Below are positions 1-64,000 of a stretch of 64,000 nt of DNA, one piece after another. The notes below the pieces were generated by a model. The model searched no databases and was not told the DNA's origin. It worked only from the letters and a program-made list of their open reading frames with translations. Numbering within the stretch: the stretch's first letter is position 1; the number at the start of each line of letters is the position of its first letter. Made by a program: the position numbers and the translations under genes. Source of the stretch: Candidatus Omnitrophota bacterium (lineage in GTDB: Bacteria > Omnitrophota > Gorgyraeia > B26-G9). The DNA lies in contig JAHITE010000080.1 in the NCBI GenBank assembly GCA_018817585.1, forward strand, positions 5,774-69,773. The letters are read 5' to 3'.

Positions 1-802
<802 letters not shown>

Positions 803-823
803 ATTAATACAGGATAAAGCCTC

Positions 824-1495
824 ATGCTCAAACGCCTTGTGAAAATTATTATTGGTATTAGTTTATTGCCAGTGTGTTTTGGGGCAAGTAAAGCGTTTTA
901 TGAATTACTCCAAGCTTTAGGAACCATGGAGCAAACAATGCTTTATTTTCTTAGCGGCATTGGTTTATATATTCTATTATATTTCTCGGGATTAAAAATG
1001 AGTTTTTTATATGTCTTGGGACATGAAAGCACGCATGCTCTGCTTGCCTTGTTGTGCGGCGGAAAAGTTAAAGCATTTAAAGTCTCGGCACAGGGCGGCA
1101 GTGTGGCGGCCACAAAGAGTAATGTTTTGATCAGTCTGGGACCATATTGTTTGCCCATATACACAATTTTGATTATTGCCGGATTTTTTTGCGCGACGAT
1201 ATTCTATCCTTATATCAATGATTATCTCCAGATTTTAATTCTCCTGATTGGCTGTTCAATCGCATTTCACTTTTTAATGACAGTGCACAGCTTAAGAGTT
1301 GAACAGCCGGATATAACGGAAAATGGATATCTTTTTTCTTTAACTTTGATTTATTTGATTAATCTGAGTATTATTGCTTTACTCTTAGGCGGATTGTTTA
1401 AACAAATAAACATTCTACTTTTTTTTAGACAAACCGGAATATATACCAAAAGCTCGGCAATCTTTTTGTGGGAAAAGCTTCAAAGTTTTAAATAA
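824..1495 (+). CDS. polytopic membrane protein with an HExxH motif (HESTH), putative zinc metallopeptidase-like
   Basis: Five to six hydrophobic helices and an HEstH motif in loop/helix 2. Starts 22 bp after serS. No family can be assigned from sequence alone. Confidence 0.5.
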   Translation: MLKRLVKIIIGISLLPVCFGASKAFYELLQALGTMEQTMLYFLSGIGLYILLYFSGLKMSFLYVLGHESTHALLALLCGGKVKAFKVSAQGGSVAATKSNVLISLGPYCLPIYTILIIAGFFCATIFYPYINDYLQILILLIGCSIAFHFLMTVHSLRVEQPDITENGYLFSLTLIYLINLSIIALLLGGLFKQINILLFFRQTGIYTKSSAIFLWEKLQSFK

Positions 1496-2864
1496 AATCC
1501 AGGGGATCAATCCCTATGGTTGAGGGCTCAACAACTTCTTCAATATTTCTTCCCGTATTGTTTTGCTCATTATCCGACAAATCAATTAATAAAGGATCAG
1601 CTAATAATTGTCCACTGGCATCGATTATTATTTTTACCTGAGGCAGCAGCAAGGCCGTAGGACGCGCTCTTTTGGTAATCGCGAATTCCCTGGTATTTAA
1701 GCGCACTAAACTGCCAGGAGGGTATACCCCCATCATCTGCACAAAGATTTTAAAAAATGCCGGATCAAAATCACAGCCAATCAACCGCATCATAAATGCT
1801 AAAGCTTTATCACAAGGCAAAGAATTTTTATATGGCCGCCTGCTGGTGATCGCGTCATAAATGTCACAGATATTAACAATTAAAGATAGTGGATGCAAAG
1901 GCGCGAGATGCTGGATTCGCGGATATCCACTCAAATCGTACTTCATATGATGCTGCGAAGCAATAATAATTGAAAGTTCATCCATGGTTGCCTGCTGTTC
2001 CAAAATCTGCGCGCCCAATAAAGGATGCTGCTGCATTAACTGCCATTCATCGGGATTTAGTTTGTCGGGTTTATTTAATATTTTTAACGGAATCTTTGTT
2101 TTTCCAATATCATGCAAAATCGCGGCTCTAGCCAGACGATTGAGCAGTAAAGGATCCTCAATCACTGTTGTTGCTAACGCAACTGAAAGAATCGCCACAT
2201 TAGTTGAATGGGTAAAAGTGTATTCATCATAACTGCGCAGAGCCGCTAACGCTAAACTAGAGCAGCTGTCTTGGGCAATCAAGCTGGTAATATCCTGGGC
2301 AACTTTATCCACAACATCTAAAGGTAAAACCTTGCCAGCCTGGATTGCTGAATAAATAAGCTTATTGGCTTCAATGCTGCCCCCATAAACTTTATTTGCT
2401 TCCAACAAAGTATGTTTGTTATCTTCTTTTTTATCCCGCTTTTTTTCCACAATAATGCTCGCGATATTAGCTTTACCCAACTCACTTTGTAATCCTTCAG
2501 CATTCAAATGTTTAATTTTATCAGAGAGCATTTGGACAAAAAGACTTAAGTTCTGCGGACTTAAGCCAATTTTAAAACAAATACATTTAATTGCTTTTGA
2601 CTCCAGCATTTGGGCTACTTTTTCCACAATATGTTTTATTTCATACAAAGGGATTCCTTCATAGGCAAATTGGCCTTCTAGAATGTCTAGATAAATTTCC
2701 GGCAGAATATTAAAAGCTTCTTTTAAAGCAGCTAACGTTTGATGGGTTTGGGCAACAACATTCGGATGGTGTGGTGGATATAAACCGCTTTCAGTGAGTA
2801 AAAGGGAAAAGTTTTTCACGAAAACCTTAACCAGCTGTTTTATAATCGCTTGATCCATTAGCAT
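1488..2864 (-). CDS. HD-GYP c-di-GMP phosphodiesterase with a DUF3391-like N-terminal domain
   Basis: HDIGK, HHMKYDLSGYP and GCDFDP motifs typical of HD-GYP. Long N-terminal non-catalytic domain. Confidence 0.8.
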   Translation of the reverse strand: MLMDQAIIKQLVKVFVKNFSLLLTESGLYPPHHPNVVAQTHQTLAALKEAFNILPEIYLDILEGQFAYEGIPLYEIKHIVEKVAQMLESKAIKCICFKIGLSPQNLSLFVQMLSDKIKHLNAEGLQSELGKANIASIIVEKKRDKKEDNKHTLLEANKVYGGSIEANKLIYSAIQAGKVLPLDVVDKVAQDITSLIAQDSCSSLALAALRSYDEYTFTHSTNVAILSVALATTVIEDPLLLNRLARAAILHDIGKTKIPLKILNKPDKLNPDEWQLMQQHPLLGAQILEQQATMDELSIIIASQHHMKYDLSGYPRIQHLAPLHPLSLIVNICDIYDAITSRRPYKNSLPCDKALAFMMRLIGCDFDPAFFKIFVQMMGVYPPGSLVRLNTREFAITKRARPTALLLPQVKIIIDASGQLLADPLLIDLSDNEQNNTGRNIEEVVEPSTIGIDPLDFI

Positions 2865-2898
2865 CCCTCAATCAATGTTTGGATTTTTTTAACTTATT

Positions 2899-5094
2899 TT
2901 ATTTGTTTTGTAATTCTTTGAGCTCAATTTTCGCGAAAACACGCAAAGCCTTAGGTTCAGCCGGGAAAAACAGTATTTTGCGTTTATGCTTAATTTCCTT
3001 TAGCACGCTGATTGTTAGTTCCTTGTCCAAACTGCGCAAAGATTTTAAAGCCGCAACGCGGATATCAATATTTAACAGCTCATTATCGCACATAGCCTCC
3101 TGTCCACGGGCAATCAAAGCAATGGTGGAACGCACTTCTTTATATCTAAAACCAGCTAAATATTCAATGCAGACAATGCGCAAAGCAATGAGCTTATGCC
3201 CCAAAATTTGCAAGAGCATGTTTAAAGCCGCGTGTGATTTGCGGTTGGCAATCAGCTTTAAAGCTCGTTGCGCTAAAATAATATTTTCATGAAACAATAT
3301 CGGCCAGACCAAAGGCAGCGCGGCATCATCATTAATTAGCTGCATTAATTCCAGTAAACGTAAAATGCTGTTGGTTGGCTCCTTGCATAAATCGATGTTT
3401 AATTTTAAAGCAGCAGTGCTATATTGCTCTAGAATAACTTGTTTAATTATTGTATCTTTGGATAAGTCACCTTTTTGCGTGTATAGTCTAAGGAGTAAGG
3501 CGATCAGTCTGTGTGAAAACAGGATAAATAAATCTTGTAAACAAAGTTTGGTTTTTGTTTCGGAATAAGTTTTAGTCATTTCTAAGATAAATTTTTCAAT
3601 CAGTGCTTCGGGAAAATGCTCCAAAGCATCCGCGATAAATAGTTTGTGCTCAGTAGTGATTAAAGACTCTGGTTTAAGTTGTTCCGCGAAAAAGTTAAAG
3701 GATTGACTGCTTTGCTCCAGGTCAGAACCGTGTAAAATACTTTTGGTTATTTGCAGGCATTTATCCAGCAAATCATTAAACACGGGGGTTTCTAATGGGT
3801 CAGACAATAAAGCGTGCAGGATTTCCAGATGTGCTGGAATCTCAGAATATTCTTCGATATATTTTTTTAAAATATCTTTTTCAAAGTGTACGGTTTTTAA
3901 TACATTTAAACCATCAATAATGTCGATTTTTTCTTCAGAGGTTATGGCGCCTAAAGCCAGGTCCACATTATCTTCCAGAGAAAGGCCAGGAGCAAAAGCC
4001 GAACAGATGTCATTTAAAATCGAAGAGGTTTTATCGGAATGCTCTAATCCGGTTTGCAGGGCCTGCTTGAAAGCCGGAAGAAAATTTAAAAAAGCGCTGC
4101 GGTCAATAAACACTCTGCTTAAGACATGTTTGGTATGCGCTATAATACTGAAAGTTTGATTTGATTCAGCGATTTTTTTAACAAACAATTTCGCGGTTTG
4201 CCCGGGGCTCATTTGTTCAAGTAGATAATTAGCGGCTTGCGTGTATTGGAGGATTTCTGCGTCGGGATCTTCAAATACCAAATCAAATAATGTTTCATTG
4301 CCGAACGCGGCAATTAAATCTTTTAAGATTGTATGGATTTCTTCTTCTTCAGAAAGTTCCAATGTGGTAATCGCGATTTTAATTTTATTTAGAATTTTAA
4401 GAATTAACTGGTTTTCACCCAGAGCAGAGGTTTGTTTTCTAATACTAAACTGCGAGGCAATTTTAATCAATTCGCAGACCAGTTGTGACTCTTGAAGCAA
4501 TTCATATAGAAAATGAGTTTGTTCAGAATCTAAAAAAGGCATCTCGTCGTCAGTAAAATAACGAAAGATAATACTGTTGGTTAAACTCAGCAAGCGCTCC
4601 TGATCCAGGGTGGAGTGTTTGCTGGAATAATATTCAATAATCCGAATTCCTTTGGAGCCTTTTTGAATTAAAATTTTACCCGCTCCACCCAAAGACGATA
4701 TTTTGCTGGTTTCAAAATTAAAGATTTCTACTAAAAGATCAATGTCAGTTAAGTTGGTGGCTGGATTGAAAATGATTTGGCGGATATAACGTTTTTGCAT
4801 TTCTTCAATAAAATCATCAATCCCCGGCAGCTTTTGATTATCCAAATGAATATCCAGAATATAAAGATTATTTTCATAGATGCGGAATACCGCGATTTGT
4901 TTTTGCGCGATAACTTCCTGAAGGGTTGTGTAGAATTTTTCTACAACTTGACTGAGCATTTGATGTCCGCGCGGATAGAGATGGACTGCTTTTAGCATGC
5001 CGAATAAACTCGCCGCGATTTGGCTGGCAAGTTTTATTTCCGCGGCAGTGTGTTCATGTTTATTCTGAGCTGTGTTTTGATCCATAAAAGGCAT
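2899..5094 (-). CDS. large HEAT/ARM-like repeat protein, probably co-transcribed with the HD-GYP gene
   Basis: 731-aa ORF with helical repeats near the C-terminus (PBS-lyase/HEAT-like). Tightly linked upstream of the HD-GYP gene on the same strand. Confidence 0.5.
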   Translation of the reverse strand: MPFMDQNTAQNKHEHTAAEIKLASQIAASLFGMLKAVHLYPRGHQMLSQVVEKFYTTLQEVIAQKQIAVFRIYENNLYILDIHLDNQKLPGIDDFIEEMQKRYIRQIIFNPATNLTDIDLLVEIFNFETSKISSLGGAGKILIQKGSKGIRIIEYYSSKHSTLDQERLLSLTNSIIFRYFTDDEMPFLDSEQTHFLYELLQESQLVCELIKIASQFSIRKQTSALGENQLILKILNKIKIAITTLELSEEEEIHTILKDLIAAFGNETLFDLVFEDPDAEILQYTQAANYLLEQMSPGQTAKLFVKKIAESNQTFSIIAHTKHVLSRVFIDRSAFLNFLPAFKQALQTGLEHSDKTSSILNDICSAFAPGLSLEDNVDLALGAITSEEKIDIIDGLNVLKTVHFEKDILKKYIEEYSEIPAHLEILHALLSDPLETPVFNDLLDKCLQITKSILHGSDLEQSSQSFNFFAEQLKPESLITTEHKLFIADALEHFPEALIEKFILEMTKTYSETKTKLCLQDLFILFSHRLIALLLRLYTQKGDLSKDTIIKQVILEQYSTAALKLNIDLCKEPTNSILRLLELMQLINDDAALPLVWPILFHENIILAQRALKLIANRKSHAALNMLLQILGHKLIALRIVCIEYLAGFRYKEVRSTIALIARGQEAMCDNELLNIDIRVAALKSLRSLDKELTISVLKEIKHKRKILFFPAEPKALRVFAKIELKELQNK

Positions 5095-5730
5095 CCCCTA
5101 ATCAGGTTAATATTATAGCAAATAATATTAAATGAATAAAGGAAAAAAGCGCCGCTTGATTCAGCCTGATATTGTGGAGAGAGATGATCTATAAAAAATG
5201 GTCTTGACATTGGGGAGAGGCATAGAGCGTCTAAAGTAGTAAATTCTTTTTCAAGCCCTTCTTGGCCAATAATGCCAAATTACTCACTTGTTCCTCTGTA
5301 ATATTGCTCATAGTCAAAACTACTTTAATAACAGCATGTTACCTCTGTTACTACATATATAGCCATAAGTTTGGAGATATAGGAAGTTTATTGGCGTAAT
5401 AAATAGGGGCAAAATAAGAGGAGAAAAGATGGCAAAGATTATACACGTAGTTTACAAGAAGGGAAAATGCTAATCATCCAAAGGCAAAGACTTTAAGAAA
5501 AAACTGGATGATATTCAAGCCTGAAAATACGAATAGTGAAGGGGAAAAGATTGTTTTCCCCTATCGGCGTGCTGGAACTTCCTGCTATGAACCAGAGCAT
5601 AGCTCGATTCATGGTTAGCGCAAGGAGGGAAACATAAGGGTTCCTCTTTAAGGAGTGAGTGGCCCTGTATTTCAAGTGAAACGATACGACAGGTTTGGGG
5701 GAAGCGAAAGTCCTCGCAGATTGTAAACAA

Positions 5731-6470
5731 GGGACAGCGACTAGTTTTTATTGACAACAACATAGGTTATTTGTATGATGGTTGTATGCCAAGAATAGCC
5801 AGAGTAGTTGTGAAAGATTGCCCGCATCATATTACCCAGCGAGGTAATTATAAACAAATAACTTTTTCTGAAGACAGTGATTATCAGCGATATCTGGAAT
5901 TGATAAAAGAATATAGCGATAAAAATAAACTGTTGATAATCAGTTATTGTTTAATGCCCAACCATGTGCATTTCATTGCAGTTCCTATAAATCAGGATTC
6001 TTTTGCCAGAACGTTTAATTCGGCGCATATGAGGTATTCTCAATATTATAATAAGAAGAATGGAGTCAGTGGTCATTTATGGCAGGGAAGATTTTATTCT
6101 TGTGCGTTGGACGAGAAGCATTTATATGAGGCAGTAAGATATGTCGAAAATAATCCGGTAAGGGCCGGTTTGGTGATGAGTGCGAAAGATTGGAAATACA
6201 GTAGTGCAAAAGCGCATGGATCAGGCAACAGTAGCTTAGGAGAGTTAACGTTATTAAAGATTAACAGGTATGTTCAGGTAGCAGATTGGGATAAATATTT
6301 GAATGAAAGAACAGATGGGGCAGTAGTAGAATTAATTAAAGGAAATACGTTGACGGGAAGACCCTCTGGTAGTTCAAGTTTCGTTCGGAAATTGGAGCAG
6401 GTGTTTGGAATGAGGTTGACTCCTTTGTCAGAAGGGCGGCCCAAAAAGGCTAAAAACTAGTCGCTGTCCC
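5731..6470 (+). mobile_element. RAYT/IS200-like element bounded by perfect 19-bp terminal inverted repeats
   Basis: gggacagcgactagttttt at 5731-5749 and its exact reverse complement aaaaactagtcgctgtccc at 6452-6470 flank a single Y1 (HuH) transposase gene. Confidence 0.7.
5771..6460 (+). CDS. REP-associated tyrosine transposase (RAYT), IS200/Y1 transposase family
   Basis: HuH motif (NHVHFIAVP) and a downstream conserved Tyr region (RYSQYY...HLWQGRFYS...VENNPVRAGLV), characteristic of COG1943/Y1_Tnp. The true start may be the ATG at 5786. Confidence 0.8.
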   Translation: MYDGCMPRIARVVVKDCPHHITQRGNYKQITFSEDSDYQRYLELIKEYSDKNKLLIISYCLMPNHVHFIAVPINQDSFARTFNSAHMRYSQYYNKKNGVSGHLWQGRFYSCALDEKHLYEAVRYVENNPVRAGLVMSAKDWKYSSAKAHGSGNSSLGELTLLKINRYVQVADWDKYLNERTDGAVVELIKGNTLTGRPSGSSSFVRKLEQVFGMRLTPLSEGRPKKAKN

Positions 6471-6501
6471 TAGTTATGGGGCAGAAGAAAGGGGATAGAT
6501 T

Positions 6502-9500
6502 ATGAGGAAAATATTGTTTGCTTGTTTAGGATTAATGATCGGAGTGTTAAGCATTATACCGTGTGTTGGGGCAAAAGAAGTGGATATGTGTATTGCTTCT
6601 AAAACAATGTGTATGCCCAGCTATGTGGTACAGGAGGCTGCTTACATTGGTAAGGTAGAAGATGCTACTGTGTTTGTGGATACAAAATTAAAGATTGAAG
6701 TTTTAGCTGAGCAGCAGAGTAGCGTTCCTTTGTTTACTCAGGATGTGGCAATGATTAAAACCGCTTTACCTAAAGGCGTATTGCTGCTGCAGCGAGAAGG
6801 CAGGTATAATCTGCTTTTTCCGGGTAAAGGCAGTTATTCTGTTGGACTGCAATTCACCGCCTTGGTTAATCAGAAAAGTGATCGTAATATGCTGAATCTT
6901 GAGGTATTTCCGTCAGCGATTTCCACATTACAATTGGTGTTCGAGGGGATTGATCTGGATATTCAAAGCAGTCCGGCAATGAGCACGCAGATAAAAGCCA
7001 AAGGTAAAAACACGGAATTTACAGCTTATTTGGGAGCGGCTAAACAGATTGAAGTGAGTTGGTTTGCCAAGCCTACGGCTTTAGCCAAAGCAGATCTTTT
7101 GTTTAATTCAGAGAATAATACTCTGATTACTATATCCTCTGGCGTGATTAATACCCGGACTTTTTTAAATTACAAAGTTATTCAGGGGAAACTTTCTCAA
7201 TTTAATGTGTCTTTGCCGGAAAATATGAATCTGTTGACTGTTAAAGGCGAAAACCTGAAAAACTGGACATTAAAAAAAGAGAAGAATAAGCAGATTCTTA
7301 GCGTGGAATTAACAAAGGAAATCTCCGATACATATCAATTAGTGCTGGACGCGGAAGAAATAAAAGATAAGATTGAAGGTAATTATAGCACGTCGGATAT
7401 TATTTCTTTAGACTCTGAAAGGGAAAATGGCTATTACGCGTTTAAGGTAAAAGATGATTATAAACTGCGTTCTTTGCAGCGCGATGGAGTTAGTCAGCTG
7501 AATATCGCGGAATTACCGCAACAGCTAAAAGATGCCGGAGACGGCGAAGCAAATATTTCTTTAGCGTATCGTTTTTTACGTGATCCTAAAGAACTGATGA
7601 TTAATATTGAGAAAACAATGCCGGAAATATCCGCCCGGAATAATGTTTTTCTTGATGTGTCAGAAGAAGTAATGCGGCTGCTGATTATGACTGATTATAA
7701 GATTGAGAAAGCAGGGGTGTTTAATTTTAATCTGGAATTGCCCGGCGATATGGATGTTATTGATGTTAAAGGTTTAAATATTGAAAACTGGAAAGTAAAT
7801 CAAAAAGGGAATAGGCAGGATCTGGAAATCCAGCTGCGCACTAAGGCCATCGGGGATTATCGCTTATTAGTTAAGCTGGAAAAGCCGGTAAAAGATATTT
7901 ATCAGGATATTCAGATGCCGCAGGTAAATGTTTTAAATGTGGATAAGCTGACGGGTTTTATTGGTGTGGCTTGCGAGAGCAGTATTAATCTTAAAACAAA
8001 ACACCGCGGTAAGCTTACGGAAACAGCTTTATCAGATTTAATCGAGATTCCCGGGGAGAAAATCTATCCGAACTTAGCGTATAAGTTTATTACCCAGCCT
8101 TATGAACTGCAGCTGGCAGTAGAAAAGGTTGATCCGCGGGTAATGGCGGATGTCTTTACCTTTTTATCAGTGGGTGAAGGTTTGGTCCTGGTTAATTCAG
8201 CGGTAACATTTGATGTTTTATTTGCCGGAGTTGATCAGTTTGAAATTGTCTTACCTAATGATGTCAGCGGAGTGGATATCATGGGACAGGGAATTAAAGC
8301 CAAAGCAGAACGTTTAGAAGAAATGGATGTAAACGGTCAGAAGAAAAAAGTAAAAATATATACGATTTCTTTACATTCTAAAGTAAAGGGCAAGTATAAT
8401 CTTTACTGTGCCTATGAAAAAGTATTAAAAAATCTTTCGGAAAAAACAGAAATGCCGGCATTTCAGGTTCTTGGGGTCGAACGTCAGACCGGCAGTGTGG
8501 CCATTGGTCCAAGGGCAAATGTGGAAATTGAATTAGTTAATATTGACGGGGCCAGCCAGGTAGATGTTAAGGAATTACCGCAGGATAAACTTGCCGGCGC
8601 GGATATTCCGATATTATACGCTTTACAATATGTCCGCTATCCATATAGCGTGGGCTTAGACATTAAAAAGCACGAAGATGTCGCGGTATTGGTGGCGGTA
8701 GTTGAAGCAGCAAATATTACAACTGTTTTAGGTAAAGACGGGCAGATTATTGTCAGCGCGAAGTATCAGATTAAAAACAGAACAAAACAGTATTTAGACA
8801 TAGCTTTGCCTAAAAATGTGGAAATCTGGAGCACTTTTGTTGACGGCAAAGCGGTAAAACCCGCGAAAACCGAAGAAAATAAAATATTATTACCCTTGGT
8901 TAAGTATGAAGAAAAAGACCGCAGTTTTCCTGTGGAAATAATTTATGAAGTTAAGCGTTCTAAATTTTTCCTGTTTGGCAGGATAAATCTTACTGCGCCG
9001 CAGTTTGATATTCCGCTGACAAATGTTACCTGGGATGTGTATATGCCGTTTGGTTATAATTATTTTAATCTTAGCGGTAATCTGGAACCAGGTACAAGAG
9101 TTTTTGCTCAGGGCAGATGGAGGCAGCCGCAGGAACATATGGATAAAAGGATTATTGGCGGACTTAATGTTGAAAAGCTTGGGAGAGACATGCCCGCCAG
9201 GTCGCAAGAACTAATGGACTATGAGACCTGCGCGGATACATCGTTTTGTGATTTAAAAAAAGAAGCCTATACGCAGAAGCCCGCGCCAGAAATCTGGCAG
9301 AAAAAAGACCAGACATTTGTCTCAAATATAAATACTCAGACCGCGCGTTATAATCAGCAGTTAGCTCCGTCAAAAACCAAGCAAGTGGCAACCAAAGGCA
9401 GACAAAAAGGGGTATTACCGATTCATATTACCATTCCGACTGGAGGCAAACTCTATACATTTACCAAATTAATCAGCCGGGAGCAGCTAAAGATACATGC

Positions 9501-9633
9501 TTTTTATACTAAGAAATCAGGCAGACTATTGTTTTTGATTATTTTGTTCGCGGGCATCGCAATAATTATCCGCTATAAACAAAATGTAATAAAAACAATC
9601 CAAAATCTCAGCAGAAAAAACAAGCCGGAATAA
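6502..9633 (+). CDS. large secreted or surface protein with about three internal repeats of ~130 aa and a C-terminal TM anchor
   Basis: N-terminal signal peptide (MRKILFACLGLMIGVLSIIPCVGA). Repeated ...NLKNWTLKKEKNKQILSVELTK... / ...NIENWKVNQKGNRQDLEIQLRTK... / ...GQKKKVKIYTISLHSK... modules. C-terminal hydrophobic helix followed by a basic tail. Confidence 0.6.
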   Translation: MRKILFACLGLMIGVLSIIPCVGAKEVDMCIASKTMCMPSYVVQEAAYIGKVEDATVFVDTKLKIEVLAEQQSSVPLFTQDVAMIKTALPKGVLLLQREGRYNLLFPGKGSYSVGLQFTALVNQKSDRNMLNLEVFPSAISTLQLVFEGIDLDIQSSPAMSTQIKAKGKNTEFTAYLGAAKQIEVSWFAKPTALAKADLLFNSENNTLITISSGVINTRTFLNYKVIQGKLSQFNVSLPENMNLLTVKGENLKNWTLKKEKNKQILSVELTKEISDTYQLVLDAEEIKDKIEGNYSTSDIISLDSERENGYYAFKVKDDYKLRSLQRDGVSQLNIAELPQQLKDAGDGEANISLAYRFLRDPKELMINIEKTMPEISARNNVFLDVSEEVMRLLIMTDYKIEKAGVFNFNLELPGDMDVIDVKGLNIENWKVNQKGNRQDLEIQLRTKAIGDYRLLVKLEKPVKDIYQDIQMPQVNVLNVDKLTGFIGVACESSINLKTKHRGKLTETALSDLIEIPGEKIYPNLAYKFITQPYELQLAVEKVDPRVMADVFTFLSVGEGLVLVNSAVTFDVLFAGVDQFEIVLPNDVSGVDIMGQGIKAKAERLEEMDVNGQKKKVKIYTISLHSKVKGKYNLYCAYEKVLKNLSEKTEMPAFQVLGVERQTGSVAIGPRANVEIELVNIDGASQVDVKELPQDKLAGADIPILYALQYVRYPYSVGLDIKKHEDVAVLVAVVEAANITTVLGKDGQIIVSAKYQIKNRTKQYLDIALPKNVEIWSTFVDGKAVKPAKTEENKILLPLVKYEEKDRSFPVEIIYEVKRSKFFLFGRINLTAPQFDIPLTNVTWDVYMPFGYNYFNLSGNLEPGTRVFAQGRWRQPQEHMDKRIIGGLNVEKLGRDMPARSQELMDYETCADTSFCDLKKEAYTQKPAPEIWQKKDQTFVSNINTQTARYNQQLAPSKTKQVATKGRQKGVLPIHITIPTGGKLYTFTKLISREQLKIHAFYTKKSGRLLFLIILFAGIAIIIRYKQNVIKTIQNLSRKNKPE

Positions 9634-9660
9634 GCAAAACATTAATCGCGGGTATTTAAA

Positions 9661-9701
9661 ACAGCCTTTGCTGGTAAATTACGCAAAGGCTGTTTTACTT
9701 T
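9661..9701 (+). terminator. rho-independent terminator after the large surface protein gene
   Basis: cagcctttgc ... gcaaaggctg stem followed by ttttacttt. Confidence 0.6.
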
Positions 9702-9940
9702 AATAGCTGAATATTTAGGAGATGATTTGAATATTTAGCATGTGGAAGCATGTGGATATAATAGATTTGGCTTGACATTTGCTATAAATCATTTGCTATA
9801 AATCTTCTTGCCCGGGGTGTTATAAAGAGTTATACTATTTACTAAAGAAAAACGCCACGGAAGGTGTCAGCGGAGTTTTTTTGCTTTAAAGCGGGGAATG
9901 TTTTTAGGAATTATTTTCTTTGCGCAAAATAATATATAAT

Positions 9941-11278
9941 ATGGCAAATAAAAAACAATCAAAACTCAAAATAAAAGTAAGGGCTATTCAGAAAAAAGCG
10001 AAAAAGCCTATATCTAAAAATAGCGCTTTTAAAGCGGAACGACGGAATTTTTCAAGACGGGCTTTTGACAAAATTAAAACTAATGCGAAAATGGGAAAGA
10101 CGGTTCTCCGGCAAGCGCGTGAGTTAAAGCTTAAAAACGGGCAGATAAAGAAATGGGTAGAGAGGAATGATCTGGCTGAGGAGCAGGTTTACATTCTTAC
10201 CAAGGCCATGGAATCAGCCGTGGACGGAATTTTTCTTATTGACGCGCGGAAACCGGATTATCCTATTGTTTATACTAATAAATCGTTTCAGAAGATGACT
10301 GGTTACACAAAAAATGAAATTTTGGAAAAAAATTATTTCTTATTCTACGGAGTTGAGGCCAATCCTCTTATTATCAAGAAAATAAAGCGCGCTATGCTTA
10401 AAGGGAAATCTTTTCACGGAGAAGTGCTTAATTTGAATAAGGCTGAAAAAAAATGCTGGAATTCATTGCGCCTTTCTCCGGTACCTGATTTAAAAGGGGA
10501 GGTTACTCATTATGTAGGGATCAAGACAGATCTCACCTTGATGAGGCAGAGAGAATTAAAGATCGAAGAGCAGCGCCATGAGCTTTTGCACGTAACCAGG
10601 GTGGGAAAACTCGCGGAATTTGTTTCTTCTTTAGCGCATGAGATCAGCCAGCCGCTTACGTCTATTCTTTCTTACGCGCAGGCGGCTCAACGTATGCTTA
10701 ATGGCAAAGAGCCTAAGCTAAAGGATATATTGCAGTACATTATTAATGATGACCAGCGGGCGGCCGCGGTTATTCAGCGCATGCGTTTGCTTTTAAAGAA
10801 GGGTATTTCGGAAATGAAACCGCTTGACATCAATACTCTTATTAATGATACAGTTATACTTATTGCTACTGATGCCGCAGTAAGGCACGATGTCTTAAAG
10901 CTCGAGCTTGAAAAGAACCTTCCGCTTATCCGCGGTGACCATATACAGCTGCAGCAGGTTATCCTGAATCTTATCAGTAATAGTTTCGATGCTCTGGATA
11001 ACGCGCCGCAGGTCCGGGAGATAATGATCAGTACATCGCGGAAGGATAATGTGATTATTGTTGAAATTCGGGATACAGGATGCGGGATACCAGTGAAGAA
11101 TCTTCCTAAGCTTTTCACCCGGTTTTTTACGAGTAAACAGGATGGGCTGGGCATGGGATTGTCTATCAGCCGCTCTATTGTTGAGTTTCATGGCGGGAAA
11201 TTGGATGTTAAAAATAATCCTAGCGGCGGGGCAATTTTTTATTTTTCCCTTCCTATCAAGAAAAAAGCCAGAGTATGA
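9941..11278 (+). CDS. PAS-domain sensor histidine kinase (HisKA + HATPase_c) with a Lys-rich N-terminus
   Basis: PAS segment (IDARKPDYPIVYTNKSFQKMTGY), H-box (SLAHEISQPLTS), N/G boxes (ISNSFDAL, GLGMGLSISRSIVEFHGGKL). The ORF track uses TTG at 9920. ATG at 9941 is preferred. Confidence 0.85.
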   Translation: MANKKQSKLKIKVRAIQKKAKKPISKNSAFKAERRNFSRRAFDKIKTNAKMGKTVLRQARELKLKNGQIKKWVERNDLAEEQVYILTKAMESAVDGIFLIDARKPDYPIVYTNKSFQKMTGYTKNEILEKNYFLFYGVEANPLIIKKIKRAMLKGKSFHGEVLNLNKAEKKCWNSLRLSPVPDLKGEVTHYVGIKTDLTLMRQRELKIEEQRHELLHVTRVGKLAEFVSSLAHEISQPLTSILSYAQAAQRMLNGKEPKLKDILQYIINDDQRAAAVIQRMRLLLKKGISEMKPLDINTLINDTVILIATDAAVRHDVLKLELEKNLPLIRGDHIQLQQVILNLISNSFDALDNAPQVREIMISTSRKDNVIIVEIRDTGCGIPVKNLPKLFTRFFTSKQDGLGMGLSISRSIVEFHGGKLDVKNNPSGGAIFYFSLPIKKKARV

Positions 11279-11287
11279 CTATTCTCA

Positions 11288-11429
11288 AGACGATAATTTA
11301 TGTTGCGGAGTCTCACTTCAAATAATTAAGGTCTACCGCGGCCGGGTAATGAATAAAATGCAGGCCAAAATCGTGTCCGAGCTTATCCGTTTTGCCCAAA
11401 AAGCAGGCATTACTCCCTCTAAAAGTTAA
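11288..11429 (+). pseudogene. remnant of a FixJ/NarL-type response regulator: only the last ~40 aa of the LuxR HTH
   Basis: ...VSLQIIKVYRGRVMNKMQAKIVSELIRFAQKAG closely matches the FixJ C-terminus (ISPRTVEVHRANVMAKMKAKSLPHLVRMA). No receiver domain lies upstream, because the region is occupied by the complete histidine kinase. Confidence 0.5.
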
Positions 11430-11503
11430 TTTCTTCAAAGATAATATTTATTCAAACCTCTTCAAAATCGCACAAAACATAATCTACCGCAAAATTCGGG
11501 ATG

Positions 11504-11547
11504 TATACCCAGGTACAATTGATTAAAATTTTTATTTCGCGCATAAT
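11504..11547 (+). promoter_or_regulatory. palindromic operator (tatacccaggtaca) abutting a sigma70-like promoter (-35 ttgatt, 17 bp spacer, -10 cataat)
   Basis: Copy 1 of a module repeated at 15563 and 18607 (see findings). Confidence 0.5.
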
Positions 11548-11820
11548 AATACTAGAGGTATTGTAAGTAAAAACTATGGACATTAAAAAATATCAAAATA
11601 AAAGGTTTTCGGCTGGGTGCTGTTTGGCAAGCGTTAATAATTGCCACAATATTAACAAGTTTATTTGCTTTTATAAGTTTTAAATGGTGGGTTTTTAGAA
11701 CCTTGCCCCATACGAATACGCGCCTAAGAGGAAAAAACCGCCGATTGATATTCAATTATCCGGGTTTATATACTTGAGAGTTCTTCCGGGAACTAATTCC
11801 ACTGAATTGAAAGCGGTAGA

Positions 11821-14800
11821 ATGACTATGAAGATTTTAATGATGACAAACACTTATACTCCCATGGTTGGAGGAATAGAACAATCTATTCATTCCTTTAC
11901 TCTTGAGTTTGAAAAATTGGGCCATGAAGTTGTTATTGTCGCGCCTGAATGCGCGGGCGCGCCGCCTGATGAGGTTGGGGTGATACGCCTGCGCGCGATT
12001 CAAAAATTCAACCATTCAAATTTTTCCATTGCTTTACCGATGTCGAGTCTTTTACCGGAACTTATGAAAAAGTTTATGCCGGATATTATTCATTGCCACC
12101 ACCCTTTCTGGATGGGGGATATTGCCCTGCGGTTAAGCAGCCAATCCCGTGTTCCGCTGGTGTTTACTTATCATACGATGTTTGAACAGCATATGCATTA
12201 TCTGCCGATTCCAAATGAAGGGATTAAGCATTTTATCATTGAACTTTTTGCCGGTTACGCTAATTTGGCGAATCAGGTGATTGTGCCCAGCGAAAGTGTC
12301 CGCGCTATACTTTTAAACCGCGGGGTCAAAACCCCGATAGAAGTGGTCCCGACCGGAGTGGACCTGCGAAAATTTTCTCAAGGAGATGGAAATATTATCC
12401 GTAAACGCTTGGGTATCCCTTTAAATGCCGTTGTGGCCGGGTGTGTCAGCAGGCTGGTTTTAGAAAAAAATTTAGAATTCTTGAGCCGCAGTGTTGCTGG
12501 TTACTTAAAGAAAGAAAGTAAAGCGCACTTTTTATTGGTTGGAGAAGGGCCGCTTAAGGATCTGATCAAGAAAATCTATAAGGAGGAAGGAGCAGAGAAA
12601 AGGCTGCATCTGACCGGAGTGCTTAAGGGACAGGACCTGGTTGATTGTTATCACGCGATGGATATTTTTACTTTCGCTTCTTTAAGTGAGACGCAGGGGA
12701 TTGTTTTGGTTGAAGCGATGGCTGCCGGAGTTCCGGTTGTGGCTGTTGATGCTCCCGGCATTCGTGAAGTTGTTAAAGATGGTTACAATGGCCGGTTGAT
12801 ATTCGGAGAAAACCAAGACAATTTTTCAAAAGCGGTAGCGTGGTGCCTTAACCAGCCTCCTGGTGAATTCAAGCGGATGAAGGAAAATGCCAAAGCGACA
12901 ACAAAAGAATTCACCGCGGATCTTTGCGCTAAAAAGATGCTTAAGGTTTATCAGGATGTTATGATCAAAGAATACGTTTCTTCGGACCTCAAAAATAGTG
13001 CCTGGGAATCTCTGTCCGGACGGCTAAAGAGTGAGTGGGGGATGTTTAAAAATATGATGCAGGCAGGAGGCGCGGCCATAACAGAAAAGGCAATTTTAAG
13101 GGAACCTATTATTAAGAAAAGAAAAAGAGGGTTAGCCAATCTGCCTAAACTGTTATCTTTGAGTGAATGGTCAGCAAAACTTATGAGGCTATCTTTTTCG
13201 GAAGAGTCAGAAACTCAGCCGGGGTTAGTTTTTATACAAATTGATGGCTTGTCACAAGCTCAGCTTAAAAAAGCAATTAAAAACAATCAAATGCCTTTTC
13301 TTCACGGCCTTATTAAAAAAAAATATTATAAAATTTATCCTCAATATTCCGGGTTACCTTCAAGTACTCCGTCAGTTCAGGGTGAATTATTTTATGGCAT
13401 TAAACACATTGTTCCGGCATTCTCATTTTTCGACAAAAAAGCTCATAAAGTATTTAAAATGTATGACAGTGATGCGGTAGTTGAAATTGAGAGAAGACTT
13501 TCGGAACAGGGAGTCGGCCTTTTAAAAGACGGCAGTTCATATTCTAATATATATTCCGGGGGAGCGCGGGAAACACATTTTTGTGCCGCATTTTTAGGCT
13601 GGAGCCGGATATGGAAGGATGTTAACCCGAATAGCTTTTTTATTTTAATAGTAACTCACTTCTACGTGTTTTTAAGGATGCTGGTTTTAATATCTTGGGA
13701 AATTATTTTAGGAATTTTTGATTTTGGCAGAGATATTTTTAAAAAAAATAATTTTATTGATGAATTAAAATTTATTTATCTGCGTTCACTTATTTGTATA
13801 CATCTTAGAGAATTGGTTTCTTTGGGTGCTAAAATTGATATCGCGCGCGGATTGCCGATTATTTATTTAAATTTTTTAGGTTATGATGAAAACGCGCATC
13901 ATAGCGGGCCTTCATCGCGAGTTGCGCATTGGGCTTTAAAAGGGATAGATCGAGCTATTGAAAAGATCTATTATAATGCTATGCATTCACCTTGCCGCAG
14001 CTATGATATCTGGATCTGTTCTGACCATGGACAGGAGGATTCCATTTCATACATTAGCAAATATGGCAGGACAGTTCAGGAAGCTGTCGCGGAAGTTTTT
14101 AGAGAATTTGATACAACGATTGAAGGTGTTACTTTTGATAAAAATGGAGAACAGCTGCAGCGCGCCCGTTTATTGGGGTTTTTTTATGTTGAAAAAAAAT
14201 TTAGTAACGCGAATTTTGTCCAGGATAATTCTTTGGATAATAAGCTTGTAGTTACAGCTATCGGCCCGACGGGAAATATTTATTTGCCAAGAGAAATGAA
14301 TAATGTTGATAAACATTATTTCGCGAAAGCATTGGTAGCGAAAGCTAAAATTCCTGTTGTTATGCTGCCAAAAGAGCAGGGGCAAGTCTGTGTCTGGACA
14401 GAAGAAGGCGAATTTAATTTACCTAAGGATGCTAAGAAAATTTTAGGAGATGATCACCCGTTCTTATCTCAGGCAACAGAAGACTTAATTAGTATTTGTC
14501 ATCATGCTAACACAGGAGATTTTACTTTTATGGGATTTAAACCTGGGGCAAAAGAATTGATTACTTTTCCGTTGGAAAAAGGTTCTCATGCTGGGCCTGC
14601 CCCAGAAGAAACGAATGCTTTTGCGTTACTTCCGGTTGATGTTATTCCTAGGCAGAGAAAGAGAACGTATTTAACCCCGACGGATTTGCATTTCGCGGCA
14701 CTGCGATTTCTAAAACGCCCGATGCCGCAAGCGGGCAAACAATACTTTGACAATTTGATCCGCGAAAAATTTGAGGCTGCTCCGAAAACAATTCGGGTCA

Positions 14801-15534
14801 TGACTTATAATGCGCACTCTTGTATTGGACTGGATGGTAAAATTTCACCGGAAAGGATTGCCCGCGTTATTGGGCGGCATGAGCCGGATATTGTGGCGCT
14901 TCAAGAACTGGATATGTGGCGTAAACGTACCGGTGAAGTGGACCAACCGCATCTGATCGCTAAAGAATTAGAGATGATATATCATTTTCACCCCTCTGTG
15001 GTTGTTGATGAGGAGCGCTACGGCAATGCTGTGTTAAGCCGCTATCCAATGGAGTTAATGCGTGCAGGGAGGCTGCCTGGTACTATCAAAATCTCCATGG
15101 CGGAACCTCGAGGAGTTATTTGGACAGTTATAAGCATTGCGGGGATAAGGATAAATTTTTTTAACACGCATCTTGGGCTTTTCCCTCGGGAAAGGATTCG
15201 TCAAGCAAAGGCTTTGCTTGGTTCGGAATGGATAGCGCATCCGGTTTGCCATGGCCCGGTTATTTTGTGCGGGGATTTTAACGCTTTGCCTAATTCGCGG
15301 TTATGCCGTACAGTAAAGGAGTTTTTTCGAGATGCTCAAGAAGAACTTGAACATCACAGCCCCAAAGCGACTTGGTCTAGTTATTACCCCGTCGGAAGGA
15401 TTGATCATGTTTTTATCAGCCCTGAAATCGAGGTGACTCGAGTGGAAGTCTCTAGGACAGACCTGGATAAAATCGCTTCAGATCACCTTCCGCTGATTGT
15501 TGACATAAAAATCAGGTTACCAAAGAACGAATAA
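11821..15534 (+). CDS. tri-domain enzyme: GT4 glycosyltransferase + alkaline-phosphatase-superfamily phosphodiesterase/phosphotransferase + EEP phosphodiesterase
   Basis: N-terminus: GT4 (GT-B) motifs (TNTYTPMVGGIEQ, ETQGIVLVEAMAAGVPVVAVD). Middle: AP-superfamily metal-site motifs (VFIQIDGLS...SSTPSVQGE...YDENAHHSGPSS) with an embedded hydrophobic segment. C-terminus: EEP fold (VMTYNAHS...VALQELD...GDFNALPNS...IDHVFIS). Confidence 0.8.
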   Translation: MTMKILMMTNTYTPMVGGIEQSIHSFTLEFEKLGHEVVIVAPECAGAPPDEVGVIRLRAIQKFNHSNFSIALPMSSLLPELMKKFMPDIIHCHHPFWMGDIALRLSSQSRVPLVFTYHTMFEQHMHYLPIPNEGIKHFIIELFAGYANLANQVIVPSESVRAILLNRGVKTPIEVVPTGVDLRKFSQGDGNIIRKRLGIPLNAVVAGCVSRLVLEKNLEFLSRSVAGYLKKESKAHFLLVGEGPLKDLIKKIYKEEGAEKRLHLTGVLKGQDLVDCYHAMDIFTFASLSETQGIVLVEAMAAGVPVVAVDAPGIREVVKDGYNGRLIFGENQDNFSKAVAWCLNQPPGEFKRMKENAKATTKEFTADLCAKKMLKVYQDVMIKEYVSSDLKNSAWESLSGRLKSEWGMFKNMMQAGGAAITEKAILREPIIKKRKRGLANLPKLLSLSEWSAKLMRLSFSEESETQPGLVFIQIDGLSQAQLKKAIKNNQMPFLHGLIKKKYYKIYPQYSGLPSSTPSVQGELFYGIKHIVPAFSFFDKKAHKVFKMYDSDAVVEIERRLSEQGVGLLKDGSSYSNIYSGGARETHFCAAFLGWSRIWKDVNPNSFFILIVTHFYVFLRMLVLISWEIILGIFDFGRDIFKKNNFIDELKFIYLRSLICIHLRELVSLGAKIDIARGLPIIYLNFLGYDENAHHSGPSSRVAHWALKGIDRAIEKIYYNAMHSPCRSYDIWICSDHGQEDSISYISKYGRTVQEAVAEVFREFDTTIEGVTFDKNGEQLQRARLLGFFYVEKKFSNANFVQDNSLDNKLVVTAIGPTGNIYLPREMNNVDKHYFAKALVAKAKIPVVMLPKEQGQVCVWTEEGEFNLPKDAKKILGDDHPFLSQATEDLISICHHANTGDFTFMGFKPGAKELITFPLEKGSHAGPAPEETNAFALLPVDVIPRQRKRTYLTPTDLHFAALRFLKRPMPQAGKQYFDNLIREKFEAAPKTIRVMTYNAHSCIGLDGKISPERIARVIGRHEPDIVALQELDMWRKRTGEVDQPHLIAKELEMIYHFHPSVVVDEERYGNAVLSRYPMELMRAGRLPGTIKISMAEPRGVIWTVISIAGIRINFFNTHLGLFPRERIRQAKALLGSEWIAHPVCHGPVILCGDFNALPNSRLCRTVKEFFRDAQEELEHHSPKATWSSYYPVGRIDHVFISPEIEVTRVEVSRTDLDKIASDHLPLIVDIKIRLPKNE

Positions 15535-15562
15535 GGCTATTGGCATGGAGAAATTATATATT

Positions 15563-15605
15563 ATACCCAGGTACAATTGATATGATCACGCGGTTTTATT
15601 AAAAT
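15563..15605 (+). promoter_or_regulatory. palindromic operator (tatacccaggtaca) + promoter (-35 ttgata, 17 bp, -10 taaaat), copy 2
   Basis: Same 20-mer as at 11504. Located 25-65 bp upstream of the DUF2934 gene. Confidence 0.5.
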
Positions 15606-15629
15606 AAAATTAGAAGTAAGAAGAGAGAG

Positions 15630-15860
15630 ATGGTGATTGTAAAAAAGGAAGGGACTAAAATGATCTTAAATAAAACACAAATTGGCAAAAGAAAAAGAAT
15701 CGAAAAAAAAGCATTTGAGTTATTTGAAAAAAGAGGATATTCGCAGGGAAACGATTTGGATGATTGGTTTAAGGCGGAACAGCTTGTGCAAATGGAAAAT
15801 GCGGAGAATATTAAATTAGTTTATGAGAAGGTAAAAAAAGTAAGGAAAGGCTTTGTGTGA
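15630..15860 (+). CDS. DUF2934 family small protein
   Basis: ...IEKKAFELFEKRGYSQGNDLDDWFKAEQ matches the DUF2934 signature (AYxLWExRG...G.DLEDWL.AE). The start could be the internal Met at 15660. Confidence 0.6.
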   Translation: MVIVKKEGTKMILNKTQIGKRKRIEKKAFELFEKRGYSQGNDLDDWFKAEQLVQMENAENIKLVYEKVKKVRKGFV

Positions 15861-16014
15861 TTTGTATAATCGCCGCACAAACAGAACATAAGATAAGAAA
15901 GCCAGTAACCTTGACTGTCAATGGCTACATGTGCGGTGTTAAAAGTTTTTAAAGAAGGGGTTTATGAGTTTTGCGCATGGTATAGAATTTTAAGTGAACG
16001 CTTGAATAAAAAAT

Positions 16015-16575
16015 ATGGGGAAGGATGGAGAACTAATGGCAAATCCTTTGTCTAATGAAAAAGAAATTTATGAATACATAAAAATCAAAGGGAGTGTTGT
16101 GCCCCAGCCGGCTTGGGATTTTATGTACCGTCGAGTCGGTGATAATGTAACCGCGATTATCCTCCTTTGCCGGCATTGGCTGGCAAAGAAAGAATTTATG
16201 CCGGTTCAGGAAGCAAAGAGAATTATAAACTGGATCAACGATATGAAAAACGTGGTCAGCTTGATAACCGCGCCCTCAAAAGAGAACTCGTTTTTCCCCC
16301 AATTTGATGATTTCATTCCGCTTGACCCAATTGCACAAGAACTGATTAATCCTTACGTTGGAAGTGATGTGGTTATTATGGAGTCAGCCATAGAGGCGGT
16401 AATGCTTGCCTCTGCTAATCCTGCTCCGGTTTCGCCGGAAATCACGCAAAAGGTTCTGAATCACGCTCAAGCGATGAAAGAGTTTATGGAAAAAATTAAA
16501 GATTTAACCCGTGGAAAGAATCCGAGGGAAAATACCGCAATCTATACGATTCGTTTAGTGACGGATTGTTTCTAA
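16015..16575 (+). CDS. hypothetical N-terminal domain ORF, probably the 5' part of the downstream PAS-GGDEF-HD-GYP gene separated by a frameshift
   Basis: No recognisable domain. Frame +2 relative to this ORF reads a PAS N-cap (EGKYRNLYDSFSDGLFLTDLKG) that continues into the next gene without an ATG. Confidence 0.45.
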   Translation: MGKDGELMANPLSNEKEIYEYIKIKGSVVPQPAWDFMYRRVGDNVTAIILLCRHWLAKKEFMPVQEAKRIINWINDMKNVVSLITAPSKENSFFPQFDDFIPLDPIAQELINPYVGSDVVIMESAIEAVMLASANPAPVSPEITQKVLNHAQAMKEFMEKIKDLTRGKNPRENTAIYTIRLVTDCF

Positions 16576-18584
16576 CTGATTTGAAAGGTAGTTTTATCGA
16601 TATGAATCAGGCTTGTCTGGATATGTTTGGTTATACCAAGGAAGAAATCAAATTGCATAAGATTATTGATACGATTAGTGACGGTATAACTGTTTCCGAT
16701 ATGCAGGGCCAGTTTATGGTATTCAATGAGAAAATGCGGGAAATTAGCGGATATACTATAGACGAAGTAAACCGGCAAAAAGACTTTGATGTTCTTATTC
16801 ATCCTCAGAGTAAGGATCATCAAGAAGTGCTTAAAAGGCTAAACGAAATTTTTTCACAAGGCACAACGCGCGAAACTCAAACGACGATTCAGGCAAAGGA
16901 CGGTTCGGAAAAAACACTTTTGGTATCAACGGCTTTATTTAATTATAAAAATCGCGATATGTTTTTAAGTGTCTGGCGCGATATCACTGAGCGCAAGCGG
17001 TTAGAGAATGTGCTGAATGATTCGGAAATTCGCTTTCGCCGGCTTTTTGAAACAGCCCAAGACGGGATATTGATAATGGAGGAGGATACCGGCCAAATAA
17101 CTGAAGTTAATCCATTTTTGGTTGATATGCTGGGGTATTCCCGCGAGGAGCTCTTGGGGAAAAAACTATGGGAAGTAGGCGCTTTTGTGGATGTTGATAA
17201 AAGCAAAACAGCATTTATTCATTTACAAAGCAAGGGATATATCCGTTATGAAAATTTACCGCTTCAGGCCAAAGACGGCCATTTGGTTAGTGTAGAGTTT
17301 ATCAGTAACAGCTATAGAGTTGGGCGCAAGAAAGTTATTCAATGTAATATTCGCAATATAACCGAGCGCAGACGTTTGGAGATAGCGCGAGAGTATTTGC
17401 ATAATGAAATAGAAAAATCAAACCAGAAATTGGAACAGTTAGCCCTAAAGGATTCACATACCGGCCTTTATAACCATCGCTATCTTAAAGAGGCGCTTGA
17501 AGTGAATCTTGCCCGGGCACAGAGACAGTTTGCCCCGGTTTCCGTAATAATGATGGATATGGATCATTTTAAGTCAATAAACGATGTATACGGACATGTG
17601 TTTGGCGATTTGATATTAACGCAGTTTGCCGCCCGGCTGACTAAAACTGTCCGCCCTTATGATGCGGTTATTCGTTATGGCGGCGAAGAATTTATTGTAG
17701 TATCTCCTGATCTGGATAGAGCGGGCGCTTTAGTCTTAGCTCAAAGAATCCTAAAAACGGTCAGCTTATTTCCTTTTGGCGATAGTACCCATTCAATCAA
17801 GCTAACGTTAAGCTTAGCGGTTGTTTCTTATCCGGAAGATGTTATAGATATAAACACGGATTTAGTAGATCCTGTCGACCGGATCTTGAATAAGGCCAAA
17901 GAAGACGGCGGTAACAGGGTATATTCATCTTTGGACACAAAAAATGGGTCTGTTACAGCCCGGGAAACCGCGACAATACAGTTAATTAAGAAAAAAATAG
18001 AGAAACTTGCTGTCCGGGCAAACCATAGTTTAATTGAAGAGGCTTTGGCATTTGCCAGGAAAATAAAATTAAAGGACAACTATAACGGCGAGCAGGTGGA
18101 ACGAACCGCTGGTTGGGCAGTTAAAATTTCTCGGGCATTGCATTTTTCTAAAGATAAAATAGAGCTTATTCGGCAAGCGGCAATGCTGCATGATTTGGGA
18201 AAAGCCGGGATTAATGAGCATATATTGCGTAAAAATTCCAAGCTGGACACAGAAGAATTCGAAGAAATTAAAAAACACCCTCAAATAGGTGTGGACATTA
18301 TAAGTCCGATTCATTCTTTGTATCCGATAAAACCATTTCTTCTTTATCATCATGAACGATGGGACGGGAAAGGGTATCCCAAAGGATTGGCTGGGGAGAG
18401 TATCCCTTTAGGGGCCAGGATCATTGCCATCGCGGATGTATATCAAGCATTGGTTTCCAATCGTCCTTACCGCAAGGCTTATTCCAAAGAAAATGCTGTA
18501 AAAATAATAAGAAAAGCCGCAGGTACTCAATTTGATCCGGATATTGTAAAGGCATGTTTAATGGTTTTAAAGAACGAGTTATAA
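16566..18584 (+). CDS. PAS-PAS-PAS-GGDEF-HD-GYP c-di-GMP turnover protein (coordinates as given by the ORF track; the true 5' end probably lies upstream)
   Basis: GGDEF (RYGGEEF), HD-GYP (HDLGKAG, HHERWDGKGYP) and several PAS segments. TTG start at 16566. The in-frame upstream sequence back to 16500 still encodes a PAS N-cap. Confidence 0.85.
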   Translation: MFLTDLKGSFIDMNQACLDMFGYTKEEIKLHKIIDTISDGITVSDMQGQFMVFNEKMREISGYTIDEVNRQKDFDVLIHPQSKDHQEVLKRLNEIFSQGTTRETQTTIQAKDGSEKTLLVSTALFNYKNRDMFLSVWRDITERKRLENVLNDSEIRFRRLFETAQDGILIMEEDTGQITEVNPFLVDMLGYSREELLGKKLWEVGAFVDVDKSKTAFIHLQSKGYIRYENLPLQAKDGHLVSVEFISNSYRVGRKKVIQCNIRNITERRRLEIAREYLHNEIEKSNQKLEQLALKDSHTGLYNHRYLKEALEVNLARAQRQFAPVSVIMMDMDHFKSINDVYGHVFGDLILTQFAARLTKTVRPYDAVIRYGGEEFIVVSPDLDRAGALVLAQRILKTVSLFPFGDSTHSIKLTLSLAVVSYPEDVIDINTDLVDPVDRILNKAKEDGGNRVYSSLDTKNGSVTARETATIQLIKKKIEKLAVRANHSLIEEALAFARKIKLKDNYNGEQVERTAGWAVKISRALHFSKDKIELIRQAAMLHDLGKAGINEHILRKNSKLDTEEFEEIKKHPQIGVDIISPIHSLYPIKPFLLYHHERWDGKGYPKGLAGESIPLGARIIAIADVYQALVSNRPYRKAYSKENAVKIIRKAAGTQFDPDIVKACLMVLKNEL

Positions 18585-18606
18585 ATTTACGACGCTGTTG
18601 TTCTAT

Positions 18607-18650
18607 TATACCTAGGTATAATTGATTTAATTTTTTGTCGCGCCTATAAT
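18607..18650 (+). promoter_or_regulatory. perfect 14-bp palindrome (tatacctaggtata) + promoter (-35 ttgatt, 17 bp, -10 tataat), copy 3
   Basis: Same module as copies 1 and 2. Here the palindrome is perfect and the -10 is consensus. Confidence 0.55.
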
Positions 18651-18685
18651 GAACTTAAAGGTAAGAGAAGGAATATAGGGAGCAA

Positions 18686-18988
18686 ATGTCAAGAAAAGTA
18701 AAAAAATCTTTATTCTCGATGATGATGAATCAGTGCGCAGATCGCTGAGCATGCTTTTGGTTACGTATGGATTTGCAGTTAATGCTTTTTCCTGCGCAAA
18801 TGATTTTTTGTGCCTGACAGCGTTCCCGGGTGTTTGATCCTGGATATTCATATGCCGGGAATGGACGGCTGGGAGGTTTTAAGGCGGATAGTTAAATCAG
18901 GGGATAGACGGCCGGCCGGTGAAAACACGGAGTGGGTGTTAAAAACAGGAGCTGTAGTGGTTGAGCTTGATAAGGAAGGGAGAAAATG
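18686..18988 (+). pseudogene. FixJ-type receiver (REC) domain gene interrupted by two 1-nt frameshifts at homopolymers
   Basis: Restoring 1 nt in the A7 run (18700-18706) and in ccggg (18826-18830) gives MSRKVKKIFILDDDESVRRSLSMLLVTYGFAVNAFSCANDFL...PGCLILDIHMPGMDGWEVLRRI, a typical receiver. The stop overlaps the start of the next kinase gene (ATGA). Confidence 0.6.
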
Positions 18989-20041
18989 AAAATAAAGGCT
19001 GTTAAGAAAAGATTATCAGTACAGGCAGTACAAAAGAACGTATTAGAAGTTTCCGAGGACCGCTACCGCAGGCTTTTTGAAACAGCGCAAGACGGGATAT
19101 TAATCCTTGCCGCGAATACAGGAAAGATCAAAGATGTAAACCCGTTTTTGCTAAATATGCTGGGGTATGCTAAAAAAGATATTTTAGAAAAAAAATTATG
19201 GCAGATCGGCGCTTTTAAGGATGCCAAGGCATCAAAAAAAGCCTTTTTAGAGTTGCAAACCAAAGAATACGTCCGGTATGAGGACCTGCCTTTGGAAACA
19301 AAAGACGGACACAAAATCGCGGTTGAATTCGTCAGCAATGTTTACTTAGTTGACCAGAAAAGGGTGATCCAGTGTAATATCCGTGATATTACAGTCCGGA
19401 AGGAAGCTGAAGAGAGCATTCAGCGTTCTTTAAAAGAAAAAGAAGCTCTTTTGAAGGAGCTTCATCACCGGGTTAAAAATAACCTGCAAATTATTTCAGG
19501 CCTGCTGCAGTTAAAGCTTTTTAACTCTAAAAATAAAGAAGTTATTGATGTTTTTAAACAAGTACAGGAACGTATCAGAGTCATGGCTCTTGTTCATCAG
19601 AAGCTTTGTGAATCAAAAGATTTTATGAGTATTGATATCTCTGAATATATCAATGAATTAGTTAATGAATTAATTTTAGCTTACGGTATTGACCGGAAAA
19701 AAATTATGGTTAATGTTAATGTGGTCAAGGTGTTGTTAAAAATAGATATTGCGGTCCCTTGCGGGCTGATCATTAATGAACTGCTTACCAATTCTTTTAA
19801 ATATGCTTTTCCGGAAGACAGGAAAGGAGAAATCGCTATATCGCTGAGTTCAAACCGTAAAGGTATGTTAGAAATACTGGTCAGTGACAATGGTATTGGA
19901 TTTTCCAAAGGGTTTAATATTTATAAGGTTAAAACCATGGGGTTAAGAATTGTTATCGATACTATACAAACTCAACTGGGCGGGAAAATTAGCTTTAGCA
20001 GTGCTGGAGGAACATGGTTTAAGCTCACCTTTCAAAGTTAA
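18986..20041 (+). CDS. PAS sensor histidine kinase of the HWE/HisKA_2 type
   Basis: The PAS segment resembles that of the GGDEF protein. HisKA_2 signature (HHRVKNNLQII) and an HATPase C-terminus (DNGIGF). Confidence 0.85.
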   Translation: MKIKAVKKRLSVQAVQKNVLEVSEDRYRRLFETAQDGILILAANTGKIKDVNPFLLNMLGYAKKDILEKKLWQIGAFKDAKASKKAFLELQTKEYVRYEDLPLETKDGHKIAVEFVSNVYLVDQKRVIQCNIRDITVRKEAEESIQRSLKEKEALLKELHHRVKNNLQIISGLLQLKLFNSKNKEVIDVFKQVQERIRVMALVHQKLCESKDFMSIDISEYINELVNELILAYGIDRKKIMVNVNVVKVLLKIDIAVPCGLIINELLTNSFKYAFPEDRKGEIAISLSSNRKGMLEILVSDNGIGFSKGFNIYKVKTMGLRIVIDTIQTQLGGKISFSSAGGTWFKLTFQS

Positions 20042-20052
20042 CAGGAAAAAGC

Positions 20053-20457
20053 ATGAGGGTTGTTGTGGAAAAAAATATTTTAATTGTTGAAGATGAGGCA
20101 ATAATAGCATCCAGTTTAAAGCTGTGTTTAAACAATCTTGGCTACAATGTGTTTAAAGTCGTCTCTAATGGAGAAGATGCCATAGAGAGTTCGGAGAAAA
20201 ATAATCCGGATGTAATCCTTATGGATATTAGATTGCGCGGGCAAAAGAACGGATATGAAACTGTAATCGCGATCCGGAAAAGCTCCAATACTCCGGTGAT
20301 CTATTTGACAGGAGGAGACCCGGATCAAATAGACGAAAAAGCAAAAGATACTAAGCCGTATGATTATATTATCAAGCCGTTTGATATAGCTGTGTTAACG
20401 GAGAAAATAGAAAAAATTACCGATAAAAAAAATAAAAAACAAACGAAGAAAAAATAA
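20053..20457 (+). CDS. single-domain response regulator (CheY-like receiver) with a Lys-rich tail
   Basis: ILIVEDEAIIASS...DVILMDIRL...KP receiver motifs. Lies 12 bp after the kinase gene. Confidence 0.85.
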   Translation: MRVVVEKNILIVEDEAIIASSLKLCLNNLGYNVFKVVSNGEDAIESSEKNNPDVILMDIRLRGQKNGYETVIAIRKSSNTPVIYLTGGDPDQIDEKAKDTKPYDYIIKPFDIAVLTEKIEKITDKKNKKQTKKK

Positions 20458-20657
20458 AGGAAGTTAATTATAGAAAGGAGAAAACAAACAATGGGTGTAA
20501 TGCTATGAGATGTGGGTGAGGCTGCCTTTCATTAGCGTGGTGATCTTAGTCGGGTTGGGGTGCTTTGTAGAGAAGCGGAATGTTTAGGGAATAAAAGGTA
20601 AAAACGCGGGGAGAGAGTTTCTTCCATACAGATTTACAAAAAAGGAAGGTGTGTGTT

Positions 20658-21437
20658 ATGAGTAAAAATTATTTTAAAATGTTTTTTTCAATGACCGTTG
20701 CTGTTTTGTTGTTTTCGAGCGTATTGGCGTATGCCTCTGAAATGGATGCCCGGATTGAATCATCCGCGAAGCAGTCCTACGTGTTCAAAACGTATCTCAA
20801 AAACGACTCTATTAAAATCCAGTCTATGGATGGCGCTGTCACCTTGACAGGAACGGTTGCCGAGGAATCGCATATATTATTAGCTGGAGAGACTTTGGCG
20901 AGCCTGCCAGGGGTCAAAAAAGTGGATAATAATCTGGTATTCGATGGTAAGTCTCAGGAAAAAAATTCTGACGGTTGGATCAGCCTGCAGATCAAAAGTT
21001 CTCTGCTTTTTAACCGTAATGTAAGCGGGATCAATACTCAGGTTTTCGTAAAGGACGGAATCGTAACCTTAAAAGGCGAAGCCGCTAATCAGGCGCAAAA
21101 AGATCTGGCCGGCGCGTATTCCAGAGACGTTAGCGGGGTTAAAGATGTAAAAAATGAAATAACAATAGCTAAAATACCAGCCGAACCAAAACAGACAATG
21201 GGTGAGAAAATAGATGACGCGTCGATTACCGCGCAAGTCAAGGTAGCTTTCTTGTCGCATCATTCAACCAGTGCTTTCAAAACCGGAGTTCAGACAAATA
21301 ACGGAGTAGTAACTTTAACCGGCAATGCCGTCAACTCAGCGTCAAAAGACATGGCCGGCAAGGTAGCTAATGATGTAAATGGCGTTACACAGGTAATTAA
21401 TAATATGACTGTAGATCAAATAATATCAAAGAACTAA
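20658..21437 (+). CDS. periplasmic BON-domain protein (OsmY-like, three BON repeats)
   Basis: Signal peptide plus repeated ...DG.VTLTG.V......AG..A..V.GV..V.N.. BON units. Confidence 0.75.
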   Translation: MSKNYFKMFFSMTVAVLLFSSVLAYASEMDARIESSAKQSYVFKTYLKNDSIKIQSMDGAVTLTGTVAEESHILLAGETLASLPGVKKVDNNLVFDGKSQEKNSDGWISLQIKSSLLFNRNVSGINTQVFVKDGIVTLKGEAANQAQKDLAGAYSRDVSGVKDVKNEITIAKIPAEPKQTMGEKIDDASITAQVKVAFLSHHSTSAFKTGVQTNNGVVTLTGNAVNSASKDMAGKVANDVNGVTQVINNMTVDQIISKN

Positions 21438-21526
21438 ATGCGTGTGTGTTGCTTGCGGTGTTTGCTGTAGGATGCCGCCAGTAGCGGTTTTTAATATTTA
21501 TAATTAACGAAGAAAAGGAGATTATT

Positions 21527-21694
21527 ATGTTGAATTATTCAGTTACGTTTTTTGTTATTGCCATTATCGCGGCGTTGTTAGGTTTTACCGGGATCGCGGG
21601 GGCGGCTATGGATATTGCTAAGATTTTGTTTTTTGTATTCTTGATTTTAGCAATTGTTATGTTAGTTTTGGGAAGAAAAGGAACGTCTGTATGA
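21527..21694 (+). CDS. UPF0391/DUF1328 small membrane protein (not in the ORF track, 55 aa)
   Basis: [51 protein letters not shown] matches the YtjA/DUF1328 pattern. An RBS aaaaggag lies 6 nt upstream. Confidence 0.6.
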
Positions 21695-21717
21695 ATGCGA
21701 AAAATGAGAGGTTGAAA

Positions 21718-22596
21718 ATGAAATACAATTATTTGATTATTTTAACAATCGCGGTGTTTGCTCTGGTTTTTTTCAGCCCCACCGCGGGGTTTGCTTTTTT
21801 TCTAGAATCAACGGATAGTTTTGCTGTTTTGGGGCATGAAACGGTGACCAACGGCCACAGCGACCCAAACCTGACAACTCAAATCTACGGGAATTTGGGA
21901 GTGGCGCCAGGAACTTCGGTCACGGGATTTTATCCTGACGGGGCCGTAAGCGGAGGAACGATACACATAAATGATGGTGTCGCGCAGCTTGCTTTGGCAG
22001 ACGCAGCGAACGTGTATAATACGCTGGCAGGTTTGCCATTTGTTTACGACTATACTGGTTTTGTCTTGGGTTCAGCGGGATACACTACTCTTACTCCAGG
22101 TGTCTATCATTTTGACACATCGGCTCAATTGACAGGAGCACTTACTCTTGATTTTCAAAATAACCCCGATGCGGACTTTATTTTCCAGATAGGGAGTTCG
22201 CTCACGACCGCAAGCAATTCTTCAATTAATGTAATCAATGGGAATTCCCTTAGCGGTGTGTATTGGCAGGTCGGAAGTTCCGCGACCCTAGGCACAGACA
22301 CGATTTTCGCCGGAAATATTCTTGCGCTTGCGAGTGTTAGCCTTGATCCTCGCGCAGAGATTCTTTGCGGGAGGGCTTTCGCGCTAACTGGGGCAGTGAC
22401 GTTGGTAGATAATTTTATTTCTAACAATAACACAGCCGAAGACTTCGGCAGCGGCCGCTCAGACTTTGGCAGTTACGGCTTTAGCGGCGGTAACGGTAGC
22501 AACGGCGGCAGTACAACACCGGTTCCGGAACCGGCAACAATGTTGTTGCTCGGGCCGGCATTAATCGGGTTGGTTGGAAAAAGGATGATAAATTAA
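21718..22596 (+). CDS. DUF3494 (ice-binding-like) secreted protein with a PEP-CTERM sorting signal
   Basis: Signal peptide, Thr/Gly/Ser-rich beta-solenoid-like body and a C-terminal VPEPATMLLLGPALIGLVGKR (PEP + TM + basic), the exosortase recognition motif. An RBS gagagg lies upstream of the ATG at 21718. Confidence 0.7.
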   Translation: MKYNYLIILTIAVFALVFFSPTAGFAFFLESTDSFAVLGHETVTNGHSDPNLTTQIYGNLGVAPGTSVTGFYPDGAVSGGTIHINDGVAQLALADAANVYNTLAGLPFVYDYTGFVLGSAGYTTLTPGVYHFDTSAQLTGALTLDFQNNPDADFIFQIGSSLTTASNSSINVINGNSLSGVYWQVGSSATLGTDTIFAGNILALASVSLDPRAEILCGRAFALTGAVTLVDNFISNNNTAEDFGSGRSDFGSYGFSGGNGSNGGSTTPVPEPATMLLLGPALIGLVGKRMIN

Positions 22597-22605
22597 GGAG
22601 GGATT

Positions 22606-23061
22606 ATGTTAAAAAAATTAGGAAAGGTTTTTTATGTTTTAACCTGTGCTGTTTTAATTCTTCAGCTAACTGGGTGCGGGACCATAATGTATCCTGACCG
22701 CAGAGGCCAAAAAGGCGGGAGGATTGATGTTGGGGTTGCTGTTTTAGATGGGGTTGGTTTATTTTTCTTTCTGATCCCCGGGATTATTGCTTATGCTGTT
22801 GACTTTTCTACAGGGGCGATTTACCTGCCAGGGGGACTAGCCCGGGGTCCTTTAGATATAAAACAGGTAAAATTTGATCCTAAAAATAGCAGTATGGCAG
22901 ACATTGAAGAAATTGTTAAAAAAGAAACAGGATGTGATGTAAGTTTGTACGGGAGCAAGATGCAGATTGTTAAAATGGAGTCTTCCGAGGAAATGATGAC
23001 GCGTTTTACCGAAGTTTCACCAGGGATAAACAATAATCGTGTTGTTTTAAGCATGAAATAA
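22606..23061 (+). CDS. lipoprotein, unknown function
   Basis: Lipobox-like LTGCGT after a signal helix, followed by an internal TM segment. Confidence 0.5.
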   Translation: MLKKLGKVFYVLTCAVLILQLTGCGTIMYPDRRGQKGGRIDVGVAVLDGVGLFFFLIPGIIAYAVDFSTGAIYLPGGLARGPLDIKQVKFDPKNSSMADIEEIVKKETGCDVSLYGSKMQIVKMESSEEMMTRFTEVSPGINNNRVVLSMK

Positions 23062-23091
23062 TCCTGTAATGTTAAAAGAAAGGAAGGCAAT

Positions 23092-23286
23092 ATGAATAAA
23101 AGTATGTCGGCTGCATTGCTGGTTGCAGGGGTTATTTTGTTGTTTTTTGGGTTTAGCGCCTACCACTCAGCGAGTTCCGATGTTTCGCGTTTTTTCACGG
23201 GCGCGCCGACGGACAAGGCACTCTGGCTTCTGATCGGCGGAGTGTTTGCGGGAATAGCCGGATTTTTAGGTTTAGTGCGAAAGTAA
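23092..23286 (+). CDS. small two-helix membrane protein (DUF3185-like)
   Basis: 64 aa with two hydrophobic helices. RBS ggaagg upstream. Confidence 0.45.
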   Translation: MNKSMSAALLVAGVILLFFGFSAYHSASSDVSRFFTGAPTDKALWLLIGGVFAGIAGFLGLVRK

Positions 23287-23548
23287 GAATGTTGCGGCAT
23301 CAGATAGCCAATAAATTGTACTAAAGCAAATCCTGGATAAGGGAGGAGGAAGACATGGCAGATAAGAATAATTTATCTCGGTCAATATCTGAATTCTTGA
23401 AGCCATTTATCATCGCGGTTATAATTGTTATTATCGCGTGGATACTTGGCAAAGGTGTTTTAACCCTTATTTCTTCTCTAAAACAAATGTAATGGTTTTT
23501 TGTCTTTAAGGATAAATCCAGTAAAGAGATAAAAGAGAGATTAAAATT

Positions 23549-24586
23549 ATGAATGATTACCTTTTTTCTGGTATTTTAATAGTTTCCGGTTTTGCTGCCG
23601 GGTGGATTCTTTATTTTCTTACCCTGTTTTTAATTAAACGGCGGGGGGCTGTTTCCTTAGGATTGCTAAAAGTCAACCTGGGGATTCTCAAAATTCCGTT
23701 ACGTTTTTTGATGCCCGCTTTATGTATCGCAGGGGTTATCCCTTTCTTGCGACTGACGGAAAAAGTGAGGGGCGGGGTTAGCCAGTTTATTCAAATTCTG
23801 CTTATCGCTTTGTTTGGCTGGGTTGCCGTAAAGGTTATTTACATCGTTCGCGACGCGCTTTTGAACAGTTATGATATTAGTGTTCAGGACAATGTACATG
23901 CCCGCAGTATGCAGACACAAATACGTATGGTCGCGAATATCATATGTGTGGTTATAGTTGTGTTAAGCGTTTCTTTTATTCTGATGAGTTTCTCGCAAGT
24001 CAGGCATATCGGGGTAAGTATACTTGCTTCTGCGGGAATTGTCGGCATAGTTATAGGCTTTGCCGCGCAAAAAACATTAGGGAATCTTATTGCCGGTATT
24101 CAAATAGCTATTGCTCAGCCAATTCGTCTGGATGATGTGGTGATTGTTGAAGATGAATGGGGCTGGATTGAGGAAATTACGCTCACTTTTGTGGTAGTGC
24201 GTATCTGGGATCTAAGGCGTTTGGTGGTTCCCATATCATATTTTCTCGAAAAACCGTTTCAGAATTGGACACGAACCTCGGCGGATTTGCTGGGAACTGT
24301 TTTTATATATACAGATTACACTGTACCCGTAGAAGAAGTACGGAATGAATTAACAAGTATTCTGGAAAATAATTCCAAGTGGGACAAAAAGGTCAATGTG
24401 CTGCAGGTAACCAATGCTACTGAAAAAACAGTTGAACTGCGGGCGCTGATGAGCGCGACGGATTCTCCTACGGCCTGGGATTTACGCTGTGAAGTCAGGG
24501 AAAAGCTTCTGGAGTTTTTGCAGCAGCGTTTTCCGGAATGTTTGCCGCGGATACGCGTTGAAATGAATAAGAGGGAATCAGCCTGA
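23549..24586 (+). CDS. mechanosensitive ion channel, MscS family
   Basis: Pore-helix region ...SAGIVGIVIGFAAQKTLGNLIAGIQIAIAQPIRLDDVV... followed by an MscS beta domain. Confidence 0.8.
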   Translation: MNDYLFSGILIVSGFAAGWILYFLTLFLIKRRGAVSLGLLKVNLGILKIPLRFLMPALCIAGVIPFLRLTEKVRGGVSQFIQILLIALFGWVAVKVIYIVRDALLNSYDISVQDNVHARSMQTQIRMVANIICVVIVVLSVSFILMSFSQVRHIGVSILASAGIVGIVIGFAAQKTLGNLIAGIQIAIAQPIRLDDVVIVEDEWGWIEEITLTFVVVRIWDLRRLVVPISYFLEKPFQNWTRTSADLLGTVFIYTDYTVPVEEVRNELTSILENNSKWDKKVNVLQVTNATEKTVELRALMSATDSPTAWDLRCEVREKLLEFLQQRFPECLPRIRVEMNKRESA

Positions 24587-24625
24587 TATGAGCGGTGTTT
24601 TAATGAGGCAAATACAGAAATTCCG

Positions 24626-25897
24626 ATGAATTTATCAAGGAATAACTTCTTTCTGGATAAAAAAATTAAGGCCTGGAGGAAGAAATATATGTTACCCGTG
24701 ACTGCATTTAATATCACGAGTATCTTATCAATAATCGCAGCGCGGAGGATATTAAGCGCTGCGGTTATTTTTTTTGTGCTGTTCGGCAATGTGGGCAAAG
24801 GCAGTCGTATTTTCGCGAAAACCGCAGAACAAGACCCAGTTATAGTTCAAGAAGTGAACAATGATTATTCGCAGGCCAAAAATAATGGCTTTGCTGCAGC
24901 AGAAGCCTCTGCCCCGAATTCGCCAGAATTAATATCCCGCACAGTTGAACCTGTTGCTGAATCATGGAAAAATTCCGAAGGTTTTAGCGGAAAAATCGAT
25001 TGGATTCACGCGAATTTTTTTAAAGCATTTCAAAATCAAGTACAGAAATTTGATTACTGGTTTAAGCCTCCGAAAGGGGAAGAACGGATTATTGAGTTAT
25101 CGCGCTTTAGGGTTGGCGTATTCGGAGAAGGTAAAATTAAAAAAGATAATCGTCTAAAAGTAAATTCACTGGTAGATTTTGACGCGAATATTGAATTGCC
25201 GAACATGCAGCGGCGGATGAAGCTCAGGATTACTACTCGGGACCCGACCACGCTGCCAGGAAGAGATATTCTGGAACAACAGGACACTGCGGTACGAGCT
25301 GCTGTTTCTCGGCAATGGTGGCAAAACATATCTACAGATATTGGTGTTCGGACGCGCTGGCAGCCGGAGTTATTTGCCAATACAGTCTGGACTTCGGAGT
25401 GGAAAAAAGAAATATGCACGCTGTATTCGGAGCAAAGATTTTATTGGGAAGAAGAGGAAGGTTTTGGTGAGATATCGACATTGGCATTTGATTATTGGAA
25501 AGATCGCTGGAATACACGATTTTCTACATCAATTAAGTGGAGCGAACAGGATAGAGATGATGACCGCCAAAACGAACTAAGAGATGAAGGGTTTCGCTGG
25601 TCTGAAGTGTTTATTTTTGGCTATGTTTCTGAATTGCTGGATGAGACACGGCTTAACCGAGTGATTTCCGGTGAAGATGTAGCTCACGGATGGGGGCTTC
25701 GGCTGGCTGGATTTGGCAAGTTTCATCTTGTAGACGAATATAGAGCGGGAGCATTTTATAGGTTTCCTGTGCGCAAGAAATGGATGTATTTTATGATTGG
25801 ACCGGATATTAATTGGGCGAACACAAATGACTGGGACCGCGAGTGGACGATTAAATGCGGTGTGGAGATGTTGTTCTGGGGAGGTAAAGAACGTTAG
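24626..25897 (+). CDS. hypothetical secreted protein, possibly outer-membrane associated
   Basis: Signal-like N-terminus (probable start at the Met of MLPVTAF). Trp/Arg-rich beta-rich composition. No named domain. Confidence 0.5.
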   Translation: MNLSRNNFFLDKKIKAWRKKYMLPVTAFNITSILSIIAARRILSAAVIFFVLFGNVGKGSRIFAKTAEQDPVIVQEVNNDYSQAKNNGFAAAEASAPNSPELISRTVEPVAESWKNSEGFSGKIDWIHANFFKAFQNQVQKFDYWFKPPKGEERIIELSRFRVGVFGEGKIKKDNRLKVNSLVDFDANIELPNMQRRMKLRITTRDPTTLPGRDILEQQDTAVRAAVSRQWWQNISTDIGVRTRWQPELFANTVWTSEWKKEICTLYSEQRFYWEEEEGFGEISTLAFDYWKDRWNTRFSTSIKWSEQDRDDDRQNELRDEGFRWSEVFIFGYVSELLDETRLNRVISGEDVAHGWGLRLAGFGKFHLVDEYRAGAFYRFPVRKKWMYFMIGPDINWANTNDWDREWTIKCGVEMLFWGGKER

Positions 25898-25934
25898 GAA
25901 TAAAGTGGACTTTTTCTAAATACTGTTTTGTGTA

Positions 25935-25957
25935 GGGGCCGGTCCCTGTGCCGGCCC
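25935..25957. repeat. GC-rich REP-like hairpin (ggggccgg-N8-ccggccc) between convergent genes
   Basis: 7-bp GC stem. Same family as 36534-36556 (both preceded by tgtagg). Confidence 0.5.
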
Positions 25958-25971
25958 GTTATCGGATCTAT

Positions 25972-28227
25972 CTATATACCCAACACTGTGTACATTTTGA
26001 TCAATGAGATTATCCAAGCCAATGAGGATTCCGCGCCTTGATTCGCGCTGACTCCATAACTTTCGATCCCATCACCGCAACCGCCGGTTTTATAATCATA
26101 TACCGGAGTTTGCAGGTCATTTTGCCCCATGAACCAGGATAGGCATCTTTCACTTTCCTGCAGCCAGGGTTTTTCTTGTGTGCTGATATAAACATCTAAA
26201 CAGGCATTTATTAAACTCATGACTTCGATTGGCTGTTGACCAAATTTAGAATGATTACCTTGTTTGTCGAGCCAGCCAGCATTGCCGATCAATGACAAAT
26301 GTCCATCTGAGGCTGTTTGAACTTTAAGCAGCCATTTTAGTGATTTTATTCCCATTTCATACATGTCTGGATTCGGCATAGCTTGCCCTGCGATAATTAA
26401 CGCGTGTGGTAAAAGAGCATTGGCATATGTTGCTTTTTCTTCACACCACGGCCACTGATCAGTAGCATTGTTTTTAAACAGCTGATATATTTTATCAGCC
26501 AAAAGATTCCGCATATTACAGGCATCGGTATCTCCTCCGTAAACAGTCAGATATGCTTGCAGTCCGAGGATCGAAAAGGCCCAGGCTCTTGGCGAAGTAA
26601 ATGGTTCGATTGCCGGCAGAGCTTCTTTAAATAAAAGCATGCTAATGTTGCGAATTGAATCATCTGGAGCTTCTTTAACCATCACACCTAAACCCCAAAG
26701 AGCGCGGCCATGAGAATCCTCACTACCGGGTTGTTCAAGCCAACGACGATCATAAGTCATAAAATTACGGAACCGGCCGGTAATTTCATTAAAGGCATAA
26801 TATAAAAATGCCAAATATGTCTGCAGCAAAGGTAATACAGTTTTATCTTTACGCAATGAATAATACATTGCAGTCGCGATTAATGCGCGGGCATTATCAT
26901 CAACACAATAACCGTGATGAAGATTCGGGGTTGTGTATTTTGCATGTTGAAGTATGCCTGTGCTATCAGATAAAGTTCTTAAATGAGATAAATTGATTTC
27001 AGGGAGCTCATTAAATATTTTATGATATTCCCAAACAACATCTTCTAAGTTATCTAAAGATTTCCGTTTATTTATATCGGAAATTATATCAAAATGCTGT
27101 CTGGCGACCTCTTTCCAGATCATATTCCGTCCATAATTATATGCCTTAAGCCGCATGGTCTCACGTTTTTTATTATTATCTAATAACTCATTGATTGTAT
27201 TTGACATGGCAGCTGAATCATTAAACGGCACAAGACATCCCCGACCATCAGCCAATAGTTCTTCGGCATACCAGAACGGAGTTGAAACAATTGCCGCGCC
27301 TACTCCTAAGGCATAGGCAAGTGTTCCTGATGTTATCTGTTCTTTTTTTAAATAAGGAATTGAGTATATTTTTGAAGTTTGAAGATACTGCACAAGGGTA
27401 TCAAGTTCCACAAAATGATTATGAAAAACTACATGCTTATCCATTTTTAATTTCTTGATCAACTGCTGTAAACCATGACGGTAAGAATCACCTGCTTTAT
27501 CTAATATATGAGGATGCGTTTTTCCTAAAATTAAATAAGTCGCGTTGGGATGTTTTTTTACAATTGCCGGAAGGGCTTCAATCATATTTTCAATGCCTTT
27601 ATTCGGGCCGAGAAGACCAAAAGTAAGGATGACATCTCTATTTTCCAAGGCAAACAGTTTATTGTGTAATCCCTGCTTGGCATAAGAAACATCCGGTATC
27701 CCGTGCGGAACAAAACAGACCATTTCACGGTCAATACCATAAACTCGGGTTAAAAGATCAAAGGCTTTTTTACTCATAACAAGCAGGCGGTCAGAATACT
27801 TTGCCAGGCCATCCATTACTTTTCGCTGTCCGTATGTAGGATTTTCAAGTACTGTATGCAGATTCGTAAGCACAGGCATCTTTAAGGATTTTAACATGTG
27901 AAGAATATAGGACCCGTCTTCACCGCCAAAGATCCCATACTCGTGCTGAAGAATCGCGGTTTCATATTGATTAACATTAATATAATCCGCTGCCCAATAA
28001 TAATCAGATTGAATGTTTTGCTGAACTCTGAATTTTACAGGCGATGGATAATCATAACCTTCCGGGATATCATCCATCGCGATATTTATTAGATCCTGTT
28101 CAACTTTAAGTTCTTTAGCTAAAGCGATACTTAAATCGGTTGTAAAGGTAGCAATCCCGCAATTACGCGGAAGATAATTACCAATAACAGCAATCTTCCC
28201 CAGATTTTTTATTTTCTGTTTATCCAC
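25972..28227 (-). CDS. fusion protein: GT4 glycosyltransferase (N-terminal) + (alpha/alpha)6-barrel-like glycoside hydrolase-like domain (C-terminal)
   Basis: N-terminus KIAVIGNYLPRNCGIATFTTDL ... EQITSGTLAYALGVGAAIVSTP (GT-B, GT4-like). C-terminal ~350 aa with HGYCVDDNARALIA...HGRALWGLG typical of six-hairpin glycosidases. Confidence 0.7.
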   Translation of the reverse strand: MDKQKIKNLGKIAVIGNYLPRNCGIATFTTDLSIALAKELKVEQDLINIAMDDIPEGYDYPSPVKFRVQQNIQSDYYWAADYINVNQYETAILQHEYGIFGGEDGSYILHMLKSLKMPVLTNLHTVLENPTYGQRKVMDGLAKYSDRLLVMSKKAFDLLTRVYGIDREMVCFVPHGIPDVSYAKQGLHNKLFALENRDVILTFGLLGPNKGIENMIEALPAIVKKHPNATYLILGKTHPHILDKAGDSYRHGLQQLIKKLKMDKHVVFHNHFVELDTLVQYLQTSKIYSIPYLKKEQITSGTLAYALGVGAAIVSTPFWYAEELLADGRGCLVPFNDSAAMSNTINELLDNNKKRETMRLKAYNYGRNMIWKEVARQHFDIISDINKRKSLDNLEDVVWEYHKIFNELPEINLSHLRTLSDSTGILQHAKYTTPNLHHGYCVDDNARALIATAMYYSLRKDKTVLPLLQTYLAFLYYAFNEITGRFRNFMTYDRRWLEQPGSEDSHGRALWGLGVMVKEAPDDSIRNISMLLFKEALPAIEPFTSPRAWAFSILGLQAYLTVYGGDTDACNMRNLLADKIYQLFKNNATDQWPWCEEKATYANALLPHALIIAGQAMPNPDMYEMGIKSLKWLLKVQTASDGHLSLIGNAGWLDKQGNHSKFGQQPIEVMSLINACLDVYISTQEKPWLQESERCLSWFMGQNDLQTPVYDYKTGGCGDGIESYGVSANQGAESSLAWIISLIKMYTVLGI

Positions 28228-28240
28228 TTTATTGTTCCTC

Positions 28241-29689
28241 TTATTTTTTTGATTTCAACATAGTACTTAACAGCTGTTCAACAGCCACGGTTGCTATTCC
28301 TGAATTTGTATCGGACATGGCATAGGGGATGATTAAATCTTTTTTATGGATTATTGCCCCGCAGGAATAGACTACGTTTGGCACATAGCCTTCGCGTTCT
28401 TCTTCTGTGGGGGAGAGTATCGGCTCAACTGTACTTCCGATAACTTTGCTTGGGTTCTTTAGATCCAGGAGTATCGCGCCAATGCAGTATTTACGCATTG
28501 GGCCTACGCCATGCGTTAGGACTATCCAACCTTTTTCGGTTTCAATCGGAGATCCGCAATTGCCTATTTGGAAAAATTCCCAATCATATTCGGGTTCTTT
28601 CAAAAGCTCTACGTTTGGCCAGAAGTGAATATTATCTGATGACATAAGAAATAAATTTTCACCATCAAAGCGGGAAATCATCATATATTTACCGTTTATC
28701 TTTCGGGGAAAAAGAGCCATGCCTTTATTTCCGGCGAATTTACCGTTGAGAGTGATTATTTTAAAATCAAGGAAGTCTTTGGTTACTAATATTTGAGGCA
28801 TGATCTGAAATCCATTATAAGCAGTATAAGTCGCGTAATAAGTGATACTGCTATCGTCATCAATAAACCGGACAAAGCGCGCGTCCTCAATCCCATTACT
28901 ATCATTTTGCGAGCAAGGGAAAATAATTCTTTCGGATAATTTCTGCTCAAGTTTAAAGTGTAATTCATAGTTTGACATAGCCAGCCAGAGTATTGTTTTG
29001 GCATCATCAGAGTTGACTTTATCCGATGCTATACGCAATACAGTTTTTAAGTCAGAAAGCGAAAAATGCTCCTGCAATTGACTATTAATAAAAGCTGAAA
29101 ATTCGTTTTTAACTCCCAATTCTGCCATTTTAAAAAAGAACGATTCCTTGTCATAAACAGGATTACTTACCGTGGTTGCTCTTTCAACATATGGACTGAC
29201 TTTATCAAAACTAAAGTCACCATTTTTATCAACTACTCCTTTTCTGAATTCTATTGAGGAAATATGACCTTCTCCCACGGAGCGAAAACTTATAATAAAA
29301 CGCATGCTTCCTTTAGGCAAATCACTTTGATCAGGATGCTCAATAATAGATGGATTAAAAAATGCCGCGGCCTGAACAGAATATTCTAAAGTAAAATAAG
29401 CGCCTAAAAGGAATCTTTTAGTATCATTTATTTGGATATTCTTCGGGATATAACTTCTTATTTCATTGTAATGTTCACCAAACGAGCCTAATATGTTTTT
29501 ATGCCTAGGGGAAAAATCAGCTATTACTTTGTCTAATGTCTGCTTCGCCTTTTTATCAGAGAGATTTAAAACCCGGGCGATAATTTTCTCTATACGCCCC
29601 TGACCCTGAGGAATATGCGCTTTTGTAATAACTCGTTTTGGATCTGGTTTGAAGATCTTCTTGATTTTTTTAACATTGCAAACTGACAT
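28241..29689 (-). CDS. GH130-family glycoside phosphorylase-like protein with an N-terminal extension
   Basis: The C-terminal 330 aa share the beta-propeller GH130/DUF377 pattern with the next gene (YYATYTAY...GWIVLTHGVG...NVVYSCGAI). Confidence 0.65.
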   Translation of the reverse strand: MSVCNVKKIKKIFKPDPKRVITKAHIPQGQGRIEKIIARVLNLSDKKAKQTLDKVIADFSPRHKNILGSFGEHYNEIRSYIPKNIQINDTKRFLLGAYFTLEYSVQAAAFFNPSIIEHPDQSDLPKGSMRFIISFRSVGEGHISSIEFRKGVVDKNGDFSFDKVSPYVERATTVSNPVYDKESFFFKMAELGVKNEFSAFINSQLQEHFSLSDLKTVLRIASDKVNSDDAKTILWLAMSNYELHFKLEQKLSERIIFPCSQNDSNGIEDARFVRFIDDDSSITYYATYTAYNGFQIMPQILVTKDFLDFKIITLNGKFAGNKGMALFPRKINGKYMMISRFDGENLFLMSSDNIHFWPNVELLKEPEYDWEFFQIGNCGSPIETEKGWIVLTHGVGPMRKYCIGAILLDLKNPSKVIGSTVEPILSPTEEEREGYVPNVVYSCGAIIHKKDLIIPYAMSDTNSGIATVAVEQLLSTMLKSKK

Positions 29690-29702
29690 TATCGGCTCCT
29701 GA

Positions 29703-30641
29703 TCATAAAGGTTTTCGAGGATTATTAATACACAGTGAAACTAATTTATTTATGTTTGCTTCGCCGACACACATAACGGTATCAGCCCCGCCCCAATAAA
29801 TTTTAACTGAACCATTATCTTCTTGCACCGCGCCGCAGGTAAAAACGACATTAGATACATAGCCGGTTATTTCCCATGGATCTTCCGGCTGAAGTATCCA
29901 TTGATCAGAAACTCCGATAATTATCGATGGGTCATTTAGGTCATGAAGGGCAACACCGAGTCGATATACCGCGCCGGACATTGTATTGAAAACGCCATGA
30001 TAAATATTAAGCCAGCCTTTATCGGTTTTAATCGGCGTAGCGCCCGGGCCGATTTTCATTTCATCCCAATGGTATGGCTCTGGTTTTATTAACAATTTGG
30101 AATTACCCCAATGAACTAAATCCAAAGAATATGATATCCAAATCGACCATTTCGAAATTTCAGAATGAGGTCTGTCGAGCCGGACATATTGTCCTTTTAT
30201 TTTTTCGGGAAATATCACAACATTTCGCGAATCAGCTTGAGTAATTAATGCTATTTTTTCTACTGTTTCAAAATCTTTTGTTTTAGCAAGTCCAATCCTG
30301 ACACCATGTCTGGAATAAGCGCTGTAAGTGAGCAAAAAATCAGTATCTATTTTACTAATCCGCAGATCCTCAACACTATATTCTTCATATTCCCCAAATT
30401 TTGAAACGCTTGAAGGGACTAAAAACGGTTCGGGTTTAACTTTAAAATTATAACCGTCATCACTTCGCGCGATCCCGATAATCGACCGGCCGTTTAATAA
30501 ATGAGAACGAAATAACATAATATATTTATTCTGATATTTAACAACTCCCGCATTATGCACTGTAGCTACAGGATAGGGGACATTATCTTTGGTAAGAATC
30601 GGGTTTCCTTTATAGCGAGTCACGATTTTATCGTTCATCAT
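29703..30641 (-). CDS. GH130-family glycoside phosphorylase (beta-mannoside phosphorylase-like)
   Basis: GNPILTKDNVPYPVATVHNAGVV...GWLNIYHGV...NVVFTCGAV, typical of GH130. Confidence 0.75.
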   Translation of the reverse strand: MMNDKIVTRYKGNPILTKDNVPYPVATVHNAGVVKYQNKYIMLFRSHLLNGRSIIGIARSDDGYNFKVKPEPFLVPSSVSKFGEYEEYSVEDLRISKIDTDFLLTYSAYSRHGVRIGLAKTKDFETVEKIALITQADSRNVVIFPEKIKGQYVRLDRPHSEISKWSIWISYSLDLVHWGNSKLLIKPEPYHWDEMKIGPGATPIKTDKGWLNIYHGVFNTMSGAVYRLGVALHDLNDPSIIIGVSDQWILQPEDPWEITGYVSNVVFTCGAVQEDNGSVKIYWGGADTVMCVGEANINKLVSLCINNPRKPL

Positions 30642-31993
30642 TAATTCACCCTCCCATATTTATCTTCAAATCTTTCAATATCATCCTCACCAAAATACTC
30701 CCCTAGTTGAATTTCGATAAAAGCCATTTCTTTCTCAGACACATTCGTAACTCGATGTTTACAGCCGCAAGGAATATCAATGCTTTCACCTGTTTTTACC
30801 AGGATTTGTTTATCATTAAGGGTTATAAGTGCTTCACCTTTTATGATCTGCCAATGTTCACTGCGATATTTGTGTTTTTGCAGGCTAAGCTCACCGGAGG
30901 GGAAAACAACAATTCGCTTGACCTTATGATCAAGCTCATCAGCAAGTACTTTATAATAACCCCAGGGACGTTTAGCTTCGCGTTTTGTGCTGTTGATAAT
31001 TTGCTCATATACTTTAATATAATTATCAACCATAATCTCAACTGAAAATTTATCAGCTGCTGTTTTTCGGCAGTTCGCTCTGTTTATTTCCGGGATCCTA
31101 CTGAGTGCCGCGACCGCTTCCGCGGCATTATTCACGAGAAATCCGTTTACTTCATGTTCAATCAGCTCAGGCATGCTGCCTTTATTAAAAGCAACAACAG
31201 GCGTTCCGCAGGCCATAGACTCTATTACGGAAAGTCCAAAGGGTTCTTTAAAAAAAATCGGATGGAGCAGAGCATACGCGTTACCCAACAATTCATCGCG
31301 GTCTTTAGGCCCAACACTACCGATATAAGTTATATCAGCATTTAAATTACAGGCGACTTGTTTATCGAAATATTTCTGATCCTGAATTATTCCTGCTATT
31401 ATTAATTTTTTACCAAAAGCCTTAGCTATCTCAATTGCTTCTTTAGTTCCTTTATCCGGATGAATACGTCCGAAAAACAATAAATAATCACCAGGATCAT
31501 TTTTAAATGTGAAGTGTTCAAGGTTAATTCCGTGATACACATTCGCGATATAATCAAGTTTATCACTGCGGTCAGAATCGCTAATCGAAACATAGTATGT
31601 TTGATTATTATATTTTTCGTAAACAGGCAGAATTGCCGAAGAAGAAAATCCATGTATCGTAGTCAGTACCGGTGTATCAACCAGGCCGCTGTAAGTTATC
31701 GGGAGAAAGTCAAAATTATTATGAATAATATCAAATTCATCGGCCCGCTCAAAAACCGCGGATATATGAAGAGCTTCCCAAACTTTAGGGTCGATAGTTT
31801 TATCTTCTTCATATCCATGTTCACAGACAAAGCTGTGTTTCGCGCTAGTTACAGACTCGCCAGTGGCAAATAAAGTCACATCAATGCCTTTTTTAGTTAA
31901 CCCTTCGCAAAGCAAAGAAACAATATTTTCCCATGGACCATAATGAACCGGCGGAGTTCTCCACGCGATAGGCGAGATCAACGCTATTTTCAT
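30641..31993 (-). CDS. GT4 glycosyltransferase fused to a C-terminal cupin (mannose-6-phosphate isomerase type II-like) domain
   Basis: N-terminus MKIALISPIAWRTPP... GT-B. C-terminus RPWGYYKVL...KRIVVFPSGELSLQKHKYRSEHWQIIKGEA cupin, as in the C-terminal domain of GDP-mannose pyrophosphorylase/PMI. Confidence 0.7.
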   Translation of the reverse strand: MKIALISPIAWRTPPVHYGPWENIVSLLCEGLTKKGIDVTLFATGESVTSAKHSFVCEHGYEEDKTIDPKVWEALHISAVFERADEFDIIHNNFDFLPITYSGLVDTPVLTTIHGFSSSAILPVYEKYNNQTYYVSISDSDRSDKLDYIANVYHGINLEHFTFKNDPGDYLLFFGRIHPDKGTKEAIEIAKAFGKKLIIAGIIQDQKYFDKQVACNLNADITYIGSVGPKDRDELLGNAYALLHPIFFKEPFGLSVIESMACGTPVVAFNKGSMPELIEHEVNGFLVNNAAEAVAALSRIPEINRANCRKTAADKFSVEIMVDNYIKVYEQIINSTKREAKRPWGYYKVLADELDHKVKRIVVFPSGELSLQKHKYRSEHWQIIKGEALITLNDKQILVKTGESIDIPCGCKHRVTNVSEKEMAFIEIQLGEYFGEDDIERFEDKYGRVN

Positions 31994-32091
31994 AAAAAAC
32001 TCCTTAAAATTATTAGACTAAGCAATACTTATTATAACATAGAAAACATTATTTTATTGACATCTTTTAGAATCTTATCCGCGCATAATCC

Positions 32092-32640
32092 TTGTGCGGA
32101 GCTTTTGTTTGGAGTAGAATGAAGAAAATGATAAAGAAAGACAGTGATAATATGAATACTGATTTGTATATGATCGCGCAATTGGCAAAAGAGAAAGAGC
32201 TGGAGAATCAAGAATTTTATTCCTTTTTGAAATCCAATCAAGATTCTAAGAAAATAGATAAAATTGTGCGGAGCCTTTACAAGCAAATATCAGCCAAAAT
32301 AGATTGTACGAGCTGCGGTAATTGCTGTAAGCTCATGGATCCTGTTTTTAAAAAAGAAGATATTGAAAAATTGGGGCCGGTAACAGCTGAAAGTATAAAA
32401 AAGGATTTAAGGGAAGATAAAAAAGAGAATGGATTTATTTTTAAGATAAGTCCCTGTTCTTTTTTTAAAGATAAGAAGTGTTTGCAGTATTTATTTCGCC
32501 CCGTTGGGTGCAGGTCTTATCCTCATCTGTGCAAAGAAAATTTTATTTCGAGATTTAGCAAGGTAATGGAAAGCTATTCAATTTGTCCGATTGTGTTCAA
32601 TGTATGTGAAAGCTTAAAAATTGAATCGCGGTATATTTAA
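32092..32640 (+). CDS. YkgJ-family Cys-cluster (zinc/iron-chelating, PF03692-like) protein
   Basis: CTSCGNCCK ... C.FF..KKC..Y..RPVGCRSYP cysteine pattern. Confidence 0.65.
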   Translation: MCGAFVWSRMKKMIKKDSDNMNTDLYMIAQLAKEKELENQEFYSFLKSNQDSKKIDKIVRSLYKQISAKIDCTSCGNCCKLMDPVFKKEDIEKLGPVTAESIKKDLREDKKENGFIFKISPCSFFKDKKCLQYLFRPVGCRSYPHLCKENFISRFSKVMESYSICPIVFNVCESLKIESRYI

Positions 32641-32666
32641 GGATTTTTAATTAAGAGCTTATTAAT

Positions 32667-33335
32667 ATGTTTTCATGGATAAGTAATCTAAGAGAGCCGA
32701 TAAACGGCTTTACCCATATTATCGGCGCGGTATTATCAATCGTGGCCCTGATTATTTTAGTTTGGCGGGCTGCTCGCGCAAAAAAAACCCGCCATATTGT
32801 TGCCGTTAGTATTTATGGAGTTTCCCAAATTGCTTTATATACAATGAGCGCGCTATATCATTCTTTGACTGTTTCTCCCGCGGCAATTGTAACTTTTCAA
32901 CATGTTGAACACGCGATGATTTATTTCTTAATTGCTGGCACCTATACTCCGCTTTGTTTAATCATCCTGCGCGGCAAATGGGGATGGAGTTTGTTTGGAG
33001 TCAACTGGGGATTAGCAATTACCGGTATGTGCCTGAAATTGACTTTACGTCATCCGCCGCAAATTGTAATTGTCGTATTGTTCAGTTTTTTTATTATCAT
33101 GGGCTGGCTTATTATTATTGCCTGGCGTCCTTTAGTCAAAACATTGCCTAAACCAGGCATAGGGTGGCTTGTTGCCGGAGGGCTGTTTTATACTTTTGGG
33201 GCAATCATTCTGGGCATGAAAAATTTATATCTTGGTTTTGGATTTGGGCCGCATCAAGTTTGGCATATTTTTGTTATGGCAGGAGGTTTCTGTATTTTCT
33301 GGTTAATGTACAAATATGTTTTACCTGTGCGGTAA
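32667..33335 (+). CDS. hemolysin III / PAQR family membrane protein
   Basis: Seven TM helices with HxxGAV...SALYH...HVEHAMIYFLIAGTYTP motifs. Confidence 0.8.
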   Translation: MFSWISNLREPINGFTHIIGAVLSIVALIILVWRAARAKKTRHIVAVSIYGVSQIALYTMSALYHSLTVSPAAIVTFQHVEHAMIYFLIAGTYTPLCLIILRGKWGWSLFGVNWGLAITGMCLKLTLRHPPQIVIVVLFSFFIIMGWLIIIAWRPLVKTLPKPGIGWLVAGGLFYTFGAIILGMKNLYLGFGFGPHQVWHIFVMAGGFCIFWLMYKYVLPVR

Positions 33336-33448
33336 TAAAGCAATCTAATAGTGCTTGCCTAGTCTGACTTTTTTATGTTGACCTGAATTTTTTTAAAGAG
33401 TATTCTTTTAGATGGTTATTTTACAGATCATAACGCAAAGGACTGATA

Positions 33449-33844
33449 ATGGAGAAAACAAAATTTATTGAATTAAAACAAGTTTTTAAAACCCTGCTTG
33501 GACCAAAGGGCTGTCTTTGGGATAAAAAACAGACGCATCAGTCTTTGCTCGGCGGTCTGAGAGAAGAAACCCGGGAATTAATTCAGGCAATAAAAAGTGA
33601 AGATTTTAATCATATAAAAGAGGAATTAGGCGATGTTTTGCTGCATGTGATGTTTCATAGTCAGATTGCTTCCCAAGAAAAAGAATTTAATATTGAAGAT
33701 GTTATTGATGGATTGATAAAAAAATTAAAACGCCGCCATCCGCATGTTTTTGGTAAGACAAAGGTAAAATCCAGCGCTCAGGTTGTGCGCAATTGGAATC
33801 AGATCAAGGCTAAAGAGAAGAAAAAAAGAGCGGGCAACGGGTAA
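33449..33844 (+). CDS. mazG: MazG-like nucleoside triphosphate pyrophosphohydrolase
   Basis: GCLWD...ETRELIQAI...EELGDVLL...RRHPHVFG. Confidence 0.8.
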   Translation: MEKTKFIELKQVFKTLLGPKGCLWDKKQTHQSLLGGLREETRELIQAIKSEDFNHIKEELGDVLLHVMFHSQIASQEKEFNIEDVIDGLIKKLKRRHPHVFGKTKVKSSAQVVRNWNQIKAKEKKKRAGNG

Positions 33845-34001
33845 TTGGCGACGAAGCCCGTATCGGCAACGTAGAAAGGTTAGGGCTAAAAATAATGCAT
33901 TGAAAGCCGATAGACGTTGCCGGCAGACGAAACGGGTGTCGTAACCGTAACCGAAAAACGCATAATATGTGTAACTATTAATAACCTATAGGAACCTGTA
34001 C

Positions 34002-35000
34002 ATGAATCATTATTCTAATAAATATAGTAAACCAGCAGAATTAAAAGGCTTGGTTACTGCGGAAAAGGCTTTGCAGCATGCCCAGATGTTATCAAATTCT
34101 GTGAAAAAGAAATACAATCATTTTAAAAAACGTTTTAGCAAAGCCCGGATAGATTGTTTTAGGCTTTATGACTGGGATAGTAAGGAAATCCGGTTAGTAG
34201 TGGATTGGTACGCGGGACACCTTGTTGTTGCTGAATATGAACGGTTGCAAACCGGTCCGGAGTATCTGCCGCAAATGGCGCGGGCTGCGGCCGCGGCTTT
34301 GAATGTGTCAATGGAAAATGTGCATATGAAAAAAAGACATACTAACGTGGAAGAAGGTCACCGGTATAGCAAGCTTGCTTGCGAAGACAAGCGGATGGAA
34401 GTAAGCGAGGGTGATCTTAAATTTTTAGTTAATCTTACGGATTTTCTGGATACAGGATTGTTTTCTGATCATCGGCAGACGCGGAATATTATCCGGAAGA
34501 TGGCAGAAGGCAAGGACTTCCTGAATCTGTTTGCTTATACCGGAGCTTTTACCTGCGCGGCAGCACTGGGTAATGCTCGCTCAACTGTTACTGTCGATCG
34601 TTCGCAGACATATGTAAATTGGGCCAAGGATAACCTTGAGCTTAATGCGCTTTGGAGTGATCAGCACAAACTTGTCCAATCTGATGTTATGAAATTTTTG
34701 GCGCTTGCGGATAAAGCTGATCAGAAGTTTGACTTGGTTTTTGTGGACCCACCCTCTTTTTACAAGGAGCAGTCAGCCGGGATTGATTTTGATATAAATC
34801 GCGGTCATCCTGACCTAATAAATAAAGTTTTAAAAGTTACGAGGCCGGGTTCAGATATTTTCTTTTCCACGAATCATCAGCGATTTGAGCCGATGTTTGA
34901 TGGTTTAGCGGTAAAAGAGATTATTGCTTTAACTCCAAAAACCATTCCTGAGGATTATCGAAATCGGAGTATTCATCATTGCTGGCAGATAAAGACATAA
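34002..35000 (+). CDS. class I SAM-dependent rRNA methyltransferase (RlmI/YccW-like, PUA-like N-domain)
   Basis: ...LNLFAYTGAFTCAAALGNARSTVTVDRS... (motif I) and FDLVFVDPPSF (motif IV). Confidence 0.75.
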   Translation: MNHYSNKYSKPAELKGLVTAEKALQHAQMLSNSVKKKYNHFKKRFSKARIDCFRLYDWDSKEIRLVVDWYAGHLVVAEYERLQTGPEYLPQMARAAAAALNVSMENVHMKKRHTNVEEGHRYSKLACEDKRMEVSEGDLKFLVNLTDFLDTGLFSDHRQTRNIIRKMAEGKDFLNLFAYTGAFTCAAALGNARSTVTVDRSQTYVNWAKDNLELNALWSDQHKLVQSDVMKFLALADKADQKFDLVFVDPPSFYKEQSAGIDFDINRGHPDLINKVLKVTRPGSDIFFSTNHQRFEPMFDGLAVKEIIALTPKTIPEDYRNRSIHHCWQIKT

Positions 35001-35054
35001 TTGCCGGGTATTTTTAGTTAAACCAGGATAAGCAGTTGATTTAAATCAGGCGCT

Positions 35055-35456
35055 TTAAAATAACTTAAAGCCTGGTTTAGCATAAAGATCCTTCTTAATT
35101 TCAAGTAAAAGATCTTTTGCCGCTTGTTTTTGCCCTATTCCGATGCGGATTTCAATGCGTGACGCATTCTTATCTGTTTCAATAATATCGATTGCTATTT
35201 TTTCCCCATCCGGACCCTTGCCGCGTAACTGGACAAAATTATCCCGCTTAACCGTATCATTAAGCACGATCTTTTTGTGTTTGAGGGCTTGTTTTGCCGC
35301 GGCTTGGACTTGTTCAGTGGGTTTAGGTTCCTCAGATACAATTTTTCCATGTTGCCAAAGCGCGGTTCCTCCGGCGCCAACAATCATCGCCGCGCAGCCA
35401 TTGGTAAACATTGCGCAAATAACAATAATTAATCCATAATGGTAAAGCTTTCTCAT
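35055..35456 (-). CDS. lipoprotein, DUF3568-like
   Basis: MRKLYHYGLIIVICAMFTNGCAA lipobox. 133 aa. Confidence 0.5.
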   Translation of the reverse strand: MRKLYHYGLIIVICAMFTNGCAAMIVGAGGTALWQHGKIVSEEPKPTEQVQAAAKQALKHKKIVLNDTVKRDNFVQLRGKGPDGEKIAIDIIETDKNASRIEIRIGIGQKQAAKDLLLEIKKDLYAKPGFKLF

Positions 35457-35533
35457 TTTTTCTCCGGGTTTTTAGTTAGGGTTATTTAAAAATAATTTTT
35501 CAAATATTATTATATCAAATTTTTGTGTTTAGA

Positions 35534-35574
35534 AATAGAAACTTTTCTAATGGATAATAGAAAAGTTTCTATTT
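35534..35574. repeat. perfect 17-bp inverted repeat (aaatagaaacttttcta / tagaaaagtttctattt) with a 7-nt spacer (ATGGATA)
   Basis: Read directly from the sequence. Lies in the 5' region of the lipoprotein gene and may be an operator or hairpin. Confidence 0.5.
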
Positions 35575-36160
35575 AAGGATATGGGAGGGGAAGGCATTGA
35601 ATTTTTAAAAAACAAAACAAAGGAATCAAGATGCTTTGCTTTGCATAAATCCCGTATTTAATTGACTAATATTATTGGCTGTGTTTGGGAAAACCCTCAG
35701 AATTGCTAAGAATTTCAAGACTTATTGTTTATTTAGATGTTTCTGGTTTTTTTATTCTCAGCTTCCCGCCGATGCTTATAACAGTATTTTTCCATGTTGT
35801 AAATACTTAAAATACAAGTACAATTAACAGCCTTGCAAACTCTTTTGGCTTTGATTGTCGCGATTTGTTTCATAATACTCCTTTTTATTTATTATACCAC
35901 TAAACAGGTAATAATAGTAAACTATCTGCGGATTGAGCATAATTAGTTGTTTGCGAAAGGAACTGCTTAAGAGGCCCTAAGAGTTAACTAAGCAGATAAA
36001 AAGACCGCTGTTTAATTCAGAAATGAGGGGGATTGTTAATAGATTCAGCTTGTTGATTCAGCTTGTTCTAAAAGTGGTTGATTGTTTAGGGAAAACAGGA
36101 TATAATTATTTCCAAAATAAAACCAGAATTATTAATGTGAGCTACGAAAGGAGTTTTAAA

Positions 36161-36442
36161 GTGATTAAAGTAAATGAGTATTTTGATGGAAAGGTAAAAT
36201 CTTTTGTGATAAATTCTAGCGAAGGCAAAAAAACAGTGGGAGTTATGGAGCCGGGTGAATATGAATTTGATACTGATACAAAAGAGATTATGACAGTTGT
36301 TGAAGGAAACCTTTCAGTGTATTTTGCTGAAGATGATGAGTGGGAAGAATTTGAGAAAGGCGCATCATTTGATGTTCCGGCTAAATCAAAATTAAAAGTA
36401 AAAGTTGAGCAGGATACAGCATATATCTGTGAATATGAATGA
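36161..36442 (+). CDS. ppnP: pyrimidine/purine nucleoside phosphorylase PpnP (DUF1255/UPF0345)
   Basis: GTG start after an aaaggag RBS. MIKVNEYFDGKVKS...GVMEPGEYEFDT...MTVVEG resembles YaiE/PpnP closely. The ORF-track start at 36023 is too far upstream. Confidence 0.8.
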   Translation: MIKVNEYFDGKVKSFVINSSEGKKTVGVMEPGEYEFDTDTKEIMTVVEGNLSVYFAEDDEWEEFEKGASFDVPAKSKLKVKVEQDTAYICEYE

Positions 36443-36533
36443 AGTACGAAGCGCGTGCTTGGCTGATAGCTGATGATAGCTCATGGCCAGAAGCAAAAGA
36501 TATAAGGACACCAGGACACAAGGTCACAATGTA

Positions 36534-36556
36534 GGGGCCGCGCTTGTCCCGGCCCC
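36534..36556. repeat. GC-rich REP-like hairpin (ggggccg-N9-cggcccc) between convergent genes
   Basis: Related to 25935-25957. Immediately preceded by a GGTGAC-family repeat copy (36507-36530). Confidence 0.5.
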
Positions 36557-36580
36557 TAATAATATACTCGAAACAATTAG

Positions 36581-37525
36581 TTATAGTTTCCGCTTGGGAT
36601 GGGAAGTAAAATAAGGGTCGTGGATGCTTTTCCTAAAAGCGGCAAGGCTTAAGGGTGATGAATTTACCCGCCAGTCTTTTTCTTTCTTGGCATTAAACCA
36701 GTAAAATGCTTCTACTTGAGAATATTGGTTCTTAAGGCATTTAAACATATCAATAATCCAGAGGGATTTACTCCCTCCGAATTGATTGTCTTTGGGAGTG
36801 GCGGTTTCCGAGATCATGATTTTTTTATCCCCAAAGATTTCCGGATGCTCAATAAAAACATGGTACATTGGGTAAAATAAATCATTAAAATTTTGATCAT
36901 AAGGCCAGCCAGGCTGTCCATCCTCGCCCCAGTTGTAGCCGTCAATTGCCAGCCAATCAACATATTCTTTTCCCGGATAATAAAGCGGTATAACATCAAG
37001 CCATGTCGGGTAATTCATTGGCGCCCAGACAAACTCCACATTATGGGCGTTTTCGGTTTTAAAGATACGGTAAATGTGTTGCCAGGCTTTTACATATTTA
37101 TCGGGTTTATCTTGCCAGGGATACCATCCCGAGGTTTCCGGATTATTAAAATGAATCATTTCATGGGCGAATCTTAGGCGAATAACCTTGCTCCAGTCGC
37201 GGCAATCCCGGGCAAACTGTTGAATGTAAGCATCGTGCCGGCCATTGATTATACTGGAAAGACTATAGCTGCTGTCATTGACTCCAGCTCTTTTCCAGGG
37301 TTCCCAAGTAATATGCAGACTTATTTCCGTGTCATATCCGTCATGATAGCGTACTTGATGTAAATCAGACAGGGGAAAAGCTCCATCAGCCCAATCCCAG
37401 AAAAACAGAATAGAGTTAAGATGTCTGCCGGTAAGATGTTCATACTTGCGGATTTCTTCAACATTTGGCGGCCGATGATTGGGGTTGCCGACAAAAGCGC
37501 CTATTTCACAATGTTTATTTTGCAT
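36581..37525 (-). CDS. glycoside hydrolase, GH26-like (mannanase family)
   Basis: LRFAHEMIHFN (GH26 acid/base region RFxHEMN), WEPW and Trp-rich TIM-barrel signatures. Confidence 0.65.
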   Translation of the reverse strand: MQNKHCEIGAFVGNPNHRPPNVEEIRKYEHLTGRHLNSILFFWDWADGAFPLSDLHQVRYHDGYDTEISLHITWEPWKRAGVNDSSYSLSSIINGRHDAYIQQFARDCRDWSKVIRLRFAHEMIHFNNPETSGWYPWQDKPDKYVKAWQHIYRIFKTENAHNVEFVWAPMNYPTWLDVIPLYYPGKEYVDWLAIDGYNWGEDGQPGWPYDQNFNDLFYPMYHVFIEHPEIFGDKKIMISETATPKDNQFGGSKSLWIIDMFKCLKNQYSQVEAFYWFNAKKEKDWRVNSSPLSLAAFRKSIHDPYFTSHPKRKL

Positions 37526-37841
37526 GAATCTAACCCTTTATTAAAAATCAGCTTTCTTTGAAAATAGTTTATTGCATATCTAATTTATAAGTCATGACAT
37601 GATTTTAAATCTTTTATCAATGCTAAGTCAAGATAATATGAGCTGTTTATAATTTTAGCGAATAATTACGGGAAAATTTGTAATGGTCAGGGGGAAATAA
37701 GCGTAAAACAAGAGGATTGTTTTAGATTATAGAAAACAAGGGTTGTTAGATTTGAGAGCAATTAACATACTTGTTTACAATAAGGCTGCTCAGTCGTATA
37801 ATTACCATTACGCGTAAACTTAAGACTCTAAGGAGAAAACA

Positions 37842-38801
37842 TTGGTTTTTACTCTAATTTATTTAATAATTGGTTTTTGTATTCTTATTGCCGGAGCGAA
37901 TTTTCTGGTTGAAGGAGCTTCCTCTTTAGCTAAAAGATTACGTGTTTCTGATTTGGCCATCGGTTTATCTGTAGTTGCTTTGGGGACATCCACTCCGGAA
38001 TTATTTGTTAATATATTTGCCAGTTTTCAGGGGAATTCAGAAATCGCGATAGGCAATATATTAGGCAGCAATATTTTTAATATTCTGGTTATTCTCGGTT
38101 TATCCTCTTTGATTTTTCCCTTAGCTGTGACCAAAGGTACTGTTTGGAAGGAAATACCGTTTAGCTTCTTGGCAGTTCTTGTTTTGGGCGCGATAGTAAA
38201 TGATGTTTTTTTTGACAAAATGAACAGCAGCTTTATTGGCCGGATAGACGGATTTGTGCTGATATCTTTTTTCCTGATATTTATGTATTATATCGCAAGT
38301 ATTGCTAAAGACACAGAGTTGCTAAATCCTAGCGATATTAAGCCAAGGAGCATTTCAAAATCATTGATGATGATTAGCGGGGGAATTGTCGGTTTAGTTT
38401 TCGGCGGAAATTTTGTGCAAACCAGCGCGGTGGCGATTGCCAGCAGTTTAGGCGTCAGCCAATCGCTTATTGGATTGACGATTGTCGCTACTGGCACTTC
38501 ATTGCCGGAATTAGCAACTTCCGCGATTGCCGCGTCTAAAAAGAATTCTGATATTGCCGTGGGAAATATTGTTGGTTCAAATATATTTAATATTTTCTTT
38601 GTTTTGGGGATATCCGCGCTGATTAAGCCCTTACCGGTAATAACCCAAATCAATGCGGATATAGCGGTGCTGATATTATCAAGCTTGTTTTTATTTCTGT
38701 TTATGTTTACCGGTAAACGCCGGATTATTGACCGCTGGGAAGGCGGAGTGTTTATTGCTTTGTATGCTGGATATCTAATTTTTCTAATCAAAAGAGGGTA
38801 A
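37842..38801 (+). CDS. Ca2+/Na+ antiporter, CaCA family (YrbG-like)
   Basis: Two alpha-repeat motifs (GTSTPELFVNI and GTSLPELATSA). TTG start after an aaggag RBS. Confidence 0.85.
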   Translation: MVFTLIYLIIGFCILIAGANFLVEGASSLAKRLRVSDLAIGLSVVALGTSTPELFVNIFASFQGNSEIAIGNILGSNIFNILVILGLSSLIFPLAVTKGTVWKEIPFSFLAVLVLGAIVNDVFFDKMNSSFIGRIDGFVLISFFLIFMYYIASIAKDTELLNPSDIKPRSISKSLMMISGGIVGLVFGGNFVQTSAVAIASSLGVSQSLIGLTIVATGTSLPELATSAIAASKKNSDIAVGNIVGSNIFNIFFVLGISALIKPLPVITQINADIAVLILSSLFLFLFMFTGKRRIIDRWEGGVFIALYAGYLIFLIKRG

Positions 38802-38810
38802 TAAAATCAA

Positions 38811-39413
38811 ATGAAAACATTTTTAAAACATTTAGAGCAATACATCATAAAAGGACTATTAGCGCTTATTCCTTTAGGGATTACAATTTTTATATTAAAG
38901 TTTACTTATGTTTTGATTGATAAAACTCTTATGGGAACAATTGACCAGTATATTGGTTATCGGATTCCGGGAACAGGATTATTGTTGTTTATTATTATCC
39001 TGTATTTTACCGGGATGATTGCCAGTAATGTGCTGGGGAGAAAAATATTTTCTATTTTAGAGTATTTAAGCAGTAAAGTTCCGTTGATAAAGACGGTATA
39101 TCAAGTGGGTAAACAATTATCAAACGCTTTAGCTCTTTCGGATAAACAAGTGTTTAGGAAAGCGGTGCTGGTTGATTATTTTAATCCAGGGGTCAGATCA
39201 ATAGGGTTTATTACGGGTGAGATTACTAATAAGCAAACAGGCGAGAAGCTGTTGAAAGTATTTATTCCTACAGCGCCAAATCCGACTTCCGGTTTTTTAG
39301 TTATTCTCAGTGAGGCGCAAACCAAAGATCCGCAGTGGACTGTGGAAGAAGCTTTGAAAATGGTTATTTCCGGCGGGCTTATTGGGCCAAATGAATTTGC
39401 GGGTTTGAAATAA
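38811..39413 (+). CDS. DUF502 family membrane protein
   Basis: Two N-terminal TM helices followed by a conserved soluble domain (SKVPLIKTVYQVGKQ...). Confidence 0.7.
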   Translation: MKTFLKHLEQYIIKGLLALIPLGITIFILKFTYVLIDKTLMGTIDQYIGYRIPGTGLLLFIIILYFTGMIASNVLGRKIFSILEYLSSKVPLIKTVYQVGKQLSNALALSDKQVFRKAVLVDYFNPGVRSIGFITGEITNKQTGEKLLKVFIPTAPNPTSGFLVILSEAQTKDPQWTVEEALKMVISGGLIGPNEFAGLK

Positions 39414-39484
39414 TCAAAGTTGATTTTAGTTGAATCATTATTTATATTTCTGTTTTGACAGGCTGGGTAATTAGAGGAGATCAG

Positions 39485-40066
39485 ATGTTCCCTAAAATAT
39501 TATTAGCGTTTATTCCGATTTTTGTGGCAGTAGACGCGATTGGCGTATTACCGATTTTTATTTCTTTGACTCGCGATCTGGATAAAATATCAAAAAAGCG
39601 AATTCTAACACAATCATTTTTCACCGCGATACTTGTTGCTTTTGTGTTTATTTTAATTGGCAAGGGATTATTTGCTTTGCTGGGAATCACGGTTGGCGAC
39701 TTTATGGTTGCCGGGGGGATTGTTTTGTTTTGCATCGCGATTCTTGATTTACTGTTTCCTGGCAAGCGCAGAAGAATGCCTATCGAAGAATTAGGTGTGG
39801 TTCCTTTGGGCATGCCGCTGATTGTCGGCCCGGCGGTTTTAACAACCTGTTTGATTATTGTTGATCAATATGGAATAATCCCGACAATTATTTCGGTTAT
39901 TGTAAATATTTTTTTCGCGATTGTTCTTTTTTATTGCTCTGACCGGGTGACCAGGGTATTGGGAAAATCAGGAGCAATGGCCTTATCAAAAATAATGGCT
40001 TTGCTTTTAGCTGCTATTGCTGTAATGATGATCAGAAAAGGGCTTACGGTACTGATGAGTTTATAA
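39485..40066 (+). CDS. MarC/UPF0056 family integral membrane protein
   Basis: FIPIFVAVDAIGVLPIF N-terminal motif. RBS agaggag before the ATG at 39485. Confidence 0.75.
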   Translation: MFPKILLAFIPIFVAVDAIGVLPIFISLTRDLDKISKKRILTQSFFTAILVAFVFILIGKGLFALLGITVGDFMVAGGIVLFCIAILDLLFPGKRRRMPIEELGVVPLGMPLIVGPAVLTTCLIIVDQYGIIPTIISVIVNIFFAIVLFYCSDRVTRVLGKSGAMALSKIMALLLAAIAVMMIRKGLTVLMSL

Positions 40067-40244
40067 CACATTATTGTTAGCGTAGTATACTCATTGTTTA
40101 ATATCCGGCAATACATAATAAACAATGCCTCAACCTGGGACAGAGACGAACATAATCCAAATAATAAAAAATATGAATGGCATGCAGTATATCTTTTTAT
40201 AGCAGAGAAGAAAGTCTACTGCGTAAAAAATTAATGCATAAAGA

Positions 40245-40523
40245 CTAGAAGGGGATGTTGACTCCGGACCGAACCTCTAAATAGACTGATCGGTCAAAGC
40301 TGCGGTCCGGGAAAACCTGACAATATTCATTAAAGTCATGCTCGTGAATCGATAAGAAGGCGTTTGCGAAATGGTCGTGTACGCTGCGTAATAACGGCGA
40401 ACCGTCTTCCGTCACCGGGCAGTTGCCTCTGATAAACTGCTTTATCTGGTTACCGGAACTAAGTATATCATAACTTTCTCCAAATTGCCTGCTGCTTTTG
40501 ATTTTTTGCCGACATTTTTGCAA
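40245..40523 (-). CDS. hypothetical 92-aa ORF in a GC-rich patch; coding status uncertain
   Basis: The only long ORF in a 510-bp gap. No RBS, no recognised domain. The region could instead be non-coding RNA. Confidence 0.25.
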   Translation of the reverse strand: MQKCRQKIKSSRQFGESYDILSSGNQIKQFIRGNCPVTEDGSPLLRSVHDHFANAFLSIHEHDFNEYCQVFPDRSFDRSVYLEVRSGVNIPF

Positions 40524-40577
40524 TATTTGCCCGCATGTGGTATTCTTTTATAATTTGCATAAGGAGTTTCAGGGAAT

Positions 40578-40961
40578 ATGCTTATTAAAAATATAAGGTT
40601 TTTATTTTTTTATGCGGCGTGGTTTTTATTGTTAAACACGCATCTTTTAGCCGCTGACTTTTGTGTTGAGACCAGGCAGGATTTTTCCAACTTATCCCCG
40701 GTAATGGCGATATCGGAGCAGGGGCTCAGGAGTGCCGTAAAAGGGGAGGTTTTGAACGGCGGCAGGGTCGTGCTTGGCAAGGCAGGGACGTATTTTCTAG
40801 ATGTGAATTTTCGCCGCGATCCGGAACTCAGGCTTGATGAATATACCAATCGGATAATCGAACAATGTTTAGCGGGAAATTATACGCTTTTAGGAAACCT
40901 TCTATTTGGAACAGTTGATTTTGACAAAAACTATGATTACAAAAAGGCAAGAAAAAGATGA
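40578..40961 (+). CDS. small secreted protein, unknown function
   Basis: Signal peptide ending in LLAADF. 127 aa. Confidence 0.5.
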   Translation: MLIKNIRFLFFYAAWFLLLNTHLLAADFCVETRQDFSNLSPVMAISEQGLRSAVKGEVLNGGRVVLGKAGTYFLDVNFRRDPELRLDEYTNRIIEQCLAGNYTLLGNLLFGTVDFDKNYDYKKARKR

Positions 40962-41157
40962 AAATTCTTGCTGATACATGTATCTGGTCACAAGTTCTAA
41001 GACGTAAAAATCTGACAAAGGCAGCAAAATAGGTTGTTGAATAGAAAAATTCGCACTATAATATAACGAAAAGCAAAGATTTTTCTGCGGATGAATTAGA
41101 CGTTTAAGAAGAACTATAGAAAATTCGGGATACATTTTAAAAAAACGGCGGTGTAAT

Positions 41158-41715
41158 ATGAAATGGGATGTGTTTATTTGCCATGCAAATGAAGATAAAT
41201 TGACTTTTGTGGAGAAACTCGCTTATGAATTAAGAAACAAGGGCTTACGAGTATGGTACGACAATTTCGCATTGAAACTCGGCGATTCTTTAAGACGAAC
41301 AATTGATGAGGGTGTAGCAAAATCAAGGTATGGAATAGTGGTATTAAGCAAAGCATTCTTCGTTAAAAATTGGACACAGTATGAACTTGATGGTTTGGTG
41401 TATCGAGAGAATACCGGCGAAAAGATTATTCTTCCTGTCTGGCTTGATGTCTCATCGGTAGAAGTCGCGAAATATTCACCGTCTTTGGCAAACAAGGTTG
41501 CTGTTCGCGCTGAAGTCGGTACGGAAGAAGTTCTGCGAAAAATACTTGAAGTAATCAAGCCAGATATGGCGGAAGAATTTAGTGCTGCTTTTTCTAAAGC
41601 TTCGCGAACTGAAAGGCAAGATAGATTCGTGGAGTATCAACCTTCTGAAAACTTTCCGCCTCGACATGAGGTGTGGAAGTGGCCATGGAATACAACTCCA
41701 GGCTCGCAAGTTTGA
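41158..41715 (+). CDS. TIR-domain protein (stand-alone, ThsB-like size)
   Basis: WDVFICHANEDK...VWYD...L.LGDSL...YGIVVLSKAFFVKNWTQYELDGL, the canonical bacterial TIR (DUF1863/TIR_2) motifs. Confidence 0.8.
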   Translation: MKWDVFICHANEDKLTFVEKLAYELRNKGLRVWYDNFALKLGDSLRRTIDEGVAKSRYGIVVLSKAFFVKNWTQYELDGLVYRENTGEKIILPVWLDVSSVEVAKYSPSLANKVAVRAEVGTEEVLRKILEVIKPDMAEEFSAAFSKASRTERQDRFVEYQPSENFPPRHEVWKWPWNTTPGSQV

Positions 41716-41835
41716 AAGAAACAGAGGGTACAGACCTCGAAATGCGAAAGTAGCGAAAGAATCCGGGACCTGCTATCTTAGTTAATTTATTGACTAAGTA
41801 ATCGGATAGGCGTATCATTTATATATTATAATGGT

Positions 41836-43206
41836 GTGCTGAATATTAACTCAAGAACCACAATAGAGTGGAAAATGTATAAGCTAAATTATCATCCAGG
41901 GGCCAGGCTTGTCTGGGCGGGTATAGTAACTGTTTTATTATACCTCGTTATTGCTTGCGCGGAAGTTTTTGCCGAGGTTCCGCGGACTGCGAGTCAAATT
42001 ACTATTATAGGTAACAGGCTTATGGTCGCGGTACGCCAGGAAGATGGAGTTTTGTCTGCTGCCCGCCCTTATATAATTAAAGGTTTGAGTTGGTCTGCGG
42101 CAACAAAAGCTCCTCATTCGGGGCCGAATCCGTATGCCCCGGAGGAAGAGGTCTCTTATGGATTCTTTTTTGATTGGCTGGGAAGAGAACCTCAGGGCAA
42201 TGAGCTTTTTAGTTACTGGTTTTCCCTTCAGTATAAAAAATATTATGCTACTGATATTCCCCTGATGAAAGAAATGAACGTCAATACAGTACGTGTATAT
42301 GCACATTTTGGGCTAGAAGGGGAATCTGACCTTCGGATACTGGATGAGTTATATAAGCATGGAATCATGGTGATTATGACTGTAGCTGTTTCAAGGAAAG
42401 ATTTGGAAAACGGCAGGTATCTTGAGGTAGTAAATATGTATAAAGATCATCCGGCAATTCTAATGTGGTCTTTAGGTAATGAATGGAATTTTGATCGCAA
42501 TAAATATTATGGATATGATACAGTATCCGAAGCTGCTTTAGCTACTCAAAATGCCGCGTTAAAAATAAAGGAGTTAGATACCCTGCATCCGGTATCTTCT
42601 TCTTTGGGGGATAGATTTATTGATGAGGTAAAAGAGAATACAATCGCGGCAATTCTCAAGGAGTGTCCGGCTGTGGATATCTGGGGACTTAATATCTATC
42701 GCGGCAAGAGCTTTGGTAATCTTTTTCATCAATGGAAAGAGTTATCGGATAAACCTGTGTATATTAGCGAGTTTGGGACAGATTCATTTAATACCCAAGA
42801 GTATAAATGTGTAAATGAATTTCAGGCAGTAGATTGCAGCGGCATAAATGATGAGGTTTTGCAGGCAGAGTATATAATTGTTTTATGGGATGAACTTACA
42901 AAAAATTTATCTGCCGCAGATGAAGATAAAATTTGTTTAGGCGGCCTGGTTCATGAGTTTAATGATAGCTTGTGGAAGGTCGGCTCTTACCATGTTCTTT
43001 TAGGCGGAACAGTTGATTACGGGGATCCGGATCAGAGATATTGTTATGAAGAATATAATACGCAGGGATTTGTTCTAATTGGCGGGCATCCTGATGATGT
43101 GGCGAATGAAGAGTATTTTGGAGTTGTTGACGCGCAGCGCAAGCCCAAGAAAACATTTTATGTACTAAAAGAATATTATGAAAGATTAAAATCGTTGGAG
43201 CAATAG
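41836..43206 (+). CDS. clan GH-A glycoside hydrolase (GH5-like TIM barrel), membrane-anchored or secreted
   Basis: N-terminal hydrophobic anchor. MWSLGNEWN (acid/base Glu) and YISEFG (nucleophile Glu) spaced as in GH5/GH2-type barrels. Confidence 0.65.
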   Translation: MLNINSRTTIEWKMYKLNYHPGARLVWAGIVTVLLYLVIACAEVFAEVPRTASQITIIGNRLMVAVRQEDGVLSAARPYIIKGLSWSAATKAPHSGPNPYAPEEEVSYGFFFDWLGREPQGNELFSYWFSLQYKKYYATDIPLMKEMNVNTVRVYAHFGLEGESDLRILDELYKHGIMVIMTVAVSRKDLENGRYLEVVNMYKDHPAILMWSLGNEWNFDRNKYYGYDTVSEAALATQNAALKIKELDTLHPVSSSLGDRFIDEVKENTIAAILKECPAVDIWGLNIYRGKSFGNLFHQWKELSDKPVYISEFGTDSFNTQEYKCVNEFQAVDCSGINDEVLQAEYIIVLWDELTKNLSAADEDKICLGGLVHEFNDSLWKVGSYHVLLGGTVDYGDPDQRYCYEEYNTQGFVLIGGHPDDVANEEYFGVVDAQRKPKKTFYVLKEYYERLKSLEQ

Positions 43207-43359
43207 TTATCTTAAGCCTCATATTTTAAACTGTTAACAAATTTTCTACTTTACAACTCCTTATGATCTCCCCCTAATTACCGGACCACAGCTAGTTGGA
43301 CTTTTTCCACAACAAAGTTATGGAAAAACTATGCCGAAGCACAACTGCTTTGGAGAAAC

Positions 43360-43763
43360 AGAAAATATAATGAATACAAAAATATATTGGCTAAAGAAAA
43401 TAAGGATCGTATGGTTTTTTAACGTGCTGGCCTTCTTTGTTTTAACACTGCTGATTTTGCCGTTGCCTGTTTCTTTTGCCAAGCAAATAGTTGATAATCC
43501 TTGGCATGAAGATAGCAAGTCTTAAACAGGATTTTGCTAAACAGCAGATTATTTTATCCGCGGTTTTTTCTTATCTGAATGTGTTAAATAATGAAAAAAA
43601 GCTGCGGGCAGTTGAAGAGGATATTAATCTGGCGCAGCAAAAGGCTTATCGCCAGGATGTTTTGCAAAGCCTACATACGGCTTATTTCCAGCTAATGCGG
43701 GTTAATTACTTTTCCGCTATAGGTAAAACAGAGTTATTTTATTTAAATCGATTAGTGCGATAG
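43360..43763 (+). pseudogene. fragment of a TolC-like outer membrane efflux protein (signal peptide + first OEP helix, frameshifted and truncated)
   Basis: Frame a gives a signal peptide ...LPLPVSFAKQIVDNP. Frame b gives SLKQDFAKQQIILSAVFSYLNVLNNEKKLRAVEEDINLAQQKAY, the OEP-family helix repeat, followed by degenerate sequence and a stop. Confidence 0.35.
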
Positions 43764-43898
43764 GAGGTAAGAATGTATTATTTATTCTGAGTCGATTTTA
43801 GCTGTTTTAATTGACTGAGGATTATTAGTGAGATACAATAGCTATGCGAATCAAAGAAAGTGGATATTAAATGGATTACAAACAAAAGGATGGTAAAA

Positions 43899-44306
43899 AT
43901 GTCAGAATTTGAGTATAAACCAAACAAAGATAGAAAAAGGCAGCAATTTAAAAAACACGAGACTTCAGACCGGCATCAGGAAGAGACTGATCTGCCGACA
44001 ATGATTAAGAAAATGCAGCAGCAATTGGTGTTTTTGGAAAGAAAGATTGATTTACTGCTTGGACAGTCTCCAGCAAGACCGCAGCGTTCTGAAGGTTATG
44101 CCGGCAATTTCGGCTCTGGTAAAAGAGATGATAGCTTTGGCGAAAGAAGTTCTTATAAAGGCAGTAAGTCTTTTGCGCCAAGGAGAGGCTCGCGGGATAG
44201 CAAGCCTTTTGTGGCAAGAAGCGGTTCTCTGGACAGCAAGCCGGGCGAGAAAAGTTTTTTTAAAGGTAAAAAACCTTTTCCCTCAAAAAAAAGAGGCCGA
44301 AGTTAA
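43899..44306 (+). CDS. basic, low-complexity (Ser/Lys/Arg/Gly-rich) hypothetical protein
   Basis: RBS aaaagga before the ATG at 43899. Coiled-coil N-terminus then an RGG/SK-rich tail. Confidence 0.5.
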   Translation: MSEFEYKPNKDRKRQQFKKHETSDRHQEETDLPTMIKKMQQQLVFLERKIDLLLGQSPARPQRSEGYAGNFGSGKRDDSFGERSSYKGSKSFAPRRGSRDSKPFVARSGSLDSKPGEKSFFKGKKPFPSKKRGRS

Positions 44307-44363
44307 GTCGGATCAGCAAAAGTCTATGGTTAAAAGCATTTTAGAGGAGTAAAAAGAAATTTT

Positions 44364-46508
44364 ATGGATAATCAATCCATTATTAAATATATCGGCTCAG
44401 AGCTTGAGCAATCCAGCAGCGCGGTTGAGAATACTGTTATATTATTGGAAGAAGGCGGAACAATTCCGTTTATTTCCCGTTATCGTAAAGAAAAAACCGG
44501 AGGGCTTAATGAAATTGTTATTCGCTCTATTTCCGAAAGATGGGACTATTATAAGGAACTGGAAAAAAGAAAAGAAACAATTGTTAAAACCATTGATGAA
44601 CAAGGGAAATTAACTCCAGCTCTGCGGAAACAGATATTAGAATGTAGAGATAAAACTAAATTAGAAGATATTTATCTGCCGTATAAGCCTAAACGCCGAA
44701 CTAAAGCAATGATTGCCGCGGAAAAAGGTTTGGGGCCATTGGCTGAGATTATGCTTAAGCAGGAAACACTGTCGCGGACAAAACAACAGCTTGTTCAGTT
44801 GTTTATAAATCCGGAAAAACAAGTGGAGACTTATGAGGACGCGGTTAAGGGAGCCTGCGATATTATCGCGGAACAGATCGCGGATGATGCTTTTATTCGC
44901 GGTTGGATTAGAGCGCAGGTTTTAGATAAAGCCTTGCTCCATAGTCAGGCAAAAAAACAATGGGCTGACAAAGAATCAAAATTTCAAAATTATTATGATT
45001 TTTCCGAGTTGTTGAAAAAATCCCCATCGCATCGGGTTTTGGCTATTCGCCGCGGGGCGATTGAAGGGGTCTTGATCTGGAAGCTTGAAATCGAAAAACC
45101 GCTGTTCATTGATTTTATTAAAACGCGGATCATTAAAAATCCCAACTGTTTGTTTTCTGAGGAATTGGCAGCGGCAGTAACTGATAGTTTTGACCGCCTG
45201 ATATTTCTTTCCATTGAGCGAGAGGTGTTTATGCTTAAACTTGAACAGGCGGAAAAAGAGGCGATTAATGTGTTTACGGATAATTTGCACAAATTGCTTT
45301 TGTCGGCGCCTGCGGGCAATAAAGTGATTATGGGTATTGATCCTGGATTTAGAACCGGATGCAAAGTGGTGGTGATTGACAGTAAGGGAGATTTTAAGGA
45401 ATTTACCGCGATTTATCCGCATGAGCATAAGCGCAAAGAACAAACAGCACAAATTCTCCTGGGATTTATTAAGAAATACCAAGTTGATATTATTGCTATT
45501 GGCAATGGCACGGCATCTAAGGAAACGGATATTTTCATCAGACAGTTGATCAAAGATCATAAATTGAAAATCAGCTCAGTTGTGGTTAGTGAAGCCGGAG
45601 CATCAGTTTATTCTGCCTCAGAAGTAGCCGCTAAGGAATTTCCGGATCAGGATGTTACGGTTCGCGGGGCAATAAGCATTGCCCGCAGACTGCAGGATCC
45701 TTTGGCGGAATTAGTGAAGATAGACCCTAAATCAATCGGCGTAGGGCAGTATCAGCATGATGTTAATCAGCATGCTTTAAAAAAGGCATTAGATCTAACT
45801 GTTGAGTCTTGTGTTAATTATGTTGGAGTAGAGCTTAATACAGCTTCTTGCGAATTACTTTCTTTTGTTTCCGGTATCGGGCAGACAGTGGCTAAAAATA
45901 TTGTTGATTTTCGCAGAGATAATGGTCCCTTTAAAAGCCGAAAAGATTTACTAAAGGTTGCTAAACTGGGGCCAAAAGTTTTTGAACAAAGCGCTGGGTT
46001 TCTAAGAATGAGGGAGAATTCATATCCTTTAGACAACTCGGCAATTCATCCCGAGGCGTATCCAATTGTTGAAAAAATCGCGCGGGATCACAATGTAAGT
46101 CTGGAAGAAATTATTGGCGATGAGAAGCTAATCGAGAATGTCGCGATTGATAATTATGTGACTGCTGAATTTGGCCGGCCGACTTTAGAGGATATTCTTA
46201 AAGAATTAAAAAAACCCGGACGTGATCCGCGTAAAGAGTTTAAAAGTATTATATTTTCTGATATAATTAATACTATAGAAGATCTTTCTCTGGGCATGAT
46301 TTTAGATGGGATTGTAACCAATGTAACTAATTTTGGCGCTTTTGTGGATATCGGGGTTCATCAAGATGGTTTGATTCATATTTCACAATTAAGCAATAGT
46401 TTTGTGCGTAACCCCCAAGATATAGTGTCAGTGGGAGACGAGGTTAAGGTTGAAGTATTAAAAGTGGAAATAGCTTTAAAAAGAATAGCATTAAAAAGAC
46501 TAAAATAG
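44364..46508 (+). CDS. tex: transcription accessory protein Tex (YqgF/HhH/S1 domains)
   Basis: ILLEEGGTIPFISRYRKE..., the YqgF-like fold GIDPGFRTGCKVVVID, HhH repeats and a C-terminal S1 domain. Confidence 0.9.
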   Translation: MDNQSIIKYIGSELEQSSSAVENTVILLEEGGTIPFISRYRKEKTGGLNEIVIRSISERWDYYKELEKRKETIVKTIDEQGKLTPALRKQILECRDKTKLEDIYLPYKPKRRTKAMIAAEKGLGPLAEIMLKQETLSRTKQQLVQLFINPEKQVETYEDAVKGACDIIAEQIADDAFIRGWIRAQVLDKALLHSQAKKQWADKESKFQNYYDFSELLKKSPSHRVLAIRRGAIEGVLIWKLEIEKPLFIDFIKTRIIKNPNCLFSEELAAAVTDSFDRLIFLSIEREVFMLKLEQAEKEAINVFTDNLHKLLLSAPAGNKVIMGIDPGFRTGCKVVVIDSKGDFKEFTAIYPHEHKRKEQTAQILLGFIKKYQVDIIAIGNGTASKETDIFIRQLIKDHKLKISSVVVSEAGASVYSASEVAAKEFPDQDVTVRGAISIARRLQDPLAELVKIDPKSIGVGQYQHDVNQHALKKALDLTVESCVNYVGVELNTASCELLSFVSGIGQTVAKNIVDFRRDNGPFKSRKDLLKVAKLGPKVFEQSAGFLRMRENSYPLDNSAIHPEAYPIVEKIARDHNVSLEEIIGDEKLIENVAIDNYVTAEFGRPTLEDILKELKKPGRDPRKEFKSIIFSDIINTIEDLSLGMILDGIVTNVTNFGAFVDIGVHQDGLIHISQLSNSFVRNPQDIVSVGDEVKVEVLKVEIALKRIALKRLK

Positions 46509-46553
46509 TAAAATAATAAACGGATACAACTAATCAAACAAAGGAGGCTGTTT

Positions 46554-46649
46554 ATGGCAAAAAGTCATGATGCGAAAAAACAGGAAAAAAAGAAACCATT
46601 AAAAACCTTAAAAGAAAAAAGACTTGAGAAAAAAGCGAAAAAAGGCTGA
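46554..46649 (+). CDS. 31-aa lysine-rich peptide with a strong RBS (aaaggagg)
   Basis: MAKSHDAKKQEKKKPLKTLKEKRLEKKAKKG. Consensus SD 6 nt upstream. Too short for the ORF track. Confidence 0.4.
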   Translation: MAKSHDAKKQEKKKPLKTLKEKRLEKKAKKG

Positions 46650-46732
46650 TTAGATATTGAATTTGCTATTAGGTTTATGATTAAAGGTCACAAGGTAAAA
46701 GCAGGAAAAGTTATAAAGTTGAAAGTGAAAAG

Positions 46733-47188
46733 ATGCAGAAAGATTACAGACATTTAAATGAAATAGCTGAACCCGGTGTGTTTAAAAAATGGCAGGAAGT
46801 TGATGCTGTTATTTACGCGTTTACTGATCTGGGTATCAAGGTCGCAATAAATGATGAATACTCCGGACTGGTTTACGGAAACGAAGTGTATGATGAGTAT
46901 CATAAGGGGCAAAAAATAAAAGCATTTATAAAAGCAGTTCGGGCTGATGGTAAAATTGATGTTTCTTTGCAGCCGGAGCAGGGCAATCATGTGTTTTCAA
47001 CCGCGGATCGGATTTTTCAGGAGCTTGAACAGGCTGGCGGTAAATTGCGGTTTAATGATTTAAGCACTCCGGAAGAAATAAGAAACAGATTCCAAATCAG
47101 TAAGACAGTTTTTAAGCAAGCAATCGGCAAATTATACAAACAGCGAAAAATAATGATAACCGATAAAGGGATAGAGATTGTTAGGTAA
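46733..47188 (+). CDS. S1-like nucleic-acid-binding protein (CvfB/YitL-like, short form)
   Basis: OB/S1-like N-half and a winged-helix-like C-half (NDLSTPEEIRNRFQISKTVFKQAIGKLYKQRKI). Confidence 0.55.
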   Translation: MQKDYRHLNEIAEPGVFKKWQEVDAVIYAFTDLGIKVAINDEYSGLVYGNEVYDEYHKGQKIKAFIKAVRADGKIDVSLQPEQGNHVFSTADRIFQELEQAGGKLRFNDLSTPEEIRNRFQISKTVFKQAIGKLYKQRKIMITDKGIEIVR

Positions 47189-47423
47189 AGACAGGGTAAT
47201 CGAACGCGATTTAGGCGAACAGCCAATCAAGCAAATAATCCTAGAGTATAATTTAAAGCCGCATGATATAGTTGCCGCGTCCACAGAACAAATCACGCAT
47301 CTTATGATTAAACGCGCCAGCAAAGGCAGAAGGCTGACAAAGCCTGTGCGGATTAAAGTGCTTAATGCTTTAAATAAAGCGACAAGCAAATCTTTTGGCT
47401 TAAGCGATTTGTTTAACTATTAA
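47178..47423 (+). CDS. hypothetical 81-aa protein, overlaps the previous stop
   Basis: ORF only. Overlaps the previous gene by 11 nt. Confidence 0.35.
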   Translation: MLGKDRVIERDLGEQPIKQIILEYNLKPHDIVAASTEQITHLMIKRASKGRRLTKPVRIKVLNALNKATSKSFGLSDLFNY

Positions 47424-47520
47424 ATAAGCTGATCTATCCGCGGAATCTTTAATCTAAGATTGAATAATAGTCAGATCTTTATATTGCTAGATATTTATCG
47501 GATGAAGGGAAAATAACTTC

Positions 47521-48213
47521 ATGTCTGAGCAAATAAAAACAGTAAATGAAAAAGTAATCAAAAACTGGCCGAAAGATGATCGTCCTCGGGAAAAATTACT
47601 TAAACACGGTGAACATACTTTAAGTAATGCCGAACTTTTAGCCATTCTTTTACGCACTGGCACAAAAGGGGCCAGCGCTTTGGATCTTTCCCGCAAAATT
47701 CTCCAGAAATTTAAAACATTCCGCGATATGGGACATACGGATAGTGCTCAGTGGAAAGATCTTAAGGGCTTGGGCAATGCTAAATTGGCCCAGATTCGCG
47801 CGGCAATTGAGATCGGCCGGCGTTTTGGCGAGGAAAAGCTCGCGGAAAAAATGAAAGTCAGCTCAGCCCAGGATATTATTGATCTATTGATGCCGCGAAT
47901 GCGTGATTTGAAAAAAGAAGTGTTTAAAGTTGTTTTGCTTAATTCCCAGAATCAAATCATTGAAATACTAGAAATTACTCAAGGCACAGTTAATCAGGCA
48001 GCTCCGATTATCCGGGAAATATTTCAAAAAGCTTTGCAATATTTTTCGGCTTCTATTGTTTGTGTGCACAATCATCCATCAGGCAATACTCAGCCGAGTA
48101 AAGAAGATCGAAGCTTTACTCAGGAGCTGATAAAGGCGGGGAATATATTACAGGTTAAAGTTCTCGATCATCTGATCATCGGGGATGGATGCTGGCAAAG
48201 TGTTTTGGATTAG
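47521..48213 (+). CDS. radC: RadC-family JAMM/MPN protein (UPF0758)
   Basis: N-terminal HhH-like (ELLAILLRTGTKGASALDLS) and HNHPSG...S..D JAMM motif. Confidence 0.85.
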   Translation: MSEQIKTVNEKVIKNWPKDDRPREKLLKHGEHTLSNAELLAILLRTGTKGASALDLSRKILQKFKTFRDMGHTDSAQWKDLKGLGNAKLAQIRAAIEIGRRFGEEKLAEKMKVSSAQDIIDLLMPRMRDLKKEVFKVVLLNSQNQIIEILEITQGTVNQAAPIIREIFQKALQYFSASIVCVHNHPSGNTQPSKEDRSFTQELIKAGNILQVKVLDHLIIGDGCWQSVLD

Positions 48214-48282
48214 AGCGTTAACCCGTTAACTCGCTAACTTTTTTCTGTGACCTTGTGACTTGTGTCCTGGTGACTCGTAGAG

Positions 48283-49818
48283 TTACATCCTATCGCTTTT
48301 TTCCGGAACCATTTTTATTGCCCGGATTGGTCTTACTGGGCATTTTGTCTGGCAGATGCCGCAGCCAATACAAAGTTTTTCATCTATTTCCGGGCGTAAT
48401 AATAATTTTCCGTCAACAATTTCCTCTTTAATTTTTATCGCTTTATCCGGAATGGGGCAATGTTCTTCGCAGCCAATACATTCTTTATTTTTTGCCCAGG
48501 GTAAGCATGTTTCGCGATTAATTTTCGCAATACCCAGTTTCAGCGTTTGTTTTTTGGCTAAAGGGATTTTTTTTATCGCGCCAGTTGGACATACTTGGCT
48601 GCAGAGCGTGCAATTATATTCGCAATATCCAATATCCGCGATCAGCTGCGGGCTCCAGACACCCCGTGCTCCGCAAGCAACGATCACCGGTTGCAATCCA
48701 TTGGTCGGACATACTTTCATGCAATTGCCGCAGCGGATACAGCGGTTTAAAAATGTATCTTCTTTTAATGCCGCGGGCGGTCTGATGATATAAGGATGAC
48801 GGCTGTCCAGAAAATCTTGACTTGAAGATTTTTTTATGGCCAGCAGGCTAAGCGATGAAGTTAAGGTCATAATCAGAAATTCCCGGCGGGATATTCCTGA
48901 TTTTATTTCAGGAGTTTTAGCCTGAGGCTTTAATCTTAAAGCGTTAAAATGAAAAAAAGTTTCTTGAGTTGGGCAATCATATACGCAGTCCATGCATAAA
49001 ATACATTCAGATTTCAGGTAACTAAAATCTTTTTTTATCGCGCCCATCCGGCAGCGCGTATTGCATTTTCCGCAGGCAATACATTTTGTTACCACTCTTT
49101 TTAAGGGGCTGCATTTTGCCGCAAGCGCGTATAATCCTCCCAAAGGGCAAATTGTCCGGCACCAGAGGCGTGGGATATAAAAAGCAGCAAGTATAATAAG
49201 CAGGATATCCAGCAAAGTAATCCAGGAATGAGCAAAAAAGCTTATTTTTACTCCAAGAATCGATTGCTGTAAATCGCGGTATAGATCAAATAATCGCAAT
49301 GACAGATTAGAGGCTTTTAGCAAGCGGATAAAGCTATTGTCAATAATTAAGGTAATTGCCGGAATAAGATTTAAAGATACGAATCTGCCGAAAATAACTA
49401 TAGGATCAAATAGCCAGGAAATCTGTACTTTGAAAATGGCAAAACAAAATATTATTAGTAGAATCAAATATTTAAATTTTCTTACTTTGCGATTAGTTTT
49501 GTCCGGAGCAACAAATTTTTTTTTATTCAGCCAGTTCGCGAAATCCATGAAACTGCCCAAAGGGCAAACCCAGCCGCAAAAGTATCGGCCGATAATCATG
49601 CTTAGCAATAAAAGGATTAAGCTGTAAATAATTCCGGTTAGAACAATGCGTTCGCTGAGAGAGGAAATAATCATTAGCAGCGGATTAGTTTTAAAAAACA
49701 AATCAGAGGGCAAGGGGCTGGTTAGGGGATAGGTTGTTGTCCAGAGAATGTAGCCAAAGCCTAGAAAGAATATTATTTGAGAAAATCCGCGGATAAGCAC
49801 TAGTTTTTTAAATTTCAT
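48283..49818 (-). CDS. membrane-bound polyferredoxin (NapH/MauN-like, multiple 4Fe-4S motifs)
   Basis: Several TM helices plus at least four CxxCxxCxxxCP clusters. Confidence 0.8.
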   Translation of the reverse strand: MKFKKLVLIRGFSQIIFFLGFGYILWTTTYPLTSPLPSDLFFKTNPLLMIISSLSERIVLTGIIYSLILLLLSMIIGRYFCGWVCPLGSFMDFANWLNKKKFVAPDKTNRKVRKFKYLILLIIFCFAIFKVQISWLFDPIVIFGRFVSLNLIPAITLIIDNSFIRLLKASNLSLRLFDLYRDLQQSILGVKISFFAHSWITLLDILLIILAAFYIPRLWCRTICPLGGLYALAAKCSPLKRVVTKCIACGKCNTRCRMGAIKKDFSYLKSECILCMDCVYDCPTQETFFHFNALRLKPQAKTPEIKSGISRREFLIMTLTSSLSLLAIKKSSSQDFLDSRHPYIIRPPAALKEDTFLNRCIRCGNCMKVCPTNGLQPVIVACGARGVWSPQLIADIGYCEYNCTLCSQVCPTGAIKKIPLAKKQTLKLGIAKINRETCLPWAKNKECIGCEEHCPIPDKAIKIKEEIVDGKLLLRPEIDEKLCIGCGICQTKCPVRPIRAIKMVPEKSDRM

Positions 49819-50810
49819 ACAGTTAGATCAAGGATGTTGGCTTGATCAAGATCAGCATTGCCCAAATCGCGGTTTATCGCGCTGGCGATATAGGGAATAG
49901 ACATGGGGTCATAACCCATAAGTTTGGCCGCATACGCGTCAGTTAAGACAGGCTCTGTGCCGACAATTAATTTTTGCGTAAGTTGGACATCTTCCAGATT
50001 TCCGCCTACCGGGCCATTGCGCAATAATACTCGGTAAGCATCAATCACGGTTAGGTCAGGATTAATGAAATTAGTCAGATCAGCCAGTTTTAGTCCAATA
50101 TCAGTGTGGATGTTTCCCCGCGAGCCTGAGCAAATGCCCATTAAGTTTTTCATGGAAAGGGTAAGCCCAGTGAGCCGATGATGTTTCATGATCGGGACAT
50201 TAATAAAAGTGTCGCACTCTAAAGCTTCGCGAAAAACCGGCCAGTTTTCCATGGGGCTTTGATAGGCAAATTTTGCTTGGCAGACATTCCAGGGGCTTGG
50301 AAAAAAGATATTAGCTTTATGTTCTTTGGCGATTTTCTGTATACCGCTATTATCATAACAGCGTTTAGCGTCATTGCAGCAATTATCAAAAATATTGACT
50401 CTTTTTGCTCCAGCTTGAAAACATAGATCAATTAAAGCGGCGATAACATCAGGATTTGTATTAGCGGCTTGTTCCGGGGTTCTGTCCCAAGCAATATTTG
50501 GTTTGATTAATACTGTGCTATTGGGTTTTACAAAATGTTCCATTCCTCCTATTGCCTGAATAGCTTTTAATGTAAGCTGATACGGATCACTCCCGGAAGC
50601 AGCGACTAAATCATAAGCAGTTTTAATGTTTTTTTTAATTCTGCCTGTTGAATCAGCGGGTAAGGCTAATGCGGCTTTAGCAATAATGCTTTCAGTAACT
50701 AATAAGCTGGCTCCGGAACAGAGTAATTTTAAAAATTCTTTTCTGGATATTTTTTTTTGAAATATTGAATCAAATTTCATGGCCGCCTCCTTAATCAATA
50801 AGTTTACCAT
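49815..50810 (-). CDS. DUF362-domain protein with a twin-arginine (Tat) signal
   Basis: SRKEFLKLLCSGASLL Tat motif. VLIKPNIAWDR...DLC DUF362 core. Overlaps the polyferredoxin start by 4 nt. Confidence 0.75.
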   Translation of the reverse strand: MVNLLIKEAAMKFDSIFQKKISRKEFLKLLCSGASLLVTESIIAKAALALPADSTGRIKKNIKTAYDLVAASGSDPYQLTLKAIQAIGGMEHFVKPNSTVLIKPNIAWDRTPEQAANTNPDVIAALIDLCFQAGAKRVNIFDNCCNDAKRCYDNSGIQKIAKEHKANIFFPSPWNVCQAKFAYQSPMENWPVFREALECDTFINVPIMKHHRLTGLTLSMKNLMGICSGSRGNIHTDIGLKLADLTNFINPDLTVIDAYRVLLRNGPVGGNLEDVQLTQKLIVGTEPVLTDAYAAKLMGYDPMSIPYIASAINRDLGNADLDQANILDLTV

Positions 50811-51147
50811 TTAAAACATAGATGTTCAAGGCCACAAAGACACCAGGTCAAAAGCCAAAAGCAGGCAGTTAAAATATAATCTATTAGAGGCGTTGAGAAC
50901 TAAAATAGATTGATTTGGAGGTTTTACAAAAGTTTTTAACCTGGTGACTTTGTGACCCAGGTGACCTGGTGATTTATAGATTAATTTTTAAAACTTGTGT
51001 AACCTGGGATATAAGAGTATAATCAATAAAGTAATAAGCAATACGTAATCCCGCATCAAAAGTGTAGGACAACAATATTCATGCCTAGATAGACAGCATA
51101 TCTTATTTGATCCCGTTATATATAGGCTGATAACAAAGAAAGACAGT

Positions 51148-52380
51148 ATGAGCAATTTATCACATACAAATGAACAAAATAATGCCAGTTTTTATGGCTT
51201 GGGCATAGCTCCGCGAATCTTGGAGATTTTGGAGAGTCTGAAATTTAAATCGCCAACCCCGATTCAGTTTCAGGCAATTCCTTTGGCTATTGAAGGTAAG
51301 GATGTTGTGGGCATTGCCCAGACAGGCACAGGCAAGACGCATTCTTTTGCTATTCCCATGGTTCAATGTTTGGCTGGAAAAAAAGGAATAGGCCTTGTTT
51401 TAGCTCCAACAAGAGAGCTGGCAATGCAGATAGACGAAGTTTTTCAGCTGATTGTCCCTTCCTTTAAAATGGAAGCAGTTTGTCTGATCGGCGGAGCACC
51501 AATGGATCCGCAGGTAAAAGCTTTGCGGCGTAATCCGAGAATTATTATCGCGACTCCTGGGCGTTTAATTGATCATATGAGCAATTGGAATGTATTGCCC
51601 CAGGAAGTAGAAATGCTGGTTTTAGATGAAGCGGATAGAATGCTGGATATGGGATTTTTACCCCAGATTGAGTTAATCCTGCAGCATTTGCCTAAAGAAC
51701 GGCAAACAATGTTGTTTTCCGCGACCATGCCTAAAGAAATCGTGGGCATAGCGGCTAAATATATGCAATTGCCGGTTTCTGTAGAAATCGCGCCGGCTGG
51801 GACAACCGCGGATAATGTTACGCAGGAATTATACATTGTTAAAAAAAGCGCGAAAATGGATTTATTGCGTAAAGTGCTCAGTAAGTATCATGGTCCGGTT
51901 TTGTTGTTTTCCCGGACAAAGCATAATGCCACGCGTTTAGTTCGGTCGATTCGAGGCATGGGGCATCGTGCCGCAGAAATACATTCTGATCGCAGCCTTG
52001 ATCAGCGCGTGGAAGCTTTGGAAGGATTTAAATCCGGGCAATATAAAGTGTTGGTAGCTACAGATATTGCTTCCAGGGGAATTGATGTTACAGGTATTGA
52101 ATTGGTAATCAACTATGATATTCCGGATGATGCCAGCAATTATGTTCATCGGATCGGCAGAACAGGAAGAGCCGGACATAAAGGTCACGCGATTTCTTTT
52201 GCCATGCCGGAACAAAAGCGAGATGTTGAAGATATTGAAAAACTTATTAAAGCAACTTTGCCAATCTCTAAACACCCTAAAATACAGTCGGAATCATTTA
52301 TTATGGAAACTCCGGGTAATTTTCCGCCGAAAAAAAAGCCGAGAAGGCCTTCGCCATCTTCCCCCCGCCAGAAAAAATAA
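51148..52380 (+). CDS. DEAD-box ATP-dependent RNA helicase
   Basis: Q-motif, AQTGTGKT, PTRELA, DEAD, SAT, HRIGRTGRAG. The basic C-tail ends in KKKPRRPSPSSPRQKK. Confidence 0.9.
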   Translation: MSNLSHTNEQNNASFYGLGIAPRILEILESLKFKSPTPIQFQAIPLAIEGKDVVGIAQTGTGKTHSFAIPMVQCLAGKKGIGLVLAPTRELAMQIDEVFQLIVPSFKMEAVCLIGGAPMDPQVKALRRNPRIIIATPGRLIDHMSNWNVLPQEVEMLVLDEADRMLDMGFLPQIELILQHLPKERQTMLFSATMPKEIVGIAAKYMQLPVSVEIAPAGTTADNVTQELYIVKKSAKMDLLRKVLSKYHGPVLLFSRTKHNATRLVRSIRGMGHRAAEIHSDRSLDQRVEALEGFKSGQYKVLVATDIASRGIDVTGIELVINYDIPDDASNYVHRIGRTGRAGHKGHAISFAMPEQKRDVEDIEKLIKATLPISKHPKIQSESFIMETPGNFPPKKKPRRPSPSSPRQKK

Positions 52381-52532
52381 GATTTTAAGGCAAAGGGTTG
52401 ATTGTTAAAGAGCGATAAACCAGGGAGTGCTTTTAATAAACTAAGAAAATCTATTTTTTTAATTAGGTTGACAAGCTGGGGCAATGAGCGCATACTGAAT
52501 ATAGTAGTAAATAAGGGAATTGAGGTCTTAGT

Positions 52533-52568
52533 CCGCAAGGTAAAAGAAATTCACCTTGCGGTTTTTTT
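52533..52568 (+). terminator. intrinsic terminator/attenuator hairpin (ccgcaagg...ccttgcgg + T7) in the csp leader region
   Basis: 8-bp stem then ttttttt. Sits ~60 nt downstream of a ttgaca-17-catact promoter (52466-52494). Confidence 0.55.
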
Positions 52569-52618
52569 CTTTAGGCTGTTATTTATTATAATTTAGAAAG
52601 AAGGAGGTGTAATAAATA

Positions 52619-52819
52619 ATGGCAAAAGGAACAGTTAAATGGTTTAGCGACCAAAAGGGCTATGGATTTATTGCTTCTGAGTCAGGCAAAGATGTATTCG
52701 TACATCATAATGCGATTCAGGGTAATGGTTATAAGTCTTTAAATGAGGGCCAGGAGGTTGAATTTGAAGTACAGCCAGGGCCAAAAGGTGAACAAGCGGC
52801 AAATGTAGTAAAAATATAA
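52619..52819 (+). CDS. cspA: cold-shock protein (CspA family)
   Basis: [15 protein letters not shown]...DVFVHH (RNP1/RNP2). Confidence 0.9.
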
Positions 52820-52831
52820 CTTGCATGTAGC

Positions 52832-52862
52832 AAGGCTCGAACAAAAAGTTCGGGCCTTGTTT
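52832..52862 (+). terminator. terminator hairpin after the first csp gene
   Basis: caaggctcgaac...gttcgggccttg followed by tttctt. Confidence 0.5.
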
Positions 52863-52881
52863 CTTAATAAGGAGATATGAT

Positions 52882-53091
52882 ATGCATAAGGGTAAAATAA
52901 ATAAAGTTGTTCGGGATAGAGGCTTTGGCTTTATTGATGATACAGATGGCAGACAATTATTCTTTCATCAGAGCAGTGTATCAGGAGTGGAATTTGATTC
53001 TTTAAGAGGGGAAGAACAGGTTGAGTTTGAAGTCGAAGATTCTCCTAAAGGACCAAGAGCGATTAATATAAAGATAATAGAACAAGCGTAA
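52882..53091 (+). CDS. cold-shock domain protein, second paralog
   Basis: GKINKVVRDRGFGFIDDTDGRQLFFHQSSV. Confidence 0.85.
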   Translation: MHKGKINKVVRDRGFGFIDDTDGRQLFFHQSSVSGVEFDSLRGEEQVEFEVEDSPKGPRAINIKIIEQA

Positions 53092-53134
53092 TCCCAGACA
53101 CGATGGGATTAATGTTTTTGTTTTGAGAGCAGGA

Positions 53135-53169
53135 AAAAGGGATGGCTTTAGCCATCCCTTTTTCCTGAA
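53135..53169 (+). terminator. rho-independent terminator after the csp pair
   Basis: aaagggatggct / agccatcccttt stem followed by a T-run. Preceded by a second small hairpin at 53093-53109. Confidence 0.6.
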
Positions 53170-53181
53170 AAAAAACATATT

Positions 53182-53216
53182 GACAAATAATCGTATTGTA
53201 CTATTATACATACGAA
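53182..53216 (+). promoter_or_regulatory. sigma70-like promoter of the kamA operon (-35 ttgaca, 17 bp, -10 tattat/attata)
   Basis: Read from the sequence. The next gene's RBS (ggaagga) and ATG lie at 53273. Confidence 0.5.
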
Positions 53217-53272
53217 TAAAGATAAAATTAACTTGTTTCTAAACAGTATCCTTGGAAGGAGACACGCTGTTC

Positions 53273-54457
53273 ATGGAAAGACAAATCCTAAATGGTGGAG
53301 ACTCGGAGAATGATAAACCTCCAGACTCGTGCAGTACCAGCAGTGAATATTTGAATAAAAATAATTGTAACAATAATTTAATAGTTACTGCTGAACCAAA
53401 ACCGCTTCCAAAAAAGTTGATAGCTACGGCTGAGCAATTGGCCAAGTTTATTAATTTTGACGCAACAACACGCAAAGCTTTGATTGAGATTATCAAACAA
53501 TACCATATGTTAATTCCTCCTTACTATTTTTCTTTAATTAAAGATCCAAATGATGAAAATGATCCAATTCGCAAGCAATGTGTTCCCGCGCTAGAGGAGC
53601 TTTTTTCTAATTCCATGGAAAGAGAAGATCCCTTAGGTGAAAAGAAAACATCAGTTACTAATATATTAGTGCATCGTTATCCGGATAGAGTGCTTTTAAT
53701 TTCCACATCGCGCTGTTTTATGTATTGCCGTCATTGCACGCGCAAACGTTTATGGCAGAATAATAATGTTGAACCGACTCTCGCGGAAATCCATTCTTCT
53801 TTAGAATATGTCAGAGCGCATAAAGAAATCCGAGAAATTATTATTTCCGGAGGAGATCCCTTGACCTTAAATCAAGAAAGGCTGGATTGGATTTTAGAGC
53901 AAGCGAGCAATATTGAACATATTCAGTCTATTCGTATCGGAACGAGAACTCCAGTAGTATTTCCGGAGCGAATAACCAAGAGTTTATGCCGCATTCTGGG
54001 TAAATATGATAAGCTTTGGATAAATCTGCAGTTTAATCATCCGCGGGAAATAACCCCGGAATCCACGGCAGCCTGCCAGATGCTGCAAAAAAGCGGCATC
54101 CCTTTGAGCAACCAGAGTGTTTTGTTAAAAGGGGTGAATGATTCCGTGGAGGTAATGAAAGAACTTTGTCAAAAACTCCAGGCAATCAGGGTTAGACCGT
54201 ATTATATTTTTCAATGTGATGAAGTGGTAGGGGCATCGCATTTCCGGACCTCAATATTTAGGGGCATAGAAATAATCGAGCATCTGCGCGGACATACCAG
54301 CGGAATGTGTGTTCCGAGATTTGTGGTCGATGGCCCTAATGGCAAAGGAAAAATACCTTTAGACCCGCAGTATTTGCTGAGCATGACACCGAATAAAGTG
54401 GTTTTGAGAAACTATAATAATGAAGTATTTGAATATCATAATCCCCAAAGTGATTAG
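53273..54457 (+). CDS. KamA-family radical-SAM/PLP aminomutase (lysine-2,3-aminomutase-like)
   Basis: CxxxCxxC in STSRCFMYCRHCTRKR, IISGGDPLTL (PLP region) and conserved KamA C-terminal blocks. Start chosen at the second ATG with an RBS. Confidence 0.85.
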   Translation: MERQILNGGDSENDKPPDSCSTSSEYLNKNNCNNNLIVTAEPKPLPKKLIATAEQLAKFINFDATTRKALIEIIKQYHMLIPPYYFSLIKDPNDENDPIRKQCVPALEELFSNSMEREDPLGEKKTSVTNILVHRYPDRVLLISTSRCFMYCRHCTRKRLWQNNNVEPTLAEIHSSLEYVRAHKEIREIIISGGDPLTLNQERLDWILEQASNIEHIQSIRIGTRTPVVFPERITKSLCRILGKYDKLWINLQFNHPREITPESTAACQMLQKSGIPLSNQSVLLKGVNDSVEVMKELCQKLQAIRVRPYYIFQCDEVVGASHFRTSIFRGIEIIEHLRGHTSGMCVPRFVVDGPNGKGKIPLDPQYLLSMTPNKVVLRNYNNEVFEYHNPQSD

Positions 54458-54475
54458 CTGGAAAAAGGATATTTA

Positions 54476-55489
54476 ATGAAAACAGCGCTTAATCATAAGC
54501 TTCGGGCGGGAATATGTTTTAATCTAAAAAGGGATATAGACAGCGACTCGGACGAAGAATATGATGAAATAGAAACCATAGAATTTTTGCAAAAGCGATT
54601 GGAATATTTGGGCTTTGAAGTTTTGCTTGCTGAACAAGACCAGGATTTATTCAGCAAGCTTAATAGTAATAAACTGGATTTTGTCTTGAATATCGCTGAA
54701 GGCAAAGGCAAAACCCGCAGCCGGGAATCGCAAGTTCCCTGCTTGCTGGAATGGCTGAATATCCCTTATTATGGTTCTGATCCTGCTGCTTTGGCTTTAA
54801 CTCTGGATAAATGGCTTAACTATGTTGTTTTAAAAAATTCTTCTATTCCTGTTCCGAAAATGTTTACAATATCTGATCTTCAGCAGCTGCAGAGTCTGGC
54901 TATTCCTTTTGACGGCCGTAAATATATTATTAAGCCTCGCTGGGAAGGCTCGTCCAAAGGCATTTTTGATGATTCAGTAATCAGTTCGATTGATAAATGC
55001 CGGGATAAAGTTAATTTTATTTTAACTCAATATCATCAGCCGGCATTGGTCGAAGAGTTTGTGGAAAACGAAGAAATCACTGTTGGCTTGTGTGGTAATC
55101 AGGAGCTTGAAATCCTGGGAATGATGAAGATTTCTCAAAATCAGCAAAAAAAAACTTTTGTTTATTCAATAGAAAATAAGCGGGATTGGCAGGCGCGAAT
55201 CAAATATGAGCGCGCTGAAGAAGTTATCGCGGATAAGACATTAAAGCTGCTGCGCCAATATGCCATGGCCGCGTTTAAGGTGCTTGGCTTGGCTGATGTG
55301 GCACGCATAGATTTTCGGGTGGACAACCTGGGTGTACCAAAAATAATTGATGTAAACCCTTTGCCAGGGCTTTCTCCTAGGTATAGTGATTTAATGCTAA
55401 TCTCCAAGCTGCATAATAAGAAATTTGTTGATGTGGTTGATAAGATTTTAAACATATCTTTAAAAAGGAATAATATACATACCTCGTGA
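54476..55489 (+). CDS. ATP-grasp ligase, D-Ala-D-Ala ligase (Ddl)/PylC-like, paralog 1
   Basis: EGKGKTRSRESQVPCLLEWLNIPYYGSDPAALALTLDKWL..., the Ddl central-domain pattern (HG..GEDG..QG.LE..GIPY.GS....A..MDK), and a C-terminal ATP-grasp (ARIDFRVD...IIDVNPLPGL). Confidence 0.8.
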   Translation: MKTALNHKLRAGICFNLKRDIDSDSDEEYDEIETIEFLQKRLEYLGFEVLLAEQDQDLFSKLNSNKLDFVLNIAEGKGKTRSRESQVPCLLEWLNIPYYGSDPAALALTLDKWLNYVVLKNSSIPVPKMFTISDLQQLQSLAIPFDGRKYIIKPRWEGSSKGIFDDSVISSIDKCRDKVNFILTQYHQPALVEEFVENEEITVGLCGNQELEILGMMKISQNQQKKTFVYSIENKRDWQARIKYERAEEVIADKTLKLLRQYAMAAFKVLGLADVARIDFRVDNLGVPKIIDVNPLPGLSPRYSDLMLISKLHNKKFVDVVDKILNISLKRNNIHTS

Positions 55490-56484
55490 AAGTATTAATA
55501 GCTATTGCCCGCGAAAATAATGCCAGACAAGATAATGCCGACGCTTCGCGCTGCGCGGATTCGATCAAAGCAGCTTTGTCAGCAAAAAATATAGCTGCCG
55601 ATTTATTTTTTGTCGAGCCTGGCGACTTTTTAAGGTCTGAAAAAAATTTAATAAGAAAAATTAAAAATTTAAATCCCGACTGTGTATTTAATTTGTTTGA
55701 AGGATTTAGTTATGACGCGCAAAGGGAAATTGATTTTGCTGGTATCTTGGAGAAGACCGGGATCGCGTTTACCGGGAATAAAAGTAAAGTCTTAGAGCAA
55801 TGTTTGGATAAAAACTTGTGTAAAAATCTTTTGCTAAAGGCTGGTTTGCCTGTGCCAGCTGGTCTTTGTCTTAAGCCAGGAGAAGGCTTGAGTTCAAGTA
55901 AGCTTAAATTGCCTGTGTTTATTAAGCCATGCTGTGAAGACGCGAGCGTGGGGATTGATAAAGATTCTTTGGTTTCTAACCAGGAAGATTTAAATAAAGT
56001 TATAAATTTAAAACTGCAAAAGCATCCGGAAGGCCTGATTATTGAAGAGTTTCTTTCCGGTAATGAATACAATGTGTCCTTTATTGGTCAGCCGCCTTAT
56101 GAAATGCTGGGTATCTCGATCATGGATTATTCCAAAGTCAACGCGCAAAAACCGTTTATGAGTTATGAGGCTAAGTGGGAGCGGCAAAGTCCGGATTTCA
56201 ATAAGCTGATTCCCCAAGTGATCGCGAAAAATCAATACAGTGATTTAGAAAAACAAATTGCTGATCTCTGCGTTCAAGCAGCGCGAAATATCGGATGTTC
56301 CGGCTATTTTAGAGTAGACCTGAGGCAAAGCAATAATAAAATTTTTATAATTGATGTTAATCCTAATCCGGATATAAATAATGACAGCGGCTTTGCCCGT
56401 CAGGCCTATTCCGCGGGGTATACATATGAAGAAATTATTTGTAAAATACTTAGTTTAACTATGGAAAGACTAAACCTTGATTGA
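55486..56484 (+). CDS. ATP-grasp ligase, Ddl-like, paralog 2 (start overlaps the previous stop)
   Basis: VFNLFEGFSYDAQREIDFAGILEKTGIAFTGNKSKVLEQCLDKNL..., and FRVDLRQS.NKIFIIDVNPNPD. Confidence 0.8.
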   Translation: MKVLIAIARENNARQDNADASRCADSIKAALSAKNIAADLFFVEPGDFLRSEKNLIRKIKNLNPDCVFNLFEGFSYDAQREIDFAGILEKTGIAFTGNKSKVLEQCLDKNLCKNLLLKAGLPVPAGLCLKPGEGLSSSKLKLPVFIKPCCEDASVGIDKDSLVSNQEDLNKVINLKLQKHPEGLIIEEFLSGNEYNVSFIGQPPYEMLGISIMDYSKVNAQKPFMSYEAKWERQSPDFNKLIPQVIAKNQYSDLEKQIADLCVQAARNIGCSGYFRVDLRQSNNKIFIIDVNPNPDINNDSGFARQAYSAGYTYEEIICKILSLTMERLNLD

Positions 56485-56966
56485 ATCCGGAGTCTGGCAT
56501 GAAATATGAAATAAAACAGTACTTAAAAATAACCAAGAGTACCGCGGTTTTTACAGAAGGCGAAATTGAGATTTTAAAAGAACTGTTAGAGGATTTGCAG
56601 AATAATAAAAAAACAACATACAGCTTGATTGAAGAAGCAGCGGATGGTAAATTAGCCGGGTTTACTTTATTTGGCCGTACGCCATTAACGGAATTCACCT
56701 GGGATATTTATTGGATAATCGTGGATAAATCATTTCAGGGCAGAGGGATTGGAAAATCGCTGCTAATCAAAACCGAAGAACTGATTAAAGCGAAAACACC
56801 CAGAGCGACAATAAAGCTGGAAACATCGACAAGAAACCAATATTCCGCGGCGCGGGGTTTATATAAAAAAGTGAAATTTGAAGAAGCAGGTAAACTGGTG
56901 AATTTTTATTCTGAAGGCGATGATATGGTTATTTTTTATAAAGAGATTCGTGTCGCGGAAAAATAA
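56481..56966 (+). CDS. GNAT family N-acetyltransferase (start overlaps the previous stop)
   Basis: IVDKSFQGRGIGKSLL (acetyl-CoA P-loop Q/RxxGxG/A). Confidence 0.8.
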   Translation: MNPESGMKYEIKQYLKITKSTAVFTEGEIEILKELLEDLQNNKKTTYSLIEEAADGKLAGFTLFGRTPLTEFTWDIYWIIVDKSFQGRGIGKSLLIKTEELIKAKTPRATIKLETSTRNQYSAARGLYKKVKFEEAGKLVNFYSEGDDMVIFYKEIRVAEK

Positions 56967-57101
56967 GTGTACTGATTTTGATGGATGAGAATAGATAAAT
57001 TAGAAAAAATAACTGGATGCTTGATTTTATCAGACAATTTGATATAATAAAAGACTTTAACACTTTAAAATATAGAAAAGCATAAAAAGGAGATAGTTCC
57101 A

Positions 57102-59195
57102 ATGGCACGTTTAATCGAATTAGATAAGGTAAGAAATATTGGCATCATGGCGCATATTGACGCGGGAAAGACTACGGTAACCGAAAGAATATTGTTTTAT
57201 ACCGGCAGATCGCATAAGATCGGTGAAGTACATGACGGTAAAGCGCAGATGGATTGGATGAAGCAGGAACAGGAAAGAGGGATCACGATTACCTCCGCGG
57301 CGACAACCTGCGCTTGGAATGGACATAAGATTAATATTATTGATACTCCCGGTCACGTTGATTTTACCGTAGAAGTTGAGCGTAGTTTGCGAATCCTTGA
57401 TGGCGCAGTTGCCGTGTTTTGCGCGGTTGGCGGTGTAGAACCTCAGTCGGAAACAGTTTGGAGACAATCTGATAAATATCAAGTCCCAAAGATCGCGTTT
57501 ATTAATAAAATGGATCGGATTGGTGCTGACTTTTTTTCAGTTGTAAAAAACATTGAAGATGATCTTGGGGCAAATGTTATTCCCTTGCAGATTCCGATGG
57601 GCGCGGAAGATCATTTTATTGGAATTATTGACTTGCTGGAAATGCAAGCCTGTATTTATGAAGATGATTCACAAGGTAAGAATTTCCGGTTGGAAGCGAT
57701 TCCCGCGGAGTACGCGGAAAAAGTTAAAGAATTTCAGCATAATTTGCTGGAAAAAGCTGTGGAATTAGACGATAGTTTAATGGAAAAATATTTAGAAGAC
57801 GAAAATTCTATCACTAAAGAAGAGCTGATTGCCGCGATCCGCAAAGGAACAATTGCTAATAAAATTGTTCCGGTTTTGTGCGGTTCGGCATTTAAGAACA
57901 AAGGTGTGCAGAGATTGCTGGACGCGGTTACTATGTATCTGCCATCGCCAGTTGATTTGCCGCCGGTTGAAGGTCATGATCCGGATGATGTAGAAAAGAA
58001 AATTCTTCGCAGGCCTGATGATAATGAACCCTTTTCCGCGCTTGCTTTTAAAATTCAGGCTGATCCGCATATGGGGAAATTAGTATATTTCCGGGTTTAC
58101 TCCGGAACAATCAAAGCCGGCACCTATATTTATAATTCAACTAAAGGCAGAAAAGAAAGAGTCGGCCGTTTGATGCAGATGCATGCTAATACCCGGGATA
58201 TGCGCGAAGAGATTTGCGCTGGGGATATCGCGGCGGTTGTTGGTTTAGATCGCACGATAACCGGGGATACGCTTTGTGATGAGGATAATCAGGTTGTGCT
58301 TGAGGCCATGGAATTTCCCGCGCCGGTTATGTCTTTGAGTATTAAACCGCAAAGTCGTCCGGATCAGGATAAGCTGGGCAAAGGCTTGATGCGCTTAGCT
58401 GAAGAAGATCCGACTTTTACAGTGCAAACAGATAAAGAGACTGATGAAACTATTCTTTCCGGAATGGGAGAATTACATCTGGAAATCATTGTCGACCGCT
58501 TAAAGCATGAATTTAAAGTAGAAGCAGTTGTTGGAAAACCAAAGGTTGCTTATCGGGAGACAATCACCGCTAGTGCTACTGAAAACTATAAGCATGTTAA
58601 GCAAACAGGTGGTAAAGGACAGTACGCGCATGTGGTGCTTAAGATTTATCCTGCTGAGCCGGGACATGGTTTTGAGTTTGTCAATAAGATTACCGGAGGA
58701 TCAATTCCCCGGGAATATATTCCGGCGGTTGAAAAAGGGGTTATTGAGAGAATGCTAAAAGGAAGTTTTGCCGGATATCCAGTTGTCGACGTTATGGTTG
58801 AATTAACTGATGGTTCTTACCATGATGTTGATTCTTCAGAAATGGCGTTTAAAGTCTGCGCGTCAGAGTGTTTTAAACGCGCGTTTATGAATGCGTCACC
58901 AATCTTGCTGGAACCTTATATGTCTATTGAAGCCTCATCTCCGGAAGAATATACCGGATCTGTAGTTGGCGATATGTGTTCCCGCCGCGGAAAAGTATTG
59001 GGCATGGAAATGAAGGCTAAACTGCAGATTGTCTCAGCAGAAGCTCCGCTGTCAGAAATGTTTGGATATGCCAGTGCCTTGCGTTCAATGAGCAGCGGCA
59101 GAGCGAATTATTCAATGCATTTTGAAAAATACATTGAAGTTCCTTTCTCGATCGCGGAAAAGATTATTGAAGAGAAAAAGCAGGTTAAAAAGTAA
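57102..59195 (+). CDS. fusA: elongation factor G, stand-alone copy
   Basis: [27 protein letters not shown] and the full five-domain length (697 aa). Not within a str/S10 operon context in this window. Confidence 0.9.
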
Positions 59196-59325
59196 ATTAA
59201 AAGCATAAGATAAAGTTGACATCCCAATAGACTGTGTGTATTATATAAGCGTGTATGTTGTTGTTACAGAATGCTTAGGGGATTTAGACAACGCTTGTGT
59301 CTAAAGATGATTAAAAAAAGCCAGA

Positions 59326-59362
59326 GCAAAATCTGTTCTGGCTTTTTTTATTACGCACAGAT
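59326..59362 (+). terminator. rho-independent terminator (gccagaac...gttctggc + T8)
   Basis: Read from the sequence. Lies 130 bp past fusA and downstream of an independent promoter (59216-59245). Confidence 0.6.
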
Positions 59363-59370
59363 TTTCAGTA

Positions 59371-59472
59371 GGGACAGCCCTTGCGGCTGTCCGATATAAA
59401 AACAATATAAAATCAGCGGAATTGGGACAAATTATTGATAAACGGACAGGGGCAAGCCCTGTCCCTACTTGC
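59371..59472. repeat. REPIN-like doublet: two GC-rich hairpins in inverted orientation (tagggacagcc-cttgc-ggctgtccg ... cggacaggg-gcaagc-cctgtcccta)
   Basis: The outer arms agtagggacag / ctgtccctact are mutually complementary. Each unit is itself a hairpin and shares GGGACAG with the RAYT terminal repeats. Confidence 0.55.
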
Positions 59473-59517
59473 AACTTGGTGACCTGGTGACATTTTTACA
59501 AAGGAATTAAAATTAAG

Positions 59518-60762
59518 ATGATTATCCGCAGTGCGCAGCATAGTTTTAAGCAGACTTTTGATAATAGCACGCAGCCAATGTTGTTAGCCGACGCGCGATT
59601 AGAAAAAGTTCACGCGATAAATGCTGCCGCAGCCATCATCCTGGGATACCCTTTGGACAGATTAAAGCAGATAGGTATAAGCGATATTATGCAGATTAAG
59701 GATGAGCAGAAACAAAATATTCAATTAAGCTATTTATTTGGGAAAAATCAAAGATTTAAAACCAGTTTTTGTTTTATGCGTCAAGATAAAACTGTGTTTT
59801 GCGCGACTTGCCTGATTACTCTGGTTTGCGGTTCAGATAAAAAGCGTTTAGCTTATTTATTCAGCATTGAAAATATGAATCAATGCCGCCAAGAGCATAT
59901 TTGCAATTTGCTGGAGGCGGAAAAAGAAAAGATAAAACAGTTATTATTTTCAACCGAGTCCAGGCTAAAAGCGATTTTTAATTCCGCCAGTGACTGCATA
60001 TTTATTAAAGACCAGGAGTTAAGATATATTGATGTTAATCCCCGCATGGAGAAAAAATTCAAGATGCCTTTGTCTACAATCAGGGGCAAAACCGATACAG
60101 ATCTTTTTGGCAGCCAGGCCGCCCGGGAGAATGAAGAAGTCGATAGGCAGGTATTGCAAGGCAAAACAATGAGTTTCGAGCATAACAAAAATATAAATAA
60201 TATACCAAGCACTTTCCATATAATCAAGGTCCCGATTAAAGATAAACAAAACAAGATTATTGGTATCTGCGGCATTGCCCGGGATATAACCTCGCGCAAA
60301 CAATCAGAGGATGCTTTAAAAAAATATGAAATTCAGTTAGAAGCCCAGAATAAAGTTTTAATGATTAAAAATCTTGCCTTAAAGGAAATAATATCGCAAA
60401 TCGAACAGGAAAAAGATAAGGTTAAGCAGGATATTATTGGTCATATAGAGCAGGAGATTTTACCTTTACTGGGTAAGGTTGCTTTAAGAGGCCGGGCGGA
60501 AAAATATATTATGCTGATCAAAAAACATTTAACTGAGCTTAATAGTTCTTTGCGTTCCTCAAAGCAGGCCGCGGATTATAATTTTACTCCCAGAGAAGCG
60601 GAAATCTCCCGATTAATTCGTGACGGTTTGACCAGTAAAGAAATCGCCCAACTTTTAAATATTACCAGCCAGACAATTGATAAACATCGGCAGAATATCC
60701 GAAAAAAACTGGGAATTGATGATCAGGCTATTAATTTAACTTCTTATCTGGCAAAGCGATAA
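59518..60762 (+). CDS. PAS-PAS sensor fused to a LuxR-type HTH transcriptional regulator
   Basis: Two PAS-like segments and a C-terminal FTPREAEISRLIRDGLTSKEIAQLLNITSQTIDKHRQNIRKKLGI (GerE/LuxR HTH). Confidence 0.8.
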   Translation: MIIRSAQHSFKQTFDNSTQPMLLADARLEKVHAINAAAAIILGYPLDRLKQIGISDIMQIKDEQKQNIQLSYLFGKNQRFKTSFCFMRQDKTVFCATCLITLVCGSDKKRLAYLFSIENMNQCRQEHICNLLEAEKEKIKQLLFSTESRLKAIFNSASDCIFIKDQELRYIDVNPRMEKKFKMPLSTIRGKTDTDLFGSQAARENEEVDRQVLQGKTMSFEHNKNINNIPSTFHIIKVPIKDKQNKIIGICGIARDITSRKQSEDALKKYEIQLEAQNKVLMIKNLALKEIISQIEQEKDKVKQDIIGHIEQEILPLLGKVALRGRAEKYIMLIKKHLTELNSSLRSSKQAADYNFTPREAEISRLIRDGLTSKEIAQLLNITSQTIDKHRQNIRKKLGIDDQAINLTSYLAKR

Positions 60763-60859
60763 GTATTGACTTATCTCTTTACCCTGAAGTTTTTATACCC
60801 GATTCATACAGTAGAAATTCCTATTGTTATATTCTGGCTAATAATATATAGTTTTGCCA

Positions 60860-60868
60860 GGGGGGGGG
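60860..60868 (+). repeat. G9 homopolymer tract immediately upstream (8 nt) of a response-regulator start codon
   Basis: ccagggggggggcgagcttATG. A poly-G run in the RBS spacer of an otherwise AT-rich genome. Confidence 0.6.
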
Positions 60869-60875
60869 CGAGCTT

Positions 60876-61250
60876 ATGCATGTATTATTGGTGGTAGATG
60901 ATGAACCAGAAATTCGGTTAATCATGGAAAAGTTTTTTGCGAAACACGGGTTTTCAGTTTTAAGCGCTGAACACGGCGGTTATGCTCTGGAGATAATTCA
61001 GTCCCATGTTCAGATTGATTGTATTTTGTTAGACATGAAAATGCCAAAAGTCGATGGTTTCGCGGTATTAACCCAGCTTCGTCAGATTGGATGCGCTATC
61101 CCGATTATTTTGATCGGCGGCTCAGTGGGCGCGGAAAACGACATTGTAAAGCTGCAAGAATTGGGGTTTCAAGAAGAGGAGCTTTTATATAAACCAATAA
61201 GCTTGGATAAGCTTTTGGAAATAGTGAAATCGCGCCTAAATATAATTTAA
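60876..61250 (+). CDS. single-domain response regulator (CheY-like receiver)
   Basis: VLLVVDDEPEIRLIM...DCILLDMKMPKVDGF...KP. Confidence 0.85.
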   Translation: MHVLLVVDDEPEIRLIMEKFFAKHGFSVLSAEHGGYALEIIQSHVQIDCILLDMKMPKVDGFAVLTQLRQIGCAIPIILIGGSVGAENDIVKLQELGFQEEELLYKPISLDKLLEIVKSRLNII

Positions 61251-61644
61251 AATTTAGAGGATAGAAGCAGTGATATTGAATTTAGTGCTTGTCTATTGAG
61301 TCGAACATATTGGCTTAAGTAAAGATACATTGACATTTAAATTTATTCTATACTATAATATAGTTTAAATAAAGTTTACTAATTTTGGGGATATAGTGGT
61401 GTTAGTTTTTCTAGGCATCAATATACTGTAAATCAGAGAAAAGGGGCTGCTTGTATGCTGTCAGTAATTACAAGTAAGATCGCGGGGTATTTTAAACGGC
61501 AAATACGTTTGCGGTTTTTGCGAAAATATAGAAATATTGCGGCTAAATGCGGCAGAACATTACCGAATAATTAAAATAGTTTATGTTTAGTTATTCGGTT
61601 TTTCCTCTTCGTTAAACGCGCGCTCTCTGAAGGAGTCAGAATAT

Positions 61645-62970
61645 ATGTTAAATCCGATTCGTGCTTCGCTGGGTGCAAAGTTCATTTTTTTTCTAGGTAT
61701 TGTTTTAGTAGGTGTATTCTCATTAATCACTTTTTTAAATTTTGCTGCCCAAAAAGAAATTCTCCTGAATCGCGGCTTAAAAGAAGCTAATGATTTAGGC
61801 TGTTTGATTCTTACCGGAATCCGCTTTCCCATGCTGGAGGGAGATCAGGATATTATTCAGATGCAATTTGATGATTTTCGAAAATTATCCGGGATAAAAT
61901 CAATTAGTCTTCTTGACCATAACGGAACAATTAAAAGAAGTACTGACTGGGATATGCTTGAGAAAAGAGCAATCTCCCCATTGGTTGCAGACGCGCTGCT
62001 TGGCAAAGAATCCCATGGAATTGAAAACAGGAGAGTAGAAAATCAGGAGATTTTTACTGAGGCGATTCCGATCCCTAATGAAAATCAATGTATTGTTTGC
62101 CACGGAACAAAATATAAAATTCTCGGAGTTCTAAATATCAGCCTTGATTGGCAGCCCGTATTAACCGCGATTAATTCCGCTAAAAATTTAAGTATTATGA
62201 TCGCCATGATCGGTATGATTATTATCAGTATTTCCGTTGTATTCCTTTTGCTGCAAATTATTATTCGGCCTATTTTTATTGTTGAGCAGGGATTGAAGCG
62301 GGTATCCGAAGGAGATTTAAATTATAAACTGCCGACGACAAGAGGAGATGAGATCGGCCGAGTATCGAGAATGTTTAATCAAATGACCATTGATATCAGC
62401 AATTCTCTGCGTCGGGAAAAAGAATTAAGATATGCTGAACAATTAAAATCCAAGGAAATTACCGAATCTTTATCTTTAATTACTGCTACTATTGAGTCTA
62501 CGGCTGACGGGATTTTGGTGGTGAATGATAAAGGCCTGATTACCCGCTATAATCGCAATTTTCTGGATATCTGGAAAATTCCCGAGGAAATTTTAAAAAT
62601 CGGTGGCGATAGCACTTTTTGGGCCGAATCGTTTAAGCAAGTAGAAAATCCAGAGCAGGTTAAAGCAAGCGTTGAAAAAGCATACAGTCAGCCAGATTCC
62701 ACTAGTTTTGATATTATTAAATTTAAAAACGGTAAAATAATCGAGTGTGCCTCAAAGCCTCAGAAAATTGGAACATTGACTGTGGGCAGAGTCTGGAGTT
62801 TTCGCGATGTCACGGAACAAAAACTGACTGAAGAAGCGCTTAAAAACAAAATGAGTGAACTGGAACATTTCAATCACTTTGTTGTTGGCCGGGAAATAAA
62901 AATGAAAGAACTAAAAGAAGAGATTAGGGATTTAAAACAAGCAGCAAGCAAGTCAAAAACAGTTGAATAA
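61645..62970 (+). CDS. membrane sensor: periplasmic domain with a CxxCH haem-c motif, then TM, HAMP and PAS; no output domain
   Basis: TM1 (FIFFLGIVLVGVFSLITF), periplasmic ~150 aa containing ENQCIVCHG, TM2, HAMP (GDEIGRVSRMFNQM), PAS (STADGILVVNDKGLITRYN), and a coiled-coil C-end. Confidence 0.75.
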   Translation: MLNPIRASLGAKFIFFLGIVLVGVFSLITFLNFAAQKEILLNRGLKEANDLGCLILTGIRFPMLEGDQDIIQMQFDDFRKLSGIKSISLLDHNGTIKRSTDWDMLEKRAISPLVADALLGKESHGIENRRVENQEIFTEAIPIPNENQCIVCHGTKYKILGVLNISLDWQPVLTAINSAKNLSIMIAMIGMIIISISVVFLLLQIIIRPIFIVEQGLKRVSEGDLNYKLPTTRGDEIGRVSRMFNQMTIDISNSLRREKELRYAEQLKSKEITESLSLITATIESTADGILVVNDKGLITRYNRNFLDIWKIPEEILKIGGDSTFWAESFKQVENPEQVKASVEKAYSQPDSTSFDIIKFKNGKIIECASKPQKIGTLTVGRVWSFRDVTEQKLTEEALKNKMSELEHFNHFVVGREIKMKELKEEIRDLKQAASKSKTVE

Positions 62971-62992
62971 TTTTATACTCGGAGTGTTTATT

Positions 62993-64000
62993 ATGTCTGA
63001 ACAAAATAGCGCGTCAGAAAAACTATCGCAGGAAATAAAACAGCTAAAGCGAAAATTAGCAGAATCTGAGCAAACGGTGCTTGATCAATTCGCGCGCGCG
63101 GAAGAAAATAAAACGGTAAGCAGTATTTTAAATGCTGTGCCGCACGCGGTTATTGGCTTGGTTAACCAAAAAATTGTGTTTGCTAATAAAGCGGTAAAGA
63201 CAATATTTAATATAGATCGTGAGACAATCATTGGTCAATCAACCCGGAGGTTCTATCGCAGTGACGAGGATTTTCAGCGGATCGCCGATATGATTTATCC
63301 TGTATTAGACGGTAAAAAATGTTATGCCCAGGAATTCCCCTGCCGGACTTATGACGGCAGAGATATTATCTGTAATGTCAGCGCGGCGCGTTTTGGCGAG
63401 ACTTTGCAGGATAAAAGAATTGTCGTGATGTATGAAGATTGTGAAGATATTGCTTTGCGTAGACAAATTGAAAAAGACCTGCTATTATTAAGCAATTTAA
63501 TGGAACAATCCCGAGACGCGATTTTGTTCATTTCCCTGGAAAGCGCCAAGCTTATTTACGCGAACAAAGAAGCTTGTGAAAGTCTGGGATATGATAAAGC
63601 TGAGCTGCTTTCAAAAACAGTTTTGGATATAGCCCCGTTATTTACTCCAGAGCGTTGGGCTAAACATATCCAGTTGATTAAAGAATCAGCACTGACAATG
63701 CTGCAGAATACAATTCATAGACGAAAAGACGGTTCTCAGTTTCCGGTGGAAGTGAGTACTAAGTTTGTTCGCTTTGAGCAAAATAATTATCTAATTTCTA
63801 TTGTCCGCGATATTTCTGATAAGTCCAAAGAACAGGCAAAACTGGAAGGAATAAATAGTTTAAAGGATAATTTATTAGCTCCTGGAGAATTGACTGATAA
63901 AATGAAACTGGTAACTGACGCCGCGGTTAAGATATTTGATGCTGATTTTGCCAGAATATGGATGATCAAGCCAGGAGACTTGTGTGATAAGGACTGCATT
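62993..64000 (+). CDS. PAS-PAS-GAF signalling protein, 3' end outside the window (absent from the ORF track because there is no stop in the window)
   Basis: RBS ggagtg + ATG at 62993. Open for 336 codons to the window edge. PAS blocks and a GAF-like start (FDADFARIWMIKPGD). Confidence 0.75.
   Translation, partial: MSEQNSASEKLSQEIKQLKRKLAESEQTVLDQFARAEENKTVSSILNAVPHAVIGLVNQKIVFANKAVKTIFNIDRETIIGQSTRRFYRSDEDFQRIADMIYPVLDGKKCYAQEFPCRTYDGRDIICNVSAARFGETLQDKRIVVMYEDCEDIALRRQIEKDLLLLSNLMEQSRDAILFISLESAKLIYANKEACESLGYDKAELLSKTVLDIAPLFTPERWAKHIQLIKESALTMLQNTIHRRKDGSQFPVEVSTKFVRFEQNNYLISIVRDISDKSKEQAKLEGINSLKDNLLAPGELTDKMKLVTDAAVKIFDADFARIWMIKPGDLCDKDCI

Follow-up and report, generated by a model that had tools for sequence, protein, structure and literature searches.

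The question raised by this locus is what kind of unit is formed by a single HUH/Y1 gene and the long inverted repeats that bracket it in an uncultured Omnitrophota bacterium, and in particular whether the repeats are the REP palindromes of a REP-associated tyrosine transposase (RAYT), the ends of an active insertion sequence (IS), or terminal inverted repeats (TIRs) of another class. The window, i.e., the whole 64-kb stretch of DNA that was analysed, contains the unit at positions 5726–6475 (about 750 bp), which comprises its two ends, a promoter and one gene:

5726–5750, + strand: left TIR, AACAAGGGACAGCGACTAGTTTTTA, with a perfect 19-nt core at 5731–5749 and the family-wide GGGACAG core
5751–5779, + strand: sigma-70-type promoter adjoining the left arm (TTGACA at 5751–5756, 17-nt spacer, TATGAT at 5774–5779)
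5786–6460, + strand: putative TIRYT, a RAYT-like HUH/Y1 gene of 224 aa, supported by the ORF, profile matches, homologue alignment and a structure model
6451–6475, − strand: right TIR, AACTAGGGACAGCGACTAGTTTTTA on this strand, covering the gene’s three final codons together with its TAG stop (6458–6460)

The left flank carries GGGACAGCGACTAGTTTTT at 5731–5749, and sequence comparison places its exact reverse complement at 6452–6470; both arms of the perfect 19-bp inverted repeat around one HUH/Y1 gene are therefore where the preliminary description had put them, and the repeat reaches 25 nt at 96% (5726–5750 and 6451–6475). When up to three mismatches are allowed, the 19-mer occurs at only two places in the 64-kb window, which are the two flanks themselves, and two such matches were obtained in none of 100 shuffles. 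As single strands, the arms fold at −0.6 to −2.6 kcal/mol, no better than shuffled sequences, as against −9 kcal/mol for the REP hairpins discussed below; in the right TIR, a weak 6-bp hairpin (AACTAG/CTAGTT) is possible. Because this folding is no better than chance, the arms are not called REPs here, and it is uncertain whether they are recognised as hairpins in the manner of IS608 or of REPs. The earlier interpretation of the flanks as REP palindromes is consequently dropped: the arms fold weakly, lack further copies in the window, and match the TIRs of TIRYT genes, which is what they are. Their core, AGGGACAG, agrees with seven of the eight positions of the published TIRYT motif GGGGWSAS. 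Neither a target-site duplication nor a conserved target sequence is visible at the element ends, no tRNA or tmRNA that could serve as an integration site is found in the window, and Rfam gives no family in the window at gathering score and nothing credible in 5050–6520 at E values up to 1. The 630-bp stretch on the left (5095–5730) does lack a long ORF, as had been noted, but its description as ‘hairpin-rich’ finds no support, since 11 of 200 shuffles fold as well (z = −1.76).

Between the arms lies one ORF, of 229 aa if read from TTG 5771 to the TAG stop at 6458–6460. The single gene with its HUH motif was thus correctly recognised at the outset, whereas its length is more likely 224 aa, with a start at ATG 5786 from which MPRIAR... 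would form the conserved N-terminus of the family. The promoter is the best of the region (11 of 12 matches), and its −10 box ends 6 nt upstream of ATG 5786, in a sequence without a Shine-Dalgarno element; owing to this short distance, the mRNA is predicted to be leaderless, and probably is. The left arm directly abuts the −35 box, the stop codon sits inside the right arm, a detail absent from the preliminary description, and no terminator was found after the gene.

The protein belongs, by its motifs, profiles and predicted fold, with the RAYT (TnpA-REP) lineage rather than with the IS200/IS605 transposases. The HUH motif NHVHF (N59-H60-V61-H62) is followed by W99-Q100, by the catalytic tyrosine Y119 in RYVENNP (Y---NP: Y119-VEN-N123-P124), and by S139-S140; among 27 homologues, H60, H62, Y119, N123, P124, W99, Q100, S139 and S140 are invariant. 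The C-terminal tail has two conserved GRP motifs and a conserved distal part of about 50 aa. In the C-terminal region no Pfam family was matched, and no helix-turn-helix (HTH) in any of the 27 members at E values up to 10; a separate model of this region (pLDDT 62) is too poor for a fold search. Profile comparison, proposed as a check in the preliminary description, places the protein in Pfam Y1_Tnp (PF01797, 1.2e-13) and scores it far higher with the NCBIfam model REP_Tyr_transpos (71.3 bits, below the equivalog cut-off of 80) than with transpos_IS200 (19.9 bits vs a cut-off of 55). The AF2 model (pLDDT 88) finds as its best Foldseek match 4er8_A (E 4e-9, TMt 0.74), the E. coli TnpA-REP with a REP hairpin, which also ranks first in a profile search against PDB sequences. 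Of the initial label ‘RAYT/IS200-like’, then, only the RAYT half is retained, through Y---NP, the 71-bit match and 4ER8, and the IS200 half falls with its 20 bits.

Three published surveys provide the classes with which the locus can be compared. TIRYTs, the genes of TIRtrons, are presented by Di Nocera, De Gregorio & Rocco 2013 (PMC3733652) as RAYT-like Y1 genes that have long TIRs instead of REPs; these TIRs contain GGGGWSAS, keep a constant spacing to the gene and in some cases extend over its 3′ end. In TnpAY1 class 2, defined by the HuH and Y---NP motifs, subclass 2.1 is low-copy and without REPs; an SS motif marks its proximal tail, and its distal C-terminal domain resembles Bac_DnaA_C, HTH_23 or HTH_28 (Quentin et al. 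2018, PMC6006769). Among RAYTs, those of group 1 are the most widely distributed and show no association with REPs (Bertels et al. 2017, PMC5581495).

With the TIRtrons, the locus shares long TIRs in place of REPs, a motif of the GGGGWSAS type at constant spacing from the gene, overlap with the 3′ end, and, in so far as the sequences show it, low copy number. It differs in its core, AGGGACAG, which retains seven of the eight motif positions; in its host, as Omnitrophota is a phylum absent from the 26 original examples; and in the abutting −35 box, the leaderless geometry and the stop codon within the arm, features that are described here and, as far as its text was accessible, not in PMC3733652. 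The HuH and Y---NP motifs, together with a Y1_Tnp fold closest to TnpA-REP, place the protein in TnpAY1 class 2, and the locus probably corresponds to subclass 2.1 and to Bertels’ RAYT group 1. Locus and class share the NHVH, WQ, Y---NP and SS motifs, a proximal and distal C-terminal tail and a comparable length (about 224 aa against a class median of 238 aa); the class is further characterised by few copies per genome, the broadest taxonomic range, plasmid copies now and then, and the lack of a typical REP beside the gene. The tyrosine motif is YVENNP instead of the listed YIELNP or Y[IV]HLNP, and the assignment to subclass 2.1 is only probable because Pfam finds in the C-terminal region no similarity to the Bac_DnaA_C, HTH_23 or HTH_28 domains reported for that subclass.

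The E. coli TnpA-REP (RAYT, YafM; PDB 4ER8) is the best match in sequence and fold; it is likewise single-copy, with inverted recognition sequences around the gene, and the 5′ part of its recognition sequence likewise appears to contain TAG (GTAG in REPs, NTAG-GGACAG in the window). Identity is nevertheless only about 19%, and about 85 aa of the window protein form an additional C-terminal domain. Unlike in REPtrons and REPINs, the flanks are neither stable GC-rich palindromes nor members of a repeat family that is abundant in the 64-kb window, and, with the score below the equivalog cut-off, the locus departs from a canonical RAYT. With the IS200/IS605 transposases TnpA of IS608 and ISDra2, the protein has in common the HUH/Y1 catalytic core and fold and, presumably, a single-strand DNA chemistry; those elements, in contrast, have Y---Q, are multi-copy, possess no TIRs but two subterminal hairpins on the same strand, and lack the C-terminal domain, and neither their tyrosine motif, nor a score above the transpos_IS200 cut-off, nor multiple copies, nor TIR-free ends are seen here.

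The TIRYT clade comprises more than 7,900 proteins, and homologous loci from many phyla, with GC contents of 32–71%, show features of this architecture. Of 75 loci, 54 have an exact GGGACAG upstream of the gene, and of 74, 48 have CTGTCCC downstream of it, against a background of 1.8%; the former lies at −61 to −50 in 30 of the 75 (about −55 from the ATG), and the latter at −16 to +14 of the stop in 31 of the 74. Many homologues carry GGGGACAG, which agrees with GGGGWSAS at all eight positions, and left and right arms covary by lineage. For instance, the locus L088, whose protein is 65% identical, has an arm of 21 nt identical to that of the window, and a P. aeruginosa plasmid homologue of 32% identity has TIRs of 37–38 nt with GGGGACAG and a right arm that runs over the stop codon. 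Of 80 loci, 33 have a promoter with at least 9 of 12 matches no more than 45 nt from the ATG, vs 1.7% in controls, and 27 of these have a −10 box that stops 6–7 nt short of the ATG. Perfect stems of at least 6 bp are present in 41% of 103 arms, vs 8% of shuffles, and some loci (L022, L077, L049) are flanked by full palindromes or by GGGGACAG..CTGTCCCC hairpins in arrays. At some others (L068, L066, L073), additional copies stand in tandem or close by. The genes that neighbour the element in the window are common to none of the 80 homologous loci.

So far as the sequences show, the gene resides stably in single copy, and the 64-kb window contains it once. On the copy-number question raised in the preliminary description, contigs from two assemblies, one of 74 kb and the other an independent Logan contig, run through both arms with identical flanks. 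The only other contig with an identical protein (L087) represents the same locus in another run, and identical proteins elsewhere in the clade (P0069 on 21 contigs, P0044 on 6) are each found in one neighbourhood always. Orthologues of the downstream gene, 86–87% identical, are preceded by a promoter of their own and lack an upstream TIRYT; the sequence there becomes homologous to the window again about 15 nt to the right of the right arm. In relatives, a truncated Y1 fragment adjoins the same neighbouring gene. Left-hand synteny differs in every relative, and the comparison defines the right-hand boundary only; because this leaves no clean ‘empty site’, the absence from the relatives’ site could reflect rearrangement instead of insertion.

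The GC-rich palindromes with a GGGACAG core that had been noted at about 59371–59472 are present, as two stable hairpins (−9 kcal/mol, z about −4) in inverted orientation:

59368–59392, + strand: REP hairpin, ‘CC’ variant, GTAG-GGACAGCC-CTTGC-GGCTGTCC, sharing TAGGGACAGC with the right TIR
59444–59468, − strand: inverted partner REP hairpin, ‘GG’ variant, GTAG-GGACAGGG-CTTGC-CCCTGTCC, 51 nt from the ‘CC’ hairpin

These form a heterotypic, BIME/REPIN-like doublet, the sole GGACAG doublet in 64 kb, and the GTAG tag is carried by four of the five GC-rich hairpins of the window, two of which lie outside the doublet. The corresponding family, GTAGGGACAG-SS-CTTGC-SS-CTGTCC, is spread across phyla, with members in more than 120 metagenome contigs, among them contigs of Oscillospiraceae, Acutalibacteraceae and Stahlbacteria besides Omnitrophota; its SS pairs take only the compensatory forms CC..GG or GG..CC, and 16 of 17 doublets are heterotypic and BIME-like. 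REP hairpins and TIRs have TAGGGACAG in common, a core of 9–10 nt (TAGGGACAG[C]), which makes a link between the hairpins and the TIRYT gene possible. Searches with tblastn and the family HMM found no Y1 gene in 840 kb around 120 REP copies, and, conversely, REP-type hairpins were present in 460 kb of TIRYT loci at L049 only; mobilisation of the REPs by this enzyme is a lead only, because no Y1 gene lies near any REP copy. In the literature, GGGACAG and GTAGGGACAG retrieve only primers and unrelated papers, and neither is present in the supplements of PMC3733652.

Taken together, the locus is probably a TIRtron, that is, the gene of a RAYT-like HUH/Y1 single-strand DNA endonuclease (TIRYT) with its own 25-bp TIRs, and it is a new TIRYT, from an uncultured Omnitrophota bacterium, of a class already described computationally. 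A rival but unlikely proposal is that the enzyme is a bona fide RAYT replicating the REP/REPIN population of its genome, which would recognise (N)TAG-GGACAG, have its cognate REPs as flanks, and mobilise the GTAG-GGACAG doublets in trans. The sharing of TAGGGACAGC by the right arm and the doublet hairpins argues for it, as the chance of such a positional 9-mer is by our estimate about 1e-3; so do the dispersal of the doublet’s family with its heterotypic pairs, the unusual conservation of both TIR core and REP across phyla, the palindromic flanks or hairpin arrays of L022, L077 and L049, and the frequency of GTAG on the window’s hairpins. This proposal is weakened, however, by arms that are not stable palindromes and have no other copies in 64 kb, by the solitary GGACAG doublet, by the absence of Y1 genes from 840 kb around 120 REP copies and of such hairpins from 460 kb of TIRYT loci save at L049, by a score short of the RAYT equivalog cut-off, by published surveys that report the class as not REP-associated, and by the occurrence of the REP family in Oscillospiraceae, Acutalibacteraceae and Stahlbacteria contigs. 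The RAYT/REP proposal is in itself compatible with a TIRtron.

It is quite improbable that the unit is an active autonomous IS that spreads copies of itself through the genome, be it of the IS200/IS605 type or a new kind of Y1 IS with TIRs. Its compact layout, in which some 750 bp accommodate the ends, a promoter and a single gene, would suit an IS, as would its absence from the orthologous site of close relatives, the truncated Y1 fragment beside the same neighbouring gene in relatives, the extra copies at L068, L066 and L073, and the standing of group 1 RAYTs, found also on plasmids, as the most IS-like RAYT group; yet the window has only one copy of the element, contigs do not break at it, identical proteins keep one context across 21 and 6 contigs, the motif is Y---NP and not Y---Q with an IS200 score far below cut-off, the ends of IS200/IS605 elements bear subterminal hairpins on one strand instead of TIRs (PMC6006769), and no target-site duplication or conserved target is visible. 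Very remote is the idea that the inverted repeat lies outside any mobile unit, the gene having landed in a pre-existing palindrome or the arms being purely regulatory (the left an operator, the right an RNA or terminator element). Some ISs do insert into REP palindromes, as stated in the abstract of PMC8450116, and the left arm does adjoin the promoter, but the core stays at a fixed distance from the start and over the stop in dozens of distant loci, arm sequences covary with protein lineage, and no terminator follows the gene; moreover, a leaderless start would leave the left arm untranscribed, so that it could not pair with the right arm in RNA.

For the TIRtron, a working mechanism can be outlined. 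The enzyme would recognise the GGGACAG arms, probably in single-stranded DNA, reading the top strand at the left arm and the bottom strand at the right; its binding at the left arm, beside the −35 box, may repress its own leaderless transcript and keep expression low, and cleavage and rejoining at the arms would move the cassette only rarely. Rare movement would explain a patchy cross-phylum distribution combined with stable residence at single loci, and the cassette would then resemble an element that is domesticated or nearly dormant, not an IS that multiplies. Action in trans on GTAG-GGACAG REP hairpins may also occur, speculatively.

TIRYTs, or group 1 RAYTs, are the largest and most widespread RAYT group, and the literature searched holds no experiment on them, neither biochemical nor transcript work on any TIRYT. 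With its perfect arms, its promoter close to consensus and its intact catalytic residues, the locus in the window is a very clean example, and the comparative data add three regularities: a GGGACAG core kept over 32% to 71% GC, a promoter and leaderless geometry fixed to the left arm, and a stop codon inside the right arm. It is conceivable, though improbable, that the TIRYT clade keeps one DNA specificity, (N)TAG-GGACAG, over more than 10 phyla, that it is the missing trans-acting enzyme of a pan-bacterial BIME-like REP family (GTAG-GGACAG-CC/GG-CTTGC-GG/CC-CTGTCC), and that its cassette is self-repressing, leaderless and expressible in any host. If the TAGGGACAG core does mark an enzyme–substrate pair, a class reported as non-REP-associated would be linked to a REP population, and the strong conservation of these REPs would be explained as well; failing that, the locus is a domesticated-transposase cassette of an ordinary kind that can be correctly recognised as such.

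The Y1 gene of the window is bracketed by an inverted repeat of 25 nt at 96% identity (5726-5750 / 6451-6475), inside which a perfect 19-nt core recurs as its exact reverse complement, just as the preliminary description had it. At up to 3 mismatches, the 19-mer occurs at two sites only in the 64-kb window, namely the two arms, and none of 100 shuffled controls contained two matches. The same description placed a single 229-aa HuH/Y1 ORF between the arms; the single ORF and its HUH motif stand, but the length is revised, as the mechanical call of 229 aa starts from TTG 5771 whereas all relatives start at the equivalent of ATG 5786 (MPRIAR...), giving 224 aa and a TAG stop at 6458-6460. The right arm therefore overlaps the 3' end of the coding sequence, stop codon and three codons before it included. 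The parts of the element are as follows.

5731-5749, + strand: left arm, perfect 19-nt core GGGACAGCGACTAGTTTTT
5751-5756, + strand: -35 box TTGACA, directly abutting the left arm
5774-5779, + strand: -10 box TATGAT, separated from the -35 box by a 17-nt spacer
6452-6470, - strand: right arm, exact reverse complement of GGGACAGCGACTAGTTTTT

The encoded protein matches Y1_Tnp alone in Pfam (1.2e-13), and its top-ranked NCBIfam model is the REP-associated tyrosine transposase (71.3 bits, below the equivalog cut-off of 80), compared with 19.9 bits for the IS200 model against a cut-off of 55. Homologues number more than 7,900 in the database (E <= 1e-5); the best are 55-68% identical, about 220 aa long and chiefly from Omnitrophota, Ratteibacteria and Auribacterota MAGs. 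Residues invariant across 27 aligned homologues include H60 and H62 (HUH), W99-Q100, Y119...N123-P124, S139-S140 and, in the C-terminal tail, two GRP motifs; in none of the 27 does the C-terminal region (~85 aa) match a Pfam family. The Y---NP motif is the signature of class 2 (TnpA-REP), IS200 transposases having Y---Q (Quentin et al., PMC6006769). Among known structures, the AlphaFold model (pLDDT 88, pTM 0.86) best matches 4ER8, E. coli TnpA-REP in complex with a REP hairpin (E 4e-9), with the IS608 and ISDra2 transposases next, and a profile search of PDB sequences returns the same order, with 4ER8 first.

The gene had been read as a RAYT mobilising a REP/REPIN family; the motif and the 4ER8 match uphold the RAYT kinship, but the score falls short of the equivalog cut-off and terminal inverted repeats (TIRs) stand in the place of REPs. 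RAYT-like genes with long TIRs replacing REPs were termed TIRYTs, and the whole units TIRtrons, by Di Nocera et al. (2013); many of their TIRs lie at a similar distance from the gene and have GGGGWSAS in common, and some extend over the gene end (PMC3733652). The window core AGGGACAG agrees with 7/8 positions of this consensus, and many homologues with 8/8. The element is thus very likely a TIRtron. Most TIRYTs are equated by Quentin et al. (2018) with TnpAY1 subclass 2.1, characterized by NHVH, W[EQ], Y---NP and SS motifs, about 238 aa, low copy number and no REP, and corresponding to Bertels' group 1 (PMC6006769). This is the largest and most widely distributed RAYT group, lacks association with abundant flanking 16-mers, and comes closer to ISs than any other true RAYT group (Bertels et al., 2017; PMC5581495). 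Membership of the window protein in subclass 2.1 is only probable, because its Y motif reads YVENNP and no HTH is detectable.

Across 80 homologous loci, sampled as contigs at one genome per species (GC 32% to 71%, protein identity 42-60%) from Omnitrophota, Nitrospirota, Planctomycetota, Acidobacteriota, Thermodesulfobacteriota, Alpha- and Gammaproteobacteria, Firestonebacteria and others, an inverted repeat brackets most TIRYT homologues. Of 75 usable loci, 54 have exact GGGACAG in the 170 nt upstream, and 48/74 have CTGTCCC around or after the stop (background expectation 1.8%); both occur together in 41/69. In 30 loci the upstream core falls in a cluster at -61..-50 relative to the ATG, and in 31 the downstream core does so at -16..+14 relative to the stop. 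The sequence 3' of the core varies by lineage (cgaccattt, tcacctattt, acggaacgttt, tttacttaatt), yet the left and right arms agree with each other inside every locus, which indicates that both arms are under joint selection. On both of its sides, a homologue 65% identical in protein (L088) carries the window's 21-nt arm, AACTAGGGACAGCGACTAGTT, and a Pseudomonas aeruginosa plasmid gene (32% identical) is flanked by 37-38-nt repeats containing GGGGACAG, the right one covering the stop codon. Many arms show partial self-complementarity around GACAG, and perfect stems of 6 bp or more are present in 41% of arms vs 8% of shuffled controls; as single strands, the window arms fold weakly (-0.6 to -2.6 kcal/mol), no better than shuffles.

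Some flanks are more elaborate. Two loci (L022, L077) have, on each side of the gene, a pair of arms in inverted orientation that together form a full palindrome of ~50 nt, and a third (L049) carries tandem arrays of GGGGACAG-N6-CTGTCCCC hairpins on each side; these flanks are intermediates between TIRs and REP/BIME arrays. In Acidobacteriota, a few kb of L068, L066 and L073 contain two or three TIRYTs, whole or fragmentary (in L068 at 1013-1678, 3001-3666 and 6391-6657), single copies being found elsewhere.

The promoter between left arm and gene has 11/12 consensus matches and is the top-scoring promoter-like site of the region. Because the -10 box ends 6 nt from the ATG and no Shine-Dalgarno precedes the start, the transcript is predicted, from consensus with the start unmapped, to begin at or beside the A of the ATG, i.e., to be leaderless. 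A promoter of at least 9/12 within 45 nt of the ATG is present in 33/80 loci vs 1.7% of control windows; exact TTGACA occurs in 24 of these 33, and the -10 box ends 6-7 nt from the ATG in 27. No terminator was found 3' of the gene. Downstream lies a 1043-aa gene (6502-9633); a TTGGAA...TATAAT promoter region, corresponding to 6476-6501, is kept by its orthologues and missing before the window's copy, for which transcription probably starts at the TIRYT promoter or inside the TIRYT gene.

The source sequence is a 74-kb metagenome contig (ENA ERZ27247128), and a Logan contig assembled independently (SRR6514274) matches the window at 100% identity over 5541-7179, with both flanks alike. Since assemblers pass through both arms, this argues against several identical copies of the unit. 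The identical proteins of two relatives (21 and 6 contigs) have one constant neighbourhood each. In the nearest relatives, the orthologue of the 1043-aa gene (86-87% identity) is preceded by a promoter of its own and by no TIRYT, and homology with the window restarts ~15 nt right of the right arm; farther relatives (63-64%) likewise have no TIRYT there. Because the orthologous site lacks the gene, the TIRtron appears not to be ancestral at this position; left-hand synteny differs in every relative, so no clean empty site is demonstrable among them, and no target duplication is visible. In the closest relatives (87% orthologue; L082:3506-3658, L083:3505-3657), a truncated Y1 fragment of 66 aa, 38% identical to residues 13-64 and stopping just past the HUH motif, lies directly downstream of the orthologue; Y1 genes are thus gained and lost around the 1043-aa gene.

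On its left, the TIRtron adjoins a conserved non-coding element of ~180 nt (about 5535-5717, +) without a matching Rfam family. It is ~75% identical to a copy in a related Omnitrophota MAG (L084:1265-1445) that sits after tRNA-Ser(TGA) and a terminator and whose final 17 nt directly repeat the 3' end of the tRNA (att-like); the window copy does not have this end. The 630-bp non-coding stretch left of the TIRtron contains a 14-codon ORF, MAKIIHVVYKKGKC (5430-5474, +), preceded by a strong Shine-Dalgarno, AAGAGGAGA.

The GGGACAG palindromes reported elsewhere in the window proved to be a real hairpin doublet, and 4/5 of the window's GC-rich hairpins bear a GTAG tag.

25932-25957 and 36531-36558, each between convergent genes: GTAG-tagged GC-rich hairpins, GTAG-GGGCCGG... 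and GTAGGGGCCG...CGGCCCCTA
59368-59392, + strand: REP hairpin GTAG-GGACAGCC-CTTGC-GGCTGTCC
59444-59468, - strand: REP hairpin GTAG-GGACAGGG-CTTGC-CCCTGTCC

The two doublet hairpins, 51 nt apart in the non-coding stretch between an ORF end at 59195 and an ORF start at 59518, are both strong (-9 kcal/mol each, z about -4.2). An exact-pattern scan of metagenome contigs with GTAGGGACAG-SS-CTTGC-SS-CTGTCC matched at least 120 contigs (GC 35% to 60%), and in one gut organism the hairpin recurs at a dozen separate sites or more. Among the matches listed, only compensatory forms occur (CC..GG 97x, GG..CC 34x), the named carriers include Oscillospiraceae, Acutalibacteraceae and Candidatus Stahlbacteria, and an inverted partner lies within 160 nt in 17 cases, 16 of which combine the CC with the GG form; such heterotypic doublets recall the alternating REP types of BIMEs. 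The window doublet is a member of a cross-phylum REP family. Its connection with the TIRYT gene is less firm. The right arm and the REP hairpins have TAGGGACAGC in common, the palindromic or arrayed flanks of L022, L077 and L049 also speak for a connection, and it is possible that the TIRYT enzyme acts in trans on GTAG-GGACAG REPs. Evidence to the contrary is that no Y1 gene was found in the 840 kb of sequence around the 120 listed copies, and that the other TIRYT loci (besides L049) yielded no such hairpins.

A mechanism can be proposed tentatively, with somewhat less confidence than doubt, on the basis of the intact HUH/Y1 gene, the paired fixed-core arms, the promoter that abuts the left arm, the stop codon inside the right one, the apparently single-copy, stable residence and the absence at the relatives' orthologous site. 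The GGGACAG arms would serve as recognition sites, read by the enzyme from the top strand at the left end and from the bottom strand at the right end; by occupying the left arm beside the -35 box, the enzyme would limit its own leaderless expression; and the patchy cross-phylum spread may result from single-strand cleavage and rejoining that takes place at the arms only rarely. No experiments on TIRYTs were found in the literature searched, and the element adds one case to a TIRtron class so far described computationally, together with regularities in leaderless promoter geometry, a stop codon inside the arm and a cross-phylum core.

Follow-up and report, generated by a model that had tools for sequence, protein, structure and literature searches.

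The lux box, a 20-bp inverted repeat, is centred at -42.5 (PMC3376562), and dimers of phosphorylated StyR (StyR-P) activate PstyA by binding, with high affinity, to an inverted repeat some 40 bp ahead of the start (PMC2442086). FixJ sites are 18-bp imperfect palindromes that contain GTAMGTAG, with GTA(A/C)G (PMC4999443), and FixLJ induces the receiver-only protein FixT, which inhibits via feedback on the kinase (PMC7078487). In the Shewanella cis-regulatory map, orphan motif 48, TTtaTAcCTAGgTAtaAA, was predicted by comparative genomics alone, without factor or promoter context (PMC2532739); its palindrome is nearly identical to the one described here for Omnitrophota. A literature search for the motif strings returned the orphan Shewanella prediction only, and nothing relevant was found in the literature on Omnitrophota regulation. 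To our knowledge, Omnitrophota have almost no cultured members and their gene regulation is uncharted.

The window, i.e., the whole 64-kb stretch of DNA that was analysed, contains three exact copies of the 20-mer TATACCYAGGTAYAATTGAT, at 11504-11523, 15562-15581, and 18607-18626, where 0.02 would be expected by chance. All three are intergenic and lie on the + strand; the search returned four matches, the fourth being copy 3 read in reverse, and none of 100 shuffles reached this number. An earlier reading made from the letters of the window (the sequence-only reading) had reported the same three 20-mers, with copy 2 misplaced by 1 nt at 15563-15582. Box 1 (11504..11517) and Box 2 (15562..15575) both read TATACCCAGGTACA, and Box 3 (18607..18620), TATACCTAGGTATA, is on direct sequence check the perfect 14-bp palindrome that had been claimed, its symmetry reaching TTCTAT on one side and ATTGAT on the other. 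The exact sequence TACCNNGGTA is confined to the three copies in 64 kb. Each box is followed on the same strand by a predicted core promoter in which, as proposed before, 17 bp separate a -35 from a -10 hexamer: TTGATT-17-CATAAT (11519..11547), an architecture that recurs in 99 related sites, TTGATA-17-TAAAAT (15577..15605), and TTGATT-17-TATAAT (18622..18650). Transcription is predicted to start near 11554, 15612, and 18657, respectively, which puts the centre of Box 1 at about -43.5. The T-rich/CGCGC spacer described for copies 1 and 3 is indeed common to both, and the likeness among the three copies ends at about 50 bp. A generic promoter/terminator scan of the region from 9.5 to 21.8 kb gave 34 hits against 30.8 in shuffles; with counts not above those of shuffles, that scan alone constitutes no evidence. 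An Rfam search of the entire window, leaders included, produced no match at gathering score.

An IS200/Y1-type transposase (Y1_Tnp) gene is located at 5771-6460. Upstream of copy 1 lies an intact gene for a FixL-like PAS-HisKA-HATPase histidine kinase (9920..11278, + strand), whose PAS domain resembles LOV except that NYFLFY takes the place of the LOV sequence NCRFLQ; an exact look-up of this kinase matched the present contig only. It is followed by a pseudogene of a FixJ/StyR-like response regulator (11276..11429, + strand), of which, as judged by alignment with the intact gene L029:3810-4436, the first 10 codons remain and, fused to them by a frame-breaking deletion of 472 nt, the final ~40 codons of the LuxR-type helix-turn-helix (HTH). 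The first gene after copy 1 is likewise decayed: positions 11577..11815 (+ strand), previously taken for a 273-nt leader, are remnants of a GtrA-like/glycosidase-like gene of ~750-890 aa, its N-terminal helix joined to its C-terminal end by a deletion of about 2.2 kb. Copy 1 does precede the tri-domain enzyme assigned to it, a GT4 glycosyltransferase-type I phosphodiesterase-EEP fusion of 1237 aa (11821..15534, + strand), which is the first intact gene after promoter 1, with the remnants lying in between. Promoter 2 is followed by a gene for a DUF2934 protein (15630..15860, + strand), with which genes for a 186-aa protein (unknown family) and a PAS-PAS-GGDEF-HD-GYP protein (16015..18584, + strand) probably share a transcription unit; the same pair of genes is found at another locus (L028). 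The REC-led operon that had been placed after copy 3 is present, with its first gene broken: the receiver-only (FixT-like) pseudogene at 18686..18989 (+ strand) carries frameshifts in an A7 run and a T6 run as well as an internal deletion. Downstream of it on the + strand, a PAS-HisKA_2 kinase (18986-20041), a receiver protein (20053-20457), and a BON-domain protein (20649-21437) are encoded. Judged by their sequences, three genes of the window are pseudogenes, namely the regulator, the receiver-only gene, and the gene directly following copy 1, and no second intact regulator or extra boxes occur in the 5.8 kb to the left of the window (L181) or in ~5 kb to the right (L182, a Logan contig from another run). 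With the adjacent regulator gene destroyed by a deletion, the three promoters would be orphans unless a second regulator copy, not seen here, serves them.

Beyond this contig, a 19-mer form of the motif is present in 97 stretches of GTDB species genomes, with 99 sites in about 60 MAGs mostly labelled Omnitrophota, some labels (Elusimicrobia, Firestonebacteria, Planctomycetales, Clostridia) being the submitters' own; 8 further matches are scattered singletons in unrelated taxa. A hexamer agreeing with TATAAT in at least five of six positions follows at a distance of 16-18 nt in 91 of the 99 sites, compared with 2.8% of random positions and with 0/8 among the unrelated-taxon matches. TATAAT is perfect in 49/99 sites, and most sites have a 16-nt spacer. 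The expectation that the motif is intergenic and not equally frequent in genes is borne out, as 5/99 sites fall within open frames of at least 150 codons against 73% of random positions. The sites are always aimed at a downstream gene, 49-400 nt before its start codon, they sit at orthologous positions in about 60 MAGs, and the phase between the box and the -35/-10 elements is constant at all of them; if transcription starts 7 nt past the -10, the predicted box centre is -42.5 (16-nt spacer) or -43.5 (17-nt spacer). Matches to the palindrome alone in 683 kb all run into ATTG, nearly always ATTGA, on one strand, so the search itself did not create the fusion to the -35.

Across sites, the operator consensus is AT-T[A/G]TAC[C/T]-NN-[A/G]GTA[C/T]A-AT, the promoter-side edge of which merges into the -35 (TTGAT/C), followed after 16-17 nt by a TATAAT-like -10. 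The dyad has a 14-bp core palindrome whose symmetry stretches to 18-22 bp at positions not fixed by the search, where A at -2 (72%) and T at -1 (90%) mirror A15 and T16, and C at -4 (48%) mirrors G18. In its common form, the site departs from symmetry: the proximal half reads GGTACA, the distal half TATACC. Some sites have mirrored -35/-10 elements on either flank and a divergent DAGK/YegS gene. The T-rich spacer is conserved (T25 90%, T26 80%), a feature for which an activator model leaves no account, and no convincing match to a second regulator site was found within the conserved spacer of the Omnitrophota promoters.

The sole DNA-binding gene linked to the box encodes a FixJ/StyR-like regulator of ~208 aa with a near-invariant HTH, and it ends 3-112 nt upstream of at least 24 sites; the regulator gene adjoins no more than about one quarter to one third of all sites, and orthologues of the window's kinase stand beside it in 36 motif-ascertained loci. 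The linkage is established in the reciprocal direction as well, a protein search of metagenomes having yielded 13 regulator orthologues, and in 11 of them the gene is followed by the box at a distance of 9-111 nt. Of 53 distant homologues (45-51% identity, GC 54-64%), 11 show a box-like 14-mer at 18-206 nt past the gene against about 0.3 expected; such homologues keep a TATACCAAGGTATA box, mostly ahead of a receiver-only gene, and the box trails the regulator gene although the surrounding genes differ. Covariation between helix and box among these homologues is suggestive only. When all open frames of the motif-ascertained loci were clustered, no other recurrent DNA-binding family emerged. The closest solved relatives of the regulator are StyR (1yio, 3e-48) and FixJ (5xso, 7e-42), and its score of 202.5 against the NCBIfam FixJ equivalog NF006900 (cut-off 255) makes it FixJ-like rather than FixJ itself. 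In relatives, regulator and kinase genes lie beside the target sites, as sought for a FixJ/NarL-family factor, in the order kinase, regulator, box, receiver-only gene; in the window itself, the kinase and the three boxes are intact and the regulator is the deletion pseudogene described above. The recurrence of the regulator-box-receiver cassette across phyla suggests a broader FixJ-like subfamily with a predictable operator.

The commonest first gene after the motif is an intact receiver-only gene (23 sites). DUF2934 genes follow at 5 sites, the window's included, and a related cluster of 84-aa proteins at 3 more. Further gene content comprises entericidin, Transgly_assoc, DUF5670/lmo0937-type peptides, a BON/OsmY-like protein, Fe/Mn superoxide dismutase, HisKA_2 kinases, and single-domain receivers, families that are typical of stress regulons. 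By their predicted products, the genes after the box look like an envelope/general-stress regulon. The small local c-di-GMP regulon envisaged in the sequence-only reading gives way to a module found in about 60 Omnitrophota-type MAGs, ahead of envelope/general-stress-type genes.

Taken together, we consider it probable (roughly 0.7) that the box is the operator of a composite promoter, activated in lux-box style by a dimer of the phosphorylated FixJ/StyR-like regulator. The adjacent PAS histidine kinase would phosphorylate this FixJ/StyR-family protein (REC plus LuxR-type HTH), and the phosphorylated dimer would bind the dyad operator centred at about -42.5/-43.5. Bound beside sigma region 4 of RNA polymerase, it would turn transcription on, following the precedent of StyR-P on STY2 and of LuxR on the lux box. 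The receiver-only protein encoded directly after the regulator gene may exert a FixT-like feedback on the kinase, and the Omnitrophota regulon would span envelope and general-stress-type genes. The earlier proposal of a dimeric-factor site at about -50 to -37 ahead of several operons is strongly favoured by the comparative evidence, the FixJ/StyR-like regulator being the candidate factor.

Counting against activation, the -35 (TTGAT/C) and -10 elements depart little from consensus; promoters that depend strictly on an activator do not usually look like this, and the operator of a repressor would also be compatible with it. The regulator or another dimeric protein at -50 to -37 might block RNA polymerase at an intrinsically strong promoter until stress lifts the block, a reading that we regard as unlikely. 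It would accommodate the perfect TATAAT in nearly half of the sites and an extended palindrome that covers the first bases of the -35; nif promoters of R. palustris are reportedly repressed by unphosphorylated FixJ (PMC13327599), and a dead regulator next to intact boxes would simply amount to constitutive expression. However, the distance between operator and promoter is constant to the base pair, also when sites not ascertained via the -35 are included, and bidirectional sites mirror the spacing; fixed phasing of this kind is required by stereospecific activation and unneeded by repressors. Moreover, the 16-nt spacer of most sites is suboptimal, and the nearest relatives that have been characterised are activators acting from this position, StyR on STY2 and LuxR on the lux box (PMC2442086, PMC3376562).

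The regulator's role as the factor is itself challenged by the window, where boxes persist intact beside a regulator pseudogene. Given that the linkage is genomic only and that just the minority of sites mentioned above adjoin the regulator gene, another transcription factor might bind the box, with the FixJ-like gene merely neighbouring a conserved target promoter. This seems quite improbable to us: clustering of all open frames of the motif-ascertained loci brought out no second recurrent DNA-binding family, even distant GC-rich homologues with differing surroundings have the box after the regulator gene, and the type and position of the site suit LuxR-type HTH dimers (PMC3376562). Hardly credible is an origin of the copies as a repeat or mobile element (REP/RAYT, MITE, promoter cassette) without a regulator, or as alternative-sigma promoters. 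It is true that the entire ~50-bp module, spacer too, is similar ahead of unrelated genes and that a transposase gene of the IS200/Y1 type is present at 5771-6460, but the 74-kb contig has three copies only and none of them is near it, flanking repeats or inverted ends longer than about 28 nt are absent from the three copies, and no target duplications were seen around them. What remains of the duplicated promoter cassette considered before is a ~50-bp module conserved whole; it is not a mobile repeat, because the 19-mer is absent from a viral collection, the sites are always gene-directed, and they occupy orthologous positions across species. A REP/RAYT or MITE-type repeat was rejected on account of copy number, orientation, and the lack of proximity to Y1_Tnp. 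An alternative (ECF/stress) sigma promoter was rejected as well: the elements are TTGAY/TATAAT, of the housekeeping type and not ECF-like, and no sigma factor gene or sigma-like family recurs among the neighbours, the clusters having been inspected by sequence and some of them scanned with Pfam.

A more tentative and rather doubtful extension is that Omnitrophota, and possibly some other phyla, GC-rich soil bacteria among them, run their general/envelope stress response via this module instead of an alternative sigma factor. The module would then be a two-component circuit, widely conserved and not described before, whose parts are a LOV-derived PAS kinase in which the flavin-adduct motif has been lost, the FixJ/StyR-like regulator, the TRTACY-NN-RGTAYA box with its fusion to the -35, and a FixT-like receiver-only protein for feedback; as a master stress circuit it would add a fourth type to RpoS, SigB, and EcfG, and the window, with its regulator, receiver, and target gene reduced to pseudogenes, would show the dismantling of the circuit in one lineage. 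For Omnitrophota, the module defines a regulon by sequence, names a candidate regulator and a candidate kinase, and predicts where transcription starts, all of which is testable without cultivation. With its help, small proteins that are unknown so far (DUF2934, DUF5670, DUF3309, unnamed lipoproteins) could be annotated by the dozen as stress/envelope proteins.

Compared with the described systems, the Omnitrophota module shares with the class II-type promoters of LuxR at the lux box (and of TraR) an inverted repeat, with predicted centres at -42.5/-43.5, and a putative HTH dimer of the LuxR type. In contrast to LuxR, the candidate is a phosphorylation-controlled FixJ-type regulator and not an acyl-homoserine-lactone receptor, and, unlike at the lux box, the sequence is TRTACY-NN-RGTAYA and a good -35 hexamer is kept and fused to the box. 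Among solved structures, StyR of the Pseudomonas StyS/StyR system comes nearest to the linked regulator (1yio, E = 3e-48). STY2, ATAAACCATGGTTTAT, would presumably have an ACC-NN-GGT core in common with the Omnitrophota box. While StyR serves one catabolic operon through three sites and IHF, the Omnitrophota box occurs as one site per promoter at many promoters of stress/envelope genes. With FixL-FixJ-FixT of alphaproteobacteria, the Omnitrophota cassette has in common a PAS kinase, a REC-HTH regulator, and a single-domain receiver. Differences from FixL concern the PAS domain, which is LOV-like in the Omnitrophota kinase with NYF(L/S)(L/F)Y replacing NCRFLQ; differences from FixJ concern the targets, which are not fixK or respiratory genes. 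The stress regulons of RpoS, SigB, and alphaproteobacterial PhyR-NepR-EcfG, the last with HWE/HisKA_2 kinases, resemble the Omnitrophota set in gene content, whereas control in Omnitrophota would be exerted through an activator box on housekeeping-type promoters, with no alternative sigma factor.

The 20-mer TATACCYAGGTAYAATTGAT occurs exactly three times in the 64-kb window, on the + strand only, where 0.02 occurrences would be expected by chance. Exact matching bears out the positions proposed by the sequence-only reading for copy 1 (11504-11523) and copy 3 (18607-18626) and moves copy 2 by 1 nt, to 15562-15581. It also bears out the perfect 14-bp palindrome of copy 3 and, with the hexamers, the arrangement of a -35-like element, exactly 17 nt and a -10-like element at all three copies (TTGATT-17 nt-CATAAT, TTGATA-17 nt-TAAAAT and TTGATT-17 nt-TATAAT, respectively). 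Exact TACCNNGGTA is restricted to these copies within 64 kb; the sequence shared among them ends past ~50 bp, and no repeats flank them. The window is a portion of a 74-kb MEGAHIT contig from an ENA metagenome, and an independently assembled Logan contig from a different run (SRR35106290) matches it at 100% identity across 8.7 kb, a stretch that takes in the damaged gene past copy 3. Since a generic promoter scan of the region gave 34 matches vs 30.8 expected by chance, with no overall excess, the argument depends on comparing genomes. Elsewhere in the window, a second signalling cluster (59518-63000) encodes a 414-aa protein that bears a LuxR-type HTH at its C terminus (~60580-60711), together with a receiver protein (60876-61250) and a sensor of the HAMP/PAS type (61645-62970); the AT-rich near-palindrome TATACTATAATATA at 61349, which lacks the -35 fusion, probably matches by chance. 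An IS200-like Y1 transposase gene (5771-6460, 229 aa), unrelated to the motif, adjoins genes for two large proteins of 1043 aa (6502-9633) and 731 aa (2899-5094, minus strand), neither of which has a Pfam match.

A scan of one genome per GTDB species for TATACCYAGGTAYAATTGA, a pattern that excludes the -10 element, returned 97 stretches. Eight matches are isolated hits spread over unrelated taxa, Mucilaginibacter, Pedobacter and Lysinibacillus among them. The remaining 99 sites lie in ~60 MAGs (counted by accession prefix), nearly all labelled Omnitrophota, a few bearing such submitter labels as Elusimicrobia, Firestonebacteria or Planctomycetales. At 91 of these 99 sites a hexamer agreeing with TATAAT in at least five of six positions follows at 16-18 nt, vs 2.8% of random positions and none of the eight unrelated matches; the hexamer is perfect at 49, and the spacer measures 16 nt at 55 sites and 17 nt at 32. 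Only 5/99 fall within open frames of at least 150 codons, vs 73% of random positions. The dyad moreover extends into positions left unfixed by the search: A at -2 (72%) and T at -1 (90%) mirror A15 and T16, and C at -4 (48%) mirrors G18. On this comparative evidence, the module is a predicted conserved regulon of phylum-level scale rather than the small local one originally proposed. No description of the motif or regulon was found in the searchable literature. The orphan predicted motif 48 of the Shewanella cis-regulatory map, TTtaTAcCTAGgTAtaAA, is nearly identical to the box (PMC2532739) and may mark a related regulator in Shewanella.

The fusion of box and -35 element is no search artefact. 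When the 14-mer alone was sought with at most one mismatch in 683 kb of collected loci, every additional occurrence led, on one strand, into ATTG (almost always as ATTGA(T/C/A)), and in most cases a -10-like hexamer could be recognised beyond it. G9 and the two central bases vary at these additional sites, and the box consensus becomes T[A/G]TAC[C/T]-NN-[A/G]GTA[C/T]A; its common form is asymmetric, with TATACC as distal and GGTACA as proximal half. A subset of sites (L010, L028, L034, L061, L083 and L090, all related loci from other assemblies) is bidirectional: TCAAT directly 5′ of the box belongs to a mirrored ATTGAC-17-TAAAAT/TAGAAT promoter that shares the palindrome and precedes a divergent DAGK/YegS-type lipid kinase gene, the outcome expected of a symmetric dimer serving two promoters. 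A single dimer site explains neither of two further conserved features, namely the -35/-10 spacer (motif positions 22-37), with ATTTT at positions 24-28 (T25 at 90% of ~100 sites; e.g., window 11525-11541), and the A-rich element GTAAAATCC at positions -18 to -7, ~10 nt upstream of many boxes (e.g., window 11486-11497). Whole-spacer classes, too, are common to unrelated genes.

The first gene past the box, with its Pfam result where one exists, encodes a receiver-only protein at 23 sites, DUF5670 (lmo0937-type peptide) at eight, a 133-aa lipoprotein at eight, a 375-aa MlaE permease at seven, a 151-aa secreted protein at six, DUF2934 at five (a related 84-aa cluster adds three), an autotransporter at four, and an Fe/Mn superoxide dismutase and an entericidin at three each. 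Patatin, HTH_17 with KaiC, DAGK/YegS, DUF3309, Transgly_assoc and a low-affinity iron permease also occur, and the islands repeatedly contain Mla-type ABC components and a GtrA/glycosidase-like gene as well. Comparison with the RpoS, SigB and EcfG regulons suggests that these genes form an envelope/general-stress regulon. The lipoprotein gene carries a conserved 5′ leader between -10 and start, CATAAGAYTGTTT..AATT....CTTA (L010:1086-1153(-), L037:7588-7655, L045:5685-5752(-), L046, L054:2198-2265 and L070:2362-2429), whose TAAGA and TCTTA could base-pair immediately upstream of the ribosome-binding site. Past the promoter 3 unit, the window holds a stress-type run (20649-25897, including 21691-22596) of a BON-domain protein, an ice-binding-like protein with a PEP-CTERM tail and a mechanosensitive channel; a small DUF3185 gene appears there only in the precomputed Pfam annotation of the identical contig. 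The run has no box of its own in the window genome.

Comparative genomics supports the proposal of a dimeric transcription factor and narrows it to a candidate, a FixJ/StyR-like response regulator. At no fewer than 24 sites a gene for this ~208-aa protein, a receiver domain joined to a LuxR-type HTH whose recognition region hardly varies (GTSLQTIKVHRGRVMQKMQAKTVTELI), lies upstream in the same orientation and ends 3-112 nt before the box. Ahead of it stands a PAS-HisKA kinase gene, present in 36 loci, whose orthologue in the window is 9920-11278. When all open frames at motif-ascertained loci are clustered, the regulator/receiver family is the most widespread (39 loci), followed by the kinase (31 loci), and no second DNA-binding family recurs. 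The closest solved structures are StyR (1yio, 3e-48) and FixJ (5xso, 7e-42), and the regulator scores 202.5 with the NCBIfam FixJ model, under the 255 cut-off. The kinase PAS domain (window 10170-10590) is LOV-like (NCBIfam YtvA family, E = 3.6e-25), reading EKNYFLFYG in place of the GRNCRFLQG of LOV; G-x-x-Y/S-F/L-x-x-Y/H holds in each of the 18 orthologues checked, 17 of which have Tyr where the Cys would be. The domain looks like a conserved LOV-derived sensor without the flavin-adduct cysteine.

In the reciprocal test, the regulator protein was searched in JGI metagenomes and the box then sought downstream. Among 14 orthologues of at least 70% identity, 13 had downstream sequence, and 11 of these carry the box 9-111 nt past the gene. 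Of 53 distant homologues at 45-51% identity, from contigs with 54-64% GC, 11 have a box-like 14-mer, mostly TATACCAAGGTATA, 18-206 nt downstream, vs an estimated ~0.3 expected by chance, and in most of these the next gene again encodes a receiver-only protein. TATACCAAGGTATA lies directly past the regulator gene in GC-rich metagenome contigs (L117:4690, L118:4615, L141:4655, L128:846, L140:2291 and L120:4719), with a second, degenerate box 21 bp downstream in L117, L118 and L141, whereas L121, L156 and L175 have GTACAGTAGAAT direct repeats resembling the FixJ SELEX motif GTAMGTAG. The box thus goes with this regulator subfamily across phyla; its fusion to TTGAY is typical of the Omnitrophota group.

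The window itself is, by its sequence, a decayed copy of the kinase-regulator-box system. Compared with the intact regulator of the closest relative (L029:3810-4436, 85% nucleotide identity), the pseudogene at 11276-11429 has cleanly lost an internal 472 nt, which breaks the frame and leaves ten N-terminal codons and the last ~40. The receiver-only gene past copy 3 (18686-18989) is frameshifted in an A7 run (~18700) and again in a T6 run (~18805) and carries a short internal deletion, all identical in the Logan contig. Past copy 1, what had been taken for a 273-nt leader of the GT4 fusion gene proves, on comparison with relatives, to be the two ends (11577-11815) of a ~750-890-aa GtrA/glycosidase-like gene, an N-terminal helix GAVWQALIIATILTSLFAFISFKWWVFR and a C-terminal end KKPPIDIQLSGF..., which lie ~2.3 kb apart in relatives; ~2.2 kb has been lost. 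The three boxes are intact despite the regulator pseudogene, and no second regulator copy or additional box was found in the flanking sequence recovered, namely the left end of the contig (L181) and ~5 kb past the right end of the window, taken from a Logan contig of another run (L182). Either the decay is recent or another regulator copy resides elsewhere in the genome.

If transcription starts 7 nt past the -10 element, the dyad would be centred at -42.5 for 16-nt spacers and at -43.5 for 17-nt spacers, the length found in the window copies. Repression from such a site is possible: the core promoter elements come close to consensus, and FixJ can act as a repressor when unphosphorylated (PMC13327599). 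Repression would not require the base-pair-exact phasing seen at all sites and mirrored at the bidirectional ones, whereas activation would. The favoured reading, by analogy with known systems, is that a phosphorylated regulator dimer adjoining sigma region 4 would activate transcription, with the receiver-only gene supplying feedback. The 20-bp inverted repeat of the lux box has its centre at -42.5 (PMC3376562), StyR-P activates PstyA by way of a high-affinity site lying ~40 bp before the start (PMC2442086), FixJ sites form 18-bp imperfect palindromes with GTAMGTAG in them (PMC4999443), and FixT, a receiver-only protein induced by FixLJ, inhibits FixL (PMC7078487).

Follow-up and report, generated by a model that had tools for sequence, protein, structure and literature searches.

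A protein of Candidatus Omnitrophota uniting GT4 glycosyltransferase, NPP-type and EEP phosphoesterase domains, and its possible role in phospholipid to glycolipid conversion

The protein encoded at 11821–15534 of the window (the whole 64-kb stretch of DNA that was analysed) unites a GT4 glycosyltransferase, an NPP-type phosphodiesterase and an endonuclease/exonuclease/phosphatase (EEP) domain. Comparison with related loci indicates that it is a Rosetta-stone protein in which the two final genes of a conserved 4–5 gene cluster have been joined. By analogy with the PlcP-Agt system, the removal of phospholipid head-groups could be coupled here to diacylglycerol glycosylation; this reading is preferred tentatively, at a little under even confidence. 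The fused protein family is functionally uncharacterised, and a literature search returned no paper describing this gene system or protein family.

The open reading frame and its domains

The frame is uninterrupted and specifies 1237 aa when read from ATG 11821. Translation more likely begins at the second ATG, 11827 (MKILMM...), since homologues begin with MKILMM there and the database protein P0001, 100% identical to the window protein, has 1235 aa. The coding features are as follows.

11821..15534 (+): tri-domain ORF, 1237 aa from ATG 11821 or 1235 aa from ATG 11827
11821..12975 (+): GT4 (GT-B, retaining-type) glycosyltransferase domain, aa 1–385, PF13439 and PF00534
12976..13215 (+): linker, aa 386–465, poorly conserved in the homologue alignment
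13216..14685 (+): NPP-type alkaline-phosphatase-superfamily phosphodiesterase domain, aa ~466–955, PF01663, AF2 model and Foldseek
13627..13848 (+): hydrophobic helical insertion in the NPP fold, aa 603–676, AF2 model, Kyte-Doolittle profile and homologue alignment
14788..15510 (+): EEP domain, aa ~990–1230, PF03372

These limits refine the roughly correct boundaries proposed in the sequence-only reading of this DNA, which had recognised three catalytic folds in one frame. An assembly artefact, which that reading had considered, is ruled out because the same fusion is found in over 100 independent protein clusters of Omnitrophota and Planctomycetota (40–76% identity). All three folds are catalytically intact and matched in Pfam above the curated cut-offs, and the motifs quoted earlier (SSTPS, YDENAHHSGP, GDFN, D-H) are present and stay conserved when the query is aligned with 90 full-length homologues; all counts out of 91 come from this alignment.

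The GT4 domain comprises Glyco_transf_4 (aa 16–183, 123.8 bits) and Glycos_transf_1 (aa 192–359, 120.2 bits). The E-x7-E motif is formed by E290 (90/91) and E298 (91/91); G17/G18, H93/H94, R211 and K216 are also conserved. Among NCBIfam models the highest score is that of alpha-monoglucosyl-diacylglycerol synthase (Mgs, NF049988, a monotopic GT4), with which the GT-B fold and E-x7-E are shared. This model aligns over the full length and ranks first for the window GT4 (160 bits), for an unfused Rheinheimera GT4 (154 bits) and for the GT4 of the sister system described below (146 bits), although all three scores lie far under the 400-bit equivalog cut-off. Unlike Mgs, the window GT4 shares its polypeptide with two phosphoesterase domains, and its diacylglycerol acceptor is putative.

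The middle domain matches Phosphodiest (PF01663) at aa 469–741 with 28.0 bits (curated cut-off 23). Foldseek matches of its AF2 model (pLDDT 88.7, pTM 0.90) are phosphonoacetate hydrolase (PhnA, 1ei6), Xac NPP (2gsn), ENPP6 (5egh), ENPP7 (5tcd) and autotaxin (4zg6), the nearest known structures. The fold, the two-metal site and the Thr nucleophile are common to these enzymes and the window domain, whereas identity is only 10–14%, TM-scores are 0.4–0.6, and the window domain carries a hydrophobic insertion with invariant residues and an EEP fusion and lacks a signal peptide. Seven residues are invariant (91/91 each): T516 (SSTPS), the predicted nucleophile, and D475, D689 and H693 (YDENAHHSGP), D735 and H736 (SDHG) and H923, the predicted ligands of two metals.

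The insertion (~75 residues) is modelled as three long helices (model residues H163–172, H174–199 and H205–236) and contains invariant E627, R655, D673 and R676. Its maximum 19-aa Kyte-Doolittle value is 2.35 in the query, with a median of 2.1 and values of at least 1.6 in 98% of 169 homologues; the hydrophobic segment previously described as splitting this domain is present at aa ~604–635, and its hydrophobicity is conserved. Outside the insertion (606–624), the most hydrophobic stretches fall in domain cores. The stretch lies within the NPP fold and cannot be a single-pass transmembrane helix; it may serve as a monotopic membrane anchor or as a lid that binds lipid, and its invariant charged residues make an active-site lid possible instead of an anchor. 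Neither a signal peptide nor an N-terminal (polytopic) membrane domain is present in the window protein, which makes the cytoplasmic membrane face its probable site of action.

The EEP domain matches Exo_endo_phos (PF03372) at aa 994–1222 with 80.4 bits, and the Pfam search of the tri-domain protein gave no match to any further phosphoesterase family. Its catalytic residues are N997 (91/91), E1029 (90/91), D1152 and N1154 of GDFN (90/91), and D1221 (90/91) and H1222 (91/91) of SDH; H1117 and D1195 are likewise conserved. The best profile matches in the PDB (4ruw, 3teb, 3g6s, 3l1w and 4c1r, the mannosyl-6-phosphatase BT3783) have the same catalytic Asn/Glu/Asp/His set; most of these relatives have no assigned function, and BT3783 acts on a glycan. 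Sphingomyelinases, including beta-haemolysin, are matched only marginally (E ~3e-3 to 1e-2). A weak NCBIfam match was obtained to PRK05421, an EEP-family model that we take to cover E. coli YbhP, whose gene presumably lies in the clsB cardiolipin-synthase operon. At planctomycete locus L001 the tri-domain gene is followed ~3 kb downstream by genes for a cardiolipin synthase and a stand-alone EEP protein.

The conserved gene cluster

The cluster order is a membrane protein, either DedA (DedA/VTT, PF09335) or GtrA (PF04138), X, sometimes an Aas-like acyltransferase, GT4 and NPP+EEP. The acyltransferase combines a PlsC-type domain (PF01553) with a carrier-protein domain, and its best NCBIfam matches are acyl-ACP–phospholipid O-acyltransferases (Aas). 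X, the best-conserved member, is a ~750-aa protein without a Pfam match; its model of moderate quality (pLDDT 66.8) has an (alpha/alpha)6 glycoside-hydrolase/phosphorylase-like fold.

The unfused GT4 / NPP+EEP pair was found in at least 254 species, and the operon is spread across many phyla; with the fused form common in two phyla, the earlier description of the architecture as unusual was overstated. For the 49 unfused loci whose upstream sequence spans 4.5 kb or more, tblastn detected GT4 at 45, X at 40 and DedA at 24; where present, GT4 lies nearly always directly upstream of NPP+EEP. X was detected at 7 of 8 fused loci, GtrA at 4 and the acyltransferase at 3. In unfused relatives the GT4 stop overlaps or abuts the NPP+EEP start at the position of the linker, which corresponds to the GT4 C-terminal tail and the NPP N-terminus of the separate genes. 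The NPP and EEP domains are almost always fused to each other. On a tree of 155 proteins ~13 fusion/fission changes are placed, indicating that both events were repeated during the history of the cluster. A sister system carries a GtrA–X fusion and, instead of NPP+EEP, a Hydrolase_4 alpha/beta-hydrolase joined to its GT4.

Beyond the core cluster the neighbouring genes vary. Locus L001 is situated among six HSP20 genes, and HSP20 is also encoded a short way upstream of the operon at L017 and L043, at a distance of one or two genes from DedA. Monoglucosyl-diacylglycerol is known as a 'heat shock lipid' in cyanobacteria and interacts with a small HSP (PMC5028025).

Proposed conversion of phospholipid to glycolipid

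In the scheme that we infer, the reactions would proceed on the cytoplasmic side of the inner membrane, where the NPP-type domain could be held at the bilayer by its helical insertion. This domain would act like a phospholipase C, cleaving a glycerophospholipid at its phosphodiester via a covalent Thr516 intermediate and yielding diacylglycerol and a phospho-head-group. The EEP domain could release phosphate by hydrolysis of the phospho-head-group or of another type of lipid phosphoester. The GT4 domain would glycosylate the diacylglycerol from an NDP-sugar; the net conversion would be phospholipid to alpha-glycosyl-diacylglycerol. With complete clusters, X, in some cases encoded as a fusion with the GtrA membrane domain, could edit the sugar head-group or turn it over, redistribution of the lipid could fall to DedA or GtrA, and the acyltransferase could re-acylate lyso-forms.

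A precedent for such coupling is PlcP-Agt, by which marine and soil bacteria renovate phospholipid to glycolipid and in which a phospholipase C able to generate diacylglycerol is genetically coupled to a diacylglycerol glycosyltransferase, often as adjacent genes (PMC4796936). In the window the coupling extends to gene fusion. PlcP belongs to the metallophosphoesterase family, whereas the phosphoesterases here are NPP-type and EEP domains, and the cluster has the additional conserved X, DedA or GtrA and acyltransferase. No link to phosphate starvation is seen for this cluster type. A non-rigorous inspection by eye of 18 mostly gammaproteobacterial upstream regions, in 3 of which the inspected stretch was DedA coding sequence, revealed no Pho-box-like repeats.

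The proposed conversion is consistent with the NPP model, whose nearest solved relatives include ENPP6, ENPP7 and autotaxin, enzymes that cleave lipid phosphodiesters, and with the first rank of the Mgs model in three versions of GT4. The conserved hydrophobic insertion, the operon counts with their repeated fusions and fissions, the identities of the partner genes, the make-up of the sister system, the HSP20 neighbours and the PlcP-Agt precedent also count in its favour. It coincides with the lipid head-group remodelling suggested in the sequence-only reading; the self-contained one-protein line also envisaged there does not hold, as the protein is a fusion of two cluster genes and X is deleted at the window locus. 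Against the conversion speak the soluble acceptor of MshA (3c4q), the best PDB match of GT4 by sequence, the nearest EEP structures, which are not sphingomyelinase/PLC enzymes, the likeness of X to soluble-disaccharide enzymes (GH94, GH65, GH15), the charged residues of an insertion that may be an active-site lid, the low GT4 score relative to the equivalog cut-off, the upstream regions free of Pho-box-like repeats and the variable genes around the core cluster.

Alternative functions

Some of this evidence would suit a soluble alpha-glycoside, made and turned over by the cluster as a compatible solute. Like SPS, MshA and GlgM, GT4 would transfer its sugar to a small phosphorylated acceptor; phosphate would be stripped by NPP and EEP, and X would break the glycoside down once stress ends. 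The GT4 matches to MshA (110 bits), a sucrose-phosphate synthase domain and maltose-1-phosphate synthase (6tvp), the resemblance of X to GH15 and GH65 (glucosylglycerol, kojibiose and maltose phosphorylases), the EEP match to a sugar phosphatase (4c1r) and the window neighbours (BON-domain protein, MscS-like channel, ice-binding-like protein and DUF2934 genes) fit this role. It is nevertheless unlikely: the conserved hydrophobic insertion, the DedA/GtrA partners and GtrA-X fusion, the Aas-like acyltransferase and the exchange of NPP+EEP for a lipase-type alpha/beta-hydrolase are left unexplained, and one phosphomonoesterase would suffice where two different phosphoesterases are nearly always fused.

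The same membrane partners could instead point to polyprenyl-phosphate-linked sugars or undecaprenyl-phosphate (C55-P) recycling rather than glycerolipids, with C55-P(-sugar) handled by GtrA or DedA, the lipid-linked sugar being the substrate of X, and a sugar-phosphate-lipid diester or pyrophosphate being cleaved by NPP and EEP. A GtrA/DPMS transmembrane domain adjoins X or is fused to it, DedA-family proteins are implicated in C55-P transport, and many GT4 enzymes use C55-PP-linked acceptors, PglJ, TuaC and WcaL being among the lower-scoring matches. However, the best GT4 model is a diacylglycerol glucosyltransferase and not a C55-PP-sugar enzyme, the acyltransferase and alpha/beta-hydrolase indicate acyl-glycerolipids, and the conserved neighbourhood lacks a priming phosphoglycosyltransferase, Wzx/Wzy and an ABC exporter, which makes this target distinctly improbable.

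Assembly of a phosphoglycolipid or teichoic-acid-like polymer, as suggested earlier, is very unlikely. Here the middle domain, then regarded as EptA/LtaS-like, would transfer a phospho-alcohol (e.g. glycerol-phosphate from PG) onto the GT4 product instead of hydrolysing it, and the diacylglycerol by-product would be recycled by GT4. The nucleophile and metal site are intact and GT4 is glycolipid-synthase-like, and enzymes of this superfamily with a Ser/Thr nucleophile can be phosphotransferases (LtaS, EptA, OpgB). The latter share this broad superfamily, metal site and nucleophile; their fold, however, is of the sulfatase type (PF00884), which the NPP/PhnA-type window protein does not match, and their catalytic domain is extracytoplasmic, after an N-terminal polytopic membrane domain, two features that the window protein lacks. 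Known teichoic and phosphoethanolamine transfers take place outside the cytoplasmic membrane. No polymerase, flippase-ligase, export machinery or wall-polymer genes were found in the conserved neighbourhood.

The window locus

Upstream of the tri-domain gene the following features are present.

11504..11547 (+): promoter module copy 1, TATACCCAGGTACAATTGAT, overlapping -35-like TTGATT, 17 nt and -10-like CATAAT
11616..11702 (+): 3'-end relic of a GtrA-like gene (PF04138, ...FISFKWWVFR), tblastn E 4e-6 to 1.4e-5
11732..11820 (+): relic of gene X, last ~30 codons, tblastn with aa 725–754 of X from locus L006
11745..11774 (+): second promoter-like site just upstream of the ORF, TTGATA-18-TATACT, 10/12 consensus match

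The GtrA relic has stop codons upstream in frame and is supported by DNA alignment to L006; the X relic (67% identity, E 1e-6) agrees with the DNA alignment too. Elsewhere in the window tblastn gave no further match to X, and the remainder of the gene (~2.2 kb) was deleted in this lineage. Although X is lost and GtrA is reduced to a relic directly upstream, the notion that the gene is a functionless leftover of a dismantled cluster, confined to the source genome, is the least probable of all: the 3.7-kb frame is intact in a genome of ~40% GC, every catalytic residue is kept, only 2 of 149 columns conserved at 97% or more deviate (family median 1), the upstream promoter module is present, and X is also missing within 8–10 kb at other fused loci.

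The palindromic promoter module reported earlier ahead of the ORF is confirmed: copies of TATACCCAGGTACAATTGAT are present at 11504, 15562 and 18607 (2 mismatches at the last), with no occurrence expected by chance, and the module is also found in another genome (L086, 355–420). Promoter-like consensus sites of the kind at 11745..11774 are not more numerous in the region than in shuffled sequence. Copy 1 would drive a ~270-nt leader across both gene relics, and the shared module together with the neighbouring genes suggests stress-responsive expression.

Domain composition of the window protein

The reading frame of the tri-domain protein is uninterrupted, and all three folds exceed the curated thresholds in a Pfam search.

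Features of the tri-domain protein (Pfam scores with cut-offs)
11821-15534, + strand: tri-domain ORF, 1237 codons
aa 16-183: Glyco_transf_4 (PF13439), 123.8 bits, cut-off 28.5
aa 192-359: Glycos_transf_1 (PF00534), 120.2 bits, cut-off 26.4
aa 469-741: type-I phosphodiesterase/NPP (PF01663), 28.0 bits, cut-off 23
aa 994-1222: EEP (PF03372), 80.4 bits, cut-off 24.5

The true start of the gene is probably the second ATG (11827), because the database protein identical to it (P0001) has 1235 aa and the relatives open with MKILMM.

In an alignment of the window protein with 90 full-length homologues of 40-76% identity (n = 91), the catalytic residues expected of all three domains are invariant or almost so. 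The GT4 domain retains G17/G18, H93/H94, the nucleotide-phosphate-binding R211 (91/91) and K216 (90/91), and the E-x7-E motif E290-x7-E298 (90/91 and 91/91, respectively). The NPP-type site is complete in all 91 sequences: D475, T516 (SSTPS), D689-x3-H693 (YDENAHHSGP), D735-H736 and H923. T516 is presumably the nucleophile and the six Asp/His residues the two-metal ligands, as assigned to the positions of the Xac NPP structure. Conserved EEP residues are N997, E1029, H1117, D1152, N1154 (GDFN), D1195 and D1221-H1222; the catalytic set among them (N997, E1029, D1152, N1154, D1221, H1222) is found in 90-91 of the 91 sequences.

The window protein belongs to the GT4, PF01663/NPP and PF03372/EEP families, with all tested defining features present. 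The Pfam matches and the near-invariant residues bear out the sequence-only reading of three folds with catalytic motifs in one ORF. At 149 near-invariant columns, the protein has 2 deviations against a family median of 1, and by this count the gene is without decay. In public annotation, the family appears under generic names ('glycosyltransferase', 'EEP family metal-dependent hydrolase', 'hypothetical protein').

Middle domain and its insertion

An AlphaFold2 model of aa 441-960, built from 43 sequences, reached pLDDT 88.7 and pTM 0.90. Among solved structures, it comes closest to phosphonoacetate hydrolase, Xanthomonas NPP, ENPP6, ENPP7 and autotaxin (Foldseek E 5e-13 to 1e-8), with PhnA, Xac NPP and ENPP6 at 4.8e-13 to 1e-10. 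According to the model, the middle domain is an NPP-type, two-metal enzyme with a Thr nucleophile. Its earlier likening to EptA/LtaS does not hold: the sulfatase-type family PF00884 is not matched in the window protein by Pfam, PF01663 is matched instead, and the structural neighbours are of the NPP/PhnA kind, so that both family and fold differ.

The hydrophobic segment seen earlier in this domain is part of an insertion of ~75 residues (aa 603-676), which the model folds into three long helices. The hydrophobic character of its first ~32 residues is shared across the family. The maximal 19-residue Kyte-Doolittle value of the insertion is 2.35 in the window protein (median 2.1), and it is at least 1.6 in 98% of 169 homologues. 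E627, R655, D673 and R676 are invariant charged residues within it. Since the NPP fold continues on either side, the insertion cannot be a single membrane-spanning helix; it could anchor the protein in monotopic or re-entrant fashion, or form a lid that binds lipid.

No further strongly hydrophobic stretch is present outside the domain cores of the window protein; the topology of LtaS/EptA, in which an extracytoplasmic catalytic domain goes with an N-terminal polytopic membrane domain, is not seen, the N-terminus being the GT4 domain. A location on the cytoplasmic side is probable for the entire protein, because other hydrophobic stretches outside the domain cores are lacking and an NDP-sugar-using GT4 occupies the N-terminus.

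Nearest relatives of the GT4 and EEP domains

The top NCBIfam model for the GT4 domain is alpha-monoglucosyl-diacylglycerol synthase (NF049988), aligned over its full length at 160.3 bits; this is well under the 400-bit equivalog cut-off, and the domain is not an Mgs equivalog by that model. MshA is the second model (110 bits) and the closest entry in a PDB sequence search. The EEP profile is closest to 4ruw, 3teb, 3g6s and 3l1w, structural-genomics entries whose function is not known, and to the Bacteroides mannosyl-6-phosphatase 4c1r. Matches to sphingomyelinase and beta-haemolysin are marginal (E 3e-3 for 3k55 and 0.013 for 7cne), those to the structural-genomics entries and the sugar phosphatase being far better. 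A defence-system reading was rejected, as PF20706 (GT4-conflict) scored 19.3 bits against a cut-off of 26 and PADLOC was negative; its models matched neither the tri-domain protein nor X, DedA or the acyltransferase of the cluster described below.

Distribution and lability of the fusion

A full-protein search found the three-domain architecture again in about 100 clusters, those named being from Omnitrophota or Planctomycetota. More than 100 clusters from independent assemblies carry the fusion in one ORF, as proposed in the sequence-only reading, and an assembly error or frameshift is thereby ruled out. The NPP+EEP part used as a query retrieved at least 2002 proteins. With the NPP domain as query, phmmer was run exhaustively against 1.84 billion representatives and gave 484 clusters at E<=1e-30; among the best 150 of these, 95 have the size of NPP+EEP proteins (~800 aa), 14 that of three-domain proteins and 5 that of GT4+NPP proteins, and 36 are shorter.

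In a scan of one genome per species, an NPP-like domain was encoded in at least 254 species. The phyla include Omnitrophota, Planctomycetota, Desulfobacterota, Sumerlaeota, Nitrospirota, Nitrospinota, Verrucomicrobiota and Alpha-/Gammaproteobacteria; Rheinheimera hassiensis, Rheinheimera sp. EpRS3 and Kineobactrum sediminis are among the cultured carriers. Fused proteins are interleaved with unfused NPP+EEP proteins of up to 70% identity, and about 13 fusion/fission changes are needed on a neighbour-joining tree of 155 proteins. By these comparisons, the tri-domain fusion is real, common and labile. Its repeated occurrence is strong genomic evidence that the three enzyme activities would share one pathway.

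Other architectures were observed as well (loci L072, L081 and L028; proteins P0032, P0034 and P0100-P0106). The NPP domain can stand alone, with the EEP encoded by a separate nearby gene, and GT4+NPP proteins without EEP exist, at the planctomycete-type locus L005 also without an adjoining EEP gene. On account of these NPP-alone and EEP-less forms, the EEP is the module that is dispensed with most readily.

Conserved gene cluster, protein X and the sister operon

The layout of the cluster was read from 80 fetched loci, and partners were counted by tblastn, independently of ORF calling. Usually NPP+EEP directly follows a GT4 gene whose product (~430 aa) shares 45-50% identity with the window GT4 domain; the GT4 stop codon and the NPP+EEP start codon often overlap, and the gene for X (~750 aa) precedes the GT4 gene. 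A DedA/VTT membrane protein heads the cluster in many Proteobacteria and Desulfobacterota. In Rheinheimera hassiensis the operon (L041 5609-12385) has the order dedA-X-GT4-NPP/EEP.

Partner genes at loci with at least 4.5 kb of upstream sequence
Unfused loci (n = 49): GT4 45, X 40, DedA 24, GtrA-like 1, acyltransferase 2
Fused loci (n = 8): GT4 8, X 7, DedA 0, GtrA-like 4, acyltransferase 3

The acyltransferase (488 aa) consists of carrier-protein and PlsC-type domains, and its best NCBIfam models are the Aas-type acyl-ACP--phospholipid O-acyltransferases.

Of all cluster members, X is conserved best (50-77% identity across phyla); it is present at L041 6382-8631 and at 52 other loci. Its homologues number at least 4796, every one annotated as 'hypothetical', and neither a single sequence nor a profile of X gave a match in Pfam, NCBIfam or PDB. 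A model of moderate confidence (pLDDT 66.8) comprises a beta-sandwich, an (alpha/alpha)6-like barrel and a C-terminal beta domain, and its Foldseek neighbours are GH94, GH15, GH65, GH116, GH52 and GH63 enzymes. The N-terminal ~110 aa combine extreme conservation with low model confidence and may serve for interaction with other proteins. On the basis of the model, X is a candidate new glycoside hydrolase/phosphorylase family.

The nearest GT4 outside the family, ~55% identical to the window GT4 domain, is fused, in place of NPP+EEP, to an alpha/beta-hydrolase of the Hydrolase_4 family, a family of the lysophospholipase/monoacylglycerol-lipase type. It belongs to a sister operon encoding a GtrA-X fusion (891-918 aa), an acyltransferase and the GT4-hydrolase (L086 3794-10118; L087 3854-10163, its GtrA-fused X at 3854-6529; L088). 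The sister acyltransferase, with carrier-protein and PlsC/Aas-like domains, is 69% identical to that of the cluster. X can therefore be membrane-tethered, as the GtrA-X fusion indicates, and the GT4-hydrolase implies that a carboxyl-esterase module can take the place of the phosphoesterase module.

Besides response regulators and occasional HSP20, no recurrent neighbours were found outside the core cluster. Two planctomycete-type loci have a sigma-54-activator response regulator shortly before the cluster (L005 8407-9906, L090 3126-4595), and these regulators may point to sigma-54-dependent control. In L090, a LysE-family gene adjoins the regulator; another is located downstream, on the opposite strand, in L089.

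Upstream region and genomic surroundings

X is missing from the 64-kb window by tblastn; it may be encoded elsewhere in the source genome. Two relics lie within 390 bp upstream of the tri-domain ORF:
11616-11702, + strand: GtrA-like relic, last ~28 codons, with stop codons ahead
11732-11820, + strand: X relic, last ~30 codons

They are collinear with the intact GtrA-X-fusion layout of the closest relative (L006). As these remaining 3' relics show, this lineage has lost ~2.2 kb of X by deletion, together with the 5' portion of GtrA.

The ORF is now preceded by a promoter module, in which TATACCyAGGTAyAATTGAT overlaps a TTGAT(T) -35 box, followed after 17 nt by a TAtAAT-like -10 box and a TTAGAAGTAAGA-like leader.

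Copies of the promoter module in the window
11504-11547: ahead of the tri-domain gene
15562-15605: ahead of the DUF2934 and GGDEF-HD-GYP genes
18607-18650: ahead of the HK-RR-BON genes

Another genome has the same module as well (L086 355-420); there it is followed by a response regulator and stress genes, and these in turn by the sister operon. The module resembles the signature of a putative regulon. Rfam gave no known RNA or riboswitch match at E<=1 in 11280-16050, which covers the long leader, and only weak inverted repeats were found upstream. In a non-rigorous inspection by eye of 18 operon upstream regions, mostly gammaproteobacterial and three of them DedA coding sequence, no Pho-box-like repeats were seen.

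Downstream of the window gene are encoded a DUF2934 protein (66 aa), a PAS-GGDEF-HD-GYP protein, a histidine kinase with a response regulator, a triple-BON protein, an ice-binding-like PEP-CTERM protein and an MscS-like channel (15660-15860, 16566-18584, 18986-20457, 20649-21437, 21691-22596, 23549-24586). This run looks like a stress or envelope island. A planctomycete orthologue (in the region 4072-19128 of L001, on an 8.78-Mb contig) sits between two HSP20 gene triplets, near genes for DnaJ, an HtrA-like protease and YfdX, with cardiolipin synthase and stand-alone EEP genes ~3 kb downstream. In two other phyla (L017, L043), HSP20 lies close upstream of the operon, 1-2 genes from DedA. A link of the cluster to stress is no more than suggested; in cyanobacteria, monoglucosyl-DAG is reported to be a 'heat shock lipid' interacting with a small HSP (PMC5028025).

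Possible pathway and alternatives

The tri-domain protein could remove the head group of a phospholipid and glycosylate the resulting diacylglycerol (DAG). This assignment is tentative and somewhat short of probable, and its substrates, its sugar donor, the sequence of its steps and what triggers it are all putative. At the inner face of the membrane, the NPP domain would cleave a glycerophospholipid in a phospholipase-C-like reaction via Thr516, giving diacylglycerol and a phospho-head-group. The EEP domain would then hydrolyse the phospho-head-group monoester, or a second class of lipid phosphoester, and the GT4 domain would glycosylate the diacylglycerol.

Consistent with action on lipids are the resemblance of the GT4 to a DAG glucosyltransferase, the enzymes with activity on lipids among the relatives of the NPP fold, the conservation of the hydrophobic insertion and the near-obligate NPP+EEP fusion, which suits two successive phosphoester cleavages. 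The partners point the same way: DedA, GtrA, the Aas-like acyltransferase, the Hydrolase_4 alpha/beta-hydrolase and the neighbouring cardiolipin synthase. PlcP is presumably of the metallophosphoesterase family, and no PlcP-type metallophosphoesterase is among the Pfam matches of the window protein. The PlcP-Agt lipid-renovation pair (PMC4796936) follows the same logic, which would be realized here with unrelated phosphoesterases. By the features tested, the window protein falls outside the Mgs equivalog, LtaS/EptA, PlcP and the PADLOC defence models.

A soluble alpha-glycoside or compatible-solute pathway would agree with the soluble-sugar relatives of X, the MshA and SPS-like matches of the GT4 and the osmotic/cold neighbour genes; it is unlikely, since it leaves the membrane features and the lipid-type partners unexplained. 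A polyprenyl-phosphate-linked substrate, hinted at by GtrA and DedA, is decidedly unlikely, glycerolipids being favoured by the best GT4 model and the acyl-lipid partners. The phosphoglycolipid or teichoic-like assembly proposed in the sequence-only reading is chemically possible if the NPP domain transfers and does not hydrolyse, but the NPP-type fold, the probable cytoplasmic location and the absence of polymer machinery make it very unlikely. That the gene is a non-functional remnant in its source genome, as the loss of X at the locus might suggest, is hardly to be expected of an intact, decay-free ORF.

A full-text literature search found no paper describing the fusion or the cluster. What is new is the coupling of phosphoesterase and glycosyltransferase from other enzyme families, in an uncharacterised cluster with the Pfam-less family X. 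In its widest form the phospholipid-to-glycolipid proposal is doubtful: the cluster would be a widespread, undescribed stress-response pathway in which alpha-glycosyl glycolipid replaces phospholipid at the cytoplasmic face of the membrane via phosphoesterases unrelated to PlcP, and the X proteins (at least 4,800, covered by no Pfam model) would be a new family of glycoside hydrolases/phosphorylases acting on a lipid-linked sugar. If lipid renovation is correct, the cluster would represent a second, non-homologous phospholipid-to-glycolipid route, of consequence for how many environmental bacteria economize on phosphorus and cope with membrane stress, and would supply the first function for the large family X and for a DedA subfamily. 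Hundreds of species carry the cluster, cultivable Rheinheimera, Kineobactrum and Marinobacter among them, and the cluster members all bear generic annotation only. The lipid hypothesis is directly testable, because cultivable hosts possess the unfused operon.

Other genes in the window

Several further genes were observed in the window:
2899-5094, - strand: 731-aa ORF without a Pfam match
5771-6460, + strand: IS200-like Y1 transposase gene, adjoining the next ORF
6502-9633, + strand: 1043-aa ORF without a Pfam match
25972-31993, - strand: glycan cluster

The glycan cluster encodes a 750-aa GT4-containing protein, two GH130 (mannoside phosphorylase-like) proteins and a GT4 fused to a mannose-6-phosphate-isomerase/cupin domain.
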